Part shown: positions 1 to 64,000 of the stretch, in pieces | Layout: each line of letters begins with the position of its first letter | How positions within the stretch are numbered: position 1 is the stretch's first letter | NCBI GenBank assembly: GCA_003141835.1 | Contig: PLNR01000008.1 | Coordinates: 61,564 to 125,563 of the forward strand | Direction: 5' to 3' | From: Candidatus Omnitrophota bacterium | GTDB lineage: Bacteria > Omnitrophota > Gorgyraeia > Pluralincolimonadales > Pluralincolimonadaceae | Length of the DNA stretch: 64,000 nt | Made by a program: the position numbers and the translations under genes | Notes under the pieces: model-generated | The model's input: only the letters and a program-made list of their open reading frames with translations | What the model was told of the DNA's origin: nothing | Databases searched by the model: none

Positions 1-581
1 TCAAGGAACTTTCAGCCCGCGATTTTGCCTCAGGCATGGCCGAGGTCATCAAATATGCCGTCATAAAAGACAAGGAGCTATTTAATTATATAGAACGCAA
101 CAGGCAGAAGATATTAAGGCGGGACGCCGGCACGCTACTCGAGATAGTTAAGAGGTGCGCGAAGATAAAAGCCGGGATAGTGTCGAAGGACGAGAGGGAG
201 AAGCGTTCGATAAGGACTGTATTGAATTACGGCCATACTATAGGCCACGCGATCGAAGCTGCCCACGGATACTCCAACGCGTATTCGCACGGCGAAGCGG
301 TAGGATTGGGAATGATAGCCGCGGCGCGCATCTCGCAGCGATTAGGGAGATTCCCGTCCGGAAGCGTATCAAGGATAGAAAAACTGGTCCACGATTTCGG
401 CCTCCCGGTGAAGATGAAAAAGGCCGATACCGGGAAGATCATGGTATCATTGTCGCGCGACAAGAAATTCATCCGGGGAGTGAACAGGTTCGTCCTTCCG
501 GTAAGGATAGGCAAGGTCGAGGTAAGGGAATCCGTCCCTGAAACGCTGATACGCGAAGAGATAAAGAAATTATACTGTTGA
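1..581 (+). CDS. aroB: 3-dehydroquinate synthase, C-terminal part (5' end lies outside the window)
   Basis: The frame is open from base 3. LAEVIKYAVI and NYGHTIGHAIE motifs are typical of DHQ synthase. Confidence 0.8.
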   Translation, partial: KELSARDFASGMAEVIKYAVIKDKELFNYIERNRQKILRRDAGTLLEIVKRCAKIKAGIVSKDEREKRSIRTVLNYGHTIGHAIEAAHGYSNAYSHGEAVGLGMIAAARISQRLGRFPSGSVSRIEKLVHDFGLPVKMKKADTGKIMVSLSRDKKFIRGVNRFVLPVRIGKVEVRESVPETLIREEIKKLYC

Positions 582-590
582 AACCCCACC

Positions 591-1322
591 ATGACAGACA
601 GATCAAGAGCATCCGAACTTAAAAAATTTGAAAAACGCATCAAATGCGCCTTCAGGAACAAGCGGCTCCTGGCGCAGGCGCTCGTCCACCGTTCTTACGC
701 CTATGAGCAGGCCGGGGGTAAGGGGTACGACAACGAGAGGCTTGAGTTCCTCGGCGATGCGGTCCTCGGGCTTGTGATAAGCGGCTCCATCTTCAGGCGA
801 TTCCCGGATTTCCTTGAAGGCGAGATGACGCGGATACGATCGGCGCTCGTAAGCCGCTCGACGCTGGAAGGCCTGGCCAGGAAGCTCGGCCTCGGCGGTT
901 TGATCCTGTTAGGCAAGGGTGAAGCGGCAAGCGGCGGCGCAGACCAATCGAGGAACCTTGTGGGCGCGTATGAATCCGTGATAGGGGCGATATATGTGGA
1001 CGGCGGGTTCAAAAAAGCGGAAAAATTCATAGAGGCGCAGTTCAAGGCTGAATTGAAGGGCATCTCGGAAGGCGGCACCTCGAAAGATTATAAGTCTGTG
1101 CTCCAGGAATATACTTCGAAGTTCTACAAGGCCACGCCTAAATATACGGTCGTGTCCGAGGAAGGCCCGGAGCACAGGAAGCATTTTGAGGTCGCGGTCC
1201 TCTTCGGCGGGACGGTGCGCGGGAGGGGGGAAGGGAAGAATAAAAAATCGGCGGAACAAGACGCCGCCTATAAAGCGCTTTTTAACGAAGGGCTGCTTGA
1301 CAAAACGTCACAGGAGAAGTAA
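591..1322 (+). CDS. rnc: ribonuclease III
   Basis: ERLEFLGDAVL RNase III signature plus a C-terminal dsRBD; 243 aa. Confidence 0.9.
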   Translation: MTDRSRASELKKFEKRIKCAFRNKRLLAQALVHRSYAYEQAGGKGYDNERLEFLGDAVLGLVISGSIFRRFPDFLEGEMTRIRSALVSRSTLEGLARKLGLGGLILLGKGEAASGGADQSRNLVGAYESVIGAIYVDGGFKKAEKFIEAQFKAELKGISEGGTSKDYKSVLQEYTSKFYKATPKYTVVSEEGPEHRKHFEVAVLFGGTVRGRGEGKNKKSAEQDAAYKALFNEGLLDKTSQEK

Positions 1323-1333
1323 AATCACCTAAC

Positions 1334-1789
1334 ATGCAGATAAGACCTATCCAATCCAAGGACCAGAAGAAGGTAAAAGAACTGATAAGCGGCATATTGT
1401 CCAAAGAGTTCGAGTTCGGGCATAAGGCCTATCCTTACGGCGACCTCGATTCGTTAGATAAAGTCTACGGCGGTAAGAGGGAGCAATTTTTCGTCATCGA
1501 GGATAAGGGCGCGATAGCCGGGACCGTCGGGATCAAGGAGGAATCTAAAAAGACCGCCATCATAAGGCGCCTCTTTGTCAGCTCCTCATCCAGGAAGATG
1601 GGGTACGGCGGCCTCCTGCTGGACAGGGCCCTGGATTTCTGTAAGGAACAGGGTTATCACGAAGCGGTCTTCCACTGCGCGACGACCATGAACAGCGCGA
1701 TTAAATTGTGCAAGAGCAGGGGTTTCAAGGAGCATGATAAGATCATCTCCGGCGGCATAGATATAATTAAATTCATAGTCACTTTCTGA
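1334..1789 (+). CDS. GNAT family N-acetyltransferase
   Basis: 151 aa with an acetyl-CoA-binding-like R/Q-x-x-G-x-G/A segment (RKMGYGGLLL). Confidence 0.6.
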   Translation: MQIRPIQSKDQKKVKELISGILSKEFEFGHKAYPYGDLDSLDKVYGGKREQFFVIEDKGAIAGTVGIKEESKKTAIIRRLFVSSSSRKMGYGGLLLDRALDFCKEQGYHEAVFHCATTMNSAIKLCKSRGFKEHDKIISGGIDIIKFIVTF

Positions 1790-1796
1790 GGCCAAA

Positions 1797-2312
1797 TTGT
1801 TCTGGAAAAAAACCGATAAAATAGATAAGAGCGTAAAGAACCTCTCCGAGAAAGACATACAAAAACAGCTTTACGGGGGTTATCTCGGCAGGGTAGAGGT
1901 CATGGACTCCTCGTTCCTCGTAAAAGAAAAGGAAGAAGTGCGGATAGAGGAAAAACTTGATGTGAAATTGAAGAAAGAGCTTAACGCCGAGCTGGAACAA
2001 TTAAAAGGCGAGTTCAAGCGCCTTCAGGGGGAGGTCGGCAGGCTCAAGAAAGACAAGGAATCGCTTGAGCATTCCGAGATATGGTTCAAGCCGCCTTTCC
2101 TTAAGACCGGGCAGCTTGTAATAATCGGTTCCCTGGTAGTCCTTATTTTGGCGGTCTCAGGTTCGTTCTTCGCCGTTAAATTCTTCATATCTAAGGTCAG
2201 CCACAAGGAACCGGTCCTTGCCGAAACTACGGTCTCGAAGAAAGAGACCGTCCCTTCCAAAAACACCGCAGTGAAGAAATCGGTCAAAAAAACGGGCGGG
2301 AAGAAGCTTTAA
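1797..2312 (+). CDS. hypothetical coiled-coil protein with one TM helix
   Basis: Charged K/E heptad region, then a hydrophobic helix (LVIIGSLVVLILAVSGSFFAV). Confidence 0.5.
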   Translation: MFWKKTDKIDKSVKNLSEKDIQKQLYGGYLGRVEVMDSSFLVKEKEEVRIEEKLDVKLKKELNAELEQLKGEFKRLQGEVGRLKKDKESLEHSEIWFKPPFLKTGQLVIIGSLVVLILAVSGSFFAVKFFISKVSHKEPVLAETTVSKKETVPSKNTAVKKSVKKTGGKKL

Positions 2313-2325
2313 CCCGGAACCCGGG

Positions 2326-2832
2326 TCAATCCAATTTCAGGACGAAACCCTGGCCTGTCACCTCATCCAGCATTTCGACGCTGTTATTATGGATCTTTAC
2401 TATCCTGGCTCCTTTTACCGAGGCGCCTTCCTCGAGGATCTTGTTCTCTATTATAGCCGCGGGTTTGCCTGAACCGTAGACTATCCCGCTTAGGGTCAGC
2501 CGGGGATTGGATAGTTTTGTTATGAAACTGCTGATCGAGGTAGGCTCCTGCTTGGGGGCGGCCGGGAGCGTGGCAGTAGAGTATCCTTCAGCGACGACAG
2601 CTTTGTTCCCTCCGGCGGCCGTATTCTGCGTCCCGTTCTGCTGCGATGTCAAGATCGCCACAAGGCCGACTATCACGATTGTCCCTGCGCCCATGAACAT
2701 CGTCCGTGAAAAGTTGAAATCCCGGTCATGAACCTCATTATTTTTCGGGCCCGGGACCGAGGCCGCAGCGCTTTCAGCCACGGGAGCTTTTTTCGCGGAG
2801 GCTTTATTCAAGGCTTCAAGTATTATGCTCAT
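2326..2832 (-). CDS. GspB-like (general secretion pathway protein B family) membrane protein
   Basis: N-terminal MSIILEALNKA resembles the GspB MSYILDAL motif; single TM; directly downstream of the ExeA-like ATPase. Confidence 0.55.
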   Translation of the reverse strand: MSIILEALNKASAKKAPVAESAAASVPGPKNNEVHDRDFNFSRTMFMGAGTIVIVGLVAILTSQQNGTQNTAAGGNKAVVAEGYSTATLPAAPKQEPTSISSFITKLSNPRLTLSGIVYGSGKPAAIIENKILEEGASVKGARIVKIHNNSVEMLDEVTGQGFVLKLD

Positions 2833-3740
2833 ATTTTTACGTATCCCTCGATCTCTTCAACGGAACGTTTAATCATGTCCAGCGTCATTGTTTTAGTCTC
2901 CATGGCAAAACCAAGAAGTAATGCCCTGTCGCAGATAAGGTTTATCAGCCTCGGTACACCCGAGGAATATTCATAGATCTCTGCCAAGGCATCCGGCTCA
3001 AAAGTTATGCCCCCGTCGGTACGGTCGCCTCCGGCGCGGTCGCCTCCGGCGCGGTCGCCTCCGGCGCGGTCGCCTCCGGCGCCCGCAACACGGAGGCGGT
3101 GGTAAATATAATCTCCTACTTCGGTATTGTCGAGGGGAAGGATATGGTACCTTACGGCGATCCTCTGCCTGAGCTGTTCCAGTTCAGGGGAATCAAGTTT
3201 TTCCTTAAGCTGCGGCTGGCCGACCAAAACTATCTGGATCAGTTTTTCCTTGTCGGTCTCAAGGTTGGAAAGGAGCCGGATCTGTTCCAGCTGCGCCGCT
3301 TTCAGGTTTTGAGCCTCATCGATTATAAGGACCACGTTGGAACCGGCCTTAAGTTCCGCGATGAGGAACCTGTTGAGTTCGGTAAGGAGGCTTATTTTTG
3401 TTTTTGGCTTGACTGTGAGGCCAAGGTCGGTGACTATGGCCAGTAAGAGCTGCATCTCCGGGAGGTTTGAGTTCAGGATGAAAGCGGTCTTAGTTTTTTC
3501 ATCCAGCTGGCCCAAAAGGGCGCGGCAAAGGGTCGTCTTTCCCGTGCCTATTTCGCCGGTGATCTCGAGGAATCCCTTTCTTTCCTTTATGCCGTAAATG
3601 AGATGGTCGAAGGCTTCGCGGTGTTTTTTGCTGAAAAAAAGGAAATTAGGGTCGGCGGTTACGTTGAAAGGCCTTTCTTTAAGTCCAAAGAAGCTTTTAT
3701 ACACGATTTTTATTTTATCATCATAGCATATGCTTGTCAA
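2829..3740 (-). CDS. ExeA/GspA/MshM-like AAA ATPase
   Basis: Walker A GEIGTGKTT. The encoded (AGGDR)4 tract comes from the 15-bp x4 tandem repeat. Confidence 0.7.
   Translation of the reverse strand: MTSICYDDKIKIVYKSFFGLKERPFNVTADPNFLFFSKKHREAFDHLIYGIKERKGFLEITGEIGTGKTTLCRALLGQLDEKTKTAFILNSNLPEMQLLLAIVTDLGLTVKPKTKISLLTELNRFLIAELKAGSNVVLIIDEAQNLKAAQLEQIRLLSNLETDKEKLIQIVLVGQPQLKEKLDSPELEQLRQRIAVRYHILPLDNTEVGDYIYHRLRVAGAGGDRAGGDRAGGDRAGGDRTDGGITFEPDALAEIYEYSSGVPRLINLICDRALLLGFAMETKTMTLDMIKRSVEEIEGYVKI
3022..3081. repeat. perfect 15-bp tandem repeat x4 (cggtcgcctccggcg) inside the exeA-like CDS
   Basis: Four perfect units at 3022-3081 with partial flanking copies; encodes a GGDRA pentapeptide repeat on the minus strand. 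Confidence 0.9.
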
Positions 3741-3797
3741 AACAAAAAAATCCTGTTGTAATGCCGGGTATTGGGGGTATAATACCGTTGTGAGGGG

Positions 3798-4166
3798 ATG
3801 AAAATGGGTTGGGGCGGAATCGATACCAGGAAAGGCGTACGAGTCGCCTTTGAATGCGTTGTCATAGTAAAAAAAAGAGGGACTACCCTTGTCTTTAAGA
3901 CCCAGACCGAGAACATCTCTGTAGGCGGGATCTGCGTCATCCTCGAAAAAGGTTTGTTAAGGAACACCCCGGTAGAAGTCGAACTTTCCCTCTCCGATAA
4001 CCCTATCCCGGTGATATGCGGCGGCAAGGTCGCGTGGTCGGTCCGGCGCGCCGAATACGCAAAGAAAAAAGCGTCGCAGTTCGACACCGGCATAGAATTT
4101 AGCGAATGTACCGACGAGGATAAGGCGCGAATTAAGCGGATAATAGAGGAATTACTGGAATATTAG
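3798..4166 (+). CDS. PilZ domain protein (c-di-GMP receptor family)
   Basis: ISVGGICV D/NxSxGG-type motif; 122 aa stand-alone. Confidence 0.6.
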   Translation: MKMGWGGIDTRKGVRVAFECVVIVKKRGTTLVFKTQTENISVGGICVILEKGLLRNTPVEVELSLSDNPIPVICGGKVAWSVRRAEYAKKKASQFDTGIEFSECTDEDKARIKRIIEELLEY

Positions 4167-4248
4167 CTTGACTTTTATTATTGAGGGGTAGATAATAACA
4201 ACAACGAAAAAGGAGGACAAGGACGAGCCTTTAAAAATAAGATGGGGG

Positions 4249-4638
4249 GTGAGGGGGATGAGTGAGAAACGGAAATTTATGCGTTTTGATGTTGCCGTTG
4301 AAGTGGAGTATATGGTTCCCGGAAATGGCGCCCCGATCGAAGGCATCTCCGTTACGCGCAACCTGAGCCGCGAGGGTATGCAGGTCACCGTAAATAGCAA
4401 ACTTGTTCCGGGCACGGAGTTAGAGATCAAGTTGAGGATCCCCGAGGATATGGCACCGGTGTATGCGAAAGGCGATCTTGTCTGGGTAGAGAAATCTGAA
4501 ATAAAGATGGAATCTTCTGCCGGAGTGAAGTTCACCCAAATGTCACCTTTTGACAGGAACAGGATACTTGACCATGTCTACAAGGAATGGGTGGACGAAC
4601 AGATCGGCCAAAACGCAGCGCAACCGCGGAATAAGTAA
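4249..4638 (+). CDS. PilZ domain protein
   Basis: RKFMRFD (RxxxR) plus NLSREGMQV (DxSxxG) motifs. Confidence 0.7.
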   Translation: MRGMSEKRKFMRFDVAVEVEYMVPGNGAPIEGISVTRNLSREGMQVTVNSKLVPGTELEIKLRIPEDMAPVYAKGDLVWVEKSEIKMESSAGVKFTQMSPFDRNRILDHVYKEWVDEQIGQNAAQPRNK

Positions 4639-4649
4639 CAAGATAAACT

Positions 4650-5030
4650 ATGCCAAGGCCTAAATCCGAAAGAAGAAAGCATCCTCGCGTCGAAGAGAAG
4701 GTGCCTCTAAAGATAAAGGACGAGGGCTTCGACACGATCAGCGTGACAAAAAATATAAGCTGTTCAGGCGTTTTTTGCCAGGTCGACGGTTATTTTCCCC
4801 TCCTATCGAAAGTCAAGATCGTGCTTCTGCTCCCGTCAGAAGAGAAATCAAAAGCGCATCCCATCCATATCGAAGGCGTTGTAGTCCGCTCCGAACCGGT
4901 CAAATCCCCGTCTAACCCCAACTGCAGGAACATCGGCGTATTCTTCAGCAGGATCAAAAAGCAGGACATGGCGAAGATAACCGGCTATATCAATTCCATC
5001 CTGGCCAAGAGGATGGTAATAATCAATTGA
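4650..5030 (+). CDS. PilZ domain protein
   Basis: RRKHPRVE plus TKNISCSGVF motifs; third tandem PilZ gene. Confidence 0.65.
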   Translation: MPRPKSERRKHPRVEEKVPLKIKDEGFDTISVTKNISCSGVFCQVDGYFPLLSKVKIVLLLPSEEKSKAHPIHIEGVVVRSEPVKSPSNPNCRNIGVFFSRIKKQDMAKITGYINSILAKRMVIIN

Positions 5031-5062
5031 AGCTTTGTCCCACAGGGACACCATAGAAAAAG

Positions 5063-5647
5063 GTGCCGTACCGCATCCTGCGTTTTATAGGATTCTTGAT
5101 CTGCAAGATATTTTTCCGCATAAAAGTCAAAGGTTTAGAGAATATCCCCGCAAGAGGTAATTTCATAATAACCGCCAACCACTCAAGCTACCTGGATCCC
5201 GTCGCGATCGGGGTCGCTGTCCCCAGGCGGATAAAATGGATAGTCAGGAAAGACGTCTATGATGTCCGGTGGTTGAAACCTTTGCTCGAGTCGTTGGGGA
5301 TGATAAGGGAGAACGGTTCTGTAGGCAAGGCCTTGGACCTGCTGATCAAAGGCGAGTCTGTGGGAGTATTCCCGGAGGGGGCCAGGAGCCCTGACGGGAA
5401 GCTTGGAGAGGGTAAGAAGGGCGTGGCGATCATGGCATTGAGATCAGGGGTGCCGGTCGTCCCGTGCGCAGTCGGGGGAGCTTTCAAAGCTTATCCGCGC
5501 GGGGTTGTATTTCCGAGGCCTTATCCGGTGGAAATAATAATAGGAAAAGCGATCAAGCCCGGTAAGTCGGATGCGCCGGATGAAAAGACCATAGATTCGA
5601 CTTTAGCCGAGATAATGACAGCGATAGGGTCGCTGATGGAGCAATAG
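5063..5647 (+). CDS. plsC: 1-acyl-sn-glycerol-3-phosphate acyltransferase
   Basis: HxxxxD motif (NHSSYLDP) and FPEGARS motif. Confidence 0.8.
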   Translation: MPYRILRFIGFLICKIFFRIKVKGLENIPARGNFIITANHSSYLDPVAIGVAVPRRIKWIVRKDVYDVRWLKPLLESLGMIRENGSVGKALDLLIKGESVGVFPEGARSPDGKLGEGKKGVAIMALRSGVPVVPCAVGGAFKAYPRGVVFPRPYPVEIIIGKAIKPGKSDAPDEKTIDSTLAEIMTAIGSLMEQ

Positions 5648-6253
5648 ATGAAGCTGCCGATAAGGCCGGTAAAGCCGACCAAGATCATATGCGTGGGGAC
5701 AAACTACCGCGACCACGCCAAAGAACTGGATATGAAGATACCGGAAGAGCCGCTGATCTTCCTTAAGCCGCCTTCCTCATTGATATATGATTCGCAGGAG
5801 ATAATCTATCCTCGCGGGGTAGAAAGGTTGGACTACGAGGCTGAATTGGCGGTCGTCATCGGGGATGTTCCGGGGCATATCCTCGGCTATACCTGTTTGA
5901 ATGACGTCACCGCGCGTGACCTGCAGAAGAAGGACGGCCAATGGACCAGGTCCAAATCATTCGATACCTTCTGCCCGGTCGGCCCGGTGATAGAGACTGA
6001 TATCGACCCGGCGGACATAAAGGTCGAATCTTATTTGAACGGCGTGTTGAAACAGTCTTCAAGCACGCGCAACCTCATATTCGGCGTCCCCGCGCTGCTT
6101 TCTTTTATATCGGGGATAATGACTCTCATGCCAGGGGATATAATTTCGACCGGCACGCCTTACGGCGTCGGCCCTATGCAGCCAGGCGATGAGATCGAGG
6201 TAAGGATAGAGGGCGTCGGCAGTTTAAAAAATAAGGTCGTGAAGGCGGGGTAG
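5648..6253 (+). CDS. fumarylacetoacetate hydrolase (FAH) family protein
   Basis: 201 aa FAH-fold signature segments (ICVGTNYRDHA, AELAVVIG). Confidence 0.7.
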   Translation: MKLPIRPVKPTKIICVGTNYRDHAKELDMKIPEEPLIFLKPPSSLIYDSQEIIYPRGVERLDYEAELAVVIGDVPGHILGYTCLNDVTARDLQKKDGQWTRSKSFDTFCPVGPVIETDIDPADIKVESYLNGVLKQSSSTRNLIFGVPALLSFISGIMTLMPGDIISTGTPYGVGPMQPGDEIEVRIEGVGSLKNKVVKAG

Positions 6254-6269
6254 TATAGAAGGAGTTTAA

Positions 6270-7052
6270 ATGAGGATCACCAAGGAGAAGGTCTACTTCC
6301 ACGTGCCTTACAGGATACTTTTAAACAGCCTCGACTGGATAGGGCAGACAGGCGTGAATTGCGAAATATACGCCAACGGCGAGGCCCTGGACAACCATAC
6401 CGCCGACGAGGTAGACAGGATAAACGACCTCTTTGAAAGCCGCGGGATAAAAAAGATAATACACGGCCCGTTCCTTGACCTTAACCCAGGCAGCATGGAT
6501 TCCAAGATAAGGGACCTGACGTATGAACGTTTCATATCGGCGTTCGACCTTTGCGAGAAACTCAAGACGGACCACATCGTATTGCACAGCGGCCTGGACC
6601 CGATCTTTTATAAGAATGCCTCGCGCCTCTTCCTCGACCTGAGCATCCCGGTCTGGAAGGAGGCGGTCAAAGCCGCGCAAGCGAGGAATATAACCATCGC
6701 CATAGAAAATTCCATAGACCCGAATCCCGAGGTTGTCGTCGGGCTGTTGAAGGAACTTAACTCCCCGTCCGTCGAGGCGTGCTTCGATGCCGGGCATTAT
6801 TACGCGTTCGGGAAGATGTCGCCGTTCGACGCCTTGAAATGGTATCCGGACGGGTCGATAGGCGAATTGCATCTTTCCGACAATAAAGGCGATTTTGACA
6901 ACCACTTGCCGCTCGGCGACGGCGATATAGATTTCAAACGGCTGCTCACCGAGGCCTGGAAGAAGGGGAGGGAGCCCATCATAACTTCCGAGCCTCATTG
7001 CAAGGAACATATAGAAAGAAACCTTAAATACCTGCTCGCGCTGGGCCTCTAG
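6270..7052 (+). CDS. sugar phosphate isomerase/epimerase (xylose isomerase-like TIM barrel)
   Basis: 260 aa with TIM-barrel AP-endonuclease 2-like motifs (HLSDNKG). Confidence 0.6.
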   Translation: MRITKEKVYFHVPYRILLNSLDWIGQTGVNCEIYANGEALDNHTADEVDRINDLFESRGIKKIIHGPFLDLNPGSMDSKIRDLTYERFISAFDLCEKLKTDHIVLHSGLDPIFYKNASRLFLDLSIPVWKEAVKAAQARNITIAIENSIDPNPEVVVGLLKELNSPSVEACFDAGHYYAFGKMSPFDALKWYPDGSIGELHLSDNKGDFDNHLPLGDGDIDFKRLLTEAWKKGREPIITSEPHCKEHIERNLKYLLALGL

Positions 7053-7099
7053 AAGCTTGGCCTTTTAAACACCGGTATGCTATAATAAAAAATGGAGGG

Positions 7100-7663
7100 A
7101 TGGAAATGGCTAAAAAAGAGATCAAGGGGGATGTCGCTCTCTTTCCGCTGCCGGTCGTCCTCGTGACCTGCGTCGACAAAAAAGGCAAACCGAATATAAT
7201 AACTTTGGCATGGGCCGGCGTGGTCTGCTCGGAACCGCCGATGGTCTCTATTTCCATAAGGCCGCCCCGCTACTCATACTCCCTTATAAAAGAATCACGG
7301 GAATTTACCGTGAATATCCCCACCTCCGATATAATGAAAGAGACCGATATCTGCGGCACGGTCTCGGGCCGTGACACGGACAAGTTCGCGCTGACAAAGC
7401 TTACCGCGGAACCGGCCGCGCACGTCAAGTCCCCGCTCATAAAAGAGTGCCCTGTAAGCCTCGAATGCAAAGTGAAGAGCACTATGCTTCTCGGGACGCA
7501 CGAGATGTTCCTGGCCGAGGTCGTCGCCGTCCATATAGATGAATCGGTGATGACGGCAACCGGCAGGATCGATTACGCCAAAGCAAAACCTTTCTCGTAT
7601 AATTGGGGCGAATACTGGAGCATTAAAGAGAAGATAGGCCACTACGGATGCTCGAAAAAATAA
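7100..7663 (+). CDS. flavin reductase-like domain protein
   Basis: 187 aa flavoredoxin-like (LFPLPVVLVT...ITLAWAG). Confidence 0.65.
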   Translation: MEMAKKEIKGDVALFPLPVVLVTCVDKKGKPNIITLAWAGVVCSEPPMVSISIRPPRYSYSLIKESREFTVNIPTSDIMKETDICGTVSGRDTDKFALTKLTAEPAAHVKSPLIKECPVSLECKVKSTMLLGTHEMFLAEVVAVHIDESVMTATGRIDYAKAKPFSYNWGEYWSIKEKIGHYGCSKK

Positions 7664-8517
7664 TTTTCCAGTTCGACAGGATCTCCGAAAGGTTCAGCGC
7701 GGTCTTTGATTTTTTCGGCTCGCGGATAAAAAACCTCTTCTTCGGCCATTTCGGGATCAGGCTTACGTACAGGCGCGAGCTGGTAGTCACGCTCATGGGC
7801 TTGGCGGCCGTCATTATCTTTTTTTCTCCCTGGGCCTGGCTCATCTGGATAGGGATAGCGGCGATGATGGCCGGCATGTTCCTATGGCTCATTATCATCT
7901 TCTCCTGGACCCTCGACCCGTTGATAGATTACAAGATTCGCATCAGTAAGATAAAAAAGTGGGGGGAGAGGCTGCTTAAATACCTGAGCGGCGAATTCAA
8001 GGACCTGGAGAACAGGCACCATCTGGAGGCATACGCCTGGGGCAAGCTCGCTTACTTCGAGGAGCTAAAGAACGAGGTTGCAAATTTCTCGAAGACAAAC
8101 CTGCTCCAGAAATTCCTGGGCAGGTTCTTTTCAACCTTTATGTTCCTGATACTCGGCTACGCCTTCATATACTACGGACTGCATAAGATAATAGGTTTAA
8201 GTTTCGTCTCGGCCGGGGAACTGGCCGGGTTCGGGCGTTTCGGCTCGATATGGGACTTCGTATATTACAGCGCGATAACTATGGCCACGGTCGGTTACGG
8301 GGACATCTATCCGGTCCATATCCTGGCAAAGTTCTTTGTCCTTACTGAAGTACTTTACGGCGCGCTCCTGGTTATCTTCCTCATATCTTCTTTTACCGCC
8401 ATAGCCATTCCGCTTACCGCGGAAAGGCAGAAGGCGCTGCTGGGCGAGATCGAGAAGGAGATAAAGAACATCGAAAAGGTCTTTGCGGAGATCAAACAAT
8501 TAAAAGGTGGCGCATGA
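7648..8517 (+). CDS. potassium channel (two-TM pore, TVGYGD selectivity filter)
   Basis: TMATVGYGDIYP selectivity-filter signature with flanking TM helices. Confidence 0.8.
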   Translation: MLEKIIFQFDRISERFSAVFDFFGSRIKNLFFGHFGIRLTYRRELVVTLMGLAAVIIFFSPWAWLIWIGIAAMMAGMFLWLIIIFSWTLDPLIDYKIRISKIKKWGERLLKYLSGEFKDLENRHHLEAYAWGKLAYFEELKNEVANFSKTNLLQKFLGRFFSTFMFLILGYAFIYYGLHKIIGLSFVSAGELAGFGRFGSIWDFVYYSAITMATVGYGDIYPVHILAKFFVLTEVLYGALLVIFLISSFTAIAIPLTAERQKALLGEIEKEIKNIEKVFAEIKQLKGGA

Positions 8518-9044
8518 CGGGGCATTTCTTTAATAAAATTCTTGCGATCATCGCGATCTCTTTCTTCGTCGCCATCCCGTTCTCCGGAAATGCCGAAGGG
8601 GAGGGGACGCCCGAAAAAGAACTGGGGCTGGAAAATGTGGTCTTGACCCATTATGCCCTGGGCGGCGACACAACCGGCCTAAAGCCCGGCGGGGAAGCCG
8701 TATACCTGGCAAAAGGCACGCCGAAAGACGCCCTTATCACCCTGAAGCAGATCGTGCTTGAAGGAAGAAGGCCTGTCTGGTCATTTAAGATGAAGGACCA
8801 GGTCAATATCATCGTTTTCAGGGGTGTTTTTTTGAAATTTAACAAGATCAGCATAAAGAAAGTGCTCTTGAAAGATTCAAGCGTAGAGATATATGCGGAA
8901 TATAAAGATTTCCCCGGTTCAGATATCCCCTCCCAGCCCGCGGCAATAATACCCGTAGGAAAGCTCCTGCCAGGTAAGTATACTGCTATTCTGTTTGTTG
9001 ATAATAACTTACAAAAAAAAGCAGACTTCAAGGTCTCCCGGTAG
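8514..9044 (+). CDS. hypothetical secreted protein
   Basis: N-terminal signal peptide; no recognisable domain. Confidence 0.5.
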   Translation: MTGHFFNKILAIIAISFFVAIPFSGNAEGEGTPEKELGLENVVLTHYALGGDTTGLKPGGEAVYLAKGTPKDALITLKQIVLEGRRPVWSFKMKDQVNIIVFRGVFLKFNKISIKKVLLKDSSVEIYAEYKDFPGSDIPSQPAAIIPVGKLLPGKYTAILFVDNNLQKKADFKVSR

Positions 9045-9221
9045 CCCTAACCTAAAGATTTGACTTTTAGCATTATTGATGGCATAATTATATAGATTTA
9101 AAAACATGGGAGAAAAAGCATCCAGGACCAATTTTTCGATATTATTGAATTTCTTCCGGACGCAACCTTCGTTATAGACATCGACGGGAAAGTCATCGCC
9201 TGGAACAAGGCTATAGAGGAG

Positions 9222-10739
9222 ATGACCGGGGTTGCAAAGAGCGAACTCATCGGCAAGGGTGATCACGCTTACTCTGTTCCTTTTTACGGGGAAAAAAGGC
9301 GTGTCCTGATCGACCTTGTCTTCAAATACAGCCGTGAGATCGAAAGTAAATACGATTACGTGAAGCGGGAAGGTAAAGTGTTCTACGGCGAAGTCTTTTT
9401 GCCGTTGCTGAACCACGGCAAAGGGATCTTTGTCTGGTCCAAGGCCTCGCCGCTTTACGACAGCTCCGGCAAACTTACCGGCGCCATAGAATCTATCCGG
9501 GATATAACCGAACAAAAACTCGCCAAAGAGAACCTCGGGAAACTCAACGAGGAGCTTACCAAATCCAACAGGATCTTCAAGCAGCTCGCCCTCAAGGATT
9601 CGCACACCGGCCTTTATAACCATCGTTATTTAGGCGAAGTCATCGAGGCCGAGTTCTTCCGCGCCAAGAGGTACGCCCACCCGCTCTCGGCGATACTTGC
9701 GGACATAGACTACTTTAAATCCATAAACGACGTTTATGGCCACCAGTTCGGCGACCTCATCCTGAAGCAGTTCGCGCGGCAGCTCAAGATGGCGGTCCGC
9801 CAGTATGACATAGTGGTGCGCACGGGAGGAGAGGAGTTCGTGGTATTATCGCCGGCTACTAACAGGTCGGACACCGTGGCCCTGGCTGAAAGGATCCTGG
9901 AGATAATAAGCCTCTACGATTTCGGGGATGAGTCGCATAAAGTAAAACTCAAGATAAGCATCGCGGTGGCGTCGTACCCCGAAGACAAGATAATGAAAGG
10001 GATGGACCTCATAGACATGGCCGACCGCATCCTGGTCAAGGTCAAGGAGTTCGGGGGTAACAGGGTATATTCGTCGGCGGACCTGAAGAGCCAGGATAAA
10101 CCTGCCGAGGAGACCGAAAAGACGCCCGACGTAAAACTATTGAAGAAGGAATTGGAGAAGTTGACCAGGCAGGCGAACCAGGGCCTGATAGAATCGATAT
10201 TCGCTTTCGCAAAGACGATCGAGCTCAAGGACCACTATACCGGTGAGCATGTCGAGAAGACCGTCCATTATGCCACCGAGGTGGCGCGCGAGCTCGGACT
10301 CCCGAATGATGAAGTGGACAAGATAAGGAAAGCCTCTATTTTACACGACCTCGGCAAGATAGGCATAAGCGAAAACATCCTCCTTAAAAAAGGGAAGTTG
10401 ACTACCGAGGAATTCGACGAGATCAAGAAGCATCCTCAGATAGCGGTGGACATTTTAAGGCCCATCCAATCGCTGCAGGGCGTCATCCCCATGATATACT
10501 ATCATCACGAGAGATGGGACGGAGGGGGATACTTGAACGGGTTGAAGGGCGATGAGATACCTATAGGGGCCAGGATAATCGCGGTCTCCGACGTCTATGA
10601 GGCGCTGACCTCTGACCGCCCCTACCGCAAGGCTTTTTCTAGGGATGAAGCTATAAATATGGTCAAGGATAGTTCCGGTACCCAGTTCGACCCGAAGGTG
10701 GTGGACGCTTTCTTAAAGGTCCTCCAACAGGAAAAATAG
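9222..10739 (+). CDS. PAS-GGDEF-HD-GYP signalling protein (diguanylate cyclase plus HD-GYP phosphodiesterase); N-terminus probably extends to about 9102
   Basis: RTGGEEFVVL GGDEF active site. HD-GYP motifs HDLGK and HHERWDGGGY. PAS-like sequence continues in-frame upstream of the first ATG. Confidence 0.85.
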   Translation: MTGVAKSELIGKGDHAYSVPFYGEKRRVLIDLVFKYSREIESKYDYVKREGKVFYGEVFLPLLNHGKGIFVWSKASPLYDSSGKLTGAIESIRDITEQKLAKENLGKLNEELTKSNRIFKQLALKDSHTGLYNHRYLGEVIEAEFFRAKRYAHPLSAILADIDYFKSINDVYGHQFGDLILKQFARQLKMAVRQYDIVVRTGGEEFVVLSPATNRSDTVALAERILEIISLYDFGDESHKVKLKISIAVASYPEDKIMKGMDLIDMADRILVKVKEFGGNRVYSSADLKSQDKPAEETEKTPDVKLLKKELEKLTRQANQGLIESIFAFAKTIELKDHYTGEHVEKTVHYATEVARELGLPNDEVDKIRKASILHDLGKIGISENILLKKGKLTTEEFDEIKKHPQIAVDILRPIQSLQGVIPMIYYHHERWDGGGYLNGLKGDEIPIGARIIAVSDVYEALTSDRPYRKAFSRDEAINMVKDSSGTQFDPKVVDAFLKVLQQEK

Positions 10740-10743
10740 GCCG

Positions 10744-11955
10744 TTGGACAGAATAAAGAAGATACTTATCATTTCGTCGGACAAGAGCCTCAGGGAAGTC
10801 CTGAGTTTCTGTTTCGACGGCTGGGGTTATGAAGTATACCCGCACGAATCCCATCTCCGCGACATCAACCCGATAAAAAAGATATCTCCCGACGTCATAG
10901 TGGTGGACGTCCATTCCGCCAGCAAGGCGGACCTGGAGATCTGCCGCCTGTTAAAAGACGATTTCGTAACCGCTTTTATCCCGGTCATAACCCTCATCAA
11001 CAAGCGCCAGCTCAGGACGCAGCTTTTGAACCTGAAACAAGGCGTCGACGATTACCTGATCAAGCCGCCGGACCCGCTCGACCTGCGCGTCAGGGTCGAG
11101 ATGGCCATGCGGAGGGCGCAGTACGGTTTTTATGCCAGCCCGCTTACAGGCCTGCCCGGAGGGCGGATAATCGAAGAGGCGGTGCAGGAGAGATTGAAGA
11201 AGGACATCTCTTTTTCCTTCGGGTACCTGGACATAGACAGTTTCAAATATTTCAACGACGTCTACGGATACCTGAAAGGCGACAGGGCGATAATGCAGAC
11301 CGCCTATGTCCTTTACACGACTATCAAAAAATACGGCAACCCCGGTGATTTCATCGGCCACATAGGAGGGGATGATTTCATGTTCATAACCTCCATAGAT
11401 AAGTACAAGGAAGTCTGCCATAACATGATCCTCGCTTTCGACAGGATAATACCTTTCCACTATTCACTGGAAGACAGGAAGCAGGGGTTCATCTACGCGA
11501 AGGACAGGACGCGCAAGATGGTAAAGGTGGACCTGATGAGCATATCGCTTGCCGTCGTCAACAGGGAGAGCCACTCGGAATTGCACAGCATAATCCAGAT
11601 AAACGAGAGGTTGGCCGAGATCAAGAGTTTCCTTAAGGAGATAGCCGGGAGCAAGTTCATGGAGGACAGGAGGAGCAGCAAGACCGGGGAATTCGTAGGG
11701 CCGCAGTTATATAAGAAGCCGGATGTCTCTTTGGACCCTTATGTGCCGCTCGGGACGATCCTGCTGGAGAAGAAGATGCTTACCCCGGACCAGCTTGACG
11801 AGGCGCTTAACATCCACTGGAGGAGGGGCATCCTCTTCGGCGAGGTGCTCAAAGAGCTCGGATTTATCAAGGAAGAAGAGCTGCGTGAAGCCCTAAGGGA
11901 ACAGTATTCATCGAAACACCATCCGGCACATCCAAAAATTATTCTTGACAAATAA
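10744..11955 (+). CDS. response-regulator receiver + degenerate GGDEF (GGDDF) + C-terminal MshEN/T2SS-E N-terminal-like domain
   Basis: N-terminal CheY-like region; HIGGDDFMF degenerate GGDEF; C-terminal LDEALNIHWRRGILFGEVLKELGFIKEEELREAL resembles the GspE/MshE N-domain. Confidence 0.65.
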   Translation: MDRIKKILIISSDKSLREVLSFCFDGWGYEVYPHESHLRDINPIKKISPDVIVVDVHSASKADLEICRLLKDDFVTAFIPVITLINKRQLRTQLLNLKQGVDDYLIKPPDPLDLRVRVEMAMRRAQYGFYASPLTGLPGGRIIEEAVQERLKKDISFSFGYLDIDSFKYFNDVYGYLKGDRAIMQTAYVLYTTIKKYGNPGDFIGHIGGDDFMFITSIDKYKEVCHNMILAFDRIIPFHYSLEDRKQGFIYAKDRTRKMVKVDLMSISLAVVNRESHSELHSIIQINERLAEIKSFLKEIAGSKFMEDRRSSKTGEFVGPQLYKKPDVSLDPYVPLGTILLEKKMLTPDQLDEALNIHWRRGILFGEVLKELGFIKEEELREALREQYSSKHHPAHPKIILDK

Positions 11956-12032
11956 ATTAACGATGGTATAATTTGGGCAATTGAAGAAAGCGGTAATTTG
12001 AGGCGTATTGCTCCGCTTTATAAATGTGCTAA

Positions 12033-13430
<1,398 letters not shown>

Positions 13431-13437
13431 GGATAAA

Positions 13438-14571
13438 ATGACAGTTGAGAACAGCGTAGGCACAGTAAAGACGAAGTATTTCACTTTCGCGGAACCTCCG
13501 CGAGAGTTGAAGCTGGAGTCCGGCCAGTCGCTGGGCCCGATCACTTTGGCTTACGAGACCTACGGCACCCTGAACAGCCAGAAGAGCAACGCGATACTGA
13601 TAGAGCACGCGCTGTCAGGGGACGCGCACGCGGCCGGCTTCCACGAGGGCGAGAAGGATCCGGGCTGGTGGGATTCGATGATAGGCCCGGGAAAAGCGTT
13701 CGACACGTCGAAATATTTCGTGATCTGTTCCAATGTCATCGGCGGATGCAAGGGGAGCACCGGCCCTTCCTCGGTCAACCCGAAGACGGGGAAGCCCTAT
13801 GCGCTGGAATTCCCGCTGATAACGATATCCGATATGGTCCATGCCCAGAGCCATTTGATAAACCATCTCGGCATAGACAAGCTGCTTTGCGTGGTAGGCG
13901 GCTCGATGGGCGGGATGCAGACACTCCAATGGGTAGCGTCTTACCCTGACAGGGTGCGTTCTGCCATACCCATTGCTACGGCGCTGAAACATTCTCCGCA
14001 GCAGATAGCTTTTAACGAGGTCGGAAGGCAGGCTGTAATGGCTGACCTGGAGTGGAGAGAAGGGGACTATTACGAGCACGGCCAACCCGAGAGGGGCCTG
14101 GCGGTCGCGCGCATGGTCGGCCACATAACTTATATGAGCGACCAGTCGATGGAGGAGAAGTTCTCGCGCCGGCTTAAAGAAAAGAATTACAGCTTTACGT
14201 TCAAGACAGATTTCGAGGTAGAGGGTTATTTGAGATACAAGGGTGACGCTTTTGTGAAGCGCTTTGACGCCAATTCGTATCTCTATATAACCAAGGCGCT
14301 CGATTATTTCGATCTTTCCGACGGGAAGCTTATACGCCAGGGGAAGGCCGTGGATACCCGCTTCCTGGTCATCGCTTTCAAGTCGGACTGGCTCTATCCT
14401 TCTTACCAGCTGCAGGATATCGTGCGCCAGCTTAAGACCAGGCATGTCGACGCCACGTATTGCGAGGTCAAGTCGACTTACGGGCACGACGCGTTCCTGC
14501 TCGAGGTGGAGGAGGAGACGCACCTGGTAAAGCACTTCCTCAAAAAAATATACAAGGAAGGTGAAAAATAA
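13438..14571 (+). CDS. metX: homoserine O-acetyltransferase
   Basis: Alpha/beta hydrolase GGSMGGMQ nucleophile elbow; adjacent to metW. Confidence 0.85.
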
Positions 14572-15165
14572 ATGGCGGAAGAGATAGCGAGGCTGGACCA
14601 TAAAGTAATATACGGGATAATCGAACCCGGCTCGGGGGTCTTGGACCTCGGCTGCGGCGAAGGGGACTTGCTTTACCTTCTCTCGAAGGGGAAGGGGATA
14701 AAGGCGCAGGGGATAGAACTGAGCGAAGAAGCGATCTATAAATGCGTGGAGAAGGGATTGAGCGTATTCCACGGGGATATAGACAGCGGCCTGACCGAAT
14801 ATCCCGACAAATCTTTCGATTACGTCATACTTAACCAGAGCATGCAGGAGGTCAGGAAGGTAGACTTCGTAATAGACGAGGCGCTCAGGGTGGGCAGGAA
14901 CGTAATCGTCGGCTTCCCTAATTTCGCCTACTGGCGCGCGAGGCTCAGGCTTGTCGTAAAAGGCAAGACGCCGGTCACCTATTCGCTCCCGTACAGGTGG
15001 TATAATACCCCTAACCTGCATTTCCTGAGCATAAGCGACTTCAAGGAGTTCTGCGCGGAAAAGGGGATCTCCATCATCAGCGAGCATTACCTGGGGAAGA
15101 ACAAGTCCGCCGGCATCCTGCCAAACCTTTTCGCCTTGAACGCCGTGTTCGTAATAACCAAGTAG
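14572..15165 (+). CDS. metW: methionine biosynthesis protein MetW
   Basis: SAM-MTase-like LDLGCGEGDLL motif, 197 aa, canonical metX-metW pairing. Confidence 0.8.
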   Translation: MAEEIARLDHKVIYGIIEPGSGVLDLGCGEGDLLYLLSKGKGIKAQGIELSEEAIYKCVEKGLSVFHGDIDSGLTEYPDKSFDYVILNQSMQEVRKVDFVIDEALRVGRNVIVGFPNFAYWRARLRLVVKGKTPVTYSLPYRWYNTPNLHFLSISDFKEFCAEKGISIISEHYLGKNKSAGILPNLFALNAVFVITK

Positions 15166-15185
15166 AAAAAAGAAAGGAGGATGGT

Positions 15186-15944
15186 ATGAAAAAGGTGCTT
15201 ATCGTAATTGCCGTAGTCCTCGTCGCTTTATTCCTCGCCAAAGACTTTATTGCCAGCTCGTTTTTAACAATAGCGGTGAGGTCCTTTACCGACCTTTCAG
15301 CGAGTTTACAAAGCGTCAGCATAAACGTTTTCAAGAGCACGGTCGATGTCAAAGGGTTCAAATTATACAACCCTTCGAGGCTTTTCAAGGACAAGGTCAT
15401 GGTGGATATGCCGGAGGTTTATATCAGTTATTATCCCGGCTCATTCCTGATGGGTACCAAACATCTCAAAGAAGTAAAACTCAATATCAGGGAGTTTGTG
15501 GTCGTAAAGAACGTGGACGGCAAGCTGAATCTCGATTACTTAAAGCCTGTACAGCAGCATATGGACCAAAAGAAAGACGCCAAAAAGCAGGATTACAAGT
15601 TTATGATCGACACCCTGGAGTTAAAGATAGACAAGGTCGCATATAAGGATTATTCGGGGTCAGGCGAGCCGATGGTGAAAGAGTACAATATAGGGGTTAA
15701 TGAGCGTTACACCAATATAACCAACCCGTATTCTTTCGCTGCCCTGGTTGTCTTCAAGGCCCTGGTCAATACCAGTATCGCGTCGCTTGCCCATTTTGAC
15801 CTCAGTCCGCTGAAGGTCTCCGCCTCAGACGTGATTTCCGCTGTGAACAGCGTTACGAGCGCAGGCGGCGATGTAGCTAATGATGCCGTAAAAGCAGTAA
15901 AAAACTTACTGCCATTCGGAAAGCAGGGAGCAGTAAAGAAGTAA
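15186..15944 (+). CDS. hypothetical membrane-anchored protein
   Basis: N-terminal TM/signal anchor; no recognisable domain. Confidence 0.5.
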   Translation: MKKVLIVIAVVLVALFLAKDFIASSFLTIAVRSFTDLSASLQSVSINVFKSTVDVKGFKLYNPSRLFKDKVMVDMPEVYISYYPGSFLMGTKHLKEVKLNIREFVVVKNVDGKLNLDYLKPVQQHMDQKKDAKKQDYKFMIDTLELKIDKVAYKDYSGSGEPMVKEYNIGVNERYTNITNPYSFAALVVFKALVNTSIASLAHFDLSPLKVSASDVISAVNSVTSAGGDVANDAVKAVKNLLPFGKQGAVKK

Positions 15945-15961
15945 TCGCAAAGTATTATGTT

Positions 15962-15990
15962 TTGACACTTGATTTGTAAAGAGTTATAAT
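15962..15990 (+). promoter_or_regulatory. consensus sigma-70 promoter (TTGACA-17-TATAAT) about 9 nt upstream of the ATG at 16000; implies a leaderless or near-leaderless mRNA
   Basis: Perfect hexamers with a 17-nt spacer; no SD before the ATG. Confidence 0.6.
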
Positions 15991-15999
15991 AAGTTCATC

Positions 16000-16737
16000 A
16001 TGAGATTCAAGCATACCCCTACTTACGTCTTGCTCCTTTTTGTTTTCTGCCAGCCTGTTTTTGCGCAGGACGGTGATATGCTATTGTGGGACGGCCTTGA
16101 AAATAGCAGCAACTGGAGTTTAAATGCCCCGGGTAATTTAGCCGTTAGCTCTGACCACAAGACGGAAGGGAATAGCAGTTTGGCGGTGAATGTTAACGGC
16201 CAAGTACCCTCGACCGGCGTCGTCATCAGGAAAGCGAACACCAGTCTCGACGTCTCTTTAGCGAATAAGGTGGTCCTGGATATCTATAACAGTGGCGCAC
16301 CGTGCAAGATGGCGCTCGGTTTCGAGACGGATAGTTACCACGAAAGCGTCCCCAAGACCCTCAATAGCGGCATGAACAGTAACGTCACGTTTGAGATCTC
16401 CTCAAAGGATTTCAAGGCCCCGTTCGATTATTCCAGCACGGCAAAGAACGTGATGTTTGTAGTCTATCCGTCCGGCAATTCGATAGATTCGGTTTATTTA
16501 GACAATATCCGCGTAAAAAAATATGGCGGGCTTAAATCAACCCCGCCGGGGATCTCGCCGGCAGCGCAGATCTTGGCGGAAGAACCGGTGACTCCGGAAG
16601 TGACCCCGGAATACACAGGGTCTTACGGCGTAGCCGGCTTTGCACCCAGGGAGGATCATACGGTGCCGGAACATAAGACTGCCGTCATATTCGGGCTGGG
16701 CCTCGTCGGACTCCTTTTTTACCGGAAAAAATCCTAA
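16000..16737 (+). CDS. secreted protein with PEP-CTERM-like C-terminal sorting signal
   Basis: Signal peptide; C-terminal VPEH, then a hydrophobic helix, then YRKKS. Confidence 0.6.
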   Translation: MRFKHTPTYVLLLFVFCQPVFAQDGDMLLWDGLENSSNWSLNAPGNLAVSSDHKTEGNSSLAVNVNGQVPSTGVVIRKANTSLDVSLANKVVLDIYNSGAPCKMALGFETDSYHESVPKTLNSGMNSNVTFEISSKDFKAPFDYSSTAKNVMFVVYPSGNSIDSVYLDNIRVKKYGGLKSTPPGISPAAQILAEEPVTPEVTPEYTGSYGVAGFAPREDHTVPEHKTAVIFGLGLVGLLFYRKKS

Positions 16738-16766
16738 AAACTCCCCATTTAAGGTATAATATCCCC

Positions 16767-17456
16767 ATGCGTAAATTATTCTTTATAGCATCCACGTTGT
16801 TTTTTATATTTAATTTTCTACGTGTTTATGCGTCTCCTGCGTATGGAACCGACACCCCGGACAAAGGCAAGATCTCGATAGGGTACCAGGCAAACCTCGT
16901 ATTCAGGCAGCCGTTAAGCAGCTCGCACGGCAATGTCAGGAGCTACCAGCATTTTGTAGACCTCTCTTACGGCGCGTTGGACTGGTTCACCTTCGACGGC
17001 AAGCTTGGCGTAGGCGACATCAGGCAGAGCGGGGGGAACAGGCCGGAGATAAATTTCGGGACAGGCTTCGCGGGAGGATACGGATTCAGGATCCTCCTCT
17101 GGAACAAGCCAACGGATAAGACCAGGGTAACCGTCGGGTTCCATCATATAAGCGTCCATCCCAATGACGAAAATGTTGGCGGGAACCTGTATGAGACTTT
17201 CCTTGACGATTGGCAGGTCGATCTCCTCGCGTCCAAGAAATTCGGTAAATTCGAACCGTTTGCCGGAGGGATGGCCTCAATATTCGACCAGGGCTATCGC
17301 ATAAACCACGGTGACAGGACAAGGATGCATTCGAAATATTACGGCGGCGTGATAGCCGGCTGCGGGTTCGACATCCGCAAGGACGTGAAGCTTAAGGTGG
17401 AAGGCCATTTCATAGACGAGGATTCGCTGAGCGCGGGGTTATATTATTCATACTGA
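16767..17456 (+). CDS. putative outer-membrane beta-barrel protein
   Basis: Signal peptide, alternating beta-strand pattern, C-terminal aromatic residue (YSY). Confidence 0.5.
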   Translation: MRKLFFIASTLFFIFNFLRVYASPAYGTDTPDKGKISIGYQANLVFRQPLSSSHGNVRSYQHFVDLSYGALDWFTFDGKLGVGDIRQSGGNRPEINFGTGFAGGYGFRILLWNKPTDKTRVTVGFHHISVHPNDENVGGNLYETFLDDWQVDLLASKKFGKFEPFAGGMASIFDQGYRINHGDRTRMHSKYYGGVIAGCGFDIRKDVKLKVEGHFIDEDSLSAGLYYSY

Positions 17457-17463
17457 GGATACC

Positions 17464-17763
17464 ATGGAAGACAGGCAATATCTGGAGTGCCAGGAGAAAC
17501 AAGAAGCGGAATATGAGGCGTTATGCAAGCGGTGCGGAGCCTGCTGCGGCATAAAGGACGGTGATCCCTGCGTGGAGCTTATTGCCGAACCGGACGGAGT
17601 GCATTATCGCTGCCGCATTTATGAGTCCCGCCTTGGCAAAAGGAAGACCGTAAGCGGTAAAGAGTTTACCTGTGTCGAGTTGCGCGATATATTGGGTAAG
17701 TCGTGGGAAGGGCACCCCGAATGCGCTTATGTGCAGGCAATGAACGGCAAGACAGGAGGCTGA
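17464..17763 (+). CDS. YkgJ-family cysteine-cluster protein (CxxCxxCC)
   Basis: CKRCGACCG motif. Confidence 0.6.
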   Translation: MEDRQYLECQEKQEAEYEALCKRCGACCGIKDGDPCVELIAEPDGVHYRCRIYESRLGKRKTVSGKEFTCVELRDILGKSWEGHPECAYVQAMNGKTGG

Positions 17764-17764
17764 A

Positions 17765-18259
17765 ATGGACACGTCGGAAATTTTTAAGTCCCGGATAAGC
17801 GTCCGGGAATACAGCGACAAACCCGTAGAAAAAGAAAAATTAGAAAAGATGGTAGATGCCGGACACCTGGCGCCGACCGCAAGGGGCGAACAGCCGTGGG
17901 AATTTGTGATCGTGACCAACAAGGCAAAGGTAGCAGAACTCGCGGAAATAACCGACCACGGCAAGTTCATGGCAGGCGCCGCGGCTTCGATCGTGGTTTT
18001 TTGCATGGATACGAAATATTATCTCGAGGACGGTTGCGCTGCCACGGAAAACATCCTACTGGCTGCGGCAGCCCAGGGAGTAGCGTCTTGCTGGATAGCC
18101 GGGGATAAGAAGGAATACGGCGTCAGGATCGCGAAGGCGCTCGGCGTCCCGGAAACTTACAAATTGATCAGCATAATTTCGCTCGGTTATCCGAAAGCCA
18201 AACCCGAGCCGCACCTGAAGCGGCATTTGAAAGAAGTTATCCACTGGGAGAAATTTTAA
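17765..18259 (+). CDS. nitroreductase family protein
   Basis: 164 aa nitroreductase fold (RISVREYSDKPV, GEQPWEFVIV). Confidence 0.7.
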   Translation: MDTSEIFKSRISVREYSDKPVEKEKLEKMVDAGHLAPTARGEQPWEFVIVTNKAKVAELAEITDHGKFMAGAAASIVVFCMDTKYYLEDGCAATENILLAAAAQGVASCWIAGDKKEYGVRIAKALGVPETYKLISIISLGYPKAKPEPHLKRHLKEVIHWEKF

Positions 18260-18492
18260 TGAAAAACGTCAAAATTTACAGCACGCCTACCTGCCCGTAT
18301 TGCATCAGGGCAAAAAAGTTCCTCGAAGAAAATAATATCCCGTTCGAGAATTTCGACGTTTCAGCCGACCAGCAGAAATCCGAGGAGATGGTCAAACTCT
18401 CCGGCCAGATGGGAGTCCCGGTTTTAGACATCGAGGGCAAGATAATAGTCGGCTTCGATAAAGATGAGATAAAAAAGGCATTAGAGATCTGA
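18259..18492 (+). CDS. glutaredoxin/NrdH-like redoxin
   Basis: CPYC active site at TCPYC; 77 aa. Confidence 0.8.
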   Translation: MKNVKIYSTPTCPYCIRAKKFLEENNIPFENFDVSADQQKSEEMVKLSGQMGVPVLDIEGKIIVGFDKDEIKKALEI

Positions 18493-19394
18493 TGGTTTAT
18501 GACCTTATCATCATAGGCGCCGGTCCCGCAGGCATCACAGCAGCCGTTTACGCGGCGCGCAAAAAGATGAGCATACTCGTCATAAGCCCTGATATCGGCG
18601 GCCAGGCCGCCTGGAGCGGCGATATCGAGAATTATACCGGCTACCAGTTCATAAGCGGGCCTGACCTTGCCGCGAAGTTCGAAGAGCATCTGAAAAAGTA
18701 TAACATCGAGCTTAAAGAAGGCGAGATGGCCATTGACCTTAAAAAACTGGTCGATACGGCGCTGGTAAAGACCAATAAGGGCGAGTACCGGGCAAAGGCC
18801 GTGATAGTCGCTTCCGGCAAAAGGTCCCGCGAACTCGGGGCGCCGGGGGAGAAGGAGTTCAAGAACAAAGGGGTAACATATTGCGCCACCTGCGACGGGC
18901 CGTTATTTTCCGGGAAGGATGTGGCGATCATAGGAGGCGGCAACTCAGCCCTTGACGCCGCCTTACAGATGGTAAGAATAGCGAAAAAGGTATACATCAT
19001 AAATAATGCGCAGAGGCTCAGGTGTGACCCCGTGATGCGCGATAAGGTCGAAAGCAACCCTATAGTCACGGTCCTGAACGAGAGCCGCGTCACCGCTGTT
19101 TTAGGCGATAAATTTGTAAATGCCATAAAGGTAGCCGCCAACGGCGAGGAACGCACCATAAATGTCCAGGGAATTTTTATCGAGATAGGCCTGATCCCGA
19201 ACTCTGATTTTGCCAAAGACCTGGCCAAAAACGAGATCGGCGAGATCAAGGTCAACAGCCGCAACGAGACCAGTATCCCCGGCATCTTCGCGGCCGGAGA
19301 CGTCACCGACGTCCCGGAGAAGCAGATAATCATCGCGGCAGGAGAGGGCTCAAAGGCCTGCCTGAGCGCGTTCAGATATCTATCGCAACAGTAA
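18492..19394 (+). CDS. trxB: thioredoxin-disulfide reductase-like FAD/NAD(P) oxidoreductase
   Basis: GAGPAG FAD motif, CATC redox-active disulfide, GGGNSA NADPH motif. Confidence 0.75.
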   Translation: MVYDLIIIGAGPAGITAAVYAARKKMSILVISPDIGGQAAWSGDIENYTGYQFISGPDLAAKFEEHLKKYNIELKEGEMAIDLKKLVDTALVKTNKGEYRAKAVIVASGKRSRELGAPGEKEFKNKGVTYCATCDGPLFSGKDVAIIGGGNSALDAALQMVRIAKKVYIINNAQRLRCDPVMRDKVESNPIVTVLNESRVTAVLGDKFVNAIKVAANGEERTINVQGIFIEIGLIPNSDFAKDLAKNEIGEIKVNSRNETSIPGIFAAGDVTDVPEKQIIIAAGEGSKACLSAFRYLSQQ

Positions 19395-19410
19395 AAAGGA
19401 GAAATAAACC

Positions 19411-20022
19411 ATGAAAGCCATCACCTTATCCGTTCTTTTATTATGTTTGCTTATGGCGCCCGGCAGGGCAGTGTTTTCCGCAGACCTCATGATAGCAAGC
19501 TTTGAGAAGAGCGGCCGCAGCGACATCGGCACAGATATCGGTACGTGGAATTACAATACCGCCGACCCTAACCAGGGCTGCGCTATCGAGGTGGTTACTG
19601 TGAAGGACGAATTGGGCAAGATAGGGGTCGAGACCAATGTCCTGAAGATATCATACAGGGTGGCGTCGTCTATGCCGGCGTTTAACGGCATCTATATCAA
19701 ACTCGACAGCGCGGACCTGAGCCCCTACGACGAGATGAGCATGCTGATCAAAGGCGACCGCGAAAGGGGATATACGTCCAAATTCAAGATCGAGATGAAG
19801 AACGACAAGGGCGAGCGCGTGGTATACCTGGTCAAGGATATAACCGGCGACTGGCAAAAGCTCGTAATCCCGATGAAGGAACTCAAGGCGCTGGGTTCGA
19901 TATCCGATTGGACGAAGATGAAAGAGATCGTCTTCACGTTCGACGATATAACTGCGGATGTCAGGATGGGTACCATTTACGTTGACGATATAATGTTCTC
20001 GAAGAAAGAACTATCCCAATAG
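19411..20022 (+). CDS. secreted hypothetical protein (paralog of 20035..20724)
   Basis: Signal peptide; the shared C-terminal IYVDDIMF / VYLDDLEL motif suggests a carbohydrate-binding-like beta-sandwich. Confidence 0.5.
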   Translation: MKAITLSVLLLCLLMAPGRAVFSADLMIASFEKSGRSDIGTDIGTWNYNTADPNQGCAIEVVTVKDELGKIGVETNVLKISYRVASSMPAFNGIYIKLDSADLSPYDEMSMLIKGDRERGYTSKFKIEMKNDKGERVVYLVKDITGDWQKLVIPMKELKALGSISDWTKMKEIVFTFDDITADVRMGTIYVDDIMFSKKELSQ

Positions 20023-20034
20023 GGAGGGAGAAAA

Positions 20035-20724
20035 ATGAATTTGAAGACAGCGGTTATATTGCCGGTTTTGGCCGCGGGATTATTGATATCAAGATCCGTA
20101 TTTTGCGAGGAAGTGCCGGTCCAGGTCCTTAAAATAGACGATTTCGACGGCAAAACGATGTACAACCTCCTGGGCGGGAAGACGCAGGGCTATGAGGAAG
20201 CAGGGGTAAAGTGCATACCAACATTTACCGACGATCCCAAAGAAAGGTTCGGCGACACAGGCGCGTCGCTCAAGCTCGATTTTGACGTGACCAAAAACCG
20301 AAGTTTCGCCTTTTACTGGTCAATGCTGACCGTCAAGAAGAATACGGTGGTCGAAGGCAGGAAGATCGAGATCATGTCTTTTGCCGACCTGCGCGGCCAT
20401 GACGTCCTGGAATTCCAGCTCAAGGACCCGCAGGGAGGGGCCGACTTCACTATAGAGATACATGAGGATGTCGACGGCGACGGCGTGTATATGATGGGGA
20501 TAGACAGGTCGTCATCGGTGGATGTCAGCCCGTATATCGACAGGATGGCCACCGGAAAATGGCAGAAGATATCGATACCTCTTATCAAATTCGCGAGCAT
20601 CAAGGATTGGAGCCGTCTCCTCGAGATAGTCTTCGTCTTCAAGAGCGGATACGGGATACTCAAAGGAACGGTTTATTTGGACGACCTGGAATTGGTAAAA
20701 TATCCTCCGAGAGAAATTCCATAA
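20035..20724 (+). CDS. secreted hypothetical protein (paralog of 19411..20022)
   Basis: Signal peptide; shared motifs with the preceding gene. Confidence 0.5.
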   Translation: MNLKTAVILPVLAAGLLISRSVFCEEVPVQVLKIDDFDGKTMYNLLGGKTQGYEEAGVKCIPTFTDDPKERFGDTGASLKLDFDVTKNRSFAFYWSMLTVKKNTVVEGRKIEIMSFADLRGHDVLEFQLKDPQGGADFTIEIHEDVDGDGVYMMGIDRSSSVDVSPYIDRMATGKWQKISIPLIKFASIKDWSRLLEIVFVFKSGYGILKGTVYLDDLELVKYPPREIP

Positions 20725-20737
20725 CAGCTAAGGAGAA

Positions 20738-21265
20738 GTGATGAAAAAAATACTTTTCTTTTTTGTTTTAGCCATTGCCTTGTTTTCTTTGGCTGCTAGC
20801 AGCAGAGGAGAAGAGCAAAGGACTTACATAAGCCCTTATTTAAATTTCACGGTAAATTATCCCCCTTCCTGGCAAGTCAAGGAAATAAGCGGCATGGTAT
20901 TCTTTTTATCTCCGATCGAAGGTAAATCAGATGGTTTCTCAGAAAACGTCGGTGTGATCGTCGAAGACCTGAGTAAAAAACCGATGAGCCTAAATGAGTA
21001 TGAGAAACTTTCGCTTACGAGCGCTCCAAAGCTGATAAAGGATTTTAAATTGATGGCAAATAATAGCGTTAAAATGGACGGCGAGACGGCCTATTCTTTG
21101 ATCTATTCAGGTATGGATCAAAGCAGGAGCCTTAAATACAAGTCATACACATTTATCACGGATTCAAAGGCGTATACCTTAACTTATTCAGCCGAAGAGA
21201 AGAATTACGATAAATACCTGAATCAGGCTGAGCTCGTAATGAAGTCTATTAAAATAGCGCATTAA
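20738..21265 (+). CDS. secreted hypothetical protein
   Basis: Signal peptide. Confidence 0.45.
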   Translation: MMKKILFFFVLAIALFSLAASSRGEEQRTYISPYLNFTVNYPPSWQVKEISGMVFFLSPIEGKSDGFSENVGVIVEDLSKKPMSLNEYEKLSLTSAPKLIKDFKLMANNSVKMDGETAYSLIYSGMDQSRSLKYKSYTFITDSKAYTLTYSAEEKNYDKYLNQAELVMKSIKIAH

Positions 21266-21369
21266 TACCTGTCTGCAGGGCCTACCAAGAGCTTAAAAAT
21301 CAAGTAAAAAAGCAAATATTTCCTCTTGAAATAATCTCAATTAATGGTACATTAGAGTATCTTCGAAAC

Positions 21370-21951
21370 GTGATGAAAAATATGAAAAAATCAACTATAT
21401 TAATAATCGCAATTCTGCTAATGAGCCCTGCGGCGGCAAGCGCCAATCTGCTGGTCAACCCGGGATTTGAGACGGGTAATTTCAGCGGGTGGACTCGCTA
21501 CGCTTTTGGTTCTGAAAATGTTTCAAATGCAAACCCTCACGCGGGCCAGTATGAGGCAAGGATAACTAACTATGGATGGATAACCCAAACCGTCAATTTA
21601 ACGCCGAATGCCACCTACAAATTGTCTTCATACCTGTATATGCCGCAAGACGGCGGTGACGCGTCGATCTCCATAACATTTTATAACGCTGCCGGCACGA
21701 CTTCCTTCCAACAGGAACGTTCCTGGCAGCGGATCCCGGGAGACGCGCAATACGATAAGATAGAGACGGACTGGCTGGTTGCCCCCAGCTATACCGCTTA
21801 TGCCAAGGTACAGTGCTCTGTCGCTTCAGCCGGCAGTTATATAGACTTCGATGACGTCAGCCTCGACGTTATTCCCGAACCGAGCTCACTCCTACTGTTA
21901 CTCTCCGCCCTGACAGGATTATTTGGTTTCAAATTGACTGACCCTTCCTAA
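21370..21951 (+). CDS. PEP-CTERM domain secreted protein
   Basis: C-terminal IPEPSSLLLLLSALTGLFGF (PEP followed by a TM helix); signal peptide. Confidence 0.65.
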   Translation: MMKNMKKSTILIIAILLMSPAAASANLLVNPGFETGNFSGWTRYAFGSENVSNANPHAGQYEARITNYGWITQTVNLTPNATYKLSSYLYMPQDGGDASISITFYNAAGTTSFQQERSWQRIPGDAQYDKIETDWLVAPSYTAYAKVQCSVASAGSYIDFDDVSLDVIPEPSSLLLLLSALTGLFGFKLTDPS

Positions 21952-21985
21952 ATAATATCGTTCTCCTTGGATAACGGGAGAGTTT

Positions 21986-22024
21986 AATGGTTGTGATCGA
22001 TACATCGATCACAACCATTTTTAT
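21986..22024 (+). terminator. perfect 16-bp inverted repeat plus T-run after the PEP-CTERM gene
   Basis: AATGGTTGTGATCGAT-ac-ATCGATCACAACCATT followed by TTTTTA. Confidence 0.55.
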
Positions 22025-22123
22025 GTGTCGATGCGCCAAAGAACTAGGGCATTAAGTTTTAAATATAATTACATTTAATAAAACTTAAGTGATATAATAC
22101 CCTAAATATAAGGAGACGTCGGG

Positions 22124-24958
22124 ATGAAGAAATTTCTTTCAGCTATTGCAGCCTTATCAATGGTCTGCTTGCTTTCGGCGCCTGTATTCGCGGCAATTAT
22201 CATCAAAGCCGATACGAACAAGATGAACTTGGAAGTGGACTGGGGTGGCACCGCACCCAGTATTACCAACATCGGCACTTTTGATGCTACGATATCGGCT
22301 GGAAATGAAAATCCTGTGTATCTGGGCGCGCCCATTTCGCTCAAAGGGCTCGTATTTGCCGGTACTCTCCATGGCAATGTTCTTGTGGAAGCCGACGGCC
22401 ACACCCTGACGCTTGATTCCGCCGGCATAGACATGACTGCCGCTAATAAAGACGTAACCATCAACAGCGCAATAATATTGAATGCGGCTCAGGCTGACGA
22501 CGTCGCCGCCGGCCGAACCCTTACACTGATGAATATAATCAACGGAGGTAACACGCTGACGGTGCAAGGGGATGGCAATACCGCGATTAACGGCACCCTA
22601 GGTAACGGCGCGGGCGGCGTGATCAAGACCGGTAACGGAGCTCTTTCTTTGAACAATAGCAACACCTATTCCGGCACAACGACTCTTAACGCAGGCACTC
22701 TGCAAGTCGGAGCGGACAGCGTCGGAAGAGTGGGCGCGATCACGAGCAGCGCGGTCGGCACAGGAGTTTTGGCCCTCAGCGGAGGAAAGATATCATCCGA
22801 CGGCACAACGGCGCGCACGCTCTATAATCCCGTCACTATCGGCAACAGTTTTGTTACCTTGGGCGACGCCGTCAATAACGGCAAGCTGACCTTTAGCGCG
22901 GCTGTGAACCTGGGGCTCCTAGGAGGCACCGCCTTCCTGACGACCGCAAGCGACGTAGAGTTTGACGGCGCTATTTCAGGGTTCAACGGCCTGGCGAAAG
23001 ATGGCGCAGGCACCCTTACTTTAAAAGGCGCTAATACCTATACCGGCGAGACGCATCTCGAGGTAGGCACTCTGCAAGTCGGAGGGGACAGCGTAGGAGG
23101 AGTGGGCGCGATCACGAGCAGCGCGGTCGGCACGGGACTTTTACACCTCAGCGGAGGAAAGATATCATCCGACGGCACAACGGCGCGCACGCTCTTGAAT
23201 TCCGTCTCTTTCAGCGGCGATGTTACCTTTGGCGACGCCGTTAATAACGGCAAGCTGACCTTTAGCGCGGCTGCGAGCCTGGGCATAAGAGACCGCATCC
23301 TGACGACCGCAAGCGACGTAGAGTTTGACGGCGCTATTTCAGGGCTAGGGAGCGGCCTGACTAAACTTGGCGCAGGCACCCTTACTTTAACCGGCAACAA
23401 CACCTATACCGGGGCCACTGCGATAAACGCAGGAACAGTGGTTGCCGGCAATGCCAACGCCCTCGGCAACGGATCGGCTGTTACAGTCGGAGCCGGCGGT
23501 ACCCTTGATGTCGGCACTACCAATGTCACCGTTAATAATAACTATACCCAGAATGGAACTCTAAAGGTGACGGTTGCGAGCCCGTCATCTTCAGGTAAAA
23601 TAACATCCAACGCTCCTGCGGTCGTAGCCGCAACGAGCAGCGTAAATGTTACGGTCGCGAGCAGCTCGTTTATCCCAAATAAGACCACATATACAATAAT
23701 AGACGGCGCGGCAGGCGCCGGCGTAAACGTTCCCGGCACGATCACGTCAAGCGATCCGCGCCTGACTTTCTCAGGCTTAAGCTTAAACGGCGCCCTTATT
23801 TTAACTGTAGACCGTTCCGCAAGCGGTTTCTCCAGCTTATCCACGAATTCTAATGCGGCTGCCGTCGGTGCGGTCCTTGATAATATCACAAACCCGTCAA
23901 CAGACATGACGACCGTCTTAAATACACTCGAAGGACTGAGCAATTCCCAGACAGCCTCAGCCCTTGATACCGTCACACCAACTGTCGACAACGGCGTGAC
24001 CAATGTCAGCAACACCTCGATCATCCAGTTCATCGGGACATCTACCGACAGGTTAGAGGGGCTCTATGCCCAGGCTCATAGCGAAGAGACCGGTGTATCA
24101 ACCGGAAGCAAAGGACGTAACGGCTTTGAAGCATGGGGCAGGGGCTTCGGCGAATACGCCCACCAGGACCCGCGCGGCCTAAGTAACGGTTATCACGCCA
24201 CCATCTGGGGCACGGCCATCGGAGGAGACCTCCCGATCTTTAACGACAGGGCCCGCTTAGGTGTTAGCGGAGGCTATGCGGCATCCGACATAAACTCTAA
24301 GGATAACAGCGGCGCAACCGATATCAACAGCTATCAGTCGGCCTTCTACGGCGGCTACATCGACCCGGCAAAGCCCTACTACATAAACGGCGCATTCTCC
24401 TTTGCCTATAACACATACCGCGGCAAGAGAAATATCGATGTAGGCGCAATTAGAAGGATAGCCAACTCCAGCTATAGAGGCCAGCAGTATTCGGTCTTAC
24501 TCGACGGCGGGTATACTTTCAAGACCAAACAAGTCAATATAACCCCGCTAGCCTCGCTTCAATACATCCACCTGCACATTCAGAGCTACACAGAAACAGG
24601 CGCCGATGCGTTGAACTTAAGCGTGGCTAGCCAGGATTACGACATGCTCCAGTCCGGCCTTGGTGCAAAGTTCGACCGTCCATTCGAAGTTGCCTACGGA
24701 ACGATAATCCCGGAAGTCCACGCCAAATGGCTCTATGACTTCATAGCCGACAAACAGGCCACCACATCCACCTTCTCAGGCGGCGGCGGCTCATTTGCAA
24801 CAAACGGCTTTACTCCCGCCCGCAACGCCTTAGACGTCGGGGGAAGGCTGGCGTTGGTCACAAAAGGCAACTGGAGCTTCGACGCCAACTACGACTTCGA
24901 ATACAAACAGGACTTTACTTCCCATACGGGATGGGCTGATGTAAGGTATAGTTTCTAG
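22124..24958 (+). CDS. autotransporter with PATR (GTLTL...NTYTG) passenger repeats and C-terminal beta-barrel translocator
   Basis: Signal peptide; repeated GAGTLTLxGxNTYTGxTxxxAGTL units; the C-terminal ~300 aa have a beta-barrel pattern ending in F. Confidence 0.75.
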   Translation: MKKFLSAIAALSMVCLLSAPVFAAIIIKADTNKMNLEVDWGGTAPSITNIGTFDATISAGNENPVYLGAPISLKGLVFAGTLHGNVLVEADGHTLTLDSAGIDMTAANKDVTINSAIILNAAQADDVAAGRTLTLMNIINGGNTLTVQGDGNTAINGTLGNGAGGVIKTGNGALSLNNSNTYSGTTTLNAGTLQVGADSVGRVGAITSSAVGTGVLALSGGKISSDGTTARTLYNPVTIGNSFVTLGDAVNNGKLTFSAAVNLGLLGGTAFLTTASDVEFDGAISGFNGLAKDGAGTLTLKGANTYTGETHLEVGTLQVGGDSVGGVGAITSSAVGTGLLHLSGGKISSDGTTARTLLNSVSFSGDVTFGDAVNNGKLTFSAAASLGIRDRILTTASDVEFDGAISGLGSGLTKLGAGTLTLTGNNTYTGATAINAGTVVAGNANALGNGSAVTVGAGGTLDVGTTNVTVNNNYTQNGTLKVTVASPSSSGKITSNAPAVVAATSSVNVTVASSSFIPNKTTYTIIDGAAGAGVNVPGTITSSDPRLTFSGLSLNGALILTVDRSASGFSSLSTNSNAAAVGAVLDNITNPSTDMTTVLNTLEGLSNSQTASALDTVTPTVDNGVTNVSNTSIIQFIGTSTDRLEGLYAQAHSEETGVSTGSKGRNGFEAWGRGFGEYAHQDPRGLSNGYHATIWGTAIGGDLPIFNDRARLGVSGGYAASDINSKDNSGATDINSYQSAFYGGYIDPAKPYYINGAFSFAYNTYRGKRNIDVGAIRRIANSSYRGQQYSVLLDGGYTFKTKQVNITPLASLQYIHLHIQSYTETGADALNLSVASQDYDMLQSGLGAKFDRPFEVAYGTIIPEVHAKWLYDFIADKQATTSTFSGGGGSFATNGFTPARNALDVGGRLALVTKGNWSFDANYDFEYKQDFTSHTGWADVRYSF
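22695..23438 (+). repeat. internal ~372-bp tandem duplication within the first autotransporter
   Basis: ggcactctgcaagtcgga... unit recurs at 22695 and 23067 at near identity. Confidence 0.7.
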
Positions 24959-24978
24959 AAGGGAAGGGCAAGGCTGAT

Positions 24979-25203
24979 ATGTGGTTTTTGCTGTTAATGC
25001 CCCTGGTTATCATGATAGCCGGCTTAGTGATATTCATTAAGCCGGCTTTTTGCATCGAATTCCAGAAGAAGTTCTACGCCAAAATTAATTGGCGCATGGA
25101 ACCCATTAATATGGAAATGGAGATCAGGAATACGAAAATCATGGGCTTGTTCCTGATTGGTGCCGCGATAGCAACGATTATCTATTTCTTAGTTAAGGGA
25201 TGA
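24979..25203 (+). CDS. small 2-TM membrane protein; duplicated as the C-terminus of 33437..34072
   Basis: 74 aa; about 80% nucleotide identity to 33860-34075. Confidence 0.5.
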   Translation: MWFLLLMPLVIMIAGLVIFIKPAFCIEFQKKFYAKINWRMEPINMEMEIRNTKIMGLFLIGAAIATIIYFLVKG

Positions 25204-28200
25204 TAATGAAAAAGGTCATCACCTACGTAGCGCTTACATTCCTTTTTATCGCAATACTGTCTTGTAGTTCCCTATTGTGTTGCCGCGCCTATTGTGCCGA
25301 TACCTGGTCATTCGCTGTCATAGGAGACACACGGGACAATGACCCAACTACTACAGGCGTGAGCCAATATCTGCCCGCGATAGCTTCTGCAATGGCCAAT
25401 CCTTCTTCTGTTATCTCCGGCGCAATTACGCCATCCGCGGCCTTCGTTAACGGCGATCTCGTAAACGGCGATAGCGCATTTTACCTCGACTACTCAACCC
25501 AATTCGCGAATTGGAAGACTGCCATGGCGCCACTTGGCAGCATACCCATATACACAGTGCGCGGCAATCACGAAAATGAAGTAACCGATTTATTGCCTAC
25601 GAGCGAAACCTTAAAGACGGCGTATTATAATGCCTTTGGGCCAACCGTTCCCCAGAACGGCCCGAATAACGGCCCAAATGATGACGAGGTGGGATTTACC
25701 TGGAACCTTTCCAGCCTTGACAGCCATATTAACCAAAAATATGTCCGCGTGATCGGGGTGGACCAATACTTTTATTATAATTCAACCGCGCAAGGCACTA
25801 GTCACTATTATCAGATAGACCAGGCGTGGCTGGATCAACAACTTATTCATTCGCCGCCCACGCGGTATACTTTCGTTATGGCTCATGAACCGTCATATTA
25901 TCTGGATAGCGGGGGCGACAATCCTGAGGGCGACTTTTATGGCACTACAAATCCGGATGGTAGTGCAAATCCGGCAGGGGTAGCTGCTCGCGGTGCATTC
26001 TGGAATTCCCTCGGCTCTAACGGCGTAAAGATGTATTTGTGTTGTCATGTGCACAATCTGCAGGTCGGCTATGCTTATGACAGCAATGGAAATAAAATTT
26101 ACCAGAACATGGCAGGTAATGGCGGCGCGCCGTTTGCATCGGCGGGCGCGACGGATCCAAACTTAACAGTCGCCTTTCAGGATTTTTCAGATTATGGATT
26201 TGCCCTTTATACGGTAACCAAAGATAACATCACTATTAACTATTACCTATACAATCCCACTTCGCTTACGTGGAGTATTTCTCCTTATTCCATTACCTTA
26301 GCGGCTGATCCCGTTAATACATGGAATACGACTTCAGGGAACTTTTCCACCGGTACCAATTGGGATATCGGCACTGCGCCGGGTGCAGGGGATACAGCGG
26401 TTTTCAACAACGGCGGCAGCGCGCCATCATCAGTTACTTTTGCGGACGGCAGCGCCACCACTAACAACAAATTGTTTGTAGCCAGCGGCGCGGTTACCTT
26501 CAACCTGGGAAACAACTCTTCATACACAGCAACTACCAGCGCAGCCATAGACGGCAGCTCGGATCCCACCTATCAGCCAAGCCTTGAGATAAAGGGAACC
26601 AATGGTTCAAGTTTTAATACGCCTTTACTGACGATGGACGGGGTTTCATCGTTTAAAGTGGATCCGGGAGCCTCTGCTACTTGCACTACAATTGATATTC
26701 AAGGCGGGACTGCCACTGTTGGAGGGGGAGGAGGTAATATAACGGTGACCAATCTTGTTGTTGACGGCGGCACCTTAGATATCCAATCGTTCGATCAGGC
26801 CGCCAACAATGTCCAGATGACCGGCGGCGCTATCACCGGTACAACTGGAATACTAACCAGCCTGAGTGCGTTCGATATGCAGGCAGGTACAGCCTCCGCC
26901 GTTCTCGCTGGTACGCATGGCCTGAATAAGACTACGGCCGGGACGGTGACGCTCTCCGGGGCCAACACATATTCAGGATTAACGACGATCTCCTCCGGCG
27001 CGTTATCCATTGCCGGCACGAATTCCTTGCCGGGTTGGAACACCAATGGCAGCTATAGTGTTGCCAATGGCGCGACTCTGGCGGTAGGGGATGGCGTGAG
27101 CGAAGCCAATGTTGGCGCCATTGGTACCCCACTCACCATACTAAACACTTCCAACTTCGCAGCCGGAGCGAACATAGGTTTAGATACCTCGGCAGGCAAC
27201 AGGAATTATGCTTCCGTTATCGGGAACACTTCGAACGGCGCGCTGGGTTTAACCAAGATAGGTACCAATACACTTACCCTTTCAGCCACTAACACCTACA
27301 CCGGCGCGACCACGCTGACGGCCGGCACGCTGAGCGCCGGCGCGACCGGAAACCTCGGCGCGGCGGCTTCCAACCTCGTCTTCAACGGCGGTACGCTGCA
27401 GATCACCGGTACGACTTTGACCAATATCTCGGGAATCGGACACACCGTCATAACCAATCCGGGTGAAACCGTCGGGCTGGATATCAACAATGCGGCCAAC
27501 ACATTCACATTCGATCAAGTCCTAAACCAGACGACCGGAGGCCTGACTAAATTGGGCGCGGGCACCTTGGTACTCAATAAAGCCAACACCTACACAGGAG
27601 CCACGACAGTCAGCGCAGGAACGTTACAAGCCGGAGTAGCCGCCCAGGCCTTTGGTAATAACTCGGTCGTGACTTTGAACAATACAGACGGAGGCGGCCT
27701 TAACCTTAATAACTTTAATAATACTATAGGTCCACTCAATGGTGTCGCAACCAGCACCGTCGTCCTCGGTTCAGGGACCCTTATGATCAGCGTCAACGCC
27801 GACACCGACAGAAGCGGTAACTATGTCGGTGTGATTTCAGGAACAGGCGGGCTGACTGTGGCAGGCACATACCCCGGCACACAAGTTTTAACGGGCGCCA
27901 ATTTGTATTCAGGCGTAACCACTATATCCGGCACAAGCACTCTCCAGATCGGTAACGCCGGGACAACAGGCACTCTAGGAACAGGTGCTGTAACAAACAA
28001 TGCTGGGTTGAAGTATAACCGGACTGATGTCGTACCGGCCATAACTAATGTTATCTCAGGAACAGGTACATTTGAACAAGCTGGGACCGGTACCGTAACT
28101 TTAAGAGGCAACAACACCTACACAGGAGCCACGATAGTCAGCGCCGGAACGCTGCAAGCGGATAATGATACTTACTTTGACTCTGTCAAAGGTGTTGGTT

Positions 28201-30011
28201 ATGGGGCTTTTGGTAATCTTTCGGCCGTGACGGTTGCAGTCGGAGCAACGCTGGATGGAAATGGTTATTACCATAATATAGGTTCACTTTCGGGGAGTGG
28301 TAAAGTGACTGAGAGCGATCCGGGCTTCCAATCATCTTTTGTTGTGGGCTGGGACAATTCTTCTACGACCTTTTCTGGAATTATAGAGGATGGCAATGGC
28401 CTAATCGACCTTACTAAAGATGGAAGCGGGACTTTTACTCTTACCGGTGCCAACACATATACCGGAGCTACCGCGATAAACGCAGGAACAGTGGTTGCCG
28501 GTAATGCCAATGCCCTCGGCAACGGATCGGCTGTTACTGTCGGGGCCGGCGGTACTCTCGACGTTGGCACCACCAATGTCACCGTTAATAATACCTATAC
28601 TCAGAACGGGACTCTAAAGGTGACCGTTGCGAGCCCGTCATCTTCCGGTAAGATAACATCCAACGCCAATGCATTTGTAGCCGCAACTAGCAGCGTCAAT
28701 GTCACTGTTGCAAACAGCACCTTCATCCCGAACAACACCACATACACGGTAGTAGACAGTTCAGGCGGAAACAACGTAAACGTCCCCGGCACGATCACAT
28801 CAAGCGATTCGCGTTTGACGTTCTCAGGCATAAGCTCAAACGGAGACCTCATTTTAACAGCTAGCCGCGCCGCAAACGGCTTCTCAAGCTTAGGCACGAA
28901 TTCTAACTCCTCTGCCGTTGGCGCTGTTTTAGATAACATCTCAGCCCCGTCCGGTGATATGTTAACCGTCTTAAATACGCTCGAAGGACTGAGCAATTCG
29001 CAGACAGAGTCAGCCCTTGCCACCTTAGTTCCTGTAGTCGACAGCGGAGTGACCAATGTCAGTAATACCGCCATCAACCAGTTCATGGGGACATCTACCG
29101 ACAGGCTAGGTGGCCTCTTCGCCCAGGCGCATAGCGAAGAGACCGGCGTCTCAACCGGAAGCAAGGGGAGCAGCGGTTTTGAGGCATGGGGCAGGGGATT
29201 CGGTGAATACGCCCACCAGGATCCCAGAGGGCTAAGCAACGGCTATCACGCCACTATCTGGGGCACGGCAATAGGAGCCGATATCCCAATCTTTAACGAC
29301 AAGGCCCGCATAGGCGCCGATGGCGGTTACGCCAGCAGCGGCGTAAATTCAAAAGATAACAGCGGTAAGACCTATATCGACAGCTACCAGTCAACCTTCT
29401 ATGGCGGCTTCACGGATCCCGAGAAACCCTACTACATAAACGGCGCCTTCTCCTTCGCCTATAACACATACAAGGGAAGAAGGAACATAGCCGTAGGCAC
29501 TATCACCAGGACCGCCAACGCAAACTATAAGGGCCAGCAATACTCCGTCTTATTCGACGGCGGATATATCTTTAAGACCAAACAAGTCAATATAACCCCC
29601 ATAGCCTCTATCCAGTACCTGCGCCTAAACCTCCATAGCTACACCGAGACGGGCGCAGATGCTCTCGATTTAAGTGTCAAAGGCCAGGGCTACAACCTAT
29701 TGGAATCCGGCCTGGGCGCAAAGTTCGACCGTCCATTTGAGGTCTCCTACGGCACTATAGCACCCGAGGTCCACGTCCGCTGGTTTTACGATATAATAAC
29801 CGATAAACAATCCACCACGTCTACCTTCGCAGGCGGCGGCGGTTCATTCGCCACCAACGGATTCAATCCCGCGCGCAACGCCTTAAATGTCGGGGGAAAA
29901 ATAGCCCTTCTCACAAAAGGCAACTGGAGCTTTGACGCCAATTACGACTTCGAATACAAACAGGACTTCACTTCCCATACGGGATGGGCGGATATCGCAT
30001 ATAAGTTTTAG
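25200..30011 (+). CDS. giant autotransporter: N-terminal calcineurin-like metallophosphoesterase domain, PATR repeats, C-terminal beta-barrel
   Basis: VRGNHEN and GDxVNGD metallophosphatase motifs; PATR units; C-terminal 520 aa ~87% identical to the preceding autotransporter. Confidence 0.75.
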   Translation: MIMKKVITYVALTFLFIAILSCSSLLCCRAYCADTWSFAVIGDTRDNDPTTTGVSQYLPAIASAMANPSSVISGAITPSAAFVNGDLVNGDSAFYLDYSTQFANWKTAMAPLGSIPIYTVRGNHENEVTDLLPTSETLKTAYYNAFGPTVPQNGPNNGPNDDEVGFTWNLSSLDSHINQKYVRVIGVDQYFYYNSTAQGTSHYYQIDQAWLDQQLIHSPPTRYTFVMAHEPSYYLDSGGDNPEGDFYGTTNPDGSANPAGVAARGAFWNSLGSNGVKMYLCCHVHNLQVGYAYDSNGNKIYQNMAGNGGAPFASAGATDPNLTVAFQDFSDYGFALYTVTKDNITINYYLYNPTSLTWSISPYSITLAADPVNTWNTTSGNFSTGTNWDIGTAPGAGDTAVFNNGGSAPSSVTFADGSATTNNKLFVASGAVTFNLGNNSSYTATTSAAIDGSSDPTYQPSLEIKGTNGSSFNTPLLTMDGVSSFKVDPGASATCTTIDIQGGTATVGGGGGNITVTNLVVDGGTLDIQSFDQAANNVQMTGGAITGTTGILTSLSAFDMQAGTASAVLAGTHGLNKTTAGTVTLSGANTYSGLTTISSGALSIAGTNSLPGWNTNGSYSVANGATLAVGDGVSEANVGAIGTPLTILNTSNFAAGANIGLDTSAGNRNYASVIGNTSNGALGLTKIGTNTLTLSATNTYTGATTLTAGTLSAGATGNLGAAASNLVFNGGTLQITGTTLTNISGIGHTVITNPGETVGLDINNAANTFTFDQVLNQTTGGLTKLGAGTLVLNKANTYTGATTVSAGTLQAGVAAQAFGNNSVVTLNNTDGGGLNLNNFNNTIGPLNGVATSTVVLGSGTLMISVNADTDRSGNYVGVISGTGGLTVAGTYPGTQVLTGANLYSGVTTISGTSTLQIGNAGTTGTLGTGAVTNNAGLKYNRTDVVPAITNVISGTGTFEQAGTGTVTLRGNNTYTGATIVSAGTLQADNDTYFDSVKGVGYGAFGNLSAVTVAVGATLDGNGYYHNIGSLSGSGKVTESDPGFQSSFVVGWDNSSTTFSGIIEDGNGLIDLTKDGSGTFTLTGANTYTGATAINAGTVVAGNANALGNGSAVTVGAGGTLDVGTTNVTVNNTYTQNGTLKVTVASPSSSGKITSNANAFVAATSSVNVTVANSTFIPNNTTYTVVDSSGGNNVNVPGTITSSDSRLTFSGISSNGDLILTASRAANGFSSLGTNSNSSAVGAVLDNISAPSGDMLTVLNTLEGLSNSQTESALATLVPVVDSGVTNVSNTAINQFMGTSTDRLGGLFAQAHSEETGVSTGSKGSSGFEAWGRGFGEYAHQDPRGLSNGYHATIWGTAIGADIPIFNDKARIGADGGYASSGVNSKDNSGKTYIDSYQSTFYGGFTDPEKPYYINGAFSFAYNTYKGRRNIAVGTITRTANANYKGQQYSVLFDGGYIFKTKQVNITPIASIQYLRLNLHSYTETGADALDLSVKGQGYNLLESGLGAKFDRPFEVSYGTIAPEVHVRWFYDIITDKQSTTSTFAGGGGSFATNGFNPARNALNVGGKIALLTKGNWSFDANYDFEYKQDFTSHTGWADIAYKF
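28440..30011 (+). repeat. ~1.57 kb repeat, copy 2 of the autotransporter C-terminal region (copy 1 at 23389..24958)
   Basis: Long colinear near-identical DNA, about 87-90% identity. Confidence 0.85.
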
Positions 30012-30034
30012 TATATAAAAGGTGAGTTGATAGC

Positions 30035-30364
30035 ATGAGGATCTGGGATATAGCGCCCGGAAGGTTATGCCGCAACCATCTCTTGGGCGAGCACAGGGAA
30101 CTCCACGCCATCTGGTCTGTCCTGACGCGCAACAAGAAGGGGTATTCCCGCCATCCCGAGACCTTAAGGTGGAAGGGCAGGTTAAAGGCGCTGTATTCAA
30201 GGCACACGAAGCTCGTCAACGAACTTAAACGGCGTGGCTACCTCCACCACAGCCCTCTTGATTCCCGGCTGGCGAAAGGGAAGGGGAGGCAGACGCGGTT
30301 CGTCAATTCAGTCGGCGAACAGATCAAGATTTTGAGCAGGAAAAACTGCGGCTGTAAGATTTAA
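30035..30364 (+). CDS. pyrimidine-dimer DNA glycosylase (T4 endonuclease V-like) family protein, putative
   Basis: N-terminal MRIWDIAPGRLCRNHLLGEHRELHAIW resembles T4 DenV MTRINLTLV...HLMAEYRELPRV. Confidence 0.5.
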   Translation: MRIWDIAPGRLCRNHLLGEHRELHAIWSVLTRNKKGYSRHPETLRWKGRLKALYSRHTKLVNELKRRGYLHHSPLDSRLAKGKGRQTRFVNSVGEQIKILSRKNCGCKI

Positions 30365-30377
30365 TAGGTAAGGCCAT

Positions 30378-30465
30378 TAAAATAATCATAACCCTCTGCG
30401 ATTATAACTGTTGCAGGGGATTTTTATTAAGAGTAGAATTAATCCTAACGAGGCGTTCCAAAGTT
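30378..30465 (+). repeat. direct repeat A (~85 bp, includes a terminator hairpin) after the glycosylase-like gene
   Basis: taaaataatcataaccctctgcgattataactgttgcaggggatttttattaagagtagaattaatcctaacgagg; about 92% identical to repeat B. Confidence 0.8.
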
Positions 30466-30520
30466 ACTCGCTCCAAGAATTAATTTCATTGGTTACGGAG
30501 AAGAGGAGATTTAGAAAATT

Positions 30521-31057
30521 ATGAAATACGTGACCGCTATGTTCGATTGGATAATGAGAAATAAGGAATGGATCTTTAGCGGTGTTGGAGTCGTGCTCAT
30601 AGGGTGGTTGGTCTTGGCGGTGCGCAGGTTTTTATTCATGCGACGAACTTCAAGTTCGTTGATTGAAGGGGCGACTCTTAGAGAAATAATCGAGAGTCCT
30701 GCGGTTGTGTCATCATCCGACATCGCCAACTTAACTTCTTCTCTTACCCCGAAGCAAATCATTGAAAATATAAAGGCTCTTCCGCTCCTCCAACAGCAGG
30801 ATGCCGGCAAACACTATATTGGTCTTGCTGTGAAATGGGATGGAGAGCTTGCCGATGCGAGGAAAATAGCTGAGAATTCGGTACAACTTTATATCTTACA
30901 CGGCTCAAGCAGTACAGGCTTTTTTTTAAAGGTTAACCCAAGCGACTATCCTGGGCTTAGTCTTCTAAAGAAAGGGGCTCATGTTGAGGTAGATGGCCTG
31001 ATTGAGGAAGCAGGAGCAATGTGGGTGACGCTTAATAACGCGCACATTCGCTTTTAG
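30521..31057 (+). CDS. hypothetical protein with N-terminal TM anchor
   Basis: 178 aa, low GC, one TM helix, then a soluble domain. Confidence 0.5.
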   Translation: MKYVTAMFDWIMRNKEWIFSGVGVVLIGWLVLAVRRFLFMRRTSSSLIEGATLREIIESPAVVSSSDIANLTSSLTPKQIIENIKALPLLQQQDAGKHYIGLAVKWDGELADARKIAENSVQLYILHGSSSTGFFLKVNPSDYPGLSLLKKGAHVEVDGLIEEAGAMWVTLNNAHIRF

Positions 31058-31087
31058 TATTTACTCAGCACATTATTTATGTAGGGC

Positions 31088-31150
31088 AATAAGGGACGTG
31101 TCAAAAAGGGACAGGTCGCATAAACAGAGTGTCCCAAAGTGACACGTCTC
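31088..31150 (+). promoter_or_regulatory. nested-palindrome leader element, copy 1
   Basis: GGACGTGTCA-aaaa-GGGACAG-N15-TGTCCC-aaag-TGACACGTC, preceded by TAATAAGG; ends about 35 nt before the RBS of 31187. Confidence 0.6.
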
Positions 31151-31186
31151 CGAAAAACCCATACCTTGGCATAAAGGAGGTGCTTA

Positions 31187-31591
31187 ATGAATATTCCGGA
31201 AAAAGAACAGTATAAATACCTTACTCACCATCTTGAATATCTTAATGATAAGATTCTAGGATCGTTTGAATTATTCATTAAACTCGCTACGGCAATTATC
31301 GGTGGTGTATTTCTTCTTCATTGGAAACTTGCAGAGAACCATAATAATGGAGATTCACTTGTTTTGATGTCTGATATGCTGTTTTGCATTGTCGGCGTAA
31401 GTATCATAGCCCTTATATGGATTAATCTTTGTGCTTGGCGATCATATCGAAAAACTCTCTCTAAAGAATATCCAGCTATTAAGCTTTCGAATCCTTTCTT
31501 ATGGTGGATAGGTGAAGCCATAATGAGTTTACTTATAATTATAACGTGTATATTATTTTGTCTCTTAAATCCTCTGAATAGTTTTTGTTAG
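31187..31591 (+). CDS. hypothetical multi-TM membrane protein
   Basis: 134 aa with 3 predicted TM helices. Confidence 0.5.
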   Translation: MNIPEKEQYKYLTHHLEYLNDKILGSFELFIKLATAIIGGVFLLHWKLAENHNNGDSLVLMSDMLFCIVGVSIIALIWINLCAWRSYRKTLSKEYPAIKLSNPFLWWIGEAIMSLLIIITCILFCLLNPLNSFC

Positions 31592-31595
31592 AGTA

Positions 31596-31658
31596 ATAAG
31601 GGGACGCGTCAAAAAGGGACAGGTTGCATAAGCAGAGTGTCCCAAAGTGACACGTCCC
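31596..31658 (+). promoter_or_regulatory. nested-palindrome leader element, copy 2
   Basis: One substitution relative to copy 1; precedes the RBS of 31694. Confidence 0.6.
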
Positions 31659-31693
31659 CAAACGCATAAAATCGCGCAAAAAGGGAGGTTGGA

Positions 31694-32287
31694 ATGAAAA
31701 GGGCGATAGTAATTTTTTTGGTAGCGTCATGTTTTCTTGAAGGTTGTGCATCTTATCATGCGGGGCTTTTGCCATCAAAAGATGTAATGAATTATGATAA
31801 TAAGCAAGTTCAAAATAACGTTTATGTCGTAGCAAAATTTTTGAATGCAAGAGAAACAAAACAAGTCTTTCAATTTGATCTAGAAAATAAGGGTATCCAG
31901 CCCACTTTTATTGTTATGGATAACAGAAGTCCTAAAACCTACGATTTCAAAAAATCAGACATAAATAAACAGATAATGTCTTCGCAAGAGGTAGCTGATA
32001 AATGCAAATTTAGTACTGTCGGACGAGCAACAACTTATGGAGTAGTGGGATTATTCATTTGGCCATTCTTAATTCCAGCAGTAGTCGATGGCGTAGGATC
32101 ATCGGAGGCGAACAGAAAAATTGAAGACGATTATGCTTATAAAGAATTGCAGGATGGAAGATTAATGCCAAATGCTCTCATGAACGGAGTTGTTTTCGTG
32201 TCTAAAATGAAAGAAGGAGAGGATTTTACCATAAGATTAAAAGATGTTGATACAAATGAAATTCTAAGATTTAGTTTTCAGAAGTGA
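31694..32287 (+). CDS. hypothetical lipoprotein
   Basis: Signal peptide with an FLEGC lipobox. Confidence 0.5.
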   Translation: MKRAIVIFLVASCFLEGCASYHAGLLPSKDVMNYDNKQVQNNVYVVAKFLNARETKQVFQFDLENKGIQPTFIVMDNRSPKTYDFKKSDINKQIMSSQEVADKCKFSTVGRATTYGVVGLFIWPFLIPAVVDGVGSSEANRKIEDDYAYKELQDGRLMPNALMNGVVFVSKMKEGEDFTIRLKDVDTNEILRFSFQK

Positions 32288-32335
32288 GTCACATTAGGTC
32301 GCATAAGCAGAGCGTCCTAAAGTGACACGTCCTCA
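32287..32335 (+). promoter_or_regulatory. nested-palindrome leader element, copy 3 (5' arm truncated)
   Basis: ggtcgcataagcagagcgtcctaaagtgacacgtcc matches the 3' half of copies 1 and 2. Confidence 0.5.
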
Positions 32336-32377
32336 AAATTAACCACGAAGAAACGCTATAATTAAAAGGTGTGAGAT

Positions 32378-33316
32378 ATGACTTTAATAATGTCAGCTAT
32401 TACCTCCTCGGGTATCGTTCTAACTGCCGATAGTAGACAGTCCTATAAAAATGGAGCAGGGGCAATTCGCATTGGTTCTGATAATGCATTGAAGCTTTTT
32501 AAGCTTTCCGATTATATTGGAGTTTCTATTTCAGGTAAAGCCTTTCTTAATGGGGAAAACCAATCGGTCAAAGACGTCGGATATTTTATTAATAAATTTA
32601 AACAAACAGAGGATCTAAAAGAACTAACAATCCGAGATGTTGCTAATAAACTAAATAAATATCTCGGTGACCTTTTTGTTGAGAAAGAAAGAGTATCTTT
32701 GAAAAAGCTTATTGAGGAACAAGTTACAAAGCTTGGTGGTAAAGATTTAGTTTTTCTTCCAATGGACGATTCTTTGGTTCCATATTCATATAAAGATAAG
32801 GACGGCAAGGTGATTTCAAATACAGCAATGATTGAGACAATTAATATGATTGTGGCAGGCATTGATAAGGACAAGGTAGGAAGAGCTTACTCAGTTTGGG
32901 TTCCTAAAGGGATAACGCTGGAAAAAGATACTCAGCTGTGCGGTGCTTTGTGGTGCGGTCAGAATGATGTTATCATTCGAATTGTCAAAGGATTTACACT
33001 GGAGATAGAAAAACTTAATTTTATAAAAGAGGCTCTAGCAAAAGATAACGCCTCAACTATCAGCCAGCTAAATAAAATGGAGTACATTATTAATTGGGGA
33101 ACAATGACCATCCAAGATGCGATAGATTTTTGCGTATTAATGACCCGTACTACCGAAAGCATACAGAGGTTTTCTGATGGTACCTTTTTACAACCTGGTG
33201 GTATTCCCGGCGTTGGTGGGGAGATTGATATAGCTGTTATTACACCTGAAAAAGGATTCCGTTGGCTTAAAAAGAAAAAATTGGAATCTGAGGGGGAAGA
33301 GCTTTCTTTAGAGTAA
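32378..33316 (+). CDS. proteasome-beta/HslV-like Ntn-hydrolase family protein with a C-terminal extension
   Basis: Thr directly after the initiator Met. GIVLTAD with Asp at position 17 of the Met-processed protein. KLFKLSDYIGVSISGKA parallels proteasome-beta KKIFKIDDHIGVAFAG. Confidence 0.5.
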   Translation: MTLIMSAITSSGIVLTADSRQSYKNGAGAIRIGSDNALKLFKLSDYIGVSISGKAFLNGENQSVKDVGYFINKFKQTEDLKELTIRDVANKLNKYLGDLFVEKERVSLKKLIEEQVTKLGGKDLVFLPMDDSLVPYSYKDKDGKVISNTAMIETINMIVAGIDKDKVGRAYSVWVPKGITLEKDTQLCGALWCGQNDVIIRIVKGFTLEIEKLNFIKEALAKDNASTISQLNKMEYIINWGTMTIQDAIDFCVLMTRTTESIQRFSDGTFLQPGGIPGVGGEIDIAVITPEKGFRWLKKKKLESEGEELSLE

Positions 33317-33363
33317 GAATGGAATATCAGCAAAATAGAATATAATAAGGAACGTGGGCGATA

Positions 33364-33430
33364 GGGGACGTGTCAAAAGGGCAAGGTCCCTTCGCAAAGG
33401 GAGACAGGTTATAAAAATGACACATGACAG
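33364..33430 (+). promoter_or_regulatory. nested-palindrome leader element, copy 4 (diverged)
   Basis: GGGGACGTGTCAAAAGGG ... TGACACATGACA, preceded by TATAATAAGG. Confidence 0.5.
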
Positions 33431-33436
33431 ATCTAA

Positions 33437-34072
33437 ATGAGTAAACCTGAAGAGGAATCAAGCGAAGTAAAAAATAGCAGCCGGAATATTCTTATACTTG
33501 ACGTATTGGGCATGGCTGTTATATTTATTCTTTTTATGATTGTTCGTGACAAATTTGGGCAAATTTTTAAAGAAATGGACGTGCCTGCAACGTTATCTTA
33601 TAGAATATTAATCGAACCCCACCCTGTCGTGCTTATTGTCGAATTCATTATAATCATAGCCATTCTCATTCTTAAAGAGAGAGTAATAAGGAATAAAAGC
33701 ATAACGTATTATATTAATAGCATAATTTTAGTAGTATTAGTTTTATCTATTCTCTTTTTCGGATATTCTGCTTTTTTCTTGCCCTTGATTCCTCTAATTA
33801 CGGAACTACAATCAAGGTCCAGTTTTTTCGATAAGTTCGGGTATCTTTTTAGTTATAATATAGTTGTTCCGTTAGTCATCTTAATAGCCGGCTTAATAAT
33901 ATTTATTAAGCCGGTTTCTTGTATCGAGCTCCAAAAAAAGTTTTACGAAAAGATCAACTGGCGCATGGAGCCGATCAATATGGAAATGGAGATCAGAAAT
34001 ACAAAAATCATGGGCTTATTTTTAGTCGGCGCATCCCTAGCAACAATTGTCTATTTTTTGATTAAAGGATAA
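33437..34072 (+). CDS. hypothetical multi-TM membrane protein; C-terminal 70 aa duplicate the 24979..25203 product
   Basis: 211 aa; C-terminal ...IFIKPVSCIELQKKFYEKINWRMEPINMEMEIRNTKIMGLF... Confidence 0.55.
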   Translation: MSKPEEESSEVKNSSRNILILDVLGMAVIFILFMIVRDKFGQIFKEMDVPATLSYRILIEPHPVVLIVEFIIIIAILILKERVIRNKSITYYINSIILVVLVLSILFFGYSAFFLPLIPLITELQSRSSFFDKFGYLFSYNIVVPLVILIAGLIIFIKPVSCIELQKKFYEKINWRMEPINMEMEIRNTKIMGLFLVGASLATIVYFLIKG

Positions 34073-34074
34073 TA

Positions 34075-34395
34075 ATGGAAAAAATTATTGGACAAGCGGG
34101 TAATCTAAACGATTTGGTAGCTTATCAGGAAGGCTCAATCGTAAGCAAAGAGATAATAAAAAAGGACATAGGCACGGTAACCCTTTTTGCCTTTGACAAG
34201 GGGCAGGGGTTGAGCGAACACACCGCGCCGTTTGATGCCCTGGTTTATATCTTTGACGGCGAAGCGGAAATAATGATTTCCGGCCTGCCACATCATTTAA
34301 AGGCAGGCGAGATCATCATAATGCCTGCGAATAAGCCGCACGCCTTAAAAGCGATAGAACGTTTCAAGATGATGCTGGTTATGATTAGGTCTTAA
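34075..34395 (+). CDS. cupin domain protein
   Basis: 106 aa small-barrel cupin pattern (G...H.H....E...V..G). Confidence 0.55.
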   Translation: MEKIIGQAGNLNDLVAYQEGSIVSKEIIKKDIGTVTLFAFDKGQGLSEHTAPFDALVYIFDGEAEIMISGLPHHLKAGEIIIMPANKPHALKAIERFKMMLVMIRS

Positions 34396-34407
34396 AGAGA
34401 AAAGTCT

Positions 34408-34495
34408 TAAAAATAATCATAACCCTCTGCAATTATAACTGTTGCAGAGGGTTTTTGTTAAGAGTAGAATAAATCCCAACGAGGTCTTACAAAGT
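34408..34495 (+). repeat. direct repeat B (~85 bp) with a perfect 10-bp-stem terminator hairpin
   Basis: CCCTCTGCAA-ttataact-gTTGCAGAGGG plus TTTTT, then ttaagagtagaataaatcccaacgagg. Confidence 0.8.
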
Positions 34496-34525
34496 GGCGC
34501 ATATTCAAAACCATAAGCGTGCTTA

Positions 34526-35248
34526 ATGTTGAGAGTGCCCCGATTTTTAAATAGACTTGCAATTGGTTTTAATAGTGATAGAATCAAAGAAAAAGGAGCA
34601 CAGATGGGCGTCAAGAAGAATTTATGGTTGTTTGTATTTAATGTTGTCTGCCTAGTTATTGCTATTGTTTTGTGTAGTGGGTTTATGTATTATTTTTGCG
34701 TAGCGAACCCATCTAACATTGTTTATGCAAAAGAAGATAGTTCCGCGGAGAAGGTTGAATTAAATAAACAGGAAATTAGTAAATTACAGAAGGATGATTT
34801 AAGTAATCAGGACTCTAAACAATCGGCAGTTGTTGAGGAGAAAACCGATAAGACTACGGTTTCCCTCGTTTTAAATAAAGAGAATGAAGCAATTATAAAA
34901 AATATGGAACGACGTAATAGTTTTCTCGAATTTTATATAGGGCAGATTATAAGCTTTTATCAACAAGTTATTACTTATTTATTAGGAGTAATTGGTGTTT
35001 TATTAGTCATCAGCTTTATGTATATACGTTTTACGTCTAAGCAACAAACTGAGGAGATGGCAAATGAAGCATTGAACTCAAAATCCTTCCAGATAATTCT
35101 ACAAAATCTGGTTAAGAAAGAATATGCTGAAGCGTTAAAATCAGGTGATTTTGTGGAAATGTCTAGTAAAATACCTGATTTAGCTGATAGGGTAACTGAG
35201 CTTGAGAAGATAATGAACGCAAAAGATGATGATGAAATTCAGGAATAG
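34526..35248 (+). CDS. hypothetical membrane protein with coiled-coil segments
   Basis: Two TM helices and K/E-rich regions. Confidence 0.45.
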   Translation: MLRVPRFLNRLAIGFNSDRIKEKGAQMGVKKNLWLFVFNVVCLVIAIVLCSGFMYYFCVANPSNIVYAKEDSSAEKVELNKQEISKLQKDDLSNQDSKQSAVVEEKTDKTTVSLVLNKENEAIIKNMERRNSFLEFYIGQIISFYQQVITYLLGVIGVLLVISFMYIRFTSKQQTEEMANEALNSKSFQIILQNLVKKEYAEALKSGDFVEMSSKIPDLADRVTELEKIMNAKDDDEIQE

Positions 35249-35257
35249 GGGTGAAAA

Positions 35258-35812
35258 ATGGGAATAATTAGAGAGAAATGTTTTGCTCCTGACTGTTCTA
35301 TCGCATCTAGCAATATTGATTTATATGATACTCCGGAGAAATTATTTGCTTTTGCAAGTTCTCAAGGCATTCCTACTGTGCCTTTAGACGTAGAGAAATT
35401 AGCCAATAAAATGGGTATCAAAATAGAATACGCTGATTTTCCAAATGATTTATCGGGGGAACTTATCAAGGATCCGGCAACTAATCATTGGGTTATCTAT
35501 GTGAATAAAAATCATCATATTAATAGGCAAAGATATACTATCGCACATGAAATAGCTCATTTTTGTCAGCACAGGCACTTGAAATATAGATTTGAAGACG
35601 AAATATTTTTTAGGGGTGGTGAATCATACGACAAGGAAGAAACGGAAGCAAATAATTTCGCTAGTTCTATACTTATGCCAGAACAAGAATTTAAAACTAA
35701 AGTTCGTTCGGGAATTAGGAAAATAGAAGAATTAGCTGGGATATTTAAGGTCTCAACCTTAGCCCTAAGAATAAGGGCAAAAAATCTCGGCATGTCAGGA
35801 CACGGGTTATGA
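35258..35812 (+). CDS. ImmA/IrrE family metallo-endopeptidase
   Basis: HEXXH at IAHEIAHF with the downstream Glu typical of COG2856; ATGA overlap with the next gene. Confidence 0.75.
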   Translation: MGIIREKCFAPDCSIASSNIDLYDTPEKLFAFASSQGIPTVPLDVEKLANKMGIKIEYADFPNDLSGELIKDPATNHWVIYVNKNHHINRQRYTIAHEIAHFCQHRHLKYRFEDEIFFRGGESYDKEETEANNFASSILMPEQEFKTKVRSGIRKIEELAGIFKVSTLALRIRAKNLGMSGHGL

Positions 35813-36894
35813 AGAATATATCATATGCTCCGATAATAAAAACTAGTGATGCGGAAATCAGGGGGATTGAAAACCTTGATGATGACGATAAGGATGGAAT
35901 TACTCCAATTTTTGAATTGACAAAATCAAGAAAATCAAAATATCTTCCTCAGGGTGATATATATAGAAGGCTAGAAAAGCTTAAAGATGTATTTGGTGCT
36001 AGGCGTTTCATATTAGATTTAACAAGTGATCGTAATTCTATAAATGAACAAATTGAAGAATTGCAAGATAATCATGGCGGATATAAAAATTGGATTGATT
36101 TCCTAATTTTGCAAAAGAATGATTTTCCTGAATTAATACCAACAATACAGATTACTGATAAGGGAGTTAAGACTGAAGAAGAATTGTATAATAGAGTTAA
36201 GGTACAGGTTGAAGCGTTAAACAGGAATTTTGCCGAAGTTGCTTACAGGTTTCCTTTGGAATATGAAGATTTTACGACCGACCTCAAGCATATAATTGAT
36301 AATATCTCTAAAGATAAAATTATTTGTATCGTTGATGCTGGATTCATTACGCAAGGGAAATCAGGAATCTATATAACAAAAGCAAGGAGTGTTATTGCAG
36401 AAGTAAAAAAATTTGGGATTAAAAATATAATATTATCAGCTACTTCCTTTCCAAGGAATCCGACTCAATACGGCGGTGAGGAGACAGGAGAGTGCCAATT
36501 AGAAGAGTGTTTATTTTATAATGGCGCAAGAGAAGAAAAATCTAATATCAGTTTTATCTATGGAGATTATGCCACGATTAATCCGATAAGAAGCGATCAA
36601 GCAGGTGGCAATGGATGGGTTCCGAGAATAGATATGCCTACAGAAGATGAACTTTTTTATTATAGATCTAGAAAACGCAAGCAAGAATTGACATATGCTA
36701 ACGCTTATACAAGAGTCGCACACTCTGTGGCTAGCGACCAAAGATATAAAAATATAAAGAAAAAAATCAGGGATTGCTGGGGAATTGAGCAGATTGAATT
36801 AGCCGCAAAAGGCACCCCAGAAGGATTATCACCATCCTTCTGGATCTCAGTTAGAATGAACATCCACATAACAATAAAAAATAAAATGCATTAA
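35809..36894 (+). CDS. Beta family protein (T4 beta-protein-like; sce7725-like)
   Basis: N-terminal YAPIIKTSDAEIRGIENL...ITPIFELTKSR and RRFILDL fit my recollection of the Beta_protein N-terminal pattern; 361 aa. Confidence 0.55.
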   Translation: MKNISYAPIIKTSDAEIRGIENLDDDDKDGITPIFELTKSRKSKYLPQGDIYRRLEKLKDVFGARRFILDLTSDRNSINEQIEELQDNHGGYKNWIDFLILQKNDFPELIPTIQITDKGVKTEEELYNRVKVQVEALNRNFAEVAYRFPLEYEDFTTDLKHIIDNISKDKIICIVDAGFITQGKSGIYITKARSVIAEVKKFGIKNIILSATSFPRNPTQYGGEETGECQLEECLFYNGAREEKSNISFIYGDYATINPIRSDQAGGNGWVPRIDMPTEDELFYYRSRKRKQELTYANAYTRVAHSVASDQRYKNIKKKIRDCWGIEQIELAAKGTPEGLSPSFWISVRMNIHITIKNKMH

Positions 36895-37523
36895 ACATAT
36901 AACTTATCAATTATTCCGCATAAACCTCGTAAATCATCCCATACGATTTTTCCTTCGGTATCCCTCAAGAGAAGCCTAAAAAGTTTATAGTAACGTTTCT
37001 TAAGATATGAATAAGCAGCTGTGCGGATTTTACTTGTGGTCAGCTGGTGGCTAAGCTTTTCCCGTATTTCATCTGTAGATAGCTTTCGGATATTTCTTGA
37101 GGTGCATAGGCTGAGCAGTTCAATCTTAGGCAAGAATATCAAAAGAGAACGCTTATCCAATTTTTTATTTAATCTCGCTATTTTTATAACCTTAAATTTA
37201 TCGTTATTAAATAGAATTAGTCCGGTGTTTTGAGTAATAATATTTTTAATCTTGTTAACATTCTTTATAGTGGTTATTACAGATACTTTGTCAAATGTAT
37301 TATGATAATCGTTTAGCTGCATTTTAAGTTTTCTTGGATCGTCAGAATCACTTTTTATTTCAAGGGTATGTGTTTTGTTTGAAATAATTAATAAGTCGGC
37401 TTTTCGCCTATTAGCAGAAAACAAAACTTCAGTAGCAATAGCATCCTTCGACTTATTAAAATTAAGATTGCCCCTTAATAACCATCTTATTGCTTTTGTT
37501 TTTATTAGTTCTGCTTTATCCAT
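36891..37523 (-). CDS. sce7726-like putative PD-(D/E)xK nuclease-fold protein
   Basis: RKADLLIIS...LEIKSDSD D-(x)n-E-x-K pattern; convergent with the Beta gene, stops overlapping by 4 bp. Confidence 0.5.
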   Translation of the reverse strand: MDKAELIKTKAIRWLLRGNLNFNKSKDAIATEVLFSANRRKADLLIISNKTHTLEIKSDSDDPRKLKMQLNDYHNTFDKVSVITTIKNVNKIKNIITQNTGLILFNNDKFKVIKIARLNKKLDKRSLLIFLPKIELLSLCTSRNIRKLSTDEIREKLSHQLTTSKIRTAAYSYLKKRYYKLFRLLLRDTEGKIVWDDLRGLCGIIDKLYV

Positions 37524-38134
37524 AGTTAAATGTTATCTCGCAATAATATAAAAATAATACGATCGAATATCCTTGTTGTATTTTTTGTTTTTTTAGTAAC
37601 CGATATTATACTTTAATTTAATAAAATATTCACTACAAGAGGTAATTGTGATGGTAGGCTACCTGCAATGTGTTAGTCCCAAAGGTCAAATGCATAATCT
37701 TGTGAGAATAAAGTTGTTTAAGAACAGGGCGCCGATAGTAAGAGCTAAGTTACCTTATGCCTTCACAAAGAAGTGAAAGCACTTGGCGTTCTTAGGGTAG
37801 ATTACTCTACCGTTCCGCCGAATGTATCGGCAGTACACCTCAACGCCAGGAGTTAATCCCGAACCGCGGTTATCCCGCTTTTCAGCATTAAACCTTCGTT
37901 GCATACTTTTGTCTCCTTTCCGGGGGCTAATTTTTACCTTACGCAACCCCTCAAAAAGAAGAAAATAAGATTAAGAAAATGATTTCAGGAGGGGGGTAAG
38001 TAGGAAATTAGCCTAGAAAAGAAGACATCGTAGCCCCGGAGATTTTGCTCCTTAGTTTGTCCTACCGGCACCCAAAGAACAAGTTTCTATGCTATAAATA
38101 CTACAAATTAGTCGTAAAGTCAATCTAAAAATTC

Positions 38135-38163
38135 TTGACACCCACACAAATGTGTGGTATACT
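38135..38163 (+). promoter_or_regulatory. lexA promoter TTGACA-17-TATACT with a CCACACA-aa-TGTGTGG palindrome in the spacer (candidate SOS box)
   Basis: Consensus -35, perfect 7-bp inverted repeat at 38142-38157, -10 ending 7 nt before the ATG at 38171. Confidence 0.55.
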
Positions 38164-38170
38164 CCTGCCT

Positions 38171-38719
38171 ATGAAACCCCAAGTAGAATTAACCGCCAAG
38201 CAAGAGAAGGTCCTGAAATTTATCCGCGAAAGAGTGGGGGAGAACCTGCCTCCGACCATAAGGGAGATAGCAGGGGAGATGGGCTTTGCTTCCACAGGAA
38301 CGGTTAGGGATTATCTTGCGGCGCTTCAAAGAAAGGGTTACCTCAAACGCGAAAATAACAAATCCCGGGGCATAGCGTTAATAGGAAGTATTGCGGCCGG
38401 GGAGCCGAAATTGGCCTATGAAGATATCGAGGGCTATGTCGAGATCGCCCGGGAGAATACCTTTGCCTTGAAGGTCAAAGGCGAAAGCATGATAGACGCC
38501 GGCATTATGGACGGCGACATAGCGGTCATCAGGAAACAGAAGACGGCCGATAACGGCGATATCATCGCCGCGTTACTGGACAATAACGAAGTCACCTTAA
38601 AAAGACTCAAGACCGGCGGCGGCAAGCCATTCCTGGAAGCAGCGAACAAGAAATATCCCCCGATACATAAAGAATTCAGCATCATAGGCAAACTTGTCAA
38701 TATAGTAAGAAAATATTAA
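38171..38719 (+). CDS. lexA: LexA repressor
   Basis: N-terminal wHTH (MKPQVELTAKQEKVLKFIRE), S24 peptidase GESM Ser and downstream Lys; start moved to a typical LexA Met. Confidence 0.85.
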   Translation: MKPQVELTAKQEKVLKFIRERVGENLPPTIREIAGEMGFASTGTVRDYLAALQRKGYLKRENNKSRGIALIGSIAAGEPKLAYEDIEGYVEIARENTFALKVKGESMIDAGIMDGDIAVIRKQKTADNGDIIAALLDNNEVTLKRLKTGGGKPFLEAANKKYPPIHKEFSIIGKLVNIVRKY

Positions 38720-38722
38720 GCG

Positions 38723-39055
38723 ATGGCGATATCAGGCTTCAACCCAAAGGCGCGCTGGGACCGACACCCTCTTGGCAGAGGGCAAGCTATCCCCGAGACC
38801 GAAGACAGTGTCGACCCCGGGATACTGGACGAAAAGATAGAAGTCCTGGCATATTTCAAGGGCTCAGCGATATTTCCCCGCGCGTTCATCCGCAATAACA
38901 AGGTCCACAGGATAAAAAAGATCACCTATAACTGGCAGGAACGCCGCGGCCGGGAGGTCCTGAACCTGTTTTCGGTGGACACCGGGACCTGCCTCTACCA
39001 GATATCATTTAATAACACGACCTACCGCTGGCAGATCGACAAGATAATAGCATGA
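38723..39055 (+). CDS. hypothetical 110-aa protein between lexA and dinB (possible polymerase accessory factor)
   Basis: Operon position only; no recognisable motif. Confidence 0.45.
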   Translation: MAISGFNPKARWDRHPLGRGQAIPETEDSVDPGILDEKIEVLAYFKGSAIFPRAFIRNNKVHRIKKITYNWQERRGREVLNLFSVDTGTCLYQISFNNTTYRWQIDKIIA

Positions 39056-40227
39056 TCCTGCACATAGACATGGACGCTTTTTTCGCGTCCGTTGAACAGG
39101 CCATCAACCCGCGGCTTAAAGGCAAGCCCCTGATAGTGGGCACGCGCGAAAGGAAGCTCCACACGGTCGTTTGCGCGGCCAGTTATGAAGCCAAGGCCTT
39201 AGGGATAGGCTCAGGGATGTCTTCTGAGGAGGCCTTTAAAATATGCCCGGACCTCAATTTTGTCCCGGCAGAACAAAGCAAGTATATATGGACCTCGGGC
39301 CGGATATTGGAGCTCATCAAGGGATACGGGTTCGAGACCGTATATGTTTCGATAGATGAGTTCCAAATTGATGTAGGGGATCAGGGACAGTCCCCAAATG
39401 GGGGCTGTCCCTCTTACGCCGTGGCTTTGGCCGAAGATATCCGCAGCAAAATACACAAAAACTTCAACATCACAGCTTCCGTAGGCATAGCGAAAAATTG
39501 CCTCCTTGCCAAACTCGCCTCAAAGTTAAACAAGCCAAACGGTGTAGCTGTTTTGACCGAAGCCAATTTAGCCGAAATTTTGGCCAAAACACCGGTCGAA
39601 AAATTATGCGGGGTGGGGGAAAAGACAGCCGAAATCTTCCATGATTTGGGCATCAAAACCTGCCTGGACCTGTACGCCAAAACGCCCAAATTCCTGGAGC
39701 GGAATTTAGGCAAGAACGGGCTCAATCTTTACGCGTCTTTGCATTCCGAAGAGTCGCTTGAGCCGGCTGATGATGACCCGGATCCAAAATCCGTAGGCCA
39801 TTCATATACCTTGCCGAGATCCACAGAAAATCCCGGGTTTATCCGCGCCTGGATACGCCTTTTGGCCGATATGGTCGGTGAGCGCCTAAGGCAGCAAGGC
39901 CTGGCAGCAGCGACAACACACCTATGGCTGAACGGGCCAAAAATAGGCAATTTTGGGGCCCAAAAGACATTCCCGGAAGCCACTAATGACGGCTGTGAGA
40001 TATTCCGGAGAGTACTTGTTAATATGTCCAAATTAGGGCCGCAAACGCCCAAAACAAGAGCTTTAGGCGTAACCTGCAGTAGTTTCACACATACCAGGTA
40101 TTTGCCTTTATTTGACCAACAGAAGAGCCGGGAATCGCTCCTGGAGGCGGTAGACAGGATCAATGACCGCTACGGAGACGGCTCGATTTATCCCGCCGCG
40201 ATCACTTTAACCAGGGAAATGCCTTAA
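39052..40227 (+). CDS. dinB: Y-family DNA polymerase IV
   Basis: MILHIDMDAFFASVEQ with catalytic Asp pair; SIDE catalytic Glu. Confidence 0.8.
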   Translation: MILHIDMDAFFASVEQAINPRLKGKPLIVGTRERKLHTVVCAASYEAKALGIGSGMSSEEAFKICPDLNFVPAEQSKYIWTSGRILELIKGYGFETVYVSIDEFQIDVGDQGQSPNGGCPSYAVALAEDIRSKIHKNFNITASVGIAKNCLLAKLASKLNKPNGVAVLTEANLAEILAKTPVEKLCGVGEKTAEIFHDLGIKTCLDLYAKTPKFLERNLGKNGLNLYASLHSEESLEPADDDPDPKSVGHSYTLPRSTENPGFIRAWIRLLADMVGERLRQQGLAAATTHLWLNGPKIGNFGAQKTFPEATNDGCEIFRRVLVNMSKLGPQTPKTRALGVTCSSFTHTRYLPLFDQQKSRESLLEAVDRINDRYGDGSIYPAAITLTREMP

Positions 40228-40295
40228 GCATAATCAAAAATAGTTGAAAGTTTTTTCCCTCTTTTAGCGTCTATAGAATTAAAGGAGGGTTTTTC

Positions 40296-40814
40296 ATGGG
40301 TAAGTTGATTATACATAAGGTAATAGAACAGAAGATATTCGTAATAAGGGGAAAGAAAGTAATCGTTGATAGGGACCTGGCTGAGCTTTACGGAGTAGAA
40401 ACAAAGCACTTAAATAGACAGGTAAGGAGAAATATCGACCGTTTTCCAGAAGAGTTCATGTTTCAACTTACCGAGAACGAGAAAAAGGAACTGGTGACAA
40501 ATTGGCACCAGTTTAAGCCATTAAAGCATTCATACGTGCTGCCATATGCTTTTACGGAACATGGAGTAACTATGGCGGCTATGGTATTAAACAGCGACAC
40601 GGCCATAAGGGTAAGTGTTTTTATAGTAAAGACTTTTATCAAACTCCGCGAGATTATCGCCACTCAGAAGGAATTAATGACTAAGTTCGGCGAGCTTGAG
40701 CTAAGGGTAGATAAGCATGACAAAGATATCTTAAATCTGATCAGAGTCATCAAAGAGTTATTAGAGCCGAAATTCGAGGAAAAGCCGAGGCGGAAGATAG
40801 GGTTTTATCCCTAA
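40296..40814 (+). CDS. ORF6N (KilA-N-like) domain DNA-binding protein
   Basis: IRGKKVIVDRDLAELYGVETKHLNRQVRRNIDRFPEEFMFQLT and LPYAFTEHGVTMAA match the ORF6N consensus. Confidence 0.75.
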   Translation: MGKLIIHKVIEQKIFVIRGKKVIVDRDLAELYGVETKHLNRQVRRNIDRFPEEFMFQLTENEKKELVTNWHQFKPLKHSYVLPYAFTEHGVTMAAMVLNSDTAIRVSVFIVKTFIKLREIIATQKELMTKFGELELRVDKHDKDILNLIRVIKELLEPKFEEKPRRKIGFYP

Positions 40815-40833
40815 AGGACGGATTTTTCATGGC

Positions 40834-40870
40834 TTGACATAATGTATCAAATATGATACATTTGTTATAG
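40834..40870 (+). promoter_or_regulatory. promoter region with a 9-bp inverted-repeat operator (AATGTATCA-aata-TGATACATT) upstream of the XRE regulator
   Basis: TTGACA at 40834 and the palindrome at 40842-40863. Confidence 0.45.
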
Positions 40871-40892
40871 GCATGAAAGGAGGTGCATTAAC

Positions 40893-41162
40893 ATGAAAAA
40901 ATCAATATTCGACAAAGAAATGGAGAATCCAAGGTTCAAAGCTATATACGATGAAATAGCTACTGAGCTGAACATAGGAGAGCAGATAGCCCGGCTAAGG
41001 CATGAAGCGAGACTAAGTCAATCGGAATTAGCCAAGAAAGTGTGTACTAGCAGAACTGCTATAGCGCGATATGAAAGCGGAGATTACGACAGATATAATG
41101 TAAGCACTTTAATGAAAATTGGAAGAGCGCTGCATAAGAAATTAAAAATATCTTATATATAA
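40893..41162 (+). CDS. XRE-family HTH transcriptional regulator
   Basis: 89 aa; QSELAKKVCTSRTAIARYESG HTH. Confidence 0.75.
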   Translation: MKKSIFDKEMENPRFKAIYDEIATELNIGEQIARLRHEARLSQSELAKKVCTSRTAIARYESGDYDRYNVSTLMKIGRALHKKLKISYI

Positions 41163-41204
41163 AGGCTTGACAGGCTAGAGAGGGTGTGATATAGTTCTAT
41201 CACT

Positions 41205-41546
41205 ATGGAACAATCGAACTATTCAAAGATATTCAAGGCACTCTCAAGCGAGCAGCGGCTCAAGATCTTTTTGATGATCTATAAGCAGTGCTGCAATCCG
41301 AAGGACCAGCAGGGGGGAGCCGAATTTAAGGCAGAAGAAGGGAAGTCGTGCTGCCCCGGGACAAGGATCATAGAGAAGGCCTTTACGCATGTCTGTGATT
41401 GCATGAAATTGTCCAGGTCTACGATTTCGCACCATTTTAAGGAGCTCCAGAACGCAGGGCTTATTACGTGTGAACGCGATGGCCGGAACTACCGCTGCAA
41501 GGTCAACGAACAGGCGGTCAAGGCCATAAGGGATTTCCTTAAGTAA
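41205..41546 (+). CDS. ArsR/SmtB family metalloregulator
   Basis: wHTH ISHHFKELQNAGLITCERDGRNYRCKV; N-terminal Cys pairs. Confidence 0.7.
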   Translation: MEQSNYSKIFKALSSEQRLKIFLMIYKQCCNPKDQQGGAEFKAEEGKSCCPGTRIIEKAFTHVCDCMKLSRSTISHHFKELQNAGLITCERDGRNYRCKVNEQAVKAIRDFLK

Positions 41547-41609
41547 TTTTTTTTGACCAATAAGTTCGATGGCCATCGAATAATTAGGTCAAGAAAGGAG
41601 GTGAAATAA

Positions 41610-41783
41610 ATGAAAGGATGCTGCTCATTCGATCCGGAGTTCATTCATGACCAGTTTGATTGCACCTGCAAAGAGACGGAAAAAGGTCTCCAGCTTGACA
41701 TCAAACCTAAGGACCCGGCAAAGGCGGATTCCTTGAAGGCGCTGGCAAAGGCCTGCAAGGACTTCTGCAGCTGCTGCAAGTAA
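41610..41783 (+). CDS. Cys-rich 57-aa small protein (metallothionein-like), absent from the ORF track
   Basis: Strong SD AAGGAGG 8 nt upstream; MKGCCSFDPEF...CTCKE...CKDFCSCCK has 9 Cys; a terminator hairpin follows. Confidence 0.55.
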   Translation: MKGCCSFDPEFIHDQFDCTCKETEKGLQLDIKPKDPAKADSLKALAKACKDFCSCCK

Positions 41784-41800
41784 GAGGTAATTTGGTAAAG

Positions 41801-41848
41801 AATGCCCGGAATAGGGCCGTACAGGCGCAAATTCCGGGCATTTCTTAT
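41801..41848 (+). terminator. rho-independent terminator (12-bp stem)
   Basis: AATGCCCGGAAT-N18-ATTCCGGGCATT followed by TCTTAT. Confidence 0.6.
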
Positions 41849-42053
41849 GCCATAACCAGCCGGAAACCGCCATACAAACCATCCCATAGAGGCGATCTCA
41901 GCGTGAAGGGAAAGACTTATCCACAGCTTATTCCGCGTGCTCACGTACTTAACATAAGATATATTATAGGACGTTAGCCTTGCATGAGAAAGAGTGGTAT
42001 TTGGCATAAATGAAAGCGTTGAAAATGACAAAACTTAGAATTAAGATTGAATT

Positions 42054-42722
42054 TCATAGTCTCTTGCGGCTGAGGATGACAGACATTTGCCGGTGGATCT
42101 TTCGGTTTGTAGCCAGTATTTCCTTTAAATAATGATTGTAGGGCTTACCGGAAAACGTCGTCACCTCTCCCCCGGCTTCCTTGACTATGAGCCAGGCTGC
42201 GGCCGTATCCCAGGGATTAAGCTCTAATTCCCAGAAGCCGTCAAGCCTGCCGCAGGCTACATAGCACATATCAAGGCTTGCCGCGCCAGCCCGCCTTACT
42301 GCCTGTGAGGATACGAGGAAATTCCTGAAATGCCTTAAATTTGACTCCATGGTCTTGCCTAATTTATAGGAAAACCCGGTCATTAAAAGGCTCTTTTTTA
42401 GGTCTTTTTGGGAGCTTACTTTTATGCGTTTGCCGTTAAGGAAGGCGCCCTTGCCGCGTTCCGCGCAAAAAAGCTCACCGCGGACAGGGTCATACACTAT
42501 GCCAAGCAAGGGTTTTTTGTCTTTCTCCAGGGCTACGGAAATAGCGTAAAAAGGAAAGCCGTGGGCGAAATTAGTGGTCCCGTCAATGGGGTCTATTACC
42601 CATTTAAGGTCCGAGCCTGCCCTTATCTCCCCGATCTCTTCAGACAAAAATCCTATATCCGGGAAAGCCTTGCGTAAAGACTTTATAAGCACGCCTTCAA
42701 CCTCGTGGTCTACGTTCGTCAC
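42054..42722 (-). CDS. suhB: inositol monophosphatase family protein; the true N-terminus probably reaches an ATG at 42918 through a frame disruption in a T6 run
   Basis: DPIDGTTNF and WDTAAG motifs. IMPase-like sequence continues upstream in another frame from an ATG with a strong AAGGAGG SD. Confidence 0.7.
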   Translation of the reverse strand: MTNVDHEVEGVLIKSLRKAFPDIGFLSEEIGEIRAGSDLKWVIDPIDGTTNFAHGFPFYAISVALEKDKKPLLGIVYDPVRGELFCAERGKGAFLNGKRIKVSSQKDLKKSLLMTGFSYKLGKTMESNLRHFRNFLVSSQAVRRAGAASLDMCYVACGRLDGFWELELNPWDTAAAWLIVKEAGGEVTTFSGKPYNHYLKEILATNRKIHRQMSVILSRKRL

Positions 42723-42921
42723 GAGGTTTATCGAACCCTTGAAAGCGATGCTCTTGATCTTTTTGCTGTGTTCTTTTAGGTATTTCCCGGCTTTAAGGAC
42801 GATCCGGCAGGCTTCGTTTTTAATAGCTATTTTTTCGGGCCCCTATGGGCTTTACCTGACATGCGTTTCTTCCTTCTTTTGTTCCTGAGTCCTTTTGGTA
42901 TCGACATCGTTGCCTCCTTTT

Positions 42922-43416
42922 TTATTTTTTAAGGTGTTTATCAATGTATTCCATCAGTGTATCCTGGTGCTTCTTATCGCCTTCCAGGAACTCAATGCCG
43001 ATCAGGAACGTCCGCTTGCCGTCTTTGTCGAGCCGCTCGGCGCCCTCACAGCCCTCGCACCAGGCGACTTTACCCCTTAACCTCAGGGTTTCTTTAGAGT
43101 TCGGCACCGAGATCTCCATATCTATCAGCGCGTCTTTCGGCAGTATCTCGTACACGAGGATGGAAATACCCGTCTTGCTTATGTTTTTCGTGTTAGTCGA
43201 AAACTCGGCTTTCGTGGGCGGGATAAGGTTGTATTTAAGGTCGAGTTCGGTATCGAAACGTTCGCATCTTCTTCTGTCTTTTTCGCCGGCGCAATATTCC
43301 TCAACCTTCCCGCGAGTAGCGAATTTCTCGCTTACTTTTCTATCTTCTTTGGATGTGAGGAGATAAACCAAGAAAAGGCCTATCGCGATAAAAACCAAAA
43401 TGATTATGATGTTCAT
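42922..43416 (-). CDS. PilZ domain protein with N-terminal TM anchor
   Basis: RRRCERFD and NISKTGIS motifs; N-terminal hydrophobic helix. Confidence 0.6.
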   Translation of the reverse strand: MNIIIILVFIAIGLFLVYLLTSKEDRKVSEKFATRGKVEEYCAGEKDRRRCERFDTELDLKYNLIPPTKAEFSTNTKNISKTGISILVYEILPKDALIDMEISVPNSKETLRLRGKVAWCEGCEGAERLDKDGKRTFLIGIEFLEGDKKHQDTLMEYIDKHLKK

Positions 43417-43538
43417 TTGATTAAAAGTATATACGTTATTTCATTGCCTGTCAATGGGTTGTGTCTCATGCGGTCCATGCCTGCTCCGCAAATAACCCCC
43501 CCGGGATTAAAACCCCGGGGGTTTTTGCCTGACTGATG

Positions 43539-45131
43539 TTAAAAGGTTACTTTCACGCCGCCAGTCACGATAACAGCGGGATCCGTGCTCTTGGTTGATG
43601 AATTACTGTTCCTGTTGTAGAACGTTTCCGGGACGAATACGCCGCCGGTCAAATCGAACTGGACATCTTCGGTGTAATCATACAGGATGGTCGTATCGAC
43701 CTCATCGCCGAGGTTGTAGCCTCTGTCATTGCCGCCGGTCATCCCGATGCTGCCGCTTTTCTCTGTCCAGAAGTGCAACCATCTTGTCTTGAGCGAGAGA
43801 TCATCCATCGGCCTCAACCCGCCATCGACATACAGCGTTATCGCGTCTGTCGAACCGGACGGATCGTTCGGGTCCAAGGTCGTGTAGATGTTACCGCCGA
43901 TGCCGGTCAACGCAGCCTGCTGGCCACCCATGTAACCGCGTATGAGCGAAAGCGAGTTGCCCCTGAACATCGGGTCCCATGCGGTCCACTTGCCGGTATT
44001 TGATTTATTCTGGCCGGAAAGTAACTCGAACCCTAATCCTAAATTGGGCTTGTAGGCAACTTCTTTCCATATGTAGTTACCGTAAGCATTGATTGCCCAT
44101 GCTAACTTACCTCTCTTGAGCGAGGAGCCATCGGTGCCCGGTACGTACGGTCCCATGGTGTCTTCTAGGTTGCCCCACTGTACCGCACCTTCACCGTTAA
44201 GCACGAGGTTCTCGATAGGAGAGATATCGCCTCTCATGCCGAATACATGCGTCTGTTCCCTGTTGTATATCCTACCGCCTACGCCGGGAACGGTGCGATC
44301 AAGAAAGTCGATGCCGTTTTCAAACAGGTCAACGGCATTAATCGTGCCCATAGAGCTGTCGAGCGTAGGATTATCCTTGAAGAAGTAGTAGGCTTCTGCT
44401 TTCGCGTTGTACTGATCGAACTTGTACGCGACGTTGATACCGGCCAGGTTCTCATCAAGGGATGATGTAAAGTTCTCGTTGATCTTCGAATAGATAGCAT
44501 CGACCGTCCACGGGTCGAGGTCCAAGGTAGCGCGTATAGCGTCATAATATGTAGCATCGCTATACTGCAACCCTGCCGGGCCTGAGAACGGATAACCGGG
44601 AACATTAGTCCGCGTGATGCTGTTGACAGCTGTCATCGTCGGCCACTCAAAGACGTTCTGAGGATCCCTGTAGATACCGGGCCCGATTATGAAACCGTTC
44701 CCGAATCTCAGGTCCTGACGACCGATCTTCACTGTCAACGGCTGGTAGAAGAACTCCTTCAATGTTACGAAGGCTTTGTTGACCTGTACGCCGTCTACGC
44801 CAATCCAGTTGTTGCCCCATTTGGTCTGGTTCGATAAGACGATCGAGGCCGATACGTTATCGGTCAGGTCGGAATCTACCCCGACCTTGATCGTCGAAAG
44901 GATGAAGGACGTCTGGTCATCGCGTATCGAGGCGCCCGAACCCAACGCTGTACCTGTACCAAAACGGACAGCCGTGCTTTCTTCAGACTTGTTTTTCAAG
45001 TCAAAGTTGTTCATATAGATAGCCTGTTCCTCTATGGAACCGCTAACTTTGATGTTCTGTACCGCAGCGAACGAAGGAGCCGCTATCGCGACTAGCATCG
45101 CGACTACGAAGAGAACATTCAATAACTTCAT
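43539..45131 (-). CDS. outer-membrane beta-barrel (porin-like) protein, paralog 1
   Basis: Signal peptide, C-terminal F, amphipathic strand pattern; very similar to 47548..49167 at the protein and DNA level. Confidence 0.6.
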   Translation of the reverse strand: MKLLNVLFVVAMLVAIAAPSFAAVQNIKVSGSIEEQAIYMNNFDLKNKSEESTAVRFGTGTALGSGASIRDDQTSFILSTIKVGVDSDLTDNVSASIVLSNQTKWGNNWIGVDGVQVNKAFVTLKEFFYQPLTVKIGRQDLRFGNGFIIGPGIYRDPQNVFEWPTMTAVNSITRTNVPGYPFSGPAGLQYSDATYYDAIRATLDLDPWTVDAIYSKINENFTSSLDENLAGINVAYKFDQYNAKAEAYYFFKDNPTLDSSMGTINAVDLFENGIDFLDRTVPGVGGRIYNREQTHVFGMRGDISPIENLVLNGEGAVQWGNLEDTMGPYVPGTDGSSLKRGKLAWAINAYGNYIWKEVAYKPNLGLGFELLSGQNKSNTGKWTAWDPMFRGNSLSLIRGYMGGQQAALTGIGGNIYTTLDPNDPSGSTDAITLYVDGGLRPMDDLSLKTRWLHFWTEKSGSIGMTGGNDRGYNLGDEVDTTILYDYTEDVQFDLTGGVFVPETFYNRNSNSSTKSTDPAVIVTGGVKVTF

Positions 45132-45213
45132 TGTGGATCTCCTTGGTTAAGTAATATTATGAATGATTTTAGCAGCTTCCGGCGTTTTAAGTTCATCACC
45201 CTCCTTTCTTATC

Positions 45214-47394
45214 TTATACGGTCCAGGTCTGGGATTCGTAATCCGGCCCCGGAAGGATTATCTCTATCGCCCCGTACTCCGGGCAGCGTTCTATCACGGC
45301 GCCTGCGGTCTCTATTGTGGCGCTCAATTTTACCACCTCTCCCCCCTGCCCTTTGAAATCCTTGAACTTTATGGCCAATTCCAGTATCTTATCGTAGGCA
45401 ACGGCGCCGTCCTTCCCTGCCTCTACCCATACCTCGTCTTCTTTCTCATGAAAAATAGTACATTGGCCGTTCCCTCCGTTGCGTTTGAGCGGCACGGATA
45501 TCTTTACTTTCTTTTCCAGGAACAGGACGTTAAGGCTTAATTCTTCTTTTTGGCCGCCATCCTGGTTCCCCGGAATGTCAAACCGGAGATAAAGGGTTTC
45601 AGCGTCGAAACCGAAATAGATCTGTTTTATCAGGGTCTCCGACTGGTACATGGTGCCGCCGCGCTTGCTGGCGTCGATCAGGCCCGCGTTTATCCATTCG
45701 AAGTAGTTCGTGTCCCTTCCATCTATCGTAGGCTTTATAAAACCGTAGGGCTCCCTTACGATCTTTGCCTTTTTTGTCTTTATGGGCATTGACAGGTATT
45801 CGGGAGGTTTTTTCCCTATAACCGTGTAGACATTCGAGAGGTGTGACCTGAATAACCGGTCAAATTCCTCATCGTTGGCCGAGGAGTTGTCATCGCCGTA
45901 CCACCAGTTCCAGTCGCTTCCTTCGGCTATGTATATTTCTTTCCAAGCCTTCGCGAGTAACTCTGGGGCGGGCTGCTGCTTTTCGTAATCCTTGAGGACG
46001 CTCCTGGTCTCGGAGAGGTATTCCCACGCTTTGTTCTTTTCCTCGTGGCCTATCCATATATTGAAATTCGCGTTTATCCATGAGCCCGGGTGGAGCCTAG
46101 TGAGCTTCTCCTGCGGCGGGAACTGGTCCAGGTATTCCGAGATCGTCACGAATTTTAAGGCAGGGTCTTTCGTGGCTTGCCCATAAAAATTATTGAGGAA
46201 ATCCCTGCCGTCATTGGGATAGAATTCCCACGCGTTCTCACCGTCCAGGATTATCGCGACGAGATATGGGGTCCTGGACTTCGGCAGCTTCTCCCTGAGC
46301 GCGTGCAGCCGGTTAATAAGGTCGCCTCCGGCGCTGTCCGCATTCCAACTCTGGTATATAAAACCGATCGAATCCGACAAGGACCTGTCCCTGAATATTA
46401 GGGATAATTCGCCCTGTTTTCTTTCAAAGAGATACGGCTTGTAAAGCGTCTCCTGGGTCTTTTGCCTGCCGATCGACCTGAAGAGTATCTCTTCATCCGT
46501 TGCAACCCACTTAAGCCCGGCCTCTATTATTAGGTCGACCGCCTGTTCGCTTACCGAACCCTCCGAAGGCCACATCCCGCGCGGCGGCCTCCCGAATTTC
46601 CCGGTATATAACTTGACTGCCATTTCTAGTTGTGTTTTTGCGTCTTCCGGGTGGCGGAAATTTATGTTGGGAAGCCTGGTCTCCGGATATGATATCTTTG
46701 CCACGTCGGAATCGCACAGCAAGGGCAGTATCGGATGGAAGAACGGCGAAACGGATACCTCGATCTTGCCCTTCTCCTGCATATCCTTATATGTGGGTAT
46801 TATCTCCCGCATGATCTCTATCTGCTTTGCCATGACCAGCTTTTTGTCTTCTTCGGAAAAGTATTTTCCTTTTTTGGACAATTCCTTAAGCTGGGCGTCT
46901 TTTTCCCTGAATACGGGGTCTATCCACGCCAGGTTGTAGAGGAGCTGGAGGTCTGTGAGATCCTGCGCGGTGAAACGCTTGGCCGCGGATGAAGCCTCTT
47001 CCGGGGAAAAATGCCGGCCTCTTTTTATGAGCAGGTCGTAAAATCTCGGGAAGGGCCTTATCATCATATCCCAATTCGCCATGAAAAAGTTGCGCAGGAT
47101 GAAAAGCTTCTCCTGCTCGGTCAGGTCTGCGGCTTTCTTCAGGGTAAGTTCGTAGGGCTTGTCTTTTTTAGAGTCAGGATCGAGCGTATCTTCTATCTGT
47201 TCAATAAGGGACGGGACCAGGTTGAACGTCTGGTGGATATCCGGGAAATCCTGCAGGATCTTGGCCATGTCCAGGTAGTCCTTGACGGCATGGAGGCGCA
47301 CCCACGGCATCACCGTCTCCCCTGTTATGAGGTTCTTGTAGAACGGTTGGTGCATGTGCCAGACAAAAGCTATATATAGAGGTTGTTCGGACAT
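45214..47394 (-). CDS. glycoside hydrolase family 57 protein (alpha-glucan-active)
   Basis: N-terminal YIAFVWHMHQPFY GH57 motif; 726 aa. Confidence 0.8.
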   Translation of the reverse strand: MSEQPLYIAFVWHMHQPFYKNLITGETVMPWVRLHAVKDYLDMAKILQDFPDIHQTFNLVPSLIEQIEDTLDPDSKKDKPYELTLKKAADLTEQEKLFILRNFFMANWDMMIRPFPRFYDLLIKRGRHFSPEEASSAAKRFTAQDLTDLQLLYNLAWIDPVFREKDAQLKELSKKGKYFSEEDKKLVMAKQIEIMREIIPTYKDMQEKGKIEVSVSPFFHPILPLLCDSDVAKISYPETRLPNINFRHPEDAKTQLEMAVKLYTGKFGRPPRGMWPSEGSVSEQAVDLIIEAGLKWVATDEEILFRSIGRQKTQETLYKPYLFERKQGELSLIFRDRSLSDSIGFIYQSWNADSAGGDLINRLHALREKLPKSRTPYLVAIILDGENAWEFYPNDGRDFLNNFYGQATKDPALKFVTISEYLDQFPPQEKLTRLHPGSWINANFNIWIGHEEKNKAWEYLSETRSVLKDYEKQQPAPELLAKAWKEIYIAEGSDWNWWYGDDNSSANDEEFDRLFRSHLSNVYTVIGKKPPEYLSMPIKTKKAKIVREPYGFIKPTIDGRDTNYFEWINAGLIDASKRGGTMYQSETLIKQIYFGFDAETLYLRFDIPGNQDGGQKEELSLNVLFLEKKVKISVPLKRNGGNGQCTIFHEKEDEVWVEAGKDGAVAYDKILELAIKFKDFKGQGGEVVKLSATIETAGAVIERCPEYGAIEIILPGPDYESQTWTV

Positions 47395-47547
47395 GGTGAT
47401 CTTTTGAGATCCTTTAAGTTATCCCTGCTTGCTGTGTACGGTGAAATTATTGAAGATAATTTCACCGCGCTCGTAGGGATTATCCGCTTCGCGGATAAAA
47501 AAACCCCCCGGGGTTTGCGCCCCAGGGGGTTTTCCATCTAACTGATG

Positions 47548-49167
47548 TTAGAAGGTTACTTTCACACCGGTGGTCACGATCACAGCAGGGGTCGTGCTCT
47601 TGGTGTAGGAATCGCTGTTCCTTGTGTAGAATGTTTCCGGTATGAATACGCCGCCAGTCAAATCGAACTGGACATCTTCGGTGTAATCATACAGGATCGT
47701 TGTATCGACCTCATCACCGAGGTTGTAGCCTCTGTCATTGCCGCCGGTGGCGCCGATGCTGCCACTGCGCTCTGTCCAGAAGTGCAACCATCTTGTCTTG
47801 AGTGAGAGATCATCCATCGGTTTCAATCCGCCATCGACATACAGCGTTATCGCGTCTGTCGAACCGGACGGATCGTTCGGATCTAACGTCTGGTAGATGT
47901 TACCGCCGATGCCGTTCAACGCGGCCTGCTGGCCACCCATGTAACCGCGTATGAGTGAAAGCGAGTTGCCTCTGAACATCGGGTCCCATGCCGTCCACGT
48001 GCCGGTGTTGGCTTTGGACTGGCCGGAAAGTAACTCGAAACCTAAGCCTAAATTAGGCTTGTAGGCAACTTCTTTCCATGTGTAGTTACCATAGCCATTG
48101 ATGGCCCATGCCAACTTGCTTCTCTTGAGGTCTGAATTGTTGGTGGTCCTGTTGTACAGTCCCATGGTGTCTTCAATGTTGCCCCACTGTAACGCACCTT
48201 CGCCGTTAAGCACGAGGTTCTCGATAGGAGAGATATCGCCTCTCATACCGAATACATGCGTCTGTTCCCTGTTGTATACCCTGGTTCCTACGCCGGCGAC
48301 TGTCAAGTCGTTATAAGCAAGAAAGCCCGGGTTAGTTCCAACGAGGTCAAAATCAACGGGATCAATCAATCCCATGTCGCTGTTGAGCGTAGGATTGTCC
48401 TTGAAGAAGTAATAGGCTTCGGCCTTCGCGTTGTACTGATCGAACTTGTACGCGACGTTGATACCGGCCAGGTTCTCATCAAGGGATGATGTAAAGTTCT
48501 CGTTGATCTTCGAATAGATAGCATCGACCGTCCACGGGTCGAGGTCCAAGGTAGCGCGTATAGCGTCATAATATGTAGCATCGCTATACTGCAACCCTGC
48601 CGGGCCTGAGAACGGATAACCCTGATTGTTAGACGCAGCGCCCGGCACGAGGAACCTGTCCGTAGCTGTCATTTGCGGCTGAGCGAAGATACCCTGAGGA
48701 TCCCTGTAGATACCGGGTCCGATTATGAAACCGTTCCCGAATCTCAGGTCCTGACGACCGATCTTCAATGTCAATGGCTGATAGAAGAACTCCTTCAATG
48801 TGACGAAGGCTTTGTTCACCTGTACGCCGTCTCCACCAAATTGGCCGTTGCCCCATTTGGTCTGGTTCGATAAGACTATCGAGGCCGATACGTTATCGGT
48901 CAGGTCGGAATCTACTCCAACCTTGATCGTTGAAAGAACGAAGCTGGTCTGATCATCGTTTATCGAGGCGCCTGAACCGGCAGCCGAACCAATTCCAAAA
49001 CGGACAGCCGTGCTTTCCAATGACTTGTTTTTCAAGTCAAAGTTGTTCTGATAGATAGCCTGTTCCTCTATGGAACCGCTAACTTTAATGTTCTGTACCG
49101 CAGCAAACGAAGGAGCCGCTATCGCGACTACTATCGCAGCTACGAAGAGAACTTTCAATAACCTCAT
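47548..49167 (-). CDS. outer-membrane beta-barrel (porin-like) protein, paralog 2
   Basis: Paralog of 43539..45131; both followed by similar CCCCGGGG-type bidirectional terminators. Confidence 0.6.
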   Translation of the reverse strand: MRLLKVLFVAAIVVAIAAPSFAAVQNIKVSGSIEEQAIYQNNFDLKNKSLESTAVRFGIGSAAGSGASINDDQTSFVLSTIKVGVDSDLTDNVSASIVLSNQTKWGNGQFGGDGVQVNKAFVTLKEFFYQPLTLKIGRQDLRFGNGFIIGPGIYRDPQGIFAQPQMTATDRFLVPGAASNNQGYPFSGPAGLQYSDATYYDAIRATLDLDPWTVDAIYSKINENFTSSLDENLAGINVAYKFDQYNAKAEAYYFFKDNPTLNSDMGLIDPVDFDLVGTNPGFLAYNDLTVAGVGTRVYNREQTHVFGMRGDISPIENLVLNGEGALQWGNIEDTMGLYNRTTNNSDLKRSKLAWAINGYGNYTWKEVAYKPNLGLGFELLSGQSKANTGTWTAWDPMFRGNSLSLIRGYMGGQQAALNGIGGNIYQTLDPNDPSGSTDAITLYVDGGLKPMDDLSLKTRWLHFWTERSGSIGATGGNDRGYNLGDEVDTTILYDYTEDVQFDLTGGVFIPETFYTRNSDSYTKSTTPAVIVTTGVKVTF

Positions 49168-49441
49168 TGTGGATCTCCTTGGTTAAGTTATATTACGAAA
49201 CAGGTTTAAAAAACAAACCCACGTATTTTCCATTTATATTGCTTATCATCATGATTTTGATAGCTTCCGGCGTTTTAAGTTCATCCCTCCTCTCTCGCCA
49301 TGCTTGAAACCATCCATGATGTTAGAGCCTAACTTTGTGCTTAAATTAACATAACAGGGGGGGTTTGTCAAGCATTTTTTGCTGTTTTTTGGGTATTTTT
49401 TAATGACCCGCCGACGAGCCATGAATTCGGCATTTAAACGT

Positions 49442-50368
49442 TTATTTCCTTTCCAGCTGCACGGAGCGCTGGACCAATATCTTGAGTTTAGTCGATTCGG
49501 CGCCGCCTATGACGGCTGCCGCGTCGTCGACTGACATCCCGGATACGGATTTCCCGTCTATCGAGATGACCCTATCCTTTGCTTTCAGCCCGGCGAGGTC
49601 GGCCGGCCCGCCCGTTATGACACTGTTGATCAGGAGGTCCTTGCCCGCGGCATCCAGGAATATTCCCACCCCGACGAAGGAATTTTTCTGGTAGTCGATC
49701 TTCTTCCTTGTCAGTTCGCATTCCCTCTGCAGGAGGAAAGCGAAAGTGGTATTATCGCTCTTCGTGAGATAGCCGATTATCTCATCAAGGGATCTTCCGG
49801 CGCAGGCCATGTCGTTTATCTGGATCATCTCATCTTTTGGTTTTAATCCCACGGCTTCCGCATCCCCGCCCGCGGTGATGCCTATCAATACAGTCCGCCC
49901 TTCGGCAGAGTCGAGAATGAACCCGAAACCGTTTTTGACCTTGTCTCTTTTTTCGGCCGCTTCCCTTTCCTTCTGCTCTATCTCTTTCTTTTTCTTCGCC
50001 TCGGCATCAGCCTTGATCTTTTCCACTTTTGCCAGCGCGTCTTTCGCGGGCTGGAAGCCGGCATTCAACCGGAGGGCTTTTTTATACTGTTCAACGGCTG
50101 CCTCGAAATTATTTGAAACGAGGAACTGGTTCCCAAGGTTGACGAGGTTCTCCTCCGCGGATAATTTTTTTATTTCCGAAACCATATCCTTGTTGACCTT
50201 CATCGTACCGATCTTGATCTTCACGTTGTAAAAGTCATTTCCCTCATCGGTAATGACCCCCTCGATCTTCCTGCCGTCTTTCAAGGTGATAGTATCGGCC
50301 CTGGCCGCGGGCCCAAGGCAGGCCCCCAAGGCGCAAACGGTAAATAGTAAGATAAAAATACCCCGCAT
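49442..50368 (-). CDS. periplasmic protein with TPR-like and two PDZ domains
   Basis: Signal peptide starting at MMRGIFILLF with an AGGAGG SD; GLKPKDEMI and GLKAKDRVISIDG PDZ motifs. Confidence 0.6.
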   Translation of the reverse strand: MRGIFILLFTVCALGACLGPAARADTITLKDGRKIEGVITDEGNDFYNVKIKIGTMKVNKDMVSEIKKLSAEENLVNLGNQFLVSNNFEAAVEQYKKALRLNAGFQPAKDALAKVEKIKADAEAKKKKEIEQKEREAAEKRDKVKNGFGFILDSAEGRTVLIGITAGGDAEAVGLKPKDEMIQINDMACAGRSLDEIIGYLTKSDNTTFAFLLQRECELTRKKIDYQKNSFVGVGIFLDAAGKDLLINSVITGGPADLAGLKAKDRVISIDGKSVSGMSVDDAAAVIGGAESTKLKILVQRSVQLERK

Positions 50369-50538
50369 CATAGCCTCCTTTCTATTGAATCTTATTATAG
50401 GGATATCATGCGGAATCTGCAACCATTTTTCGGGGATATTTTTTTTAGGGGGGATTGTTTCACATAGTAAGAGAGGGACAGAATTTCTTCCATCCCTCTA
50501 TTTATTATAATGTCCTATAGGAACTGTATTAACTGATG

Positions 50539-50889
50539 TTATTTCGTCGGCTGTCCGATGAATTCTGGGTTCAACCAGGTTTTTTCATACGGAGGAATCG
50601 GGAACGTTACGGTGTCAAAAAGACCAGAAGCCGTCCTGACTATACCCTTGACCGTTCCTTTAATGCCACCGACGATGACGCCAAACACCGGGTTGCTCTC
50701 CTTTATCGACTTATCCATCGCTATAGGGATCTCAACCCAACCTGTCGCAAAGTTAGCTAAACCTCTGCGCAGTTTGCTTCCGGCGTTAGCGGCATAGCTC
50801 GGTACTGCCATTCCGATCAACAATGATATAACAAAGAGTACTAAGACCGTTTTCCATACGTTGTTCTTAAACATGACTTTTTGTGTCAC
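50539..50889 (-). CDS. hypothetical exported protein
   Basis: Signal peptide; 116 aa. Confidence 0.45.
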   Translation of the reverse strand: MTQKVMFKNNVWKTVLVLFVISLLIGMAVPSYAANAGSKLRRGLANFATGWVEIPIAMDKSIKESNPVFGVIVGGIKGTVKGIVRTASGLFDTVTFPIPPYEKTWLNPEFIGQPTK

Positions 50890-50953
50890 CTCCTCTCGAT
50901 TAACATCATTGACGAAAATATAACATAGTAGTAATATTTTGTCAACAAAAAAA

Positions 50954-51595
50954 TTATAAATTTGCTAAAAGCGCCGAAGAATTGACAAAAGCCGCCTTTA
51001 CCTGCCCGGCCGAAAGCCCGCACCCCGCGAGGATCATAGCCGCTTTATCCTTTGTTATAAGGTCTCCCGGGCTATGGGAATCGGTATTTATGACGAGCCC
51101 GGCTTTCGCTTGCGCCGCGATGCGCGCGACGTGCCCGTTCGTGAGCGAATGGCCGTTCTTGGCGGTTATCTCAAGGTATATCCCTCGTTTTGCGGCGGTC
51201 CTGGCGTCTTTTAGCGTTATCAGCCCGGGATGGGCAAGTATATTTATATCGCATTCGAGCGCCTCAGCGTTAGTACCGGGTATTACAGGCTCGACTATCG
51301 TCTCGCCGTGGACCAGGACCAGTTTTATCCCGTTGGCCCGCGCGTAAGTCACAAGGCCGCGCAGGTCTTTAGGAGGCACATGGGTCAGCTCTATCCCCGG
51401 AACTACTTTTATTTTGGATGAAGTAAGGACCTTTGCCGCCTTGACTATCCTCGGGACGAGGAAATCGATATTGGAGGCGTCGGCGTGGTCTGCCAGGCCT
51501 ATCCCCTTATAGCCGATAACGTAAGCTCTTCTCACCAATTCCGAAGGCAGGAGCGCCCCGTCGCTTAATAACGTATGGGTATGGAAGTCTATCAT
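50954..51595 (-). CDS. PHP-domain phosphoesterase (histidinol-phosphatase family)
   Basis: N-terminal MIDFHTHTLLSDG. Confidence 0.75.
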   Translation of the reverse strand: MIDFHTHTLLSDGALLPSELVRRAYVIGYKGIGLADHADASNIDFLVPRIVKAAKVLTSSKIKVVPGIELTHVPPKDLRGLVTYARANGIKLVLVHGETIVEPVIPGTNAEALECDINILAHPGLITLKDARTAAKRGIYLEITAKNGHSLTNGHVARIAAQAKAGLVINTDSHSPGDLITKDKAAMILAGCGLSAGQVKAAFVNSSALLANL

Positions 51596-51629
51596 AAAAG
51601 GGACCTTTCGTTGTCGTCCTTATTATATC

Positions 51630-51706
51630 TGGTGGGCCTGAGAGGACTCGAACCTCCCGCACGCGGTTTAGGAAACCGCTGCTCTATCCAGATGAGCTAC
51701 AGGCCC
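51630..51706 (-). tRNA. tRNA-Arg (anticodon CCT) with encoded CCA
   Basis: The reverse complement gives GGGCCTGTAGCTCATCTGGATAGAGCAGCGGTTTCCTAAACCGC...GGTTCGAGTCC...CAGGCCCACCA; anticodon loop UUCCUAA. Confidence 0.85.
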
Positions 51707-51739
51707 ATTGAAGACCTTCCCCATTCCAACTTAGGAAGG

Positions 51740-52273
51740 TCAAAATTCTATCAGCGAGAAGACCTGCCGGCCCTTAAGGCGTTCGCGGCCTTTAAGGAAA
51801 GTCAATTCGATCAGGAAAGCGACCTCGACTATCTTTCCCCCCATCTTTTCAATGAGGCCTGATACCGCGCTCATCGTGCCGCCTGTAGCCAGCAAGTCAT
51901 CGACCAGCAATACCTTGTCGCCGGGACTTATCGCATCTTTGTGTATCTCGAGAGTATCGGTCCCGTATTCCAATTGGTACTCGACCCTGTGCGTCTCATG
52001 GGGCAATTTGCCTTTCTTGCGGACAGGGACAAGGCCGGCGCCGAGCTTGTAAGCTAAGGCGCTGCCGAATATAAAACCCCTCGCCTCTATCGAGACGACC
52101 TTGTCTATCGTCTTTCCATTATATCTTTCAACGAGGCAGTCTATCGCCCCCTGGAATTTTTTGCCGTCCTTGAGGAGCGTGGTGATATCCTTGAATATGA
52201 TGCCCTTTTTCGGGAAGTCGGGAATATCGCGGATCGAATTTTTCAGCTCTTCAACGATCTTGATATCGGCCAT
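51740..52273 (-). CDS. apt: adenine phosphoribosyltransferase
   Basis: [16 protein letters not shown]-binding motif; 177 aa. Confidence 0.85.
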
Positions 52274-53124
52274 TATTGCATCTCCTGGGTCGTCATGTTC
52301 TTCCTGAGTTTCCTTAACGATGCCTCTTCTATCTGCCTTACCCTCTCCCTCGTTATCTTGAATTTGTCCGCGACCTCTTCGAGGGTGTGGGGAACGTCGT
52401 CCTTTAGGCCGAACCTCATGTTGAGTATCTCCTGTTCCCTCTTGTTCATCTTCTTGAAAAGGTCGGTGATCTTCTCCTGGCGGAGGAAATTGGACAGCTC
52501 ATCGCTGGCCGAGGACGCCTTCGTGTCCTCTATAAGGTCCATCATCGTCCCGCTGTCGTCCTCGCCTACCGGTGATTCAAGCGAAGTAGGCTGCGTCATG
52601 ACGGTCTCGAGTTCATGGGCTTTCTTTATCGGTATCCTCATTGCCTTGGCGATCTCGGCGGTCGAGGGTTTCCTCCCGAGTTTCTGGGAAAGTTTTTCGA
52701 TAACCTTCTTCCACCTTGAAGTGAGCTCCATCATATAAACAGGGATCCTGACCGTTTTTCCCTGGTTGGCCACGGCGCGCAGGACGTACTGTTTTATCCA
52801 CCACGCGGCATATGTTGAGAAACGGAACCCTTTCTTGGGGTTGAATTTCTTGACGGCCTTCATCAGGCCGAGGTTCCCTTCTTCTATCAGGTCGAGGAGA
52901 GGTACTCCGAAGTAGCTGTATTTCTTCGCGATGCTGACGACAAGGCGGAGGTTCGATTGTATCATCTTCTTCTCCGCCTTGACGTCGCCTTTTTTGGCCA
53001 GGTTGGTTAATTCGACCTCTTCCTGGGCGGTCAGAAGCGGTATCTTCTCTATATCCTTAAGATACGCCTTGATCGGTTCCATAGAGTTATTATTTCTCCT
53101 TAAGTACCGCTTGCGCCGCGGCAA
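52273..53124 (-). CDS. sigma-70 family RNA polymerase sigma factor (start possibly at internal Met 53082)
   Basis: Region 2 [10 protein letters not shown]; region 4 [22 protein letters not shown]. Confidence 0.75.
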
Positions 53125-55837
53125 GCCTTGCTATAGGCACGCGGAACGGCGAGCAGCTCACATAATTCATCCCGACCTTGTTGCAGAATTCCACGGAACG
53201 CGGGTCTCCGCCGTGTTCGCCGCAGATGCCGACTTCGAGGTCCTTACGGCCTTTCCTGCCGCGCTCTATGCCTATCTTGATTATCTCTCCGATGCCTTCC
53301 TGGTCGATTGTCTGGAACGGGTCGTCCGGGAGTATGCCCTTCCTAAGATAATCCGGGAGGAACCCGCCGATATCGTCGCGCGAGAAACCGAAGCCCATCT
53401 GCGTCATGTCGTTGGTCCCGAACGAGAAGAACTGCGCGACCTTTGCGAGTTTGTCGGCCACTATTGCCGCTCTCGGTATTTCTATCATCGTGCCGAACAT
53501 GTGCTTGATCGACTTTAAGTTGTACTTCTCAAGTACTTCGGCATATACTCTCTTCGCTATCACGAGCTGGTCATCGAGCTCTTTCACGTCGCAGACGACC
53601 GGCACCATTATCTCGGGATAAGGCTTCTTTCCTTCCTTGATAAGCTCGGCGGCAGACTCGAATATTGCGCGTATCTGCATCTCACTTACTTCGGGATAGG
53701 TCACTCCTAAACGCACGCCGCGATGCCCCATCATCGGGTTCGATTCATGGAGGGCTTCGGCGCGTTTCGCGAGCTCATCCATGGATATGTTGAGGTCCTT
53801 GGCGAGCTGTTCGAGTTTTTCCTTTTCACGCGGCACGAACTCGTGCAGCGGAGGGTCGAGCAGCCTGATGACGACCGGATAACCGTCCATCGCCTCGATG
53901 GTCCCCTTGATGTCTTTCTTTACGTAAGGGTAGAGCTCGTTTATCGCCTTCTTCCTCTCTTCCAGGGTATTCGAGACGATCATCTTCCTTAATATGAAGA
54001 GCGGCTCGTCCGAACCCTTACCGTAGAACATATGCTCCGTCCTGAAGAGGCCGATGCCTTTGGCGCCGAATTGGCGCGCCCTTGTGGCGTCTTCCGGAGT
54101 GTCGGCATTCGTCCTTACTCCAAGTTTCTTTATAGTGTCGCAGACCTTGAGGAAATCGTTGAGCAATTGGTTCTCAGAGGAAGCGTCCATCATCGGCAGT
54201 TTGCCTTCGTAGACATTTCCTTTGGTACCGTTTAAGGTTATCCAATCGCCTTCCTTTAACGTTATGCCGTCCGCTTTCGCCTCTTTTCTATCGTGATCGA
54301 CATGCAGAGCGCCGCAGCCTACGACGCAGCATTTTCCCCAGCCGCGCGCGACTAACGCCGCGTGCGAGGTCATGCCGCCGCGTGCCGTAAGGATGGCTTC
54401 CGCCGCCCTCATGCCTTCGACATCCTCGGGATTGGTCTCCTCGCGGACGAGGATGACTCTCTTGCCCTGCTTCCTCCATTCGACCGCGTCATTCGCGGAA
54501 AACACTATCTGGCCGCACGCGCCGCCGGGCCCGGCCGGAAGGCCTTTTGCCATGGGCTTGTGCGCCAATTCGACTTTCGGGTCGATTATGGGGTGTAAAA
54601 GCTCATCGAGCTGCGCCGGCGTTACACGCATCACGGCGGTATTTTTGTCTATCAATTTTTCCTTGAGCATGTCGACAGCCATGCGGACGGCAGCCGGGCC
54701 GTTGCGTTTCCCGGATCGGCACTGGAGCATGAATAACCTGTCCTTCTCTATCGTGAACTCGATATCCTGCATGTCATGGTAATGTTTTTCCAGGCGCTTG
54801 CGGAAATCTACCAGTTCCTTGTAGATCTTTGGCATCACCTCTTCAAGCGTCTTTAAGGATTTGTTATGATCCGATTTCGAATAGCCGTTTATAGGCCCGG
54901 GCGTGCGGATACCCGCGACGACATCTTCTCCCTGGGCGTTAATAAGGTATTCCCCGTAAAAACCGTTCTCGCCGTTGCCGGGATTGCGGGTGAACGCGAC
55001 GCCTGTAGCCGAATCCTCGCCCATGTTCCCGAATACCATCGTCTGGACGTTTACAGCCGTGCCCCATTCATCAGGGATCCCCTCGATGCGGCGGTAGCTT
55101 ATGGCGCGCTTGCCGTTCCACGACGCGAATACCGCGCCGACCCCGCCCCACATCTGTTCCATCGGTTCATCCGGAAATTCCTTTTTCAGGACTTCCTTTA
55201 TCTTTGCCTTGTACTGGTTGCAGATCAACTTGAGGTCGTCTGCGGTCATATCCGTGTCGCTGGAATATCCTTTTTCCTTCTTTAATTTATCCATTATCCT
55301 TTCCAGCTGCTTGCGGATACCCATATCGTCCGCAGGCTCGATCCCGGCGGCTTTTTCCATGACGACGTCCGAATACATAGTTATCAACCTGCGGTACGCG
55401 TCGTATACAAAACGGGTGTTCCCGCCGCTCTGTTTGATGAGGCCGGGGATCGTCTTCTCGGTGAGGCCGACGTTCAATACCGTCTCCATCATTCCGGGCA
55501 TCGATTTGCGCGCGCCGGAACGGACCGATACCAACAGCGGGTTGGCCGGATCGCCGAATTTCCTGCCCATCAATTTCTCGACCTGCGCAAGCGCCTTATT
55601 CAATTGTTCCTTTAGCGCCGCGGGGTATCTCCTCTTATTCTCGTAATAATATGTGCATACTTCGGTGGTTATGGTAAACCCCGGAGGAACGGGCAGTTTT
55701 AAGTCCTTGTGGCCCGCCATCTCTGCGAGATTGGCGCCTTTGCCACCCAGGAGATTTTTCATGCTTTCGTTGCCGTCAGCCTTGCCGCCACCGAAAGAGT
55801 AAACGTATTTTTTGCTGCCCTTTGACTTTGTTGCCAT
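53090..55837 (-). CDS. ppdK: pyruvate, phosphate dikinase
   Basis: N-terminal FGGGKADGN...LLGGKGANLAEM; phospho-His motif GGMTSHAALVARGWGK; 915 aa. Confidence 0.9.
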   Translation of the reverse strand: MATKSKGSKKYVYSFGGGKADGNESMKNLLGGKGANLAEMAGHKDLKLPVPPGFTITTEVCTYYYENKRRYPAALKEQLNKALAQVEKLMGRKFGDPANPLLVSVRSGARKSMPGMMETVLNVGLTEKTIPGLIKQSGGNTRFVYDAYRRLITMYSDVVMEKAAGIEPADDMGIRKQLERIMDKLKKEKGYSSDTDMTADDLKLICNQYKAKIKEVLKKEFPDEPMEQMWGGVGAVFASWNGKRAISYRRIEGIPDEWGTAVNVQTMVFGNMGEDSATGVAFTRNPGNGENGFYGEYLINAQGEDVVAGIRTPGPINGYSKSDHNKSLKTLEEVMPKIYKELVDFRKRLEKHYHDMQDIEFTIEKDRLFMLQCRSGKRNGPAAVRMAVDMLKEKLIDKNTAVMRVTPAQLDELLHPIIDPKVELAHKPMAKGLPAGPGGACGQIVFSANDAVEWRKQGKRVILVREETNPEDVEGMRAAEAILTARGGMTSHAALVARGWGKCCVVGCGALHVDHDRKEAKADGITLKEGDWITLNGTKGNVYEGKLPMMDASSENQLLNDFLKVCDTIKKLGVRTNADTPEDATRARQFGAKGIGLFRTEHMFYGKGSDEPLFILRKMIVSNTLEERKKAINELYPYVKKDIKGTIEAMDGYPVVIRLLDPPLHEFVPREKEKLEQLAKDLNISMDELAKRAEALHESNPMMGHRGVRLGVTYPEVSEMQIRAIFESAAELIKEGKKPYPEIMVPVVCDVKELDDQLVIAKRVYAEVLEKYNLKSIKHMFGTMIEIPRAAIVADKLAKVAQFFSFGTNDMTQMGFGFSRDDIGGFLPDYLRKGILPDDPFQTIDQEGIGEIIKIGIERGRKGRKDLEVGICGEHGGDPRSVEFCNKVGMNYVSCSPFRVPIARLAAAQAVLKEK

Positions 55838-55865
55838 TGCTTTACAACCCCCTTTTCTTAGTTGC

Positions 55866-57170
55866 CTACCTTAGCTTTTCTTCCAAATAGTTCTTTAAAT
55901 TATCGACGGGAACCCGTTCCTGCTGCATCGTATCCCTTTGGCGCACCGTCACCTGTTTATCTTCCAGCGATTGCACGTCCACGGTTACGCAGTAAAGCGT
56001 GCCCACTTCGTCCTGCCGGCGGTAAAGCTTGCCGATCGCGCCTGTATCGTCGTATACCGTGACCATGCTCTTCTTGAGATCTTTCGTGATACTTTTTGCC
56101 AGCTCTACTATTTCCGGGCGGTTCCTTAAAAGCGGCAGTACCGCAACCTTTACAGGAGCCAGATCTTTATTAAGTTTTAAGACTACCCGCATATCATCTT
56201 TGACCTTCTCTTCGTTATAGGCATCCACCAGTAACGCCAGGACGCTCCTGTCCACTCCGCCGGAAGGTTCAATGATATAGGGATAGAATTTTTCTTTTGT
56301 CGCAGCGTCAAAATATTGGAGCTCCTGGCCGCTTGCCTTACTGTGCTGCTTCAGGTCGAAATCCGTGCGGTTAGCAATGCCCTCCAGTTCGCTCCAGCCG
56401 AAAGGAAAATTATATTCTATATCGGTGCAGGCCTTGGCGTAATGAGCCAGCTCTTCCTTGCCGTGGGGACGCAGGCGTAAATTGTCTTTCTTGATGCCTA
56501 AACCGAGGTACCAGTTAAAGCGCGTTTCGACCCATTCGTCCAGCTTTTTATCCGCTTCTTCGGGGCGGACAAAATATTCTATCTCCATCTGTTCGAACTC
56601 GCGCGTGCGGAAAGTGAAGTTGCCGGGCGTTATCTCGTTGCGGAACGCCTTGCCGATCTGTGCCAGTCCGAAAGGCAGCTTCGGATGCCTCGTGTCCAGG
56701 ATATTCATGAAATTCACGAACATCCCCTGCGCTGTCTCGGGCCGGAGATATATAGCGCTCGTCGAGTCTTCCACCACGCCCTGGTACGTTTTGAACATCA
56801 GGTTGAACGGCCGCGCCTCGGTCAATTCGCCGCCGCATTCCGGGCATTTTCTGCTCCCTTTAAGGTCCTCGGCCTTAAACCTTTTCTTGCACGACTTACA
56901 GTCGCTCTTCAGGTCAAAGAAATTCTCTACGTGGCCTGAAGCCTGCCAAACCCTGGGATTCATGAGGATCGCCGCGTCCATTCCGTATACGTCATCCCGC
57001 CCGTGAACGACGGACTTCCACCAGGAGCGCTTAAGGTTGTTCTTCAGCTCGGCGCCGTAGGGACCGTAGTCCCAGGTATTGCTCAAGCCGCCGTAGATCC
57101 CGGATGATTGAAAGATGAAACCCCGGCGCTTGCATAGTGAAACGACTTTGTCCATCAGGTTTTCGTTCAT
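55866..57170 (-). CDS. glyQS: glycine--tRNA ligase (dimeric type)
   Basis: N-terminal RRGFIFQSSGIYGGLSNTWDYGPYG. Confidence 0.85.
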   Translation of the reverse strand: MNENLMDKVVSLCKRRGFIFQSSGIYGGLSNTWDYGPYGAELKNNLKRSWWKSVVHGRDDVYGMDAAILMNPRVWQASGHVENFFDLKSDCKSCKKRFKAEDLKGSRKCPECGGELTEARPFNLMFKTYQGVVEDSTSAIYLRPETAQGMFVNFMNILDTRHPKLPFGLAQIGKAFRNEITPGNFTFRTREFEQMEIEYFVRPEEADKKLDEWVETRFNWYLGLGIKKDNLRLRPHGKEELAHYAKACTDIEYNFPFGWSELEGIANRTDFDLKQHSKASGQELQYFDAATKEKFYPYIIEPSGGVDRSVLALLVDAYNEEKVKDDMRVVLKLNKDLAPVKVAVLPLLRNRPEIVELAKSITKDLKKSMVTVYDDTGAIGKLYRRQDEVGTLYCVTVDVQSLEDKQVTVRQRDTMQQERVPVDNLKNYLEEKLR

Positions 57171-57242
57171 AGTTTTTTCAATTTAAGCATAGGTCAAATA
57201 AAATATCACAGATTGGATAAAATATCAAGTTGTTCCTGGCCT

Positions 57243-57923
57243 TTACTCCCGTTTATTCAGCCTCTTTATCTCGTTAAGGAATTTTTTCGATCTCAACGGC
57301 CTGTCGAGGTGCGATGCCAGGAGTTTGTCGACAACCGAACCGAGCTCCTGCTCTATCGACTTCGATATCCTGAATTTCAACAGGGAATCCCACGCGGCGT
57401 TCTTGAGCCGGTTGAATGTCTGGGCCGTCCCCAAGGATACCTTGACCCCTCCGACGCTGCTGCCTTCGGCTGTCGGGCCGAAACCCAGCAGTGTCAAAAG
57501 GCGGATCTCGAATATCCGGGTTATCTTCGTCGGTTCCGATCCCTTGGCCAGGAGTTTCAGTGAGTTAAGGAGGAGGCCGTATATCTCCTCGTTCTTCTCC
57601 GCCGGCTCGGTCAACTCGTCGACCAGCTCGACCAGGTACGTCGCGTACGCGATCGCGCCCAGGCTCTTGCGTATGCCGAAGAACCCGTCTTCCAAATCGC
57701 ACTGCGTTATATTCTGGAAGTCGCTCTTCGCTTTTTCATAGAACACTATCTTGTTAAGCCCGAACAATTCCGCGGGACTCCCGTATTTCGACCTGTCGCC
57801 GCGGATCCCTTTTAGGACCCCTTTTATCTTGCCGAAATCCTTGGAATAAAAAGTCGCTAGCATGCTTGTTTCCCTGAGGTCCCGCCTGTTAAGGACGACG
57901 GCCTCAGTTGTCTGTATCGCCAT
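57243..57923 (-). CDS. recO: DNA repair protein RecO
   Basis: 226 aa; RecO N-terminal OB-fold pattern (TEAVVLNRRDLRETS...GKIKGVLKGIR). Confidence 0.7.
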   Translation of the reverse strand: MAIQTTEAVVLNRRDLRETSMLATFYSKDFGKIKGVLKGIRGDRSKYGSPAELFGLNKIVFYEKAKSDFQNITQCDLEDGFFGIRKSLGAIAYATYLVELVDELTEPAEKNEEIYGLLLNSLKLLAKGSEPTKITRIFEIRLLTLLGFGPTAEGSSVGGVKVSLGTAQTFNRLKNAAWDSLLKFRISKSIEQELGSVVDKLLASHLDRPLRSKKFLNEIKRLNKRE

Positions 57924-58551
57924 CCTTCTTCTTTATTTTGACCCTTTCGGGCAGCGGGACGATCCCTCCCGAGATGACCAGCTTAAGCCCCTCATCGATC
58001 GTCATGTCGACGCTTATTACCTCTTCTTCGGGAATTAAAAGAAGGAAACCTGTCGCGGGATTTGGGGTGCTTGGCACGTAAACGTTCAACAATTTGCCGC
58101 GTCCGCTTTCATATTTATTTTCCGCGGTGATGAAAGCTACGGCATAGGAGCCCTTGCGCGGGAACTCCACAAGGACGACTCTTGTAAAGGTGCTCTTGGA
58201 TCGGCCGAAAAGAAGATGGCTTATCTCCCTGATAGTACCGTAAATCTTGCCTAGCATGGGGAATTGGACGAATTTCATTTCCAGGAATAAGAAGAATTCC
58301 TTCAGGAAGATAAGCCTCGTCCCAAAGCCGATGAAGGCAATAGCCAGCACAGTAAAGATAAGTATGAGGACTTTGGCAATGTATTCCAGTATCGTGCTGT
58401 CCAAAATAAAAGGCCTGAGAAATTGGACAAGCGGCTCCAGTAGGAGCATGTTCGCCCTGCCTATTACAAACTTCACGAGCCAGATCGTTAAGAGCGCCGG
58501 AAGCAGGACCGCGAAACCGGTAATGAAGTTCCTTCTCAGGCTTTTCAGCAT
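57904..58551 (-). CDS. DUF502 membrane protein
   Basis: MLKSLRRNFITGFAVLLPALLTIWLV is a typical DUF502 N-terminus. Confidence 0.65.
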   Translation of the reverse strand: MLKSLRRNFITGFAVLLPALLTIWLVKFVIGRANMLLLEPLVQFLRPFILDSTILEYIAKVLILIFTVLAIAFIGFGTRLIFLKEFFLFLEMKFVQFPMLGKIYGTIREISHLLFGRSKSTFTRVVLVEFPRKGSYAVAFITAENKYESGRGKLLNVYVPSTPNPATGFLLLIPEEEVISVDMTIDEGLKLVISGGIVPLPERVKIKKKDGDTDN

Positions 58552-58558
58552 AATTTTC

Positions 58559-59266
58559 CTATCCCTTGTATAAAAGTTTGAATATCAGGAGCGTGGCGAG
58601 TATGCCGATCACGGAGCCAGCTATCGCCTCCCACACCGTATGCAGCCCTCTCCTTACCCTGGATATTGCCAGCAACATCGCCATCAGGAACGCCAGCGCC
58701 GAGACCACGCCGTTGCGGGTTAGTATTGTTATCACGGTAAAGACCGAGAAGCCAAGCGCCGAATGCCCGCTGGGCCAGCCGCCCCTGAGCGGCGTCCCCT
58801 TCCTTAAAAGTATCTTGATGATTATAACCAGGAAAATTACGGAGACGAGGGAGATAAAGGTGATATGCCAGGGCGATTGCCTGATGCGGGATACTCCCTC
58901 AGAGAGGTCTATTAATTTTACCGTCCTGAAGAAGATCAGGTACCCGACTATGACGGCGTAAACCGACGTGACGAATACGCAGCCGGCCGCGATGTCCTTT
59001 GCCAGCTTGGCCATATGGTGGAATTCCTTGGTGAACATGTCTACTGCCAACTCCAGGGCCGTATTAAACATCTCGGCCACGATCACCAGCGTGACCGCGC
59101 TCAAAAGCAGGATGAATTCAACCGGCGACAGGCCCGCGATCAGGCCGAGTATTATGACCGCCGCGCCTATCACAAAATGGATGCGCATGTTCCGCTGGGT
59201 CTTGAGCGTATGCTTAAGCCCCTCTATCGCGTAATTGAAAGAATCCGTAAGCCCGCGTTTTTTCAT
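58559..59266 (-). CDS. dgkA: diacylglycerol kinase (DgkA) fused to a PAP2-family phosphatase domain
   Basis: N-terminal prokaryotic DAGK motifs (NYAIEGLKH, MRIHF), C-terminal PAP2 SGHS motif. Confidence 0.65.
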   Translation of the reverse strand: MKKRGLTDSFNYAIEGLKHTLKTQRNMRIHFVIGAAVIILGLIAGLSPVEFILLLSAVTLVIVAEMFNTALELAVDMFTKEFHHMAKLAKDIAAGCVFVTSVYAVIVGYLIFFRTVKLIDLSEGVSRIRQSPWHITFISLVSVIFLVIIIKILLRKGTPLRGGWPSGHSALGFSVFTVITILTRNGVVSALAFLMAMLLAISRVRRGLHTVWEAIAGSVIGILATLLIFKLLYKG

Positions 59267-59664
59267 AGTTTTGGAAGGATCCTTCTTTCCATCTTCCTCA
59301 TCTCTTTCTTTTTTGACGGGGAGGTGTCGTCGTATCCGGAGAGATGGAGTATCCCGTGTATCATGTATAATTTCAGTTCTTCGTCCGGCGTGGACCCGAA
59401 TCGCCTTGAATTTTTTTCGGCCGTCTCCGCGGATATGGCGATATCCCCGGTCTCGAATGCCAGCACGTCTGTGGCTTTATTCTTTTTCCTGTATTTTTTG
59501 TTCAGCCGTTTTATTCCGGCGTCGTCGACAAAAAGTATGCAGACAGCACTTTTCTTATACCTGACAATGGACAATATCTTCTCGGCGTACTTTATGGCCC
59601 TCTTTTCCGGGAACGGCAGCTTTACGCCTTCCGCCAGCACCGCGGCACGTACCGTTTTGGGCAC
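59263..59664 (-). CDS. ybeY: rRNA maturation endoribonuclease YbeY
   Basis: HGILHLSGYDD metal-binding His motif; 133 aa. Confidence 0.85.
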   Translation of the reverse strand: MPKTVRAAVLAEGVKLPFPEKRAIKYAEKILSIVRYKKSAVCILFVDDAGIKRLNKKYRKKNKATDVLAFETGDIAISAETAEKNSRRFGSTPDEELKLYMIHGILHLSGYDDTSPSKKKEMRKMERRILPKL

Positions 59665-59668
59665 CGCG

Positions 59669-61849
59669 CTATTCCTTGTCGTTGGGGTACTGGACCCTCG
59701 TATGGTATACGCCTGTCAGGACCTTGGTGAAAGTCGCAGCTATTATATTGAGGTCCTTAAGGGTGAGGTCGCACTCGTCCAGCTGGCCGTCGATGAATTT
59801 ATTGTTTATTATCCGGCGGACAAGTTCCTCCAGGTTCCCCGGTGTCGGGTTCGGCAGGGTCCGCGATGCTGCCTCGACCGAGTCTGCCAGGTGGACTATC
59901 GCCGTCTCCTTGGTTTGGGGTTTCGGGCCGGGATAACGGAACCCCTCCTCTTCAAGCTTATTGAGGTCCTCGACCGATTCCAACGCCCTCTGGTAAAAAT
60001 AATATATGAGCCCTGTCCCGTGATGCTGCTCGATGAAATCTATAAGCGCGCTGTTCAGGCCGGCCTTCTTCGCTTTTTCGAGGCCGTCTTTCACGTGGTT
60101 TATTATTATGAGGCTCGACATCGTAGGCGCGAGCTTATCATGCTGGCTTTCGGTTATGGGCTGGTTCTCGGCGAAATATTCGGACTTTTCCACCTTGCCG
60201 ATATCGTGGTAGTAGGATCCCACCCTCGCCAGGAGCCCGTTCGCGCCTATCGCGTCGCAGGCCGCCTCCGCGAGGTTGCCCACTATCAGGCTGTGATGGT
60301 ATGTGCCCGGCGCCTTCAGTATCAATTCCTTGAGCAGCGGATTGTTCGGGTCGGCCAGTTCGAGCAGCGAGATATTCGTAGTTATCCCGAAGAGCGATTC
60401 GAATATATGGAGCGTCCCAACGATGATTATGCCGACCGCGATGCCGTTCATGAGGAAAAAAGATGCGTCCTTGAATATGACGCTGCTTTCAAGGTTATTG
60501 AGTATCCCCAGCCCTATTATGCAGACCGCGTTCGAGATGCCGACGACCATGCCGGCCTTGAAGAGTTCGGACCTTTTCCTTACGGCCCTCACCGTGTAAA
60601 TGCCGATCACGCTCCCGGCGATGAACGTCAATGTCGAATCGAACCTTTCACCTGCCACTAAGCCGGCGAGGATGCTCAATACCACCGCGATGATTATGGC
60701 CGGCCTCACGCCCAGCAAAAGCCCGATCAGTATAGGCACTATCGCGACCGGCACGAAATACGCCGGGCCGTTCGAAAGGGAGATCGCCTTGCCTATCGCG
60801 GTGATCACGACGGCCATTAGGGCTATGAGGATGAGGTGCCTGTTGTTCGAGTAGAGCGCAGGTTCGTAATATTTAAAGTATAGGCCGGCTATGATGACGA
60901 GTAGGGCCACTACGAAAAAGATGCCCAGCATCGACAGCGCGAATTTCTGCTCGGATACGGAAGCGGCGCGCAGGGCCTCGAATTTCGCGACCACTTCGCC
61001 GGTCACACGTTCTCCCCTCTTGATTATCAGCTCATCCTTCACGACATCTATAAGTTTCTCCTGTGCCGGGACCGAGGAGATAGCCTCTTCACGCCTGCGG
61101 GAGGTCTCGACTACATTCGATTTCAAATTGGCGGATATGGCGGCGCTGAAGATATCCTTCATCACGCCCTTAAGCTTGTTGTCTGCTATGGCTGAGCCGT
61201 CAAACGCCGCCTGCACGAGGTTCTGGATATCGGCCGAGGTCTTCAGCCCTTTCACGTCAATGTCATATTCGATCTTTGCGGCGGAATTCCTGATCTTTAT
61301 CTCGGCCTTGCCCTGTTTTTTTAAATTATCTTTCTCGTCGGCAGATATAATGCCCTGGGAGAATACCGACTCAAGCTGGCTGAGGACCGCCGGTTCGATC
61401 TTTTCGGATTCCGGGGAAGAGAGCAGGATTTTTAGGTCGTTATCGGAGAGTCCAAGCTTATTGGCCGGCTTGATCTTCGCCAGCCTCTCGTCGAGCCCGA
61501 GATTTCCCGCGGCTTTTGCCTCTTTGAGCGCGTTGAATACGGCCTTGACGTTCAATGCGGCATTTTCGGATATTGCCGGGTCGATATCATAGATATCTTT
61601 TATCGAGAGGGCGGCGTCTTTTTTGAATTGCTCGGTCTTTTCCGTGTCCACGCCGGCGTTGAACGAGAAATTAACAGGGGCATAGATATCCCTGTCCGCG
61701 ACCTTGCCTACCTGCGGCTGGCCGCCGTAAGGGGTCTTGCCTATATATATGACCGATACGAGGGCCACGCAGGTCGCGGCGGCTATAAGCCACCTCGTCG
61801 TTATCTCCCGCGGCATAGGTTTAGGTCTTTTGAACATATCCATGCTCAC
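59669..61849 (-). CDS. pgpH: 7TM-HD (PgpH-like, HDIG domain) membrane phosphohydrolase
   Basis: Seven TM helices plus HD domain HHSLIVG...YHDIGK; canonical phoH-pgpH-ybeY order. Confidence 0.8.
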   Translation of the reverse strand: MSMDMFKRPKPMPREITTRWLIAAATCVALVSVIYIGKTPYGGQPQVGKVADRDIYAPVNFSFNAGVDTEKTEQFKKDAALSIKDIYDIDPAISENAALNVKAVFNALKEAKAAGNLGLDERLAKIKPANKLGLSDNDLKILLSSPESEKIEPAVLSQLESVFSQGIISADEKDNLKKQGKAEIKIRNSAAKIEYDIDVKGLKTSADIQNLVQAAFDGSAIADNKLKGVMKDIFSAAISANLKSNVVETSRRREEAISSVPAQEKLIDVVKDELIIKRGERVTGEVVAKFEALRAASVSEQKFALSMLGIFFVVALLVIIAGLYFKYYEPALYSNNRHLILIALMAVVITAIGKAISLSNGPAYFVPVAIVPILIGLLLGVRPAIIIAVVLSILAGLVAGERFDSTLTFIAGSVIGIYTVRAVRKRSELFKAGMVVGISNAVCIIGLGILNNLESSVIFKDASFFLMNGIAVGIIIVGTLHIFESLFGITTNISLLELADPNNPLLKELILKAPGTYHHSLIVGNLAEAACDAIGANGLLARVGSYYHDIGKVEKSEYFAENQPITESQHDKLAPTMSSLIIINHVKDGLEKAKKAGLNSALIDFIEQHHGTGLIYYFYQRALESVEDLNKLEEEGFRYPGPKPQTKETAIVHLADSVEAASRTLPNPTPGNLEELVRRIINNKFIDGQLDECDLTLKDLNIIAATFTKVLTGVYHTRVQYPNDKE

Positions 61850-61850
61850 C

Positions 61851-62801
<951 letters not shown>

Positions 62802-62807
62802 GTACCC

Positions 62808-63350
62808 TTATTTCGTGTATTCGTTCCCCTTTGTCTCAGCCGGAGTGTTCGCCTTTGGGACCTTGATCGTCATGCCCGGGCGTAACTTATCCGGAGATTT
62901 AAGGAGATCCTTGTTGATATTATAAAGTTTCTTCCACTTCTTTGTAGTACCGTAGAGCTTCTGCGATATCTTCTGCAGCGTCTCGCCCTTCTGGACCTTA
63001 TAATCGGTCAATTCTTCTTTTGTCACCGATCCAGGCGCGGGCTGCCCGGCAGGCTCGGACCCGAAGTTCGTTACCGGAGCGGGAGCCGCCTCGGCTGTTT
63101 CATCCGCTTTTTTCTGCACCCTGTTCTCTTTCTCCATCGACGGTGCCTCTACCTGGACTTCTATATAAGTCTTTGTGGGTTTCCTTTCGCCGACAGCCGG
63201 CGCGTTCCCCATCAGATATCCCTGGTTACCCGATGATTTTGTCAGGTCCTGGTCGACCCTCTCCCTGGTCACCATCTTTGTCGTGACCGAGCATCCGGTC
63301 AAGGCCGTGATCATGACCGCCAAAACCAAAAACACAAATAACTTCTTCAT
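62808..63350 (-). CDS. LysM domain lipoprotein
   Basis: LTGC lipobox; C-terminal LysM (YKVQKGETLQKISQKLYG). Confidence 0.7.
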   Translation of the reverse strand: MKKLFVFLVLAVMITALTGCSVTTKMVTRERVDQDLTKSSGNQGYLMGNAPAVGERKPTKTYIEVQVEAPSMEKENRVQKKADETAEAAPAPVTNFGSEPAGQPAPGSVTKEELTDYKVQKGETLQKISQKLYGTTKKWKKLYNINKDLLKSPDKLRPGMTIKVPKANTPAETKGNEYTK

Positions 63351-63363
63351 TCCCTTCCTCCTT

Positions 63364-64000
63364 TTATTTTTTTAGGTTTAGCCCCAGTTCTTTTAATTGT
63401 TTATCCGATACGTCCGACGGCGCGCCGGTCATGAAACAGACCGCCTTCTGCGTCTTCGGGAACGCTATCACATCCCTTATGCTCTCCGAGCCAGTCATCA
63501 TGGCTATAAGCCTGTCAAGTCCCGGCGCTATCCCGCCATGCGGCGGGGCACCGTACGAAAAGGCCTCAAGAAGGAATCCGAACCTGGCTTTAACCTCTTC
63601 ATCGCTCAGGCCTATCGCCTTGAATATCTTCGCCTGCGTATCCCTGCTGTGGATCCTTATCGAGCCGGAACTGATCTCGGTGCCGTTCAATACCAGGTCG
63701 TATGCCTTCGCCCTGACTTTTTCCGGGTTCGTTTCGATGAGTTTTATGTCTTCATCATACGGCGCGGTGAAAGGATGGTGTTCGGCTTCCCAGCGTTTTT
63801 CCTCGTCGTTGTACTTGAACCACGGGAATTCGACTACCCACAGGAAATTGAACTTATTTTTATCTATCAGGTTGTACTTTTCCGCAAGCGCCGTCCTCAG
63901 GCGGGCCAGGACGTCGTTTACCGTCCCCTTCTTGTCGGCGACCGCGAGGATCATATCGCCTTTCACGGCGTCCATCTTTTTAAGTATTGCCTTCACGCGG
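63364..64000 (-). CDS. aspS: aspartate--tRNA ligase, C-terminal part (N-terminus beyond the window end)
   Basis: Class II motif 3 GGIAPGLDRLIAMM; open through the window end. Confidence 0.8.
   Translation of the reverse strand, partial: RVKAILKKMDAVKGDMILAVADKKGTVNDVLARLRTALAEKYNLIDKNKFNFLWVVEFPWFKYNDEEKRWEAEHHPFTAPYDEDIKLIETNPEKVRAKAYDLVLNGTEISSGSIRIHSRDTQAKIFKAIGLSDEEVKARFGFLLEAFSYGAPPHGGIAPGLDRLIAMMTGSESIRDVIAFPKTQKAVCFMTGAPSDVSDKQLKELGLNLKK

Follow-up and report, generated by a model that had tools for sequence, protein, structure and literature searches.

What does an ImmA/IrrE-type protease gene do when it is translationally coupled to a Beta-family gene, converges with a nuclease-like gene and has no HTH repressor beside it? 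The question is raised by a locus in a 64,000-nucleotide stretch of a Candidatus Omnitrophota genome (the window, the whole stretch of DNA that was analysed). The original prediction, made from the letters of the window, described a three-gene module of uncharacterised architecture, possibly a phage-defence or abortive-infection switch. We find that the window genes are part of a self-contained, horizontally mobile four-gene cassette.

Extent and conservation of the cassette

The module starts one gene earlier than predicted (at 34604) and comprises four genes. Genes for a membrane protein, a Peptidase_M78 protein and Beta follow one another on the same strand, and a cII gene is convergent at the 3' end of this operon (ORF calls). 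The whole cassette occupies 34544-37539, with no strand assigned. Its limits come from a comparison with a locus in another Omnitrophota metagenome-assembled genome (L002): by blastn the two align as a single 3025-nt block of 76.6% identity at exactly these window positions, and the flanks beyond it are unrelated. No conserved flanking gene was found across 51 related loci.

Related loci were collected with one conserved Beta peptide pattern as the query, and the survey therefore samples this subfamily and not all Beta proteins, which number ~1,964 cluster representatives. Among the related genome loci for which upstream DNA was available, the genes for the transmembrane (TM) protein, M78 and Beta are present in 48 of 48 and cII in 41 of 48. 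M78 is directly 5' of Beta in every one of the 48, usually with an overlap of 4 or 1 nt, and the 3' ends of Beta and cII overlap in most related loci. For these reasons the arrangement of the three originally predicted genes, and with it the expected linkage of protease and Beta, is not due to chance. The cassette genes overlap or are close-set throughout the related loci, and the convergent layout is kept in most of the 41 that bear cII. Active-site motifs are also kept: HExxH in all 48 M78 proteins, ExxAN.FA in 47 of them and D...ExK in 44 of 44 cII homologues. Neither a fifth conserved gene nor a substitute for cII in the loci that lack it was found among the related loci.

Promoter and membrane protein

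The operon is predicted to have its own promoter, as a consensus match only. A promoter scan identified a putative sigma-70-like element (TTGCAA, 16 nt, TG-TAGAAT), followed by the ribosome-binding site AAAGGAG, at 34557-34584 on the forward strand. The hexamers and the ribosome-binding site are kept in L002; the sequence farther upstream is not.

Gene 1 (34604-35248, forward strand) encodes a membrane protein of 214 aa whose place in the cassette is that of gop in P4, recognised through jackhmmer homologues and TM prediction. Its start is Met27 of the longest ORF, in agreement with database gene calls (P0174, 214 aa) and with L002. Two TM segments, TM1 (nt 34622-34702) and TM2 (nt 34946-35026), are separated by a polar loop. 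The C-terminal part beyond TM2 (residues ~142-214) is predicted to form a coiled coil on the cytoplasmic side and to end in an acidic stretch. A homologue is found directly 5' of M78 in all 48 genome loci (jackhmmer); of 11 viral M78-type loci, 10 have one there as well. The protein belongs to no family in Pfam, PADLOC or NCBIfam.

Homology to Gop was considered and rejected, as none of BLASTP, jackhmmer, hhalign (probability <1%) or the PADLOC gop model supported it. That model recovers P4 Gop at 4.8e-70 and leaves the window membrane protein unmatched even at E<=1. P4 Gop and the Gop-position protein of Pasteurella phage Pmp11 are also not alignable (E 0.17), and the M78 protein has no similarity to Gop. 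We use "Gop equivalent" for gene 1 only as an analogy of position and of TM/coiled-coil design.

A minimal protease without a repressor

Gene 2 (35258-35812, forward strand) starts 9 nt after gene 1 and encodes a minimal ImmA/IrrE-type zinc metallopeptidase of 184 aa, as originally proposed from its HEIAH motif (Pfam Peptidase_M78, PF06114: E 1.1e-21, 77.4 bits, cutoff 22). The catalytic motif spans residues 97-101 (H97, E98 and H101; 35546-35560, forward strand), and the third zinc ligand is E130 (35645-35647, forward strand), where an EANNFA motif starts. These residues correspond to H97, E98, H101 and E128 of CapP (PMC13228613). The best PADLOC match is capP (1.1e-34), confined to positions 11-152 of the 242-position profile, and the closest solved structure is also CapP (7t5t, E 2.6e-5), in a PDB alignment that spans residues 63-155 of the 291-residue CapP.

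With the profile match ending at position 152 of 242, gene 2 is without a GAF domain, and no Pfam HTH was found in it. In CapP, the partner of CapH, a C-terminal GAF domain forms a groove for ssDNA, and many members carry a cysteine switch (PMC13228613). Lacking the GAF domain, the gene 2 protein would therefore lack the ssDNA-binding interdomain groove of CapP and IrrE (PMC13228613). The pairwise alignment has a gap, and no cysteine, at the CapP switch-loop cysteine. No HTH repressor gene is present in the cassette, as had been noted for the immediate neighbourhood, and none is conserved beside it in 53 related loci; HTH_3 occurs in 2 of 127 flanking proteins. The cassette thus has the M78 catalytic core in common with CapP/CapH, IrrE/DdrO and ImmA/ImmR, along with a setting in immune or mobile-element operons. 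Unlike these protease-repressor switches, it has neither an HTH substrate gene nor the switch-loop cysteine, and its protease gene lies within the effector operon, not divergent from it.

Beta and cII

Gene 3 (35809-36894, forward strand) shares an ATGA with gene 2 at 35809-35812, an overlap legible in the sequence, and encodes a Beta-family protein of 361 aa (Pfam Beta_protein, PF14350: E 6.1e-53, 181 bits, cutoff 27); both features had been recognised from the outset. It matches the PADLOC models "beta" (3.4e-49) and PD-Lambda-2_C (6.8e-21), and P4 beta itself by BLASTP (E 3e-34). The family had been ascribed to T4, which is incorrect: its founder is from P4, and when 50,697 phage records were searched by tblastn, P4 and Pmp11 alone yielded Beta homologues. 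In a Beta tree the M78-linked proteins form one large multi-phylum clade, apart from the P4 type. Modelling predicts that the protein folds as a (beta/alpha)8 TIM barrel and that conserved polar residues sit at the C-terminal ends of its strands. Strands 1-3 and 5-8 of the barrel carry the conserved K11, E36, D70, R147, D176, S213 and D253, either within the strand or at its ends.

Gene 4 (36891-37523, reverse strand) encodes a cII-like, sce7726-family protein of 210 aa with a PD-(D/E)xK nuclease fold. It is the convergent gene of the original prediction, and a shared TTAA at 36891-36894 holds its stop codon and that of Beta. The protein matches NCBIfam sce7726_fam (E 5e-30, 104.8 bits, cutoff 70), PADLOC cll (1.2e-26) and P4 cII (BLASTP E 1e-18); P4 cII also matches the sce7726 model (151 bits). 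A restriction-endonuclease-like fold and a D...(D/E)xK motif are both present, the latter as D43 ... E55-I-K57 (37353-37397, reverse strand). Beta and cII are 28-29% identical to their P4 counterparts. Judged by gene content, cII is a dispensable cassette member, missing from 7 of the 48 loci.

Peptidase_M78, Beta_protein and sce7726 were thus all matched above their cutoffs, and the view that Beta and sce7726 genes occur as conserved pairs in mobile contexts stands. The naming of Beta as sce7725-like does not: of the NCBIfam pair models for sce7725/sce7726 (NF033831/NF033832), sce7725 is unmatched at E<=10 by either the window Beta or P4 beta.

Distribution and genomic setting

The cassette was found in at least ten phyla and on viral contigs, and is carried on islands, prophages and plasmids; gammaproteobacterial orthologues include those of Shewanella and Vibrio. 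M78-type loci make up 11 of the 16 Beta loci in IMG/VR; the plasmid and phage collections contribute few members, with 3 and 4 records, respectively. Of the forms in the sample surveyed, the cassette has by far the widest taxonomic spread. The flanks of related loci are variable and rich in restriction-modification genes and integrases; they include DNA methyltransferases, restriction enzymes, HsdS, integrases, resolvases and CI-like repressors.

The window cassette lies inside an island of 35% GC in a genome of 51% GC. No recognised defence genes are among its own neighbours in the window, and a search of the island and its surroundings for RNA elements gave no hit to Rfam at E<=0.1. Cassette-like repeats near the window cassette have bipartite hairpins of attC shape; as regards an integron, no GTTRRRY/RYYYAAC core was seen in these neighbouring repeat sequences.

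Relationship to known defence systems

The gop-beta-cII system of P4 confers protection from lambda and P1, and in the absence of beta its Gop is toxic (Rousset et al., 2022, PMC9122126). Gop is a small membrane killer and beta its antidote, and the system is without any protease (PMC9122126); a phage gene sets off the cell death (bioRxiv 10.1101/2023.04.06.535777). The trigger of this system is orf184. Like the P4 system (gop_beta_cll in PADLOC), the cassette encodes homologous Beta and cII, has its membrane protein and Beta genes co-directional with cII convergent at the 3' end, rides mobile elements and probably follows a toxin-antitoxin-like logic. Unlike it, the cassette has an M78 zinc protease gene between those for the membrane protein and Beta. 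Its membrane protein is longer than Gop (214 vs 133 aa), has a long loop between its two TM segments and could not be shown to be homologous to Gop, and its Betas, in their separate clade, come from many phyla, whereas the P4 type is found in Enterobacteria and Pasteurella. The PADLOC models "beta", "cll" and "gop" are the P4 proteins, and since PADLOC v2 has no model that fits the cassette membrane protein, the cassette gives no match for the gop part of the P4 system.

PD-lambda-2 of E. coli combines a HigB-like protein with an HTH-M78 fusion and Beta, and acts by abortive infection (Vassallo et al., 2022, PMC9519451). In this system too a Peptidase_M78 domain and a Beta-family protein are encoded in one operon, and abortive-infection-type defence is what we propose for the cassette. 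Unlike the 184-aa cassette protease, that of PD-lambda-2 is fused to an Xre HTH (~400 aa), and the similarity is weak both for M78 (PD-Lambda-2_B, E 1.6e-7, positions 291-366 of 402 only) and for Beta (PD-Lambda-2_C, E 6.8e-21). The first gene there encodes a homologue of HigB-like RNase toxins, here a two-TM membrane protein, and PD-lambda-2 is without cII. A literature search found no paper describing a cassette of M78, Beta and sce7726. What appears to be new is the insertion, between Beta and a membrane protein in the Gop position, of a minimal M78 protease that has neither an HTH nor a GAF domain. The architecture as a whole is less isolated than first supposed, in that gop-beta-cII and PD-lambda-2 are already known relatives.

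Proposed function

We predict, with moderate confidence, that the cassette is a toxin-antitoxin-like abortive-infection anti-phage system of the Beta-protein class, with a membrane effector, Beta as its restraint or sensor and the protease as trigger. A role in phage defence was part of the original prediction, and we infer that it is the best reading given the validated P4 gop-beta-cII and PD-lambda-2 relatives. The mechanism of such a switch can be outlined by inference. The two-TM coiled-coil protein, in the slot of Gop, would be the toxic effector. Beta would restrain it or sense a phage cue, a role suggested by the neutralisation of Gop by P4 beta and the requirement for Beta in PD-lambda-2 defence; it probably works through a conserved pocket, for a ligand or for catalysis, on the C-terminal side of the barrel. 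The minimal ImmA-like protease, made stoichiometric with Beta, would be the switch. Upon infection it may cleave a partner encoded in the cassette (Beta, or the effector in its cytoplasmic tail), which would release membrane damage and kill or arrest the infected cell. Because cII is absent in some lineages, it may be an accessory, DNA-directed component. Bacterial gasdermins are membrane effectors activated by adjacent proteases, and the proposed logic is similar in that an adjoining protease would license a membrane-damaging protein, the cleavage being hypothetical here; the cassette membrane protein is not known to be related to gasdermins in sequence or fold.

The M78 protein of PD-lambda-2 is itself toxic and Beta is not its antitoxin, and therefore the roles assigned here could be permuted. 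HTH-M78 alone is toxic in that system, the upstream gene neutralises it, and Beta is needed only for defence (PMC9519451). M78 in the cassette would then be a toxic effector with a host target, and the membrane protein or Beta would hold it inactive or sense infection at the envelope. We consider this unlikely. The strict conservation of the protease active site is consistent with it, but Gop kills and beta is the antidote in the protease-free P4 system (PMC9122126), the window Beta is far nearer the P4-type model than PD-Lambda-2_C (165 vs 73 bits), and no partner is more universally conserved than the membrane protein.

An addiction module that stabilises its own mobile DNA, with no role in phage defence, would account for the toxin-antitoxin behaviour of Gop and beta, for carriage on mobile elements and for the lack of recognised defence genes around the window cassette. 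It is nevertheless improbable: both characterised relatives protect measurably against phage, four conserved enzymatic or structural components are more than addiction needs, and restriction-modification genes often adjoin related cassettes.

The conserved pocket of Beta and the intact nuclease motif of cII could also indicate a restriction-modification-like pair, in which Beta modifies DNA or nucleotides, cII is the cognate nuclease, and the protease and membrane protein are regulators. This is quite doubtful, since the transglycosylase matches to Beta are no better than those to dozens of unrelated TIM barrels, cII is missing without replacement from 7 of 48 cassettes and is also missing from PD-lambda-2, and the P4 toxicity that beta counters stems from Gop and not from cII.

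We give very little credence to a three-gene unit in which a signal-activated ImmA-like protease controls the Beta/sce7726 pair through an unlinked HTH repressor: canonical ImmA, IrrE and CapP proteases do cleave HTH repressors (PMC13228613) and capP is the best PADLOC match, but the flanks of 53 loci show no conserved HTH gene, the protease has neither the GAF domain nor, in the pairwise alignment, the switch cysteine, it is invariably accompanied by the membrane protein and Beta but not by cII, and a host-specific repressor would be unusable for an element that moves between phyla.

Implications

The cassette links gop-beta-cII and PD-lambda-2, two systems that are validated, mechanistically unsolved and catalogued separately. 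It pairs Beta and cII of the P4 type, laid out as in P4, with a protease that elsewhere is seen only in PD-lambda-2. The cassette would escape standard annotation, as no PADLOC v2 model fits its membrane protein and the protease is labelled capP. Three handles are available for its study: a strictly conserved zinc-protease active site, a predicted TIM-barrel pocket in a so-called antitoxin, and a dispensable nuclease.

ImmA/IrrE-type proteases can thus be conserved parts of an effector operon without an HTH repressor, outside the protease-repressor paradigm. Rather speculatively, M78 and Beta may form an ancient, portable sensor-switch, in which Beta, as a TIM-barrel enzyme, would bind or convert a small molecule or a substrate derived from phage and thereby gate a repressor-independent ImmA-like protease that licenses a membrane killer, and P4 and PD-lambda-2 would be reduced or rewired derivatives of a four-gene ancestor. 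If this tentative idea is true, one mechanism would explain two defence systems that are validated but unexplained, and ImmA/IrrE proteases would have a new, non-transcriptional use.

Gene content of the cassette

The locus is a new and widespread variant of a known sort of anti-phage system; its architecture is not categorically new, and it comprises more than three genes. The observations of the original prediction are confirmed, and its interpretation is partly supported. An ORF scan places the three genes that it described precisely where it had put them, and HMM searches support the families that it proposed. The genes encode a 184-aa Peptidase_M78/ImmA-IrrE protein (35258-35812, + strand; Pfam E 1.1e-21, 77 bits vs. 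a gathering score of 22), a full-length 361-aa Beta_protein (PF14350; 35809-36894, + strand; Pfam E 6.1e-53) and a 210-aa cII-like protein (36891-37523, - strand; NCBIfam sce7726, 104.8 bits vs. a cutoff of 70). In the protease, HEIAH occupies residues 97-101, and EANNFA, the motif with the third zinc ligand, starts at residue 130; the cII-like protein has the motif D43...E55-I-K57. The start/stop overlap of protease and Beta (ATGA) and the TTAA common to the convergent Beta and cII stop codons are both readable in the sequence.

The prediction of a three-gene module missed a membrane-protein gene directly upstream of the protease (longest ORF 34526-35248, + strand), which makes the unit one of four genes. 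Its true start is almost certainly Met27 (34604), as the public-database call (P0174, 214 aa) and the closest relative agree on this position. Its stop and the start of the protease gene are 9 nt apart, and the gap holds the Shine-Dalgarno sequence GGGGTG.

Conservation, boundaries and hosts

A survey of relatives of Beta, with each species represented by one genome, yielded 51 loci whose ORFs were searched with phmmer and jackhmmer; 48 contain DNA upstream. M78 is directly upstream of Beta in 48/48 of these loci, and a homologue of the membrane protein is directly upstream of M78 in the same 48. The cII-like gene occurs in 41 of the 48, mostly convergent with overlapping 3' ends and at times co-directional or upstream; the seven loci that lack it are all Alphaproteobacteria, and no replacement gene was found in them. 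HExxH is kept in all 48 proteases, the third-ligand motif in 47 and D...ExK in 44/44 cII proteins. No conserved flanking gene was found beyond the cassette among the surveyed loci. The window shares with the closest relative, an Omnitrophota MAG, a single 3,025-nt DNA block (76.6% identity) that corresponds exactly to 34544-37539 and takes in a conserved putative promoter (-35 and -10) and RBS 5' of the membrane-protein gene; outside it the flanks are unrelated.

Cassette hosts include Omnitrophota, Planctomycetota, Elusimicrobiota, Bacillota, Bacteroidota, Melainabacteria, Ignavibacteriota, Bdellovibrionota, Campylobacterota, and Alpha- and Gammaproteobacteria. The M78-Beta cassette is also on 11 of 16 Beta-encoding IMG/VR viral contigs (10 of the 11 have the membrane-protein gene, and the remaining contig ends upstream) and on a Persicobacter plasmid. 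The commonest families among 127 flanking proteins are phage integrases, resolvases, DNA methyltransferases, DpnII, HsdS, CI-like S24 repressors and Fic.

The Neorhizobium plasmid pNCHU2750c has a divergent version of the M78-type cassette, in which the membrane protein seems to resemble Gop more closely. Its intact M78 peptidase ORF (3468-3968 of locus L053; CP030830.1 about 36992-37492, - strand; PADLOC capP 2.3e-30), flanked by the genes for a 160-aa two-TM protein and for Beta, is missing from the supplied gene table, which is known to be incomplete.

Relation to P4 gop-beta-cII and PD-lambda-2

The PADLOC models hit by the window proteins are 'beta' (3.4e-49) and, less strongly, PD-Lambda-2_C for Beta, 'cll' for the nuclease-like cII protein, and capP together with a weak PD-Lambda-2_B match for the protease. 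The models 'gop', 'beta' and 'cll' represent proteins of satellite phage P4, in which gop (133 aa, + strand), beta (355 aa, + strand, 3 nt downstream) and convergent cII (264 aa, - strand) have the same layout as in the window. Identity to P4 is 28% for Beta (E 3e-34) and 29% for cII (E 1e-18). The gop-beta-cII system protects E. coli from lambda and P1, and Gop is described as toxic without beta (Rousset et al., PMC9122126); its cell-death activity is triggered by a phage accessory gene (Silas et al., bioRxiv 10.1101/2023.04.06.535777). PD-lambda-2, an Abi system, encodes a HigB-like protein, an M78 protein fused to an Xre HTH, and a homologue of Beta; the M78 protein alone is toxic and is neutralised by the first gene, and defence requires Beta (Vassallo et al., PMC9519451). 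Thus, both striking pairings, Beta with sce7726 and M78 with Beta, are already known from validated systems, and the architecture is not wholly uncharacterised, contrary to what had been proposed. A literature search found no description of a system that combines these pairings with this membrane protein and a protease lacking an HTH.

In a rough neighbor-joining tree of Beta proteins, every M78-linked Beta belongs to a single large clade that spans many phyla. The P4-type proteins without a protease (P4, Pasteurella phage Pmp11 and five viral contigs) form a separate clade, to which the Neorhizobium M78-containing locus is basal. The beta-cII pairs of Pmp11 and of the five contigs are directly 3' of a temperate-phage CI-like (HTH-S24) repressor gene, a classic moron or superinfection-exclusion position, with a Gop-position membrane protein present or absent. 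The Beta family is modest in size overall (at E<=1e-3, 1,964 of 1.84 billion clusters built at 50% identity; at E<=1e-30, 241). It is sometimes labelled 'T4 beta protein', a name that the original prediction followed, but tblastn against 50,697 phage records gave no T4 homologue and matched only P4 and Pmp11; the family founder is P4 beta.

Features of the four proteins

The catalytic residues of the protease correspond to CapP H97/E98/H101/E128. The protein consists of the peptidase domain and a short helical tail, without the GAF domain from which CapP and IrrE build their ssDNA-sensing groove; at the position of the CapP switch cysteine there is a gap. Also lacking is any neighbour resembling CapH, ImmR or DdrO, in line with the reported absence of an HTH partner. 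Thus, the protease is a member of Peptidase_M78 outside the CapP/CapH, IrrE/DdrO and ImmA/ImmR two-component switches.

The AlphaFold2 model of Beta (63 homologues, pLDDT 95.5) predicts a (beta/alpha)8 pattern, C-terminal to which are a beta-hairpin and a helical bundle; no sequence homologue was found in the PDB. Residues conserved across the family, P4 included (K11, E36, D70, R147, D176, S213 and D253), are predicted within barrel strands 1, 2, 3, 5, 6, 7 and 8 or at their C-terminal ends, while R273, D275, R286 and R349 belong to the C-terminal extension. Such a pattern points to a pocket for catalysis or ligand binding, and the Beta 'antitoxin' is therefore probably an enzyme or a small-molecule sensor. 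The cII-like model (pLDDT 89.7) has a helical C-terminal half.

The membrane protein has TM segments at residues 7-33 and 115-141 separated by a polar loop, then a predicted cytoplasmic coiled coil and acidic tail. It matched no known family (including Pfam and PADLOC) and has no homology to Gop detectable by methods including hhalign. In design the cassette family is like Gop and the upstream proteins of Pmp11 and Neorhizobium: all have TM segments at the N-terminus, then a coiled coil in the cytoplasm and an acidic tail.

Genomic context

The cassette is inside a low-GC island (30361-38000; 34-37%, ~35%, vs. ~51% for the genome). Also in the island are consecutive small genes, all on one strand and all without PADLOC matches. 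They encode TM proteins, a lipoprotein, a 312-aa protein (32378-33316) with weak proteasome-beta/Ntn-hydrolase similarity (E 3e-4), a multi-TM protein and a cupin. A 62-nt repeat lies 3' of each small gene (31093-31154, 31601-31662, 32276-32337; partial copy 33356-33381), with no further copies in the rest of the 64 kb. As ssDNA it folds into a bipartite hairpin (z-scores -4 to -6.8; outer stem 9-11 bp, symmetric 4x4 internal loop, inner stem 6 bp, ~16-nt loop) whose shape recalls integron attC sites; no GTTRRRY/RYYYAAC core was seen in the repeat sequences. The small-gene part is flanked by a 104-nt direct repeat (30361-30464 and 34392-34495, 84% identity), the second copy of which holds a strong hairpin terminator (34421-34453) directly 5' of the putative cassette promoter. 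On the left, a 1603-aa ORF (25200-30011) abuts the island; in translation it resembles an autotransporter rich in repeats, with a metallophosphoesterase-like region at the N-terminus.

An SOS-type cluster (38135-40227) begins 0.6 kb past the cassette and, judged from translations, contains lexA (38135-38719), a 110-aa ORF (38723-39055) and a dinB-like polymerase IV gene (39052-40227). This adjacency is not conserved in other genomes and is therefore probably coincidental.

Proposed function

Membership of the cassette in the Beta-class defence family is well supported. We propose that it would act as an abortive-infection switch in which the membrane protein serves as effector in the role of Gop, a moderately supported assignment based on its position, the P4 precedent and its universal conservation. 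Beta would restrain the membrane protein or sense the cue. The protease, translationally coupled to Beta, would turn the signal into a step that cannot be reversed, through cleavage of Beta or of the cytoplasmic tail of the effector, although the choice of these substrates is a guess. The cII protein may be an accessory component directed at DNA.

The main rival keeps the defence function and makes the protease the toxin, for which PD-lambda-2 is the precedent. Less likely are a pure addiction module, a restriction-modification-like pair formed by Beta and cII, and the repressor-dependent protease of the original prediction.

As a probable defence system of the Beta class, the cassette bridges two unexplained systems, gop-beta-cII and PD-lambda-2, and is a clear example of an ImmA/IrrE protease conserved without any repressor.

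Follow-up and report, generated by a model that had tools for sequence, protein, structure and literature searches.

The window, by which we mean the whole 64,000-nt stretch of Omnitrophota DNA that was analyzed, carries on its forward strand a 182-aa lexA gene (38171..38719), followed 3 nt after its stop codon by orfX (38723..39055), which encodes a divergent DUF6504-like protein of 110 aa. The start of the next gene, encoding a 391-aa Y-family (Pol IV-like) translesion DNA polymerase (39052..40227), overlaps the orfX stop in the sequence ATGA. These close-set or overlapping junctions suggest translational coupling across lexA, orfX and the polymerase gene. An ORF6N-domain gene (PF10543; 40296..40814) lies 68 nt beyond the polymerase on the same strand, and is a possible, if uncertain, fourth member of the operon; no terminator-like site was found after the polymerase gene within positions 37400-40400.

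The lexA product contains both Pfam domains of the family, LexA_DNA_bind (PF01726, E=2e-19) and Peptidase_S24 (PF00717, E=1e-26), passes the cutoff of the NCBIfam equivalog model TIGR00498 (166 bits versus 110.95), and aligns end to end with solved LexA chains in the PDB (E~1e-29), in agreement with the gene identity assigned in the original prediction. Its cleavage site, A76-G77, and its catalytic residues S106 and K144 correspond to A84-G85, S119 and K156 in E. coli LexA, and all are invariant in 41 homologs. By domain content and catalytic residues, the ORF is a canonical LexA. An exact-sequence search of public assemblies found no record of this protein.

A perfect dyad fills the spacer of the lexA promoter

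Upstream of lexA, a -35 hexamer TTGACA (38135..38140, forward strand) and a -10 hexamer TATACT (38158..38163, forward strand) are separated by a 17-nt spacer (38141-38157). Nearly all of this spacer is taken up by a 16-bp perfect dyad, CCACACA-AA-TGTGTGG (38142..38157, assigned to no strand), whose arms lie at 38142-48 and 38151-57 and which we propose as the LexA operator. The last three bases of the right arm, TGG (38155..38157, forward strand), form a TGn extended -10, and a promoter scan scores 11 of 12 consensus positions and draws the extended -10 TG from the right arm. Seven nucleotides without a Shine-Dalgarno sequence (CCTGCCT, 38164..38170, forward strand) separate the -10 from the lexA ATG at 38171, placing the dyad at about -29 to -14 relative to the start codon, where it overlaps lexA's own promoter between the -35 and the -10. 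The layout originally described, two hexamers framing a 7+2+7 inverted repeat and followed after 7 nt by ATG, holds in every element by direct reading, repeat search and promoter scan, and the scan also agrees that the promoter is near-consensus. We ruled out a CRP/FNR-type site (TGTGA-N6-TCACA), since the arm order is reversed (CACA...TGTG), the arms are spaced by 2 bp, and the site sits in a core promoter spacer, whereas CRP/FNR sites are usually found at -41.5 or further upstream.

Perfect 7-N2-7 palindromes occur in the 64-kb window at about the rate expected by chance (7 observed versus 3.8 +/- 2.1 expected), and we therefore dropped the bare palindrome as significant on its own. The window holds one exact copy of the 16-mer; its sole near match there, with 3 mismatches, falls within an autotransporter ORF (at 27732) and is no more than chance would give. 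The significance of the dyad comes instead from its position in a promoter spacer and its near-perfect conservation in orthologous promoters.

The dyad is conserved across Omnitrophota lexA promoters

Our comparison set consists of 80 Omnitrophota loci from species-representative genomes, fetched by LexA protein homology independently of the motif. Their LexAs, from about 77 other genomes or species, are 50-82% identical to the window LexA, whose closest relatives all belong to Candidatus Omnitrophota. With up to two mismatches allowed, the dyad is found in 76 of the 80 loci, which are all 76 with readable upstream DNA; in the four loci without it, the upstream DNA is interrupted by the end of the contig or by a stretch of N. 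Counting the window, 77 of 81 sources carry the dyad.

Across the 77 unique genome-derived sites, the arms hold 1.7-2.0 bits per position, and 11 of their 14 positions are invariant. The sites follow the pattern TTGAC-N2-3-dyad-TA, with the TTGAC of the -35, 1-2 nt 5' of the dyad, conserved in 76 sites and TA directly 3' of the dyad in all 77; within the extended -10 TGG, both Gs are present in every site and the T is missing from one. At the centre of the dyad the dinucleotide differs between sites (AA 40, TT 29, GA 5, AT 2, TA 1), and within a few bases downstream of the -10 the information is down to about 0.2 bits. The combination of two-fold symmetry, a freely varying centre and randomized flanks, seen across deep protein divergence, points to the operator of a dimeric repressor under purifying selection. 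Moreover, the randomized flanks and the protein divergence exclude recent common descent as the cause of dyad identity. The proposal that the motif is specific to this lineage is upheld by its invariance in Omnitrophota lexA promoters, although the LexAs themselves have diverged to the extent given above.

Two further observations concern these promoters. Most of the 80 loci (L001-L080) have a T-rich tract (TTTTT, with T at about 83% per site position) 5-7 nt upstream of the -35 that resembles an UP element; at this place the window promoter has AAAAATTC. Some Omnitrophota genomes apparently hold two lexA copies, as seen for MAG STB_143 (L030 and L051), in which both copies lie behind the same operator-promoter, and for Omnitrophica WOR_2 SM23_72 (P0068 and P0072).

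A probably leaderless layout in most promoters and a misplaced start codon

We compared the gap from the -10 to the start codon in 153 unique promoters that immediately precede lexA. It measures 5-9 nt in 115 of them, which neither leave room for a Shine-Dalgarno sequence nor show one; the commonest gaps are 7 nt (76 promoters), 6 nt (25) and 8 nt (9). In the remaining 38 the leader is 10-113 nt long, and an SD-like motif is present in 30 of these longer leaders. Sigma-70 promoters normally start transcription 6-8 nt after the -10, so that with the 7-nt gap of the window the predicted +1 coincides with the A of the lexA ATG or adjoins it. This bimodal distribution, with either no leader and no Shine-Dalgarno sequence or a leader with one, argues that the short form represents a genuine leaderless mRNA. 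The suggestion that the window promoter is probably leaderless, with no room for a Shine-Dalgarno sequence, thus extends further than first stated: lexA mRNA is probably leaderless in most of the phylum.

Many LexA homologs (P0001, P0003, P0005, P0008, P0012 and others) are annotated with a 7-residue N-terminal extension beginning MCGI, which corresponds to 38150-38170 in the window. The extension appears spurious because MCGI is what results when ATG-TGT-GGT-AT, the right arm and the -10, is read as protein. Judged from the promoter layout, it is a systematic start-codon misannotation that follows from the leaderless arrangement, with the gene caller choosing the ATG that lies within the operator.

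Recognition helix and dyad are equally conserved

By alignment, the recognition helix of the window LexA reads S41-T-G43-T44-V-R46-D47, against S39-P-N41-A42-A-E44-E45 in the E. coli protein. We take N41, A42, E44 and E45 of E. coli LexA to be the residues that contact the CTGT bases in the LexA-operator crystal structure (3JSO family); all four are replaced in Omnitrophota LexA. Of about 190 LexAs encoded next to the module formed by dyad and promoter hexamers, 178 share the helix core STGTVRD, while neighbouring residues vary. An invariant recognition helix together with an invariant operator fits LexA as the protein that binds the dyad. Co-variation of operator and helix proved uninformative as evidence, because the few one-base operator variants keep an unchanged helix.

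A lexA-orfX-polymerase operon with inserted genes

The order lexA-orfX-polymerase is kept in most of the 80 Omnitrophota loci, and in the window the operon has a host-like GC content of about 50%. The polymerase contains the catalytic motif DMDAFFASVE and matches Pol IV models, but scores below every equivalog cutoff. For the window orfX product we found no Pfam match above threshold, no PDB relative and no literature. All 16 orfX homologs tested weakly match Pfam DUF6504 (best E 2.4e-6). OrfX homologs are 100-110 aa long and stay with the polymerase when it is detached from lexA, as in locus L163 described below, making orfX a candidate polymerase accessory factor. Homologs of the ORF6N gene lie in or beside the operon in three loci (L002, L027 and L030); in a fourth (L010), the distance to lexA is about 5.5 kb, on its upstream side.

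In some genomes, damage- or phage-type genes, encoding RecQ, Bro-N, KilA-N, RhuM or DUF3800 proteins, separate the operator from lexA, and it seems that the promoter, proposed to be damage-inducible, serves as a landing pad for inserted genes. Loci with RecQ or with phage-derived or defence-like inserts are L006, L007, L010, L014, L024, L027, L028, L033, L035, L069 and L184.

Additional palindromes are found in some of these leaders. A second conserved palindrome, ACTATCCGGAAATTCCGGTTA, lies just downstream of the module in L006, L010, L014, L021, L027 and L184, in the leader of operons with extra genes between operator and lexA; in L028 it takes the form AGCTATCCGGAATTTCCGGATAGCT and lies just upstream of lexA. 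Possible readings of this palindrome are a further operator, an RNA hairpin and a recombination scar. Another palindrome, CGTGACAA-T-TTGTCACG, is located about 20 nt upstream of the lexA ATG in L020 and L024, after an upstream gene that is Bro-N-like in L024; L020 ends at the contig edge.

The regulon of the site appears minimal

We scanned metagenomes with the exact full module of 21 specified bases, a search to which differently placed operators are invisible, and obtained matches at no fewer than 120 loci (at least 120). Among the matches listed, 99 modules lie directly upstream of lexA, 11 lie upstream of lexA with inserted genes, three are at contig ends, and seven have no downstream lexA; thus 110 of the 117 informative modules among these matches head lexA operons. 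About one chance family of matches is expected at the size of the metagenome database.

One clean copy of the module detached from lexA is found among the matches listed, in L163, which represents a more distant lineage with 60% GC. Here the module is followed by a pair of genes, one orfX-like (32% identity) and one Pol IV-like (36% identity), and there is no lexA on the 4.4-kb contig. A module without lexA nearby argues for a factor acting in trans. In L184 the module precedes a RhuM-RecQ arrangement, and the same arrangement in L035 continues into lexA. In L164 it drives a DEAD-domain fragment lacking its N-terminus, and we downgraded an assignment of this target as an Lhr-type helicase to a DEAD-domain fragment.

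Four of the seven lexA-less modules among the matches listed are copies of one phage-like element, which is also present in a viral contig (L096). In this recurring element (L096, L167, L172, L190 and L243) the same module, with TA or CA at its centre and followed by a Shine-Dalgarno sequence, drives a small membrane protein and XRE-type regulators; the element may use an unrelated repressor with a convergent operator. Its possession of the module means that a promoter-embedded 16-mer is not unique to lexA contexts. A scan of viral contigs with the bare dyad gave 54 matches, nearly all out of context, with promoter-like settings in L096, L100 and L128 only. L100 is a low-GC phage contig (IMGVR_UViG_3300005935_003368) with a TTGAC-dyad-TATACT module on the minus strand at about 10024-10039, preceding a small ORF and genes for a putative small terminase and an intein-containing large terminase; the contig may represent a phage tied into host LexA control.

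The only extra perfect dyad in the genome-derived loci, at position 15042 of L072, overlaps the 3' end of an opposite-strand gene. We ruled it out as a detached polymerase promoter, since a 409-aa ORF on the opposite strand occupies the gap and extends into the site. Across 1.1 Mb of Omnitrophota sequence, weaker dyads with 2-4 mismatches showed no excess (for 3 mismatches, 6 observed versus 12 expected). In six genomes with recQ away from lexA, no dyad with up to 3 mismatches was found within +/-5 kb of recQ. Apart from the Y-family polymerase gene, no classic SOS gene in our sample has the dyad upstream; in this sample, centred on lexA and recQ neighbourhoods, E. coli baits picked up no recA, uvrA, uvrB, ruvB or ssb.

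The original prediction suggested that the motif could be used to map the SOS regulon of the lineage, with a search for further copies upstream of DNA-damage genes. The detached orfX-polymerase pair in L163 and the repair or damage genes inside some lexA operons speak weakly for such copies, while recQ and the weaker sites speak against them. A broad regulon did not emerge from the DNA sampled, in which the site is almost confined to lexA-operon promoters. In this lexA- and recQ-centred sample, the regulon is apparently minimal, with the site almost confined to the lexA-polymerase operon.

LexA as the probable repressor at the dyad

Overall, we consider it likely that CCACACA-NN-TGTGTGG is the operator of the Omnitrophota LexA repressor, as first proposed; the phylogenetic footprint supports this reading, from which binding is inferred. 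The dyad would occupy the spacer of a strong sigma-70-type promoter, with its right arm doubling as the TGn extended -10. A bound LexA dimer, with one winged-helix domain on each arm, would block RNA polymerase. Upon DNA damage, RecA-stimulated self-cleavage at A76-G77 by S106 and K144, as predicted from the conservation of these residues, would release the promoter, and the spacing suggests that transcription would then begin at or next to the ATG to give a leaderless mRNA. This mRNA would encode LexA, the DUF6504-like protein and the Pol IV-like translesion polymerase. Such a circuit would constitute a self-resetting, damage-inducible mutagenesis or translesion cassette, and on present evidence this cassette would be most or all of the site's regulon.

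A different trans-acting regulator, either another repressor or the orfX product, might bind the dyad while LexA binds elsewhere. Such a regulator would account for the dyad's association with the orfX-polymerase pair in L163, where no lexA is nearby, and for a regulon that is unusually small for a LexA box, and orfX is of uncharacterized function. Against it, LexA normally controls its own gene by way of an operator in the lexA promoter (PMC8565304), nearly all informative modules among the listed metagenome matches head lexA, and the recognition helix of LexA matches the dyad in invariance. Moreover, the lexA upstream region contains no other conserved dyad, and orfX has no detectable DNA-binding domain. 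We judge a different regulator possible but unparsimonious, and improbable.

We regard as very unlikely that the dyad is a feature of the promoter itself or of a mobile cassette, in which case recent horizontal spread, or a spacer that serves RNA polymerase or its sigma factor, would explain its conservation. The extended -10 supplied by the right arm fits a promoter-intrinsic role, but would involve only 2-3 of the 14 arm positions; we know of no sequence constraint over 14 positions in sigma-70 spacers, and perfect two-fold symmetry around a free centre typifies the target of a DNA-binding protein dimer. Similarly, the window copy adjoins a low-GC island and foreign genes are often inserted behind the promoter, as would suit a mobile cassette, but the lexA operon itself has host-like GC, and proteins diverged to 50-65% identity next to non-coding positions at about 0.2 bits indicate selection, not recency.

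Finally, we give hardly any credence to the dyad being an RNA hairpin in a 5' leader made from an upstream promoter, with the true start at the in-frame ATG at 38150 inside the dyad: although the MCGI extension is annotated in many homologs and the reading frame is open from 38135, an ATG at this position needs a centre ending in A (AA, GA or TA) and is TTG in 31 of 77 sites (29 TT and 2 AT), the three residues after MCGI are not conserved, the homolog alignment begins at the downstream Met, E. coli and Thermotoga LexA align from the region of that Met, a 7-bp stem closed by a loop of only 2 nt is sterically unfavourable, and -35 and -10 hexamers frame the dyad precisely in every species.

Building on LexA as the dyad-binding repressor, we can tentatively propose a broader model, which we hold to be possible though rather doubtful. 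The Omnitrophota SOS response might consist of one self-contained unit, with an invariant operator fused to an extended -10, a leaderless lexA/DUF6504/Pol IV transcript, and recA and excision repair outside LexA control. Its promoter may serve as a landing pad that renders Bro-N, KilA-N, RhuM, DUF3800, ORF6N and RecQ genes, captured on the operator side of lexA, damage-inducible, and the DUF6504 protein might be a new obligate partner of the Y-family polymerase, analogous to UmuD or YolD.

Relation to known LexA systems

LexA is unusual among transcription factors in that its binding motif has been reinvented repeatedly, and each new LexA motif is a data point on the co-evolution of regulator and site. 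The Omnitrophota are a candidate phylum of largely uncultured, often ultra-small bacteria. In the Verrucomicrobia, their nearest characterized PVC relative, LexA reportedly binds TGTTC-N4-GAACA, which differs from the Omnitrophota dyad. The number of published LexA-binding motifs stood at 15 by 2011 and 17 by 2021 (PMC3108266, PMC8565304). These include the SOS box CTGT-N8-ACAG of E. coli and the Beta- and Gammaproteobacteria, located at the lexA promoter (PMC8565304), and GAAC-N4-GTTC in Gram-positive bacteria, GTTC-N7-GTTC in Alphaproteobacteria, TTAC-N3-GTAA in Bdellovibrio, GGTT-N10-AACC in Geobacter and TTACACATATTTTWTACATA in Balneolaeota (PMC8565304, PMC7739468, PMC3108266). For Planctomycetes LexA, it is said only that the E. 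coli motif is not used (PMC3108266). The original prediction that the dyad differs from the E. coli and Gram-positive boxes can be widened, as it matches no motif quoted in PMC8565304, PMC7739468 and PMC3108266; by comparison with the motifs quoted there, which are not all 17, it is apparently undescribed as a LexA motif. Our literature search found no work pairing LexA with Omnitrophota, the one co-occurrence with Omnitrophica being unrelated.

Like the E. coli SOS box, the Omnitrophota dyad is a 16-bp palindrome overlapping the lexA promoter, and the two LexAs share their two-domain architecture and cleavage chemistry. The sequence of the dyad is entirely different, however, as are the recognition-helix residues at N41, A42, E44 and E45. 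E. coli lexA moreover has a leader with a Shine-Dalgarno sequence and a regulon of more than 40 genes, whereas the Omnitrophota gene is probably leaderless and the site nearly restricted to one operon. As with other phylum-specific LexA motifs, fold and role are kept and the operator is changed. The way of finding it is also the same, since such motifs typically emerge from conservation among orthologous lexA promoters (PMC7739468, PMC8565304), as was the case for Balneolaeota (PMC7739468), and the regulon core again centres on translesion synthesis polymerases, which are core SOS genes (PMC8565304).

The operon resembles the lexA/imuA-imuB-dnaE2 cassettes in being, as proposed, a LexA-controlled error-prone polymerase module that is linked to lexA and co-regulated with it. 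The lexA-linked imuA-imuB-dnaE2 cassette likewise forms a compact, self-contained damage-inducible unit. ImuB is an inactive Y-family protein, in contrast to the Pol IV-like polymerase with its catalytic motif found here; the middle gene is DUF6504-like, and no DnaE2 was seen in the operon. Another parallel is phage lambda cI expressed from P_RM: this S24-family repressor regulates its own synthesis through an operator that overlaps the cI promoter, and its mRNA starts with the AUG. The S24 domains are related (PDB 3bdn match), and in Omnitrophota, too, an operator within the repressor's own promoter and a leaderless mRNA are predicted. Lambda cI differs in its DNA-binding domain, its three operators and its positive autoregulation, whereas the single spacer dyad in Omnitrophota implies simple repression. 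Non-canonical LexA-like repressors of Bacteroidetes bind GGA-N5-TCC and CTAA-N5-TTAG upstream of dinB/umuDC-type genes (PMC8565304). Their operators also come from comparative genomics and their regulons are also small and polymerase-centred; their DNA-binding domain is not homologous to that of LexA, unlike the Omnitrophota protein, which is a canonical LexA passing the equivalog model.

That operators differ between phyla is known. What is apparently new here is the pairing of a canonical LexA with a probable operator of previously unreported sequence that is fused to an extended -10, usually heads a probably leaderless transcript, and serves an apparently minimal regulon. The dyad would supply a LexA motif for the whole candidate phylum Omnitrophota, for which we found no SOS information in the literature searched, and with it the DNA-damage response of the phylum could be predicted from metagenomic sequence alone. 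The dyad would also correct the widespread start-codon misannotation of Omnitrophota LexA, points to a conserved, uncharacterized DUF6504-like partner of a translesion polymerase, and offers a compact, tightly specified candidate repressor/operator pair.

Other features of the window

A low-GC island at 30000-38000 (about 36%, range 34-42%, versus about 51%) ends just upstream of the lexA promoter. It encodes an M78/IrrE-like peptidase (35258-35812) whose gene is translationally coupled to that of a PF14350 'Beta protein' (35809-36894), and also holds several ORFs without a Pfam match; it is likely a mobile or defence island. Farther upstream lie two tandem autotransporters with PATR repeats, of 944 aa (22124-24958) and 1603 aa (25200-30011), the larger of which has an N-terminal calcineurin-like phosphoesterase domain.
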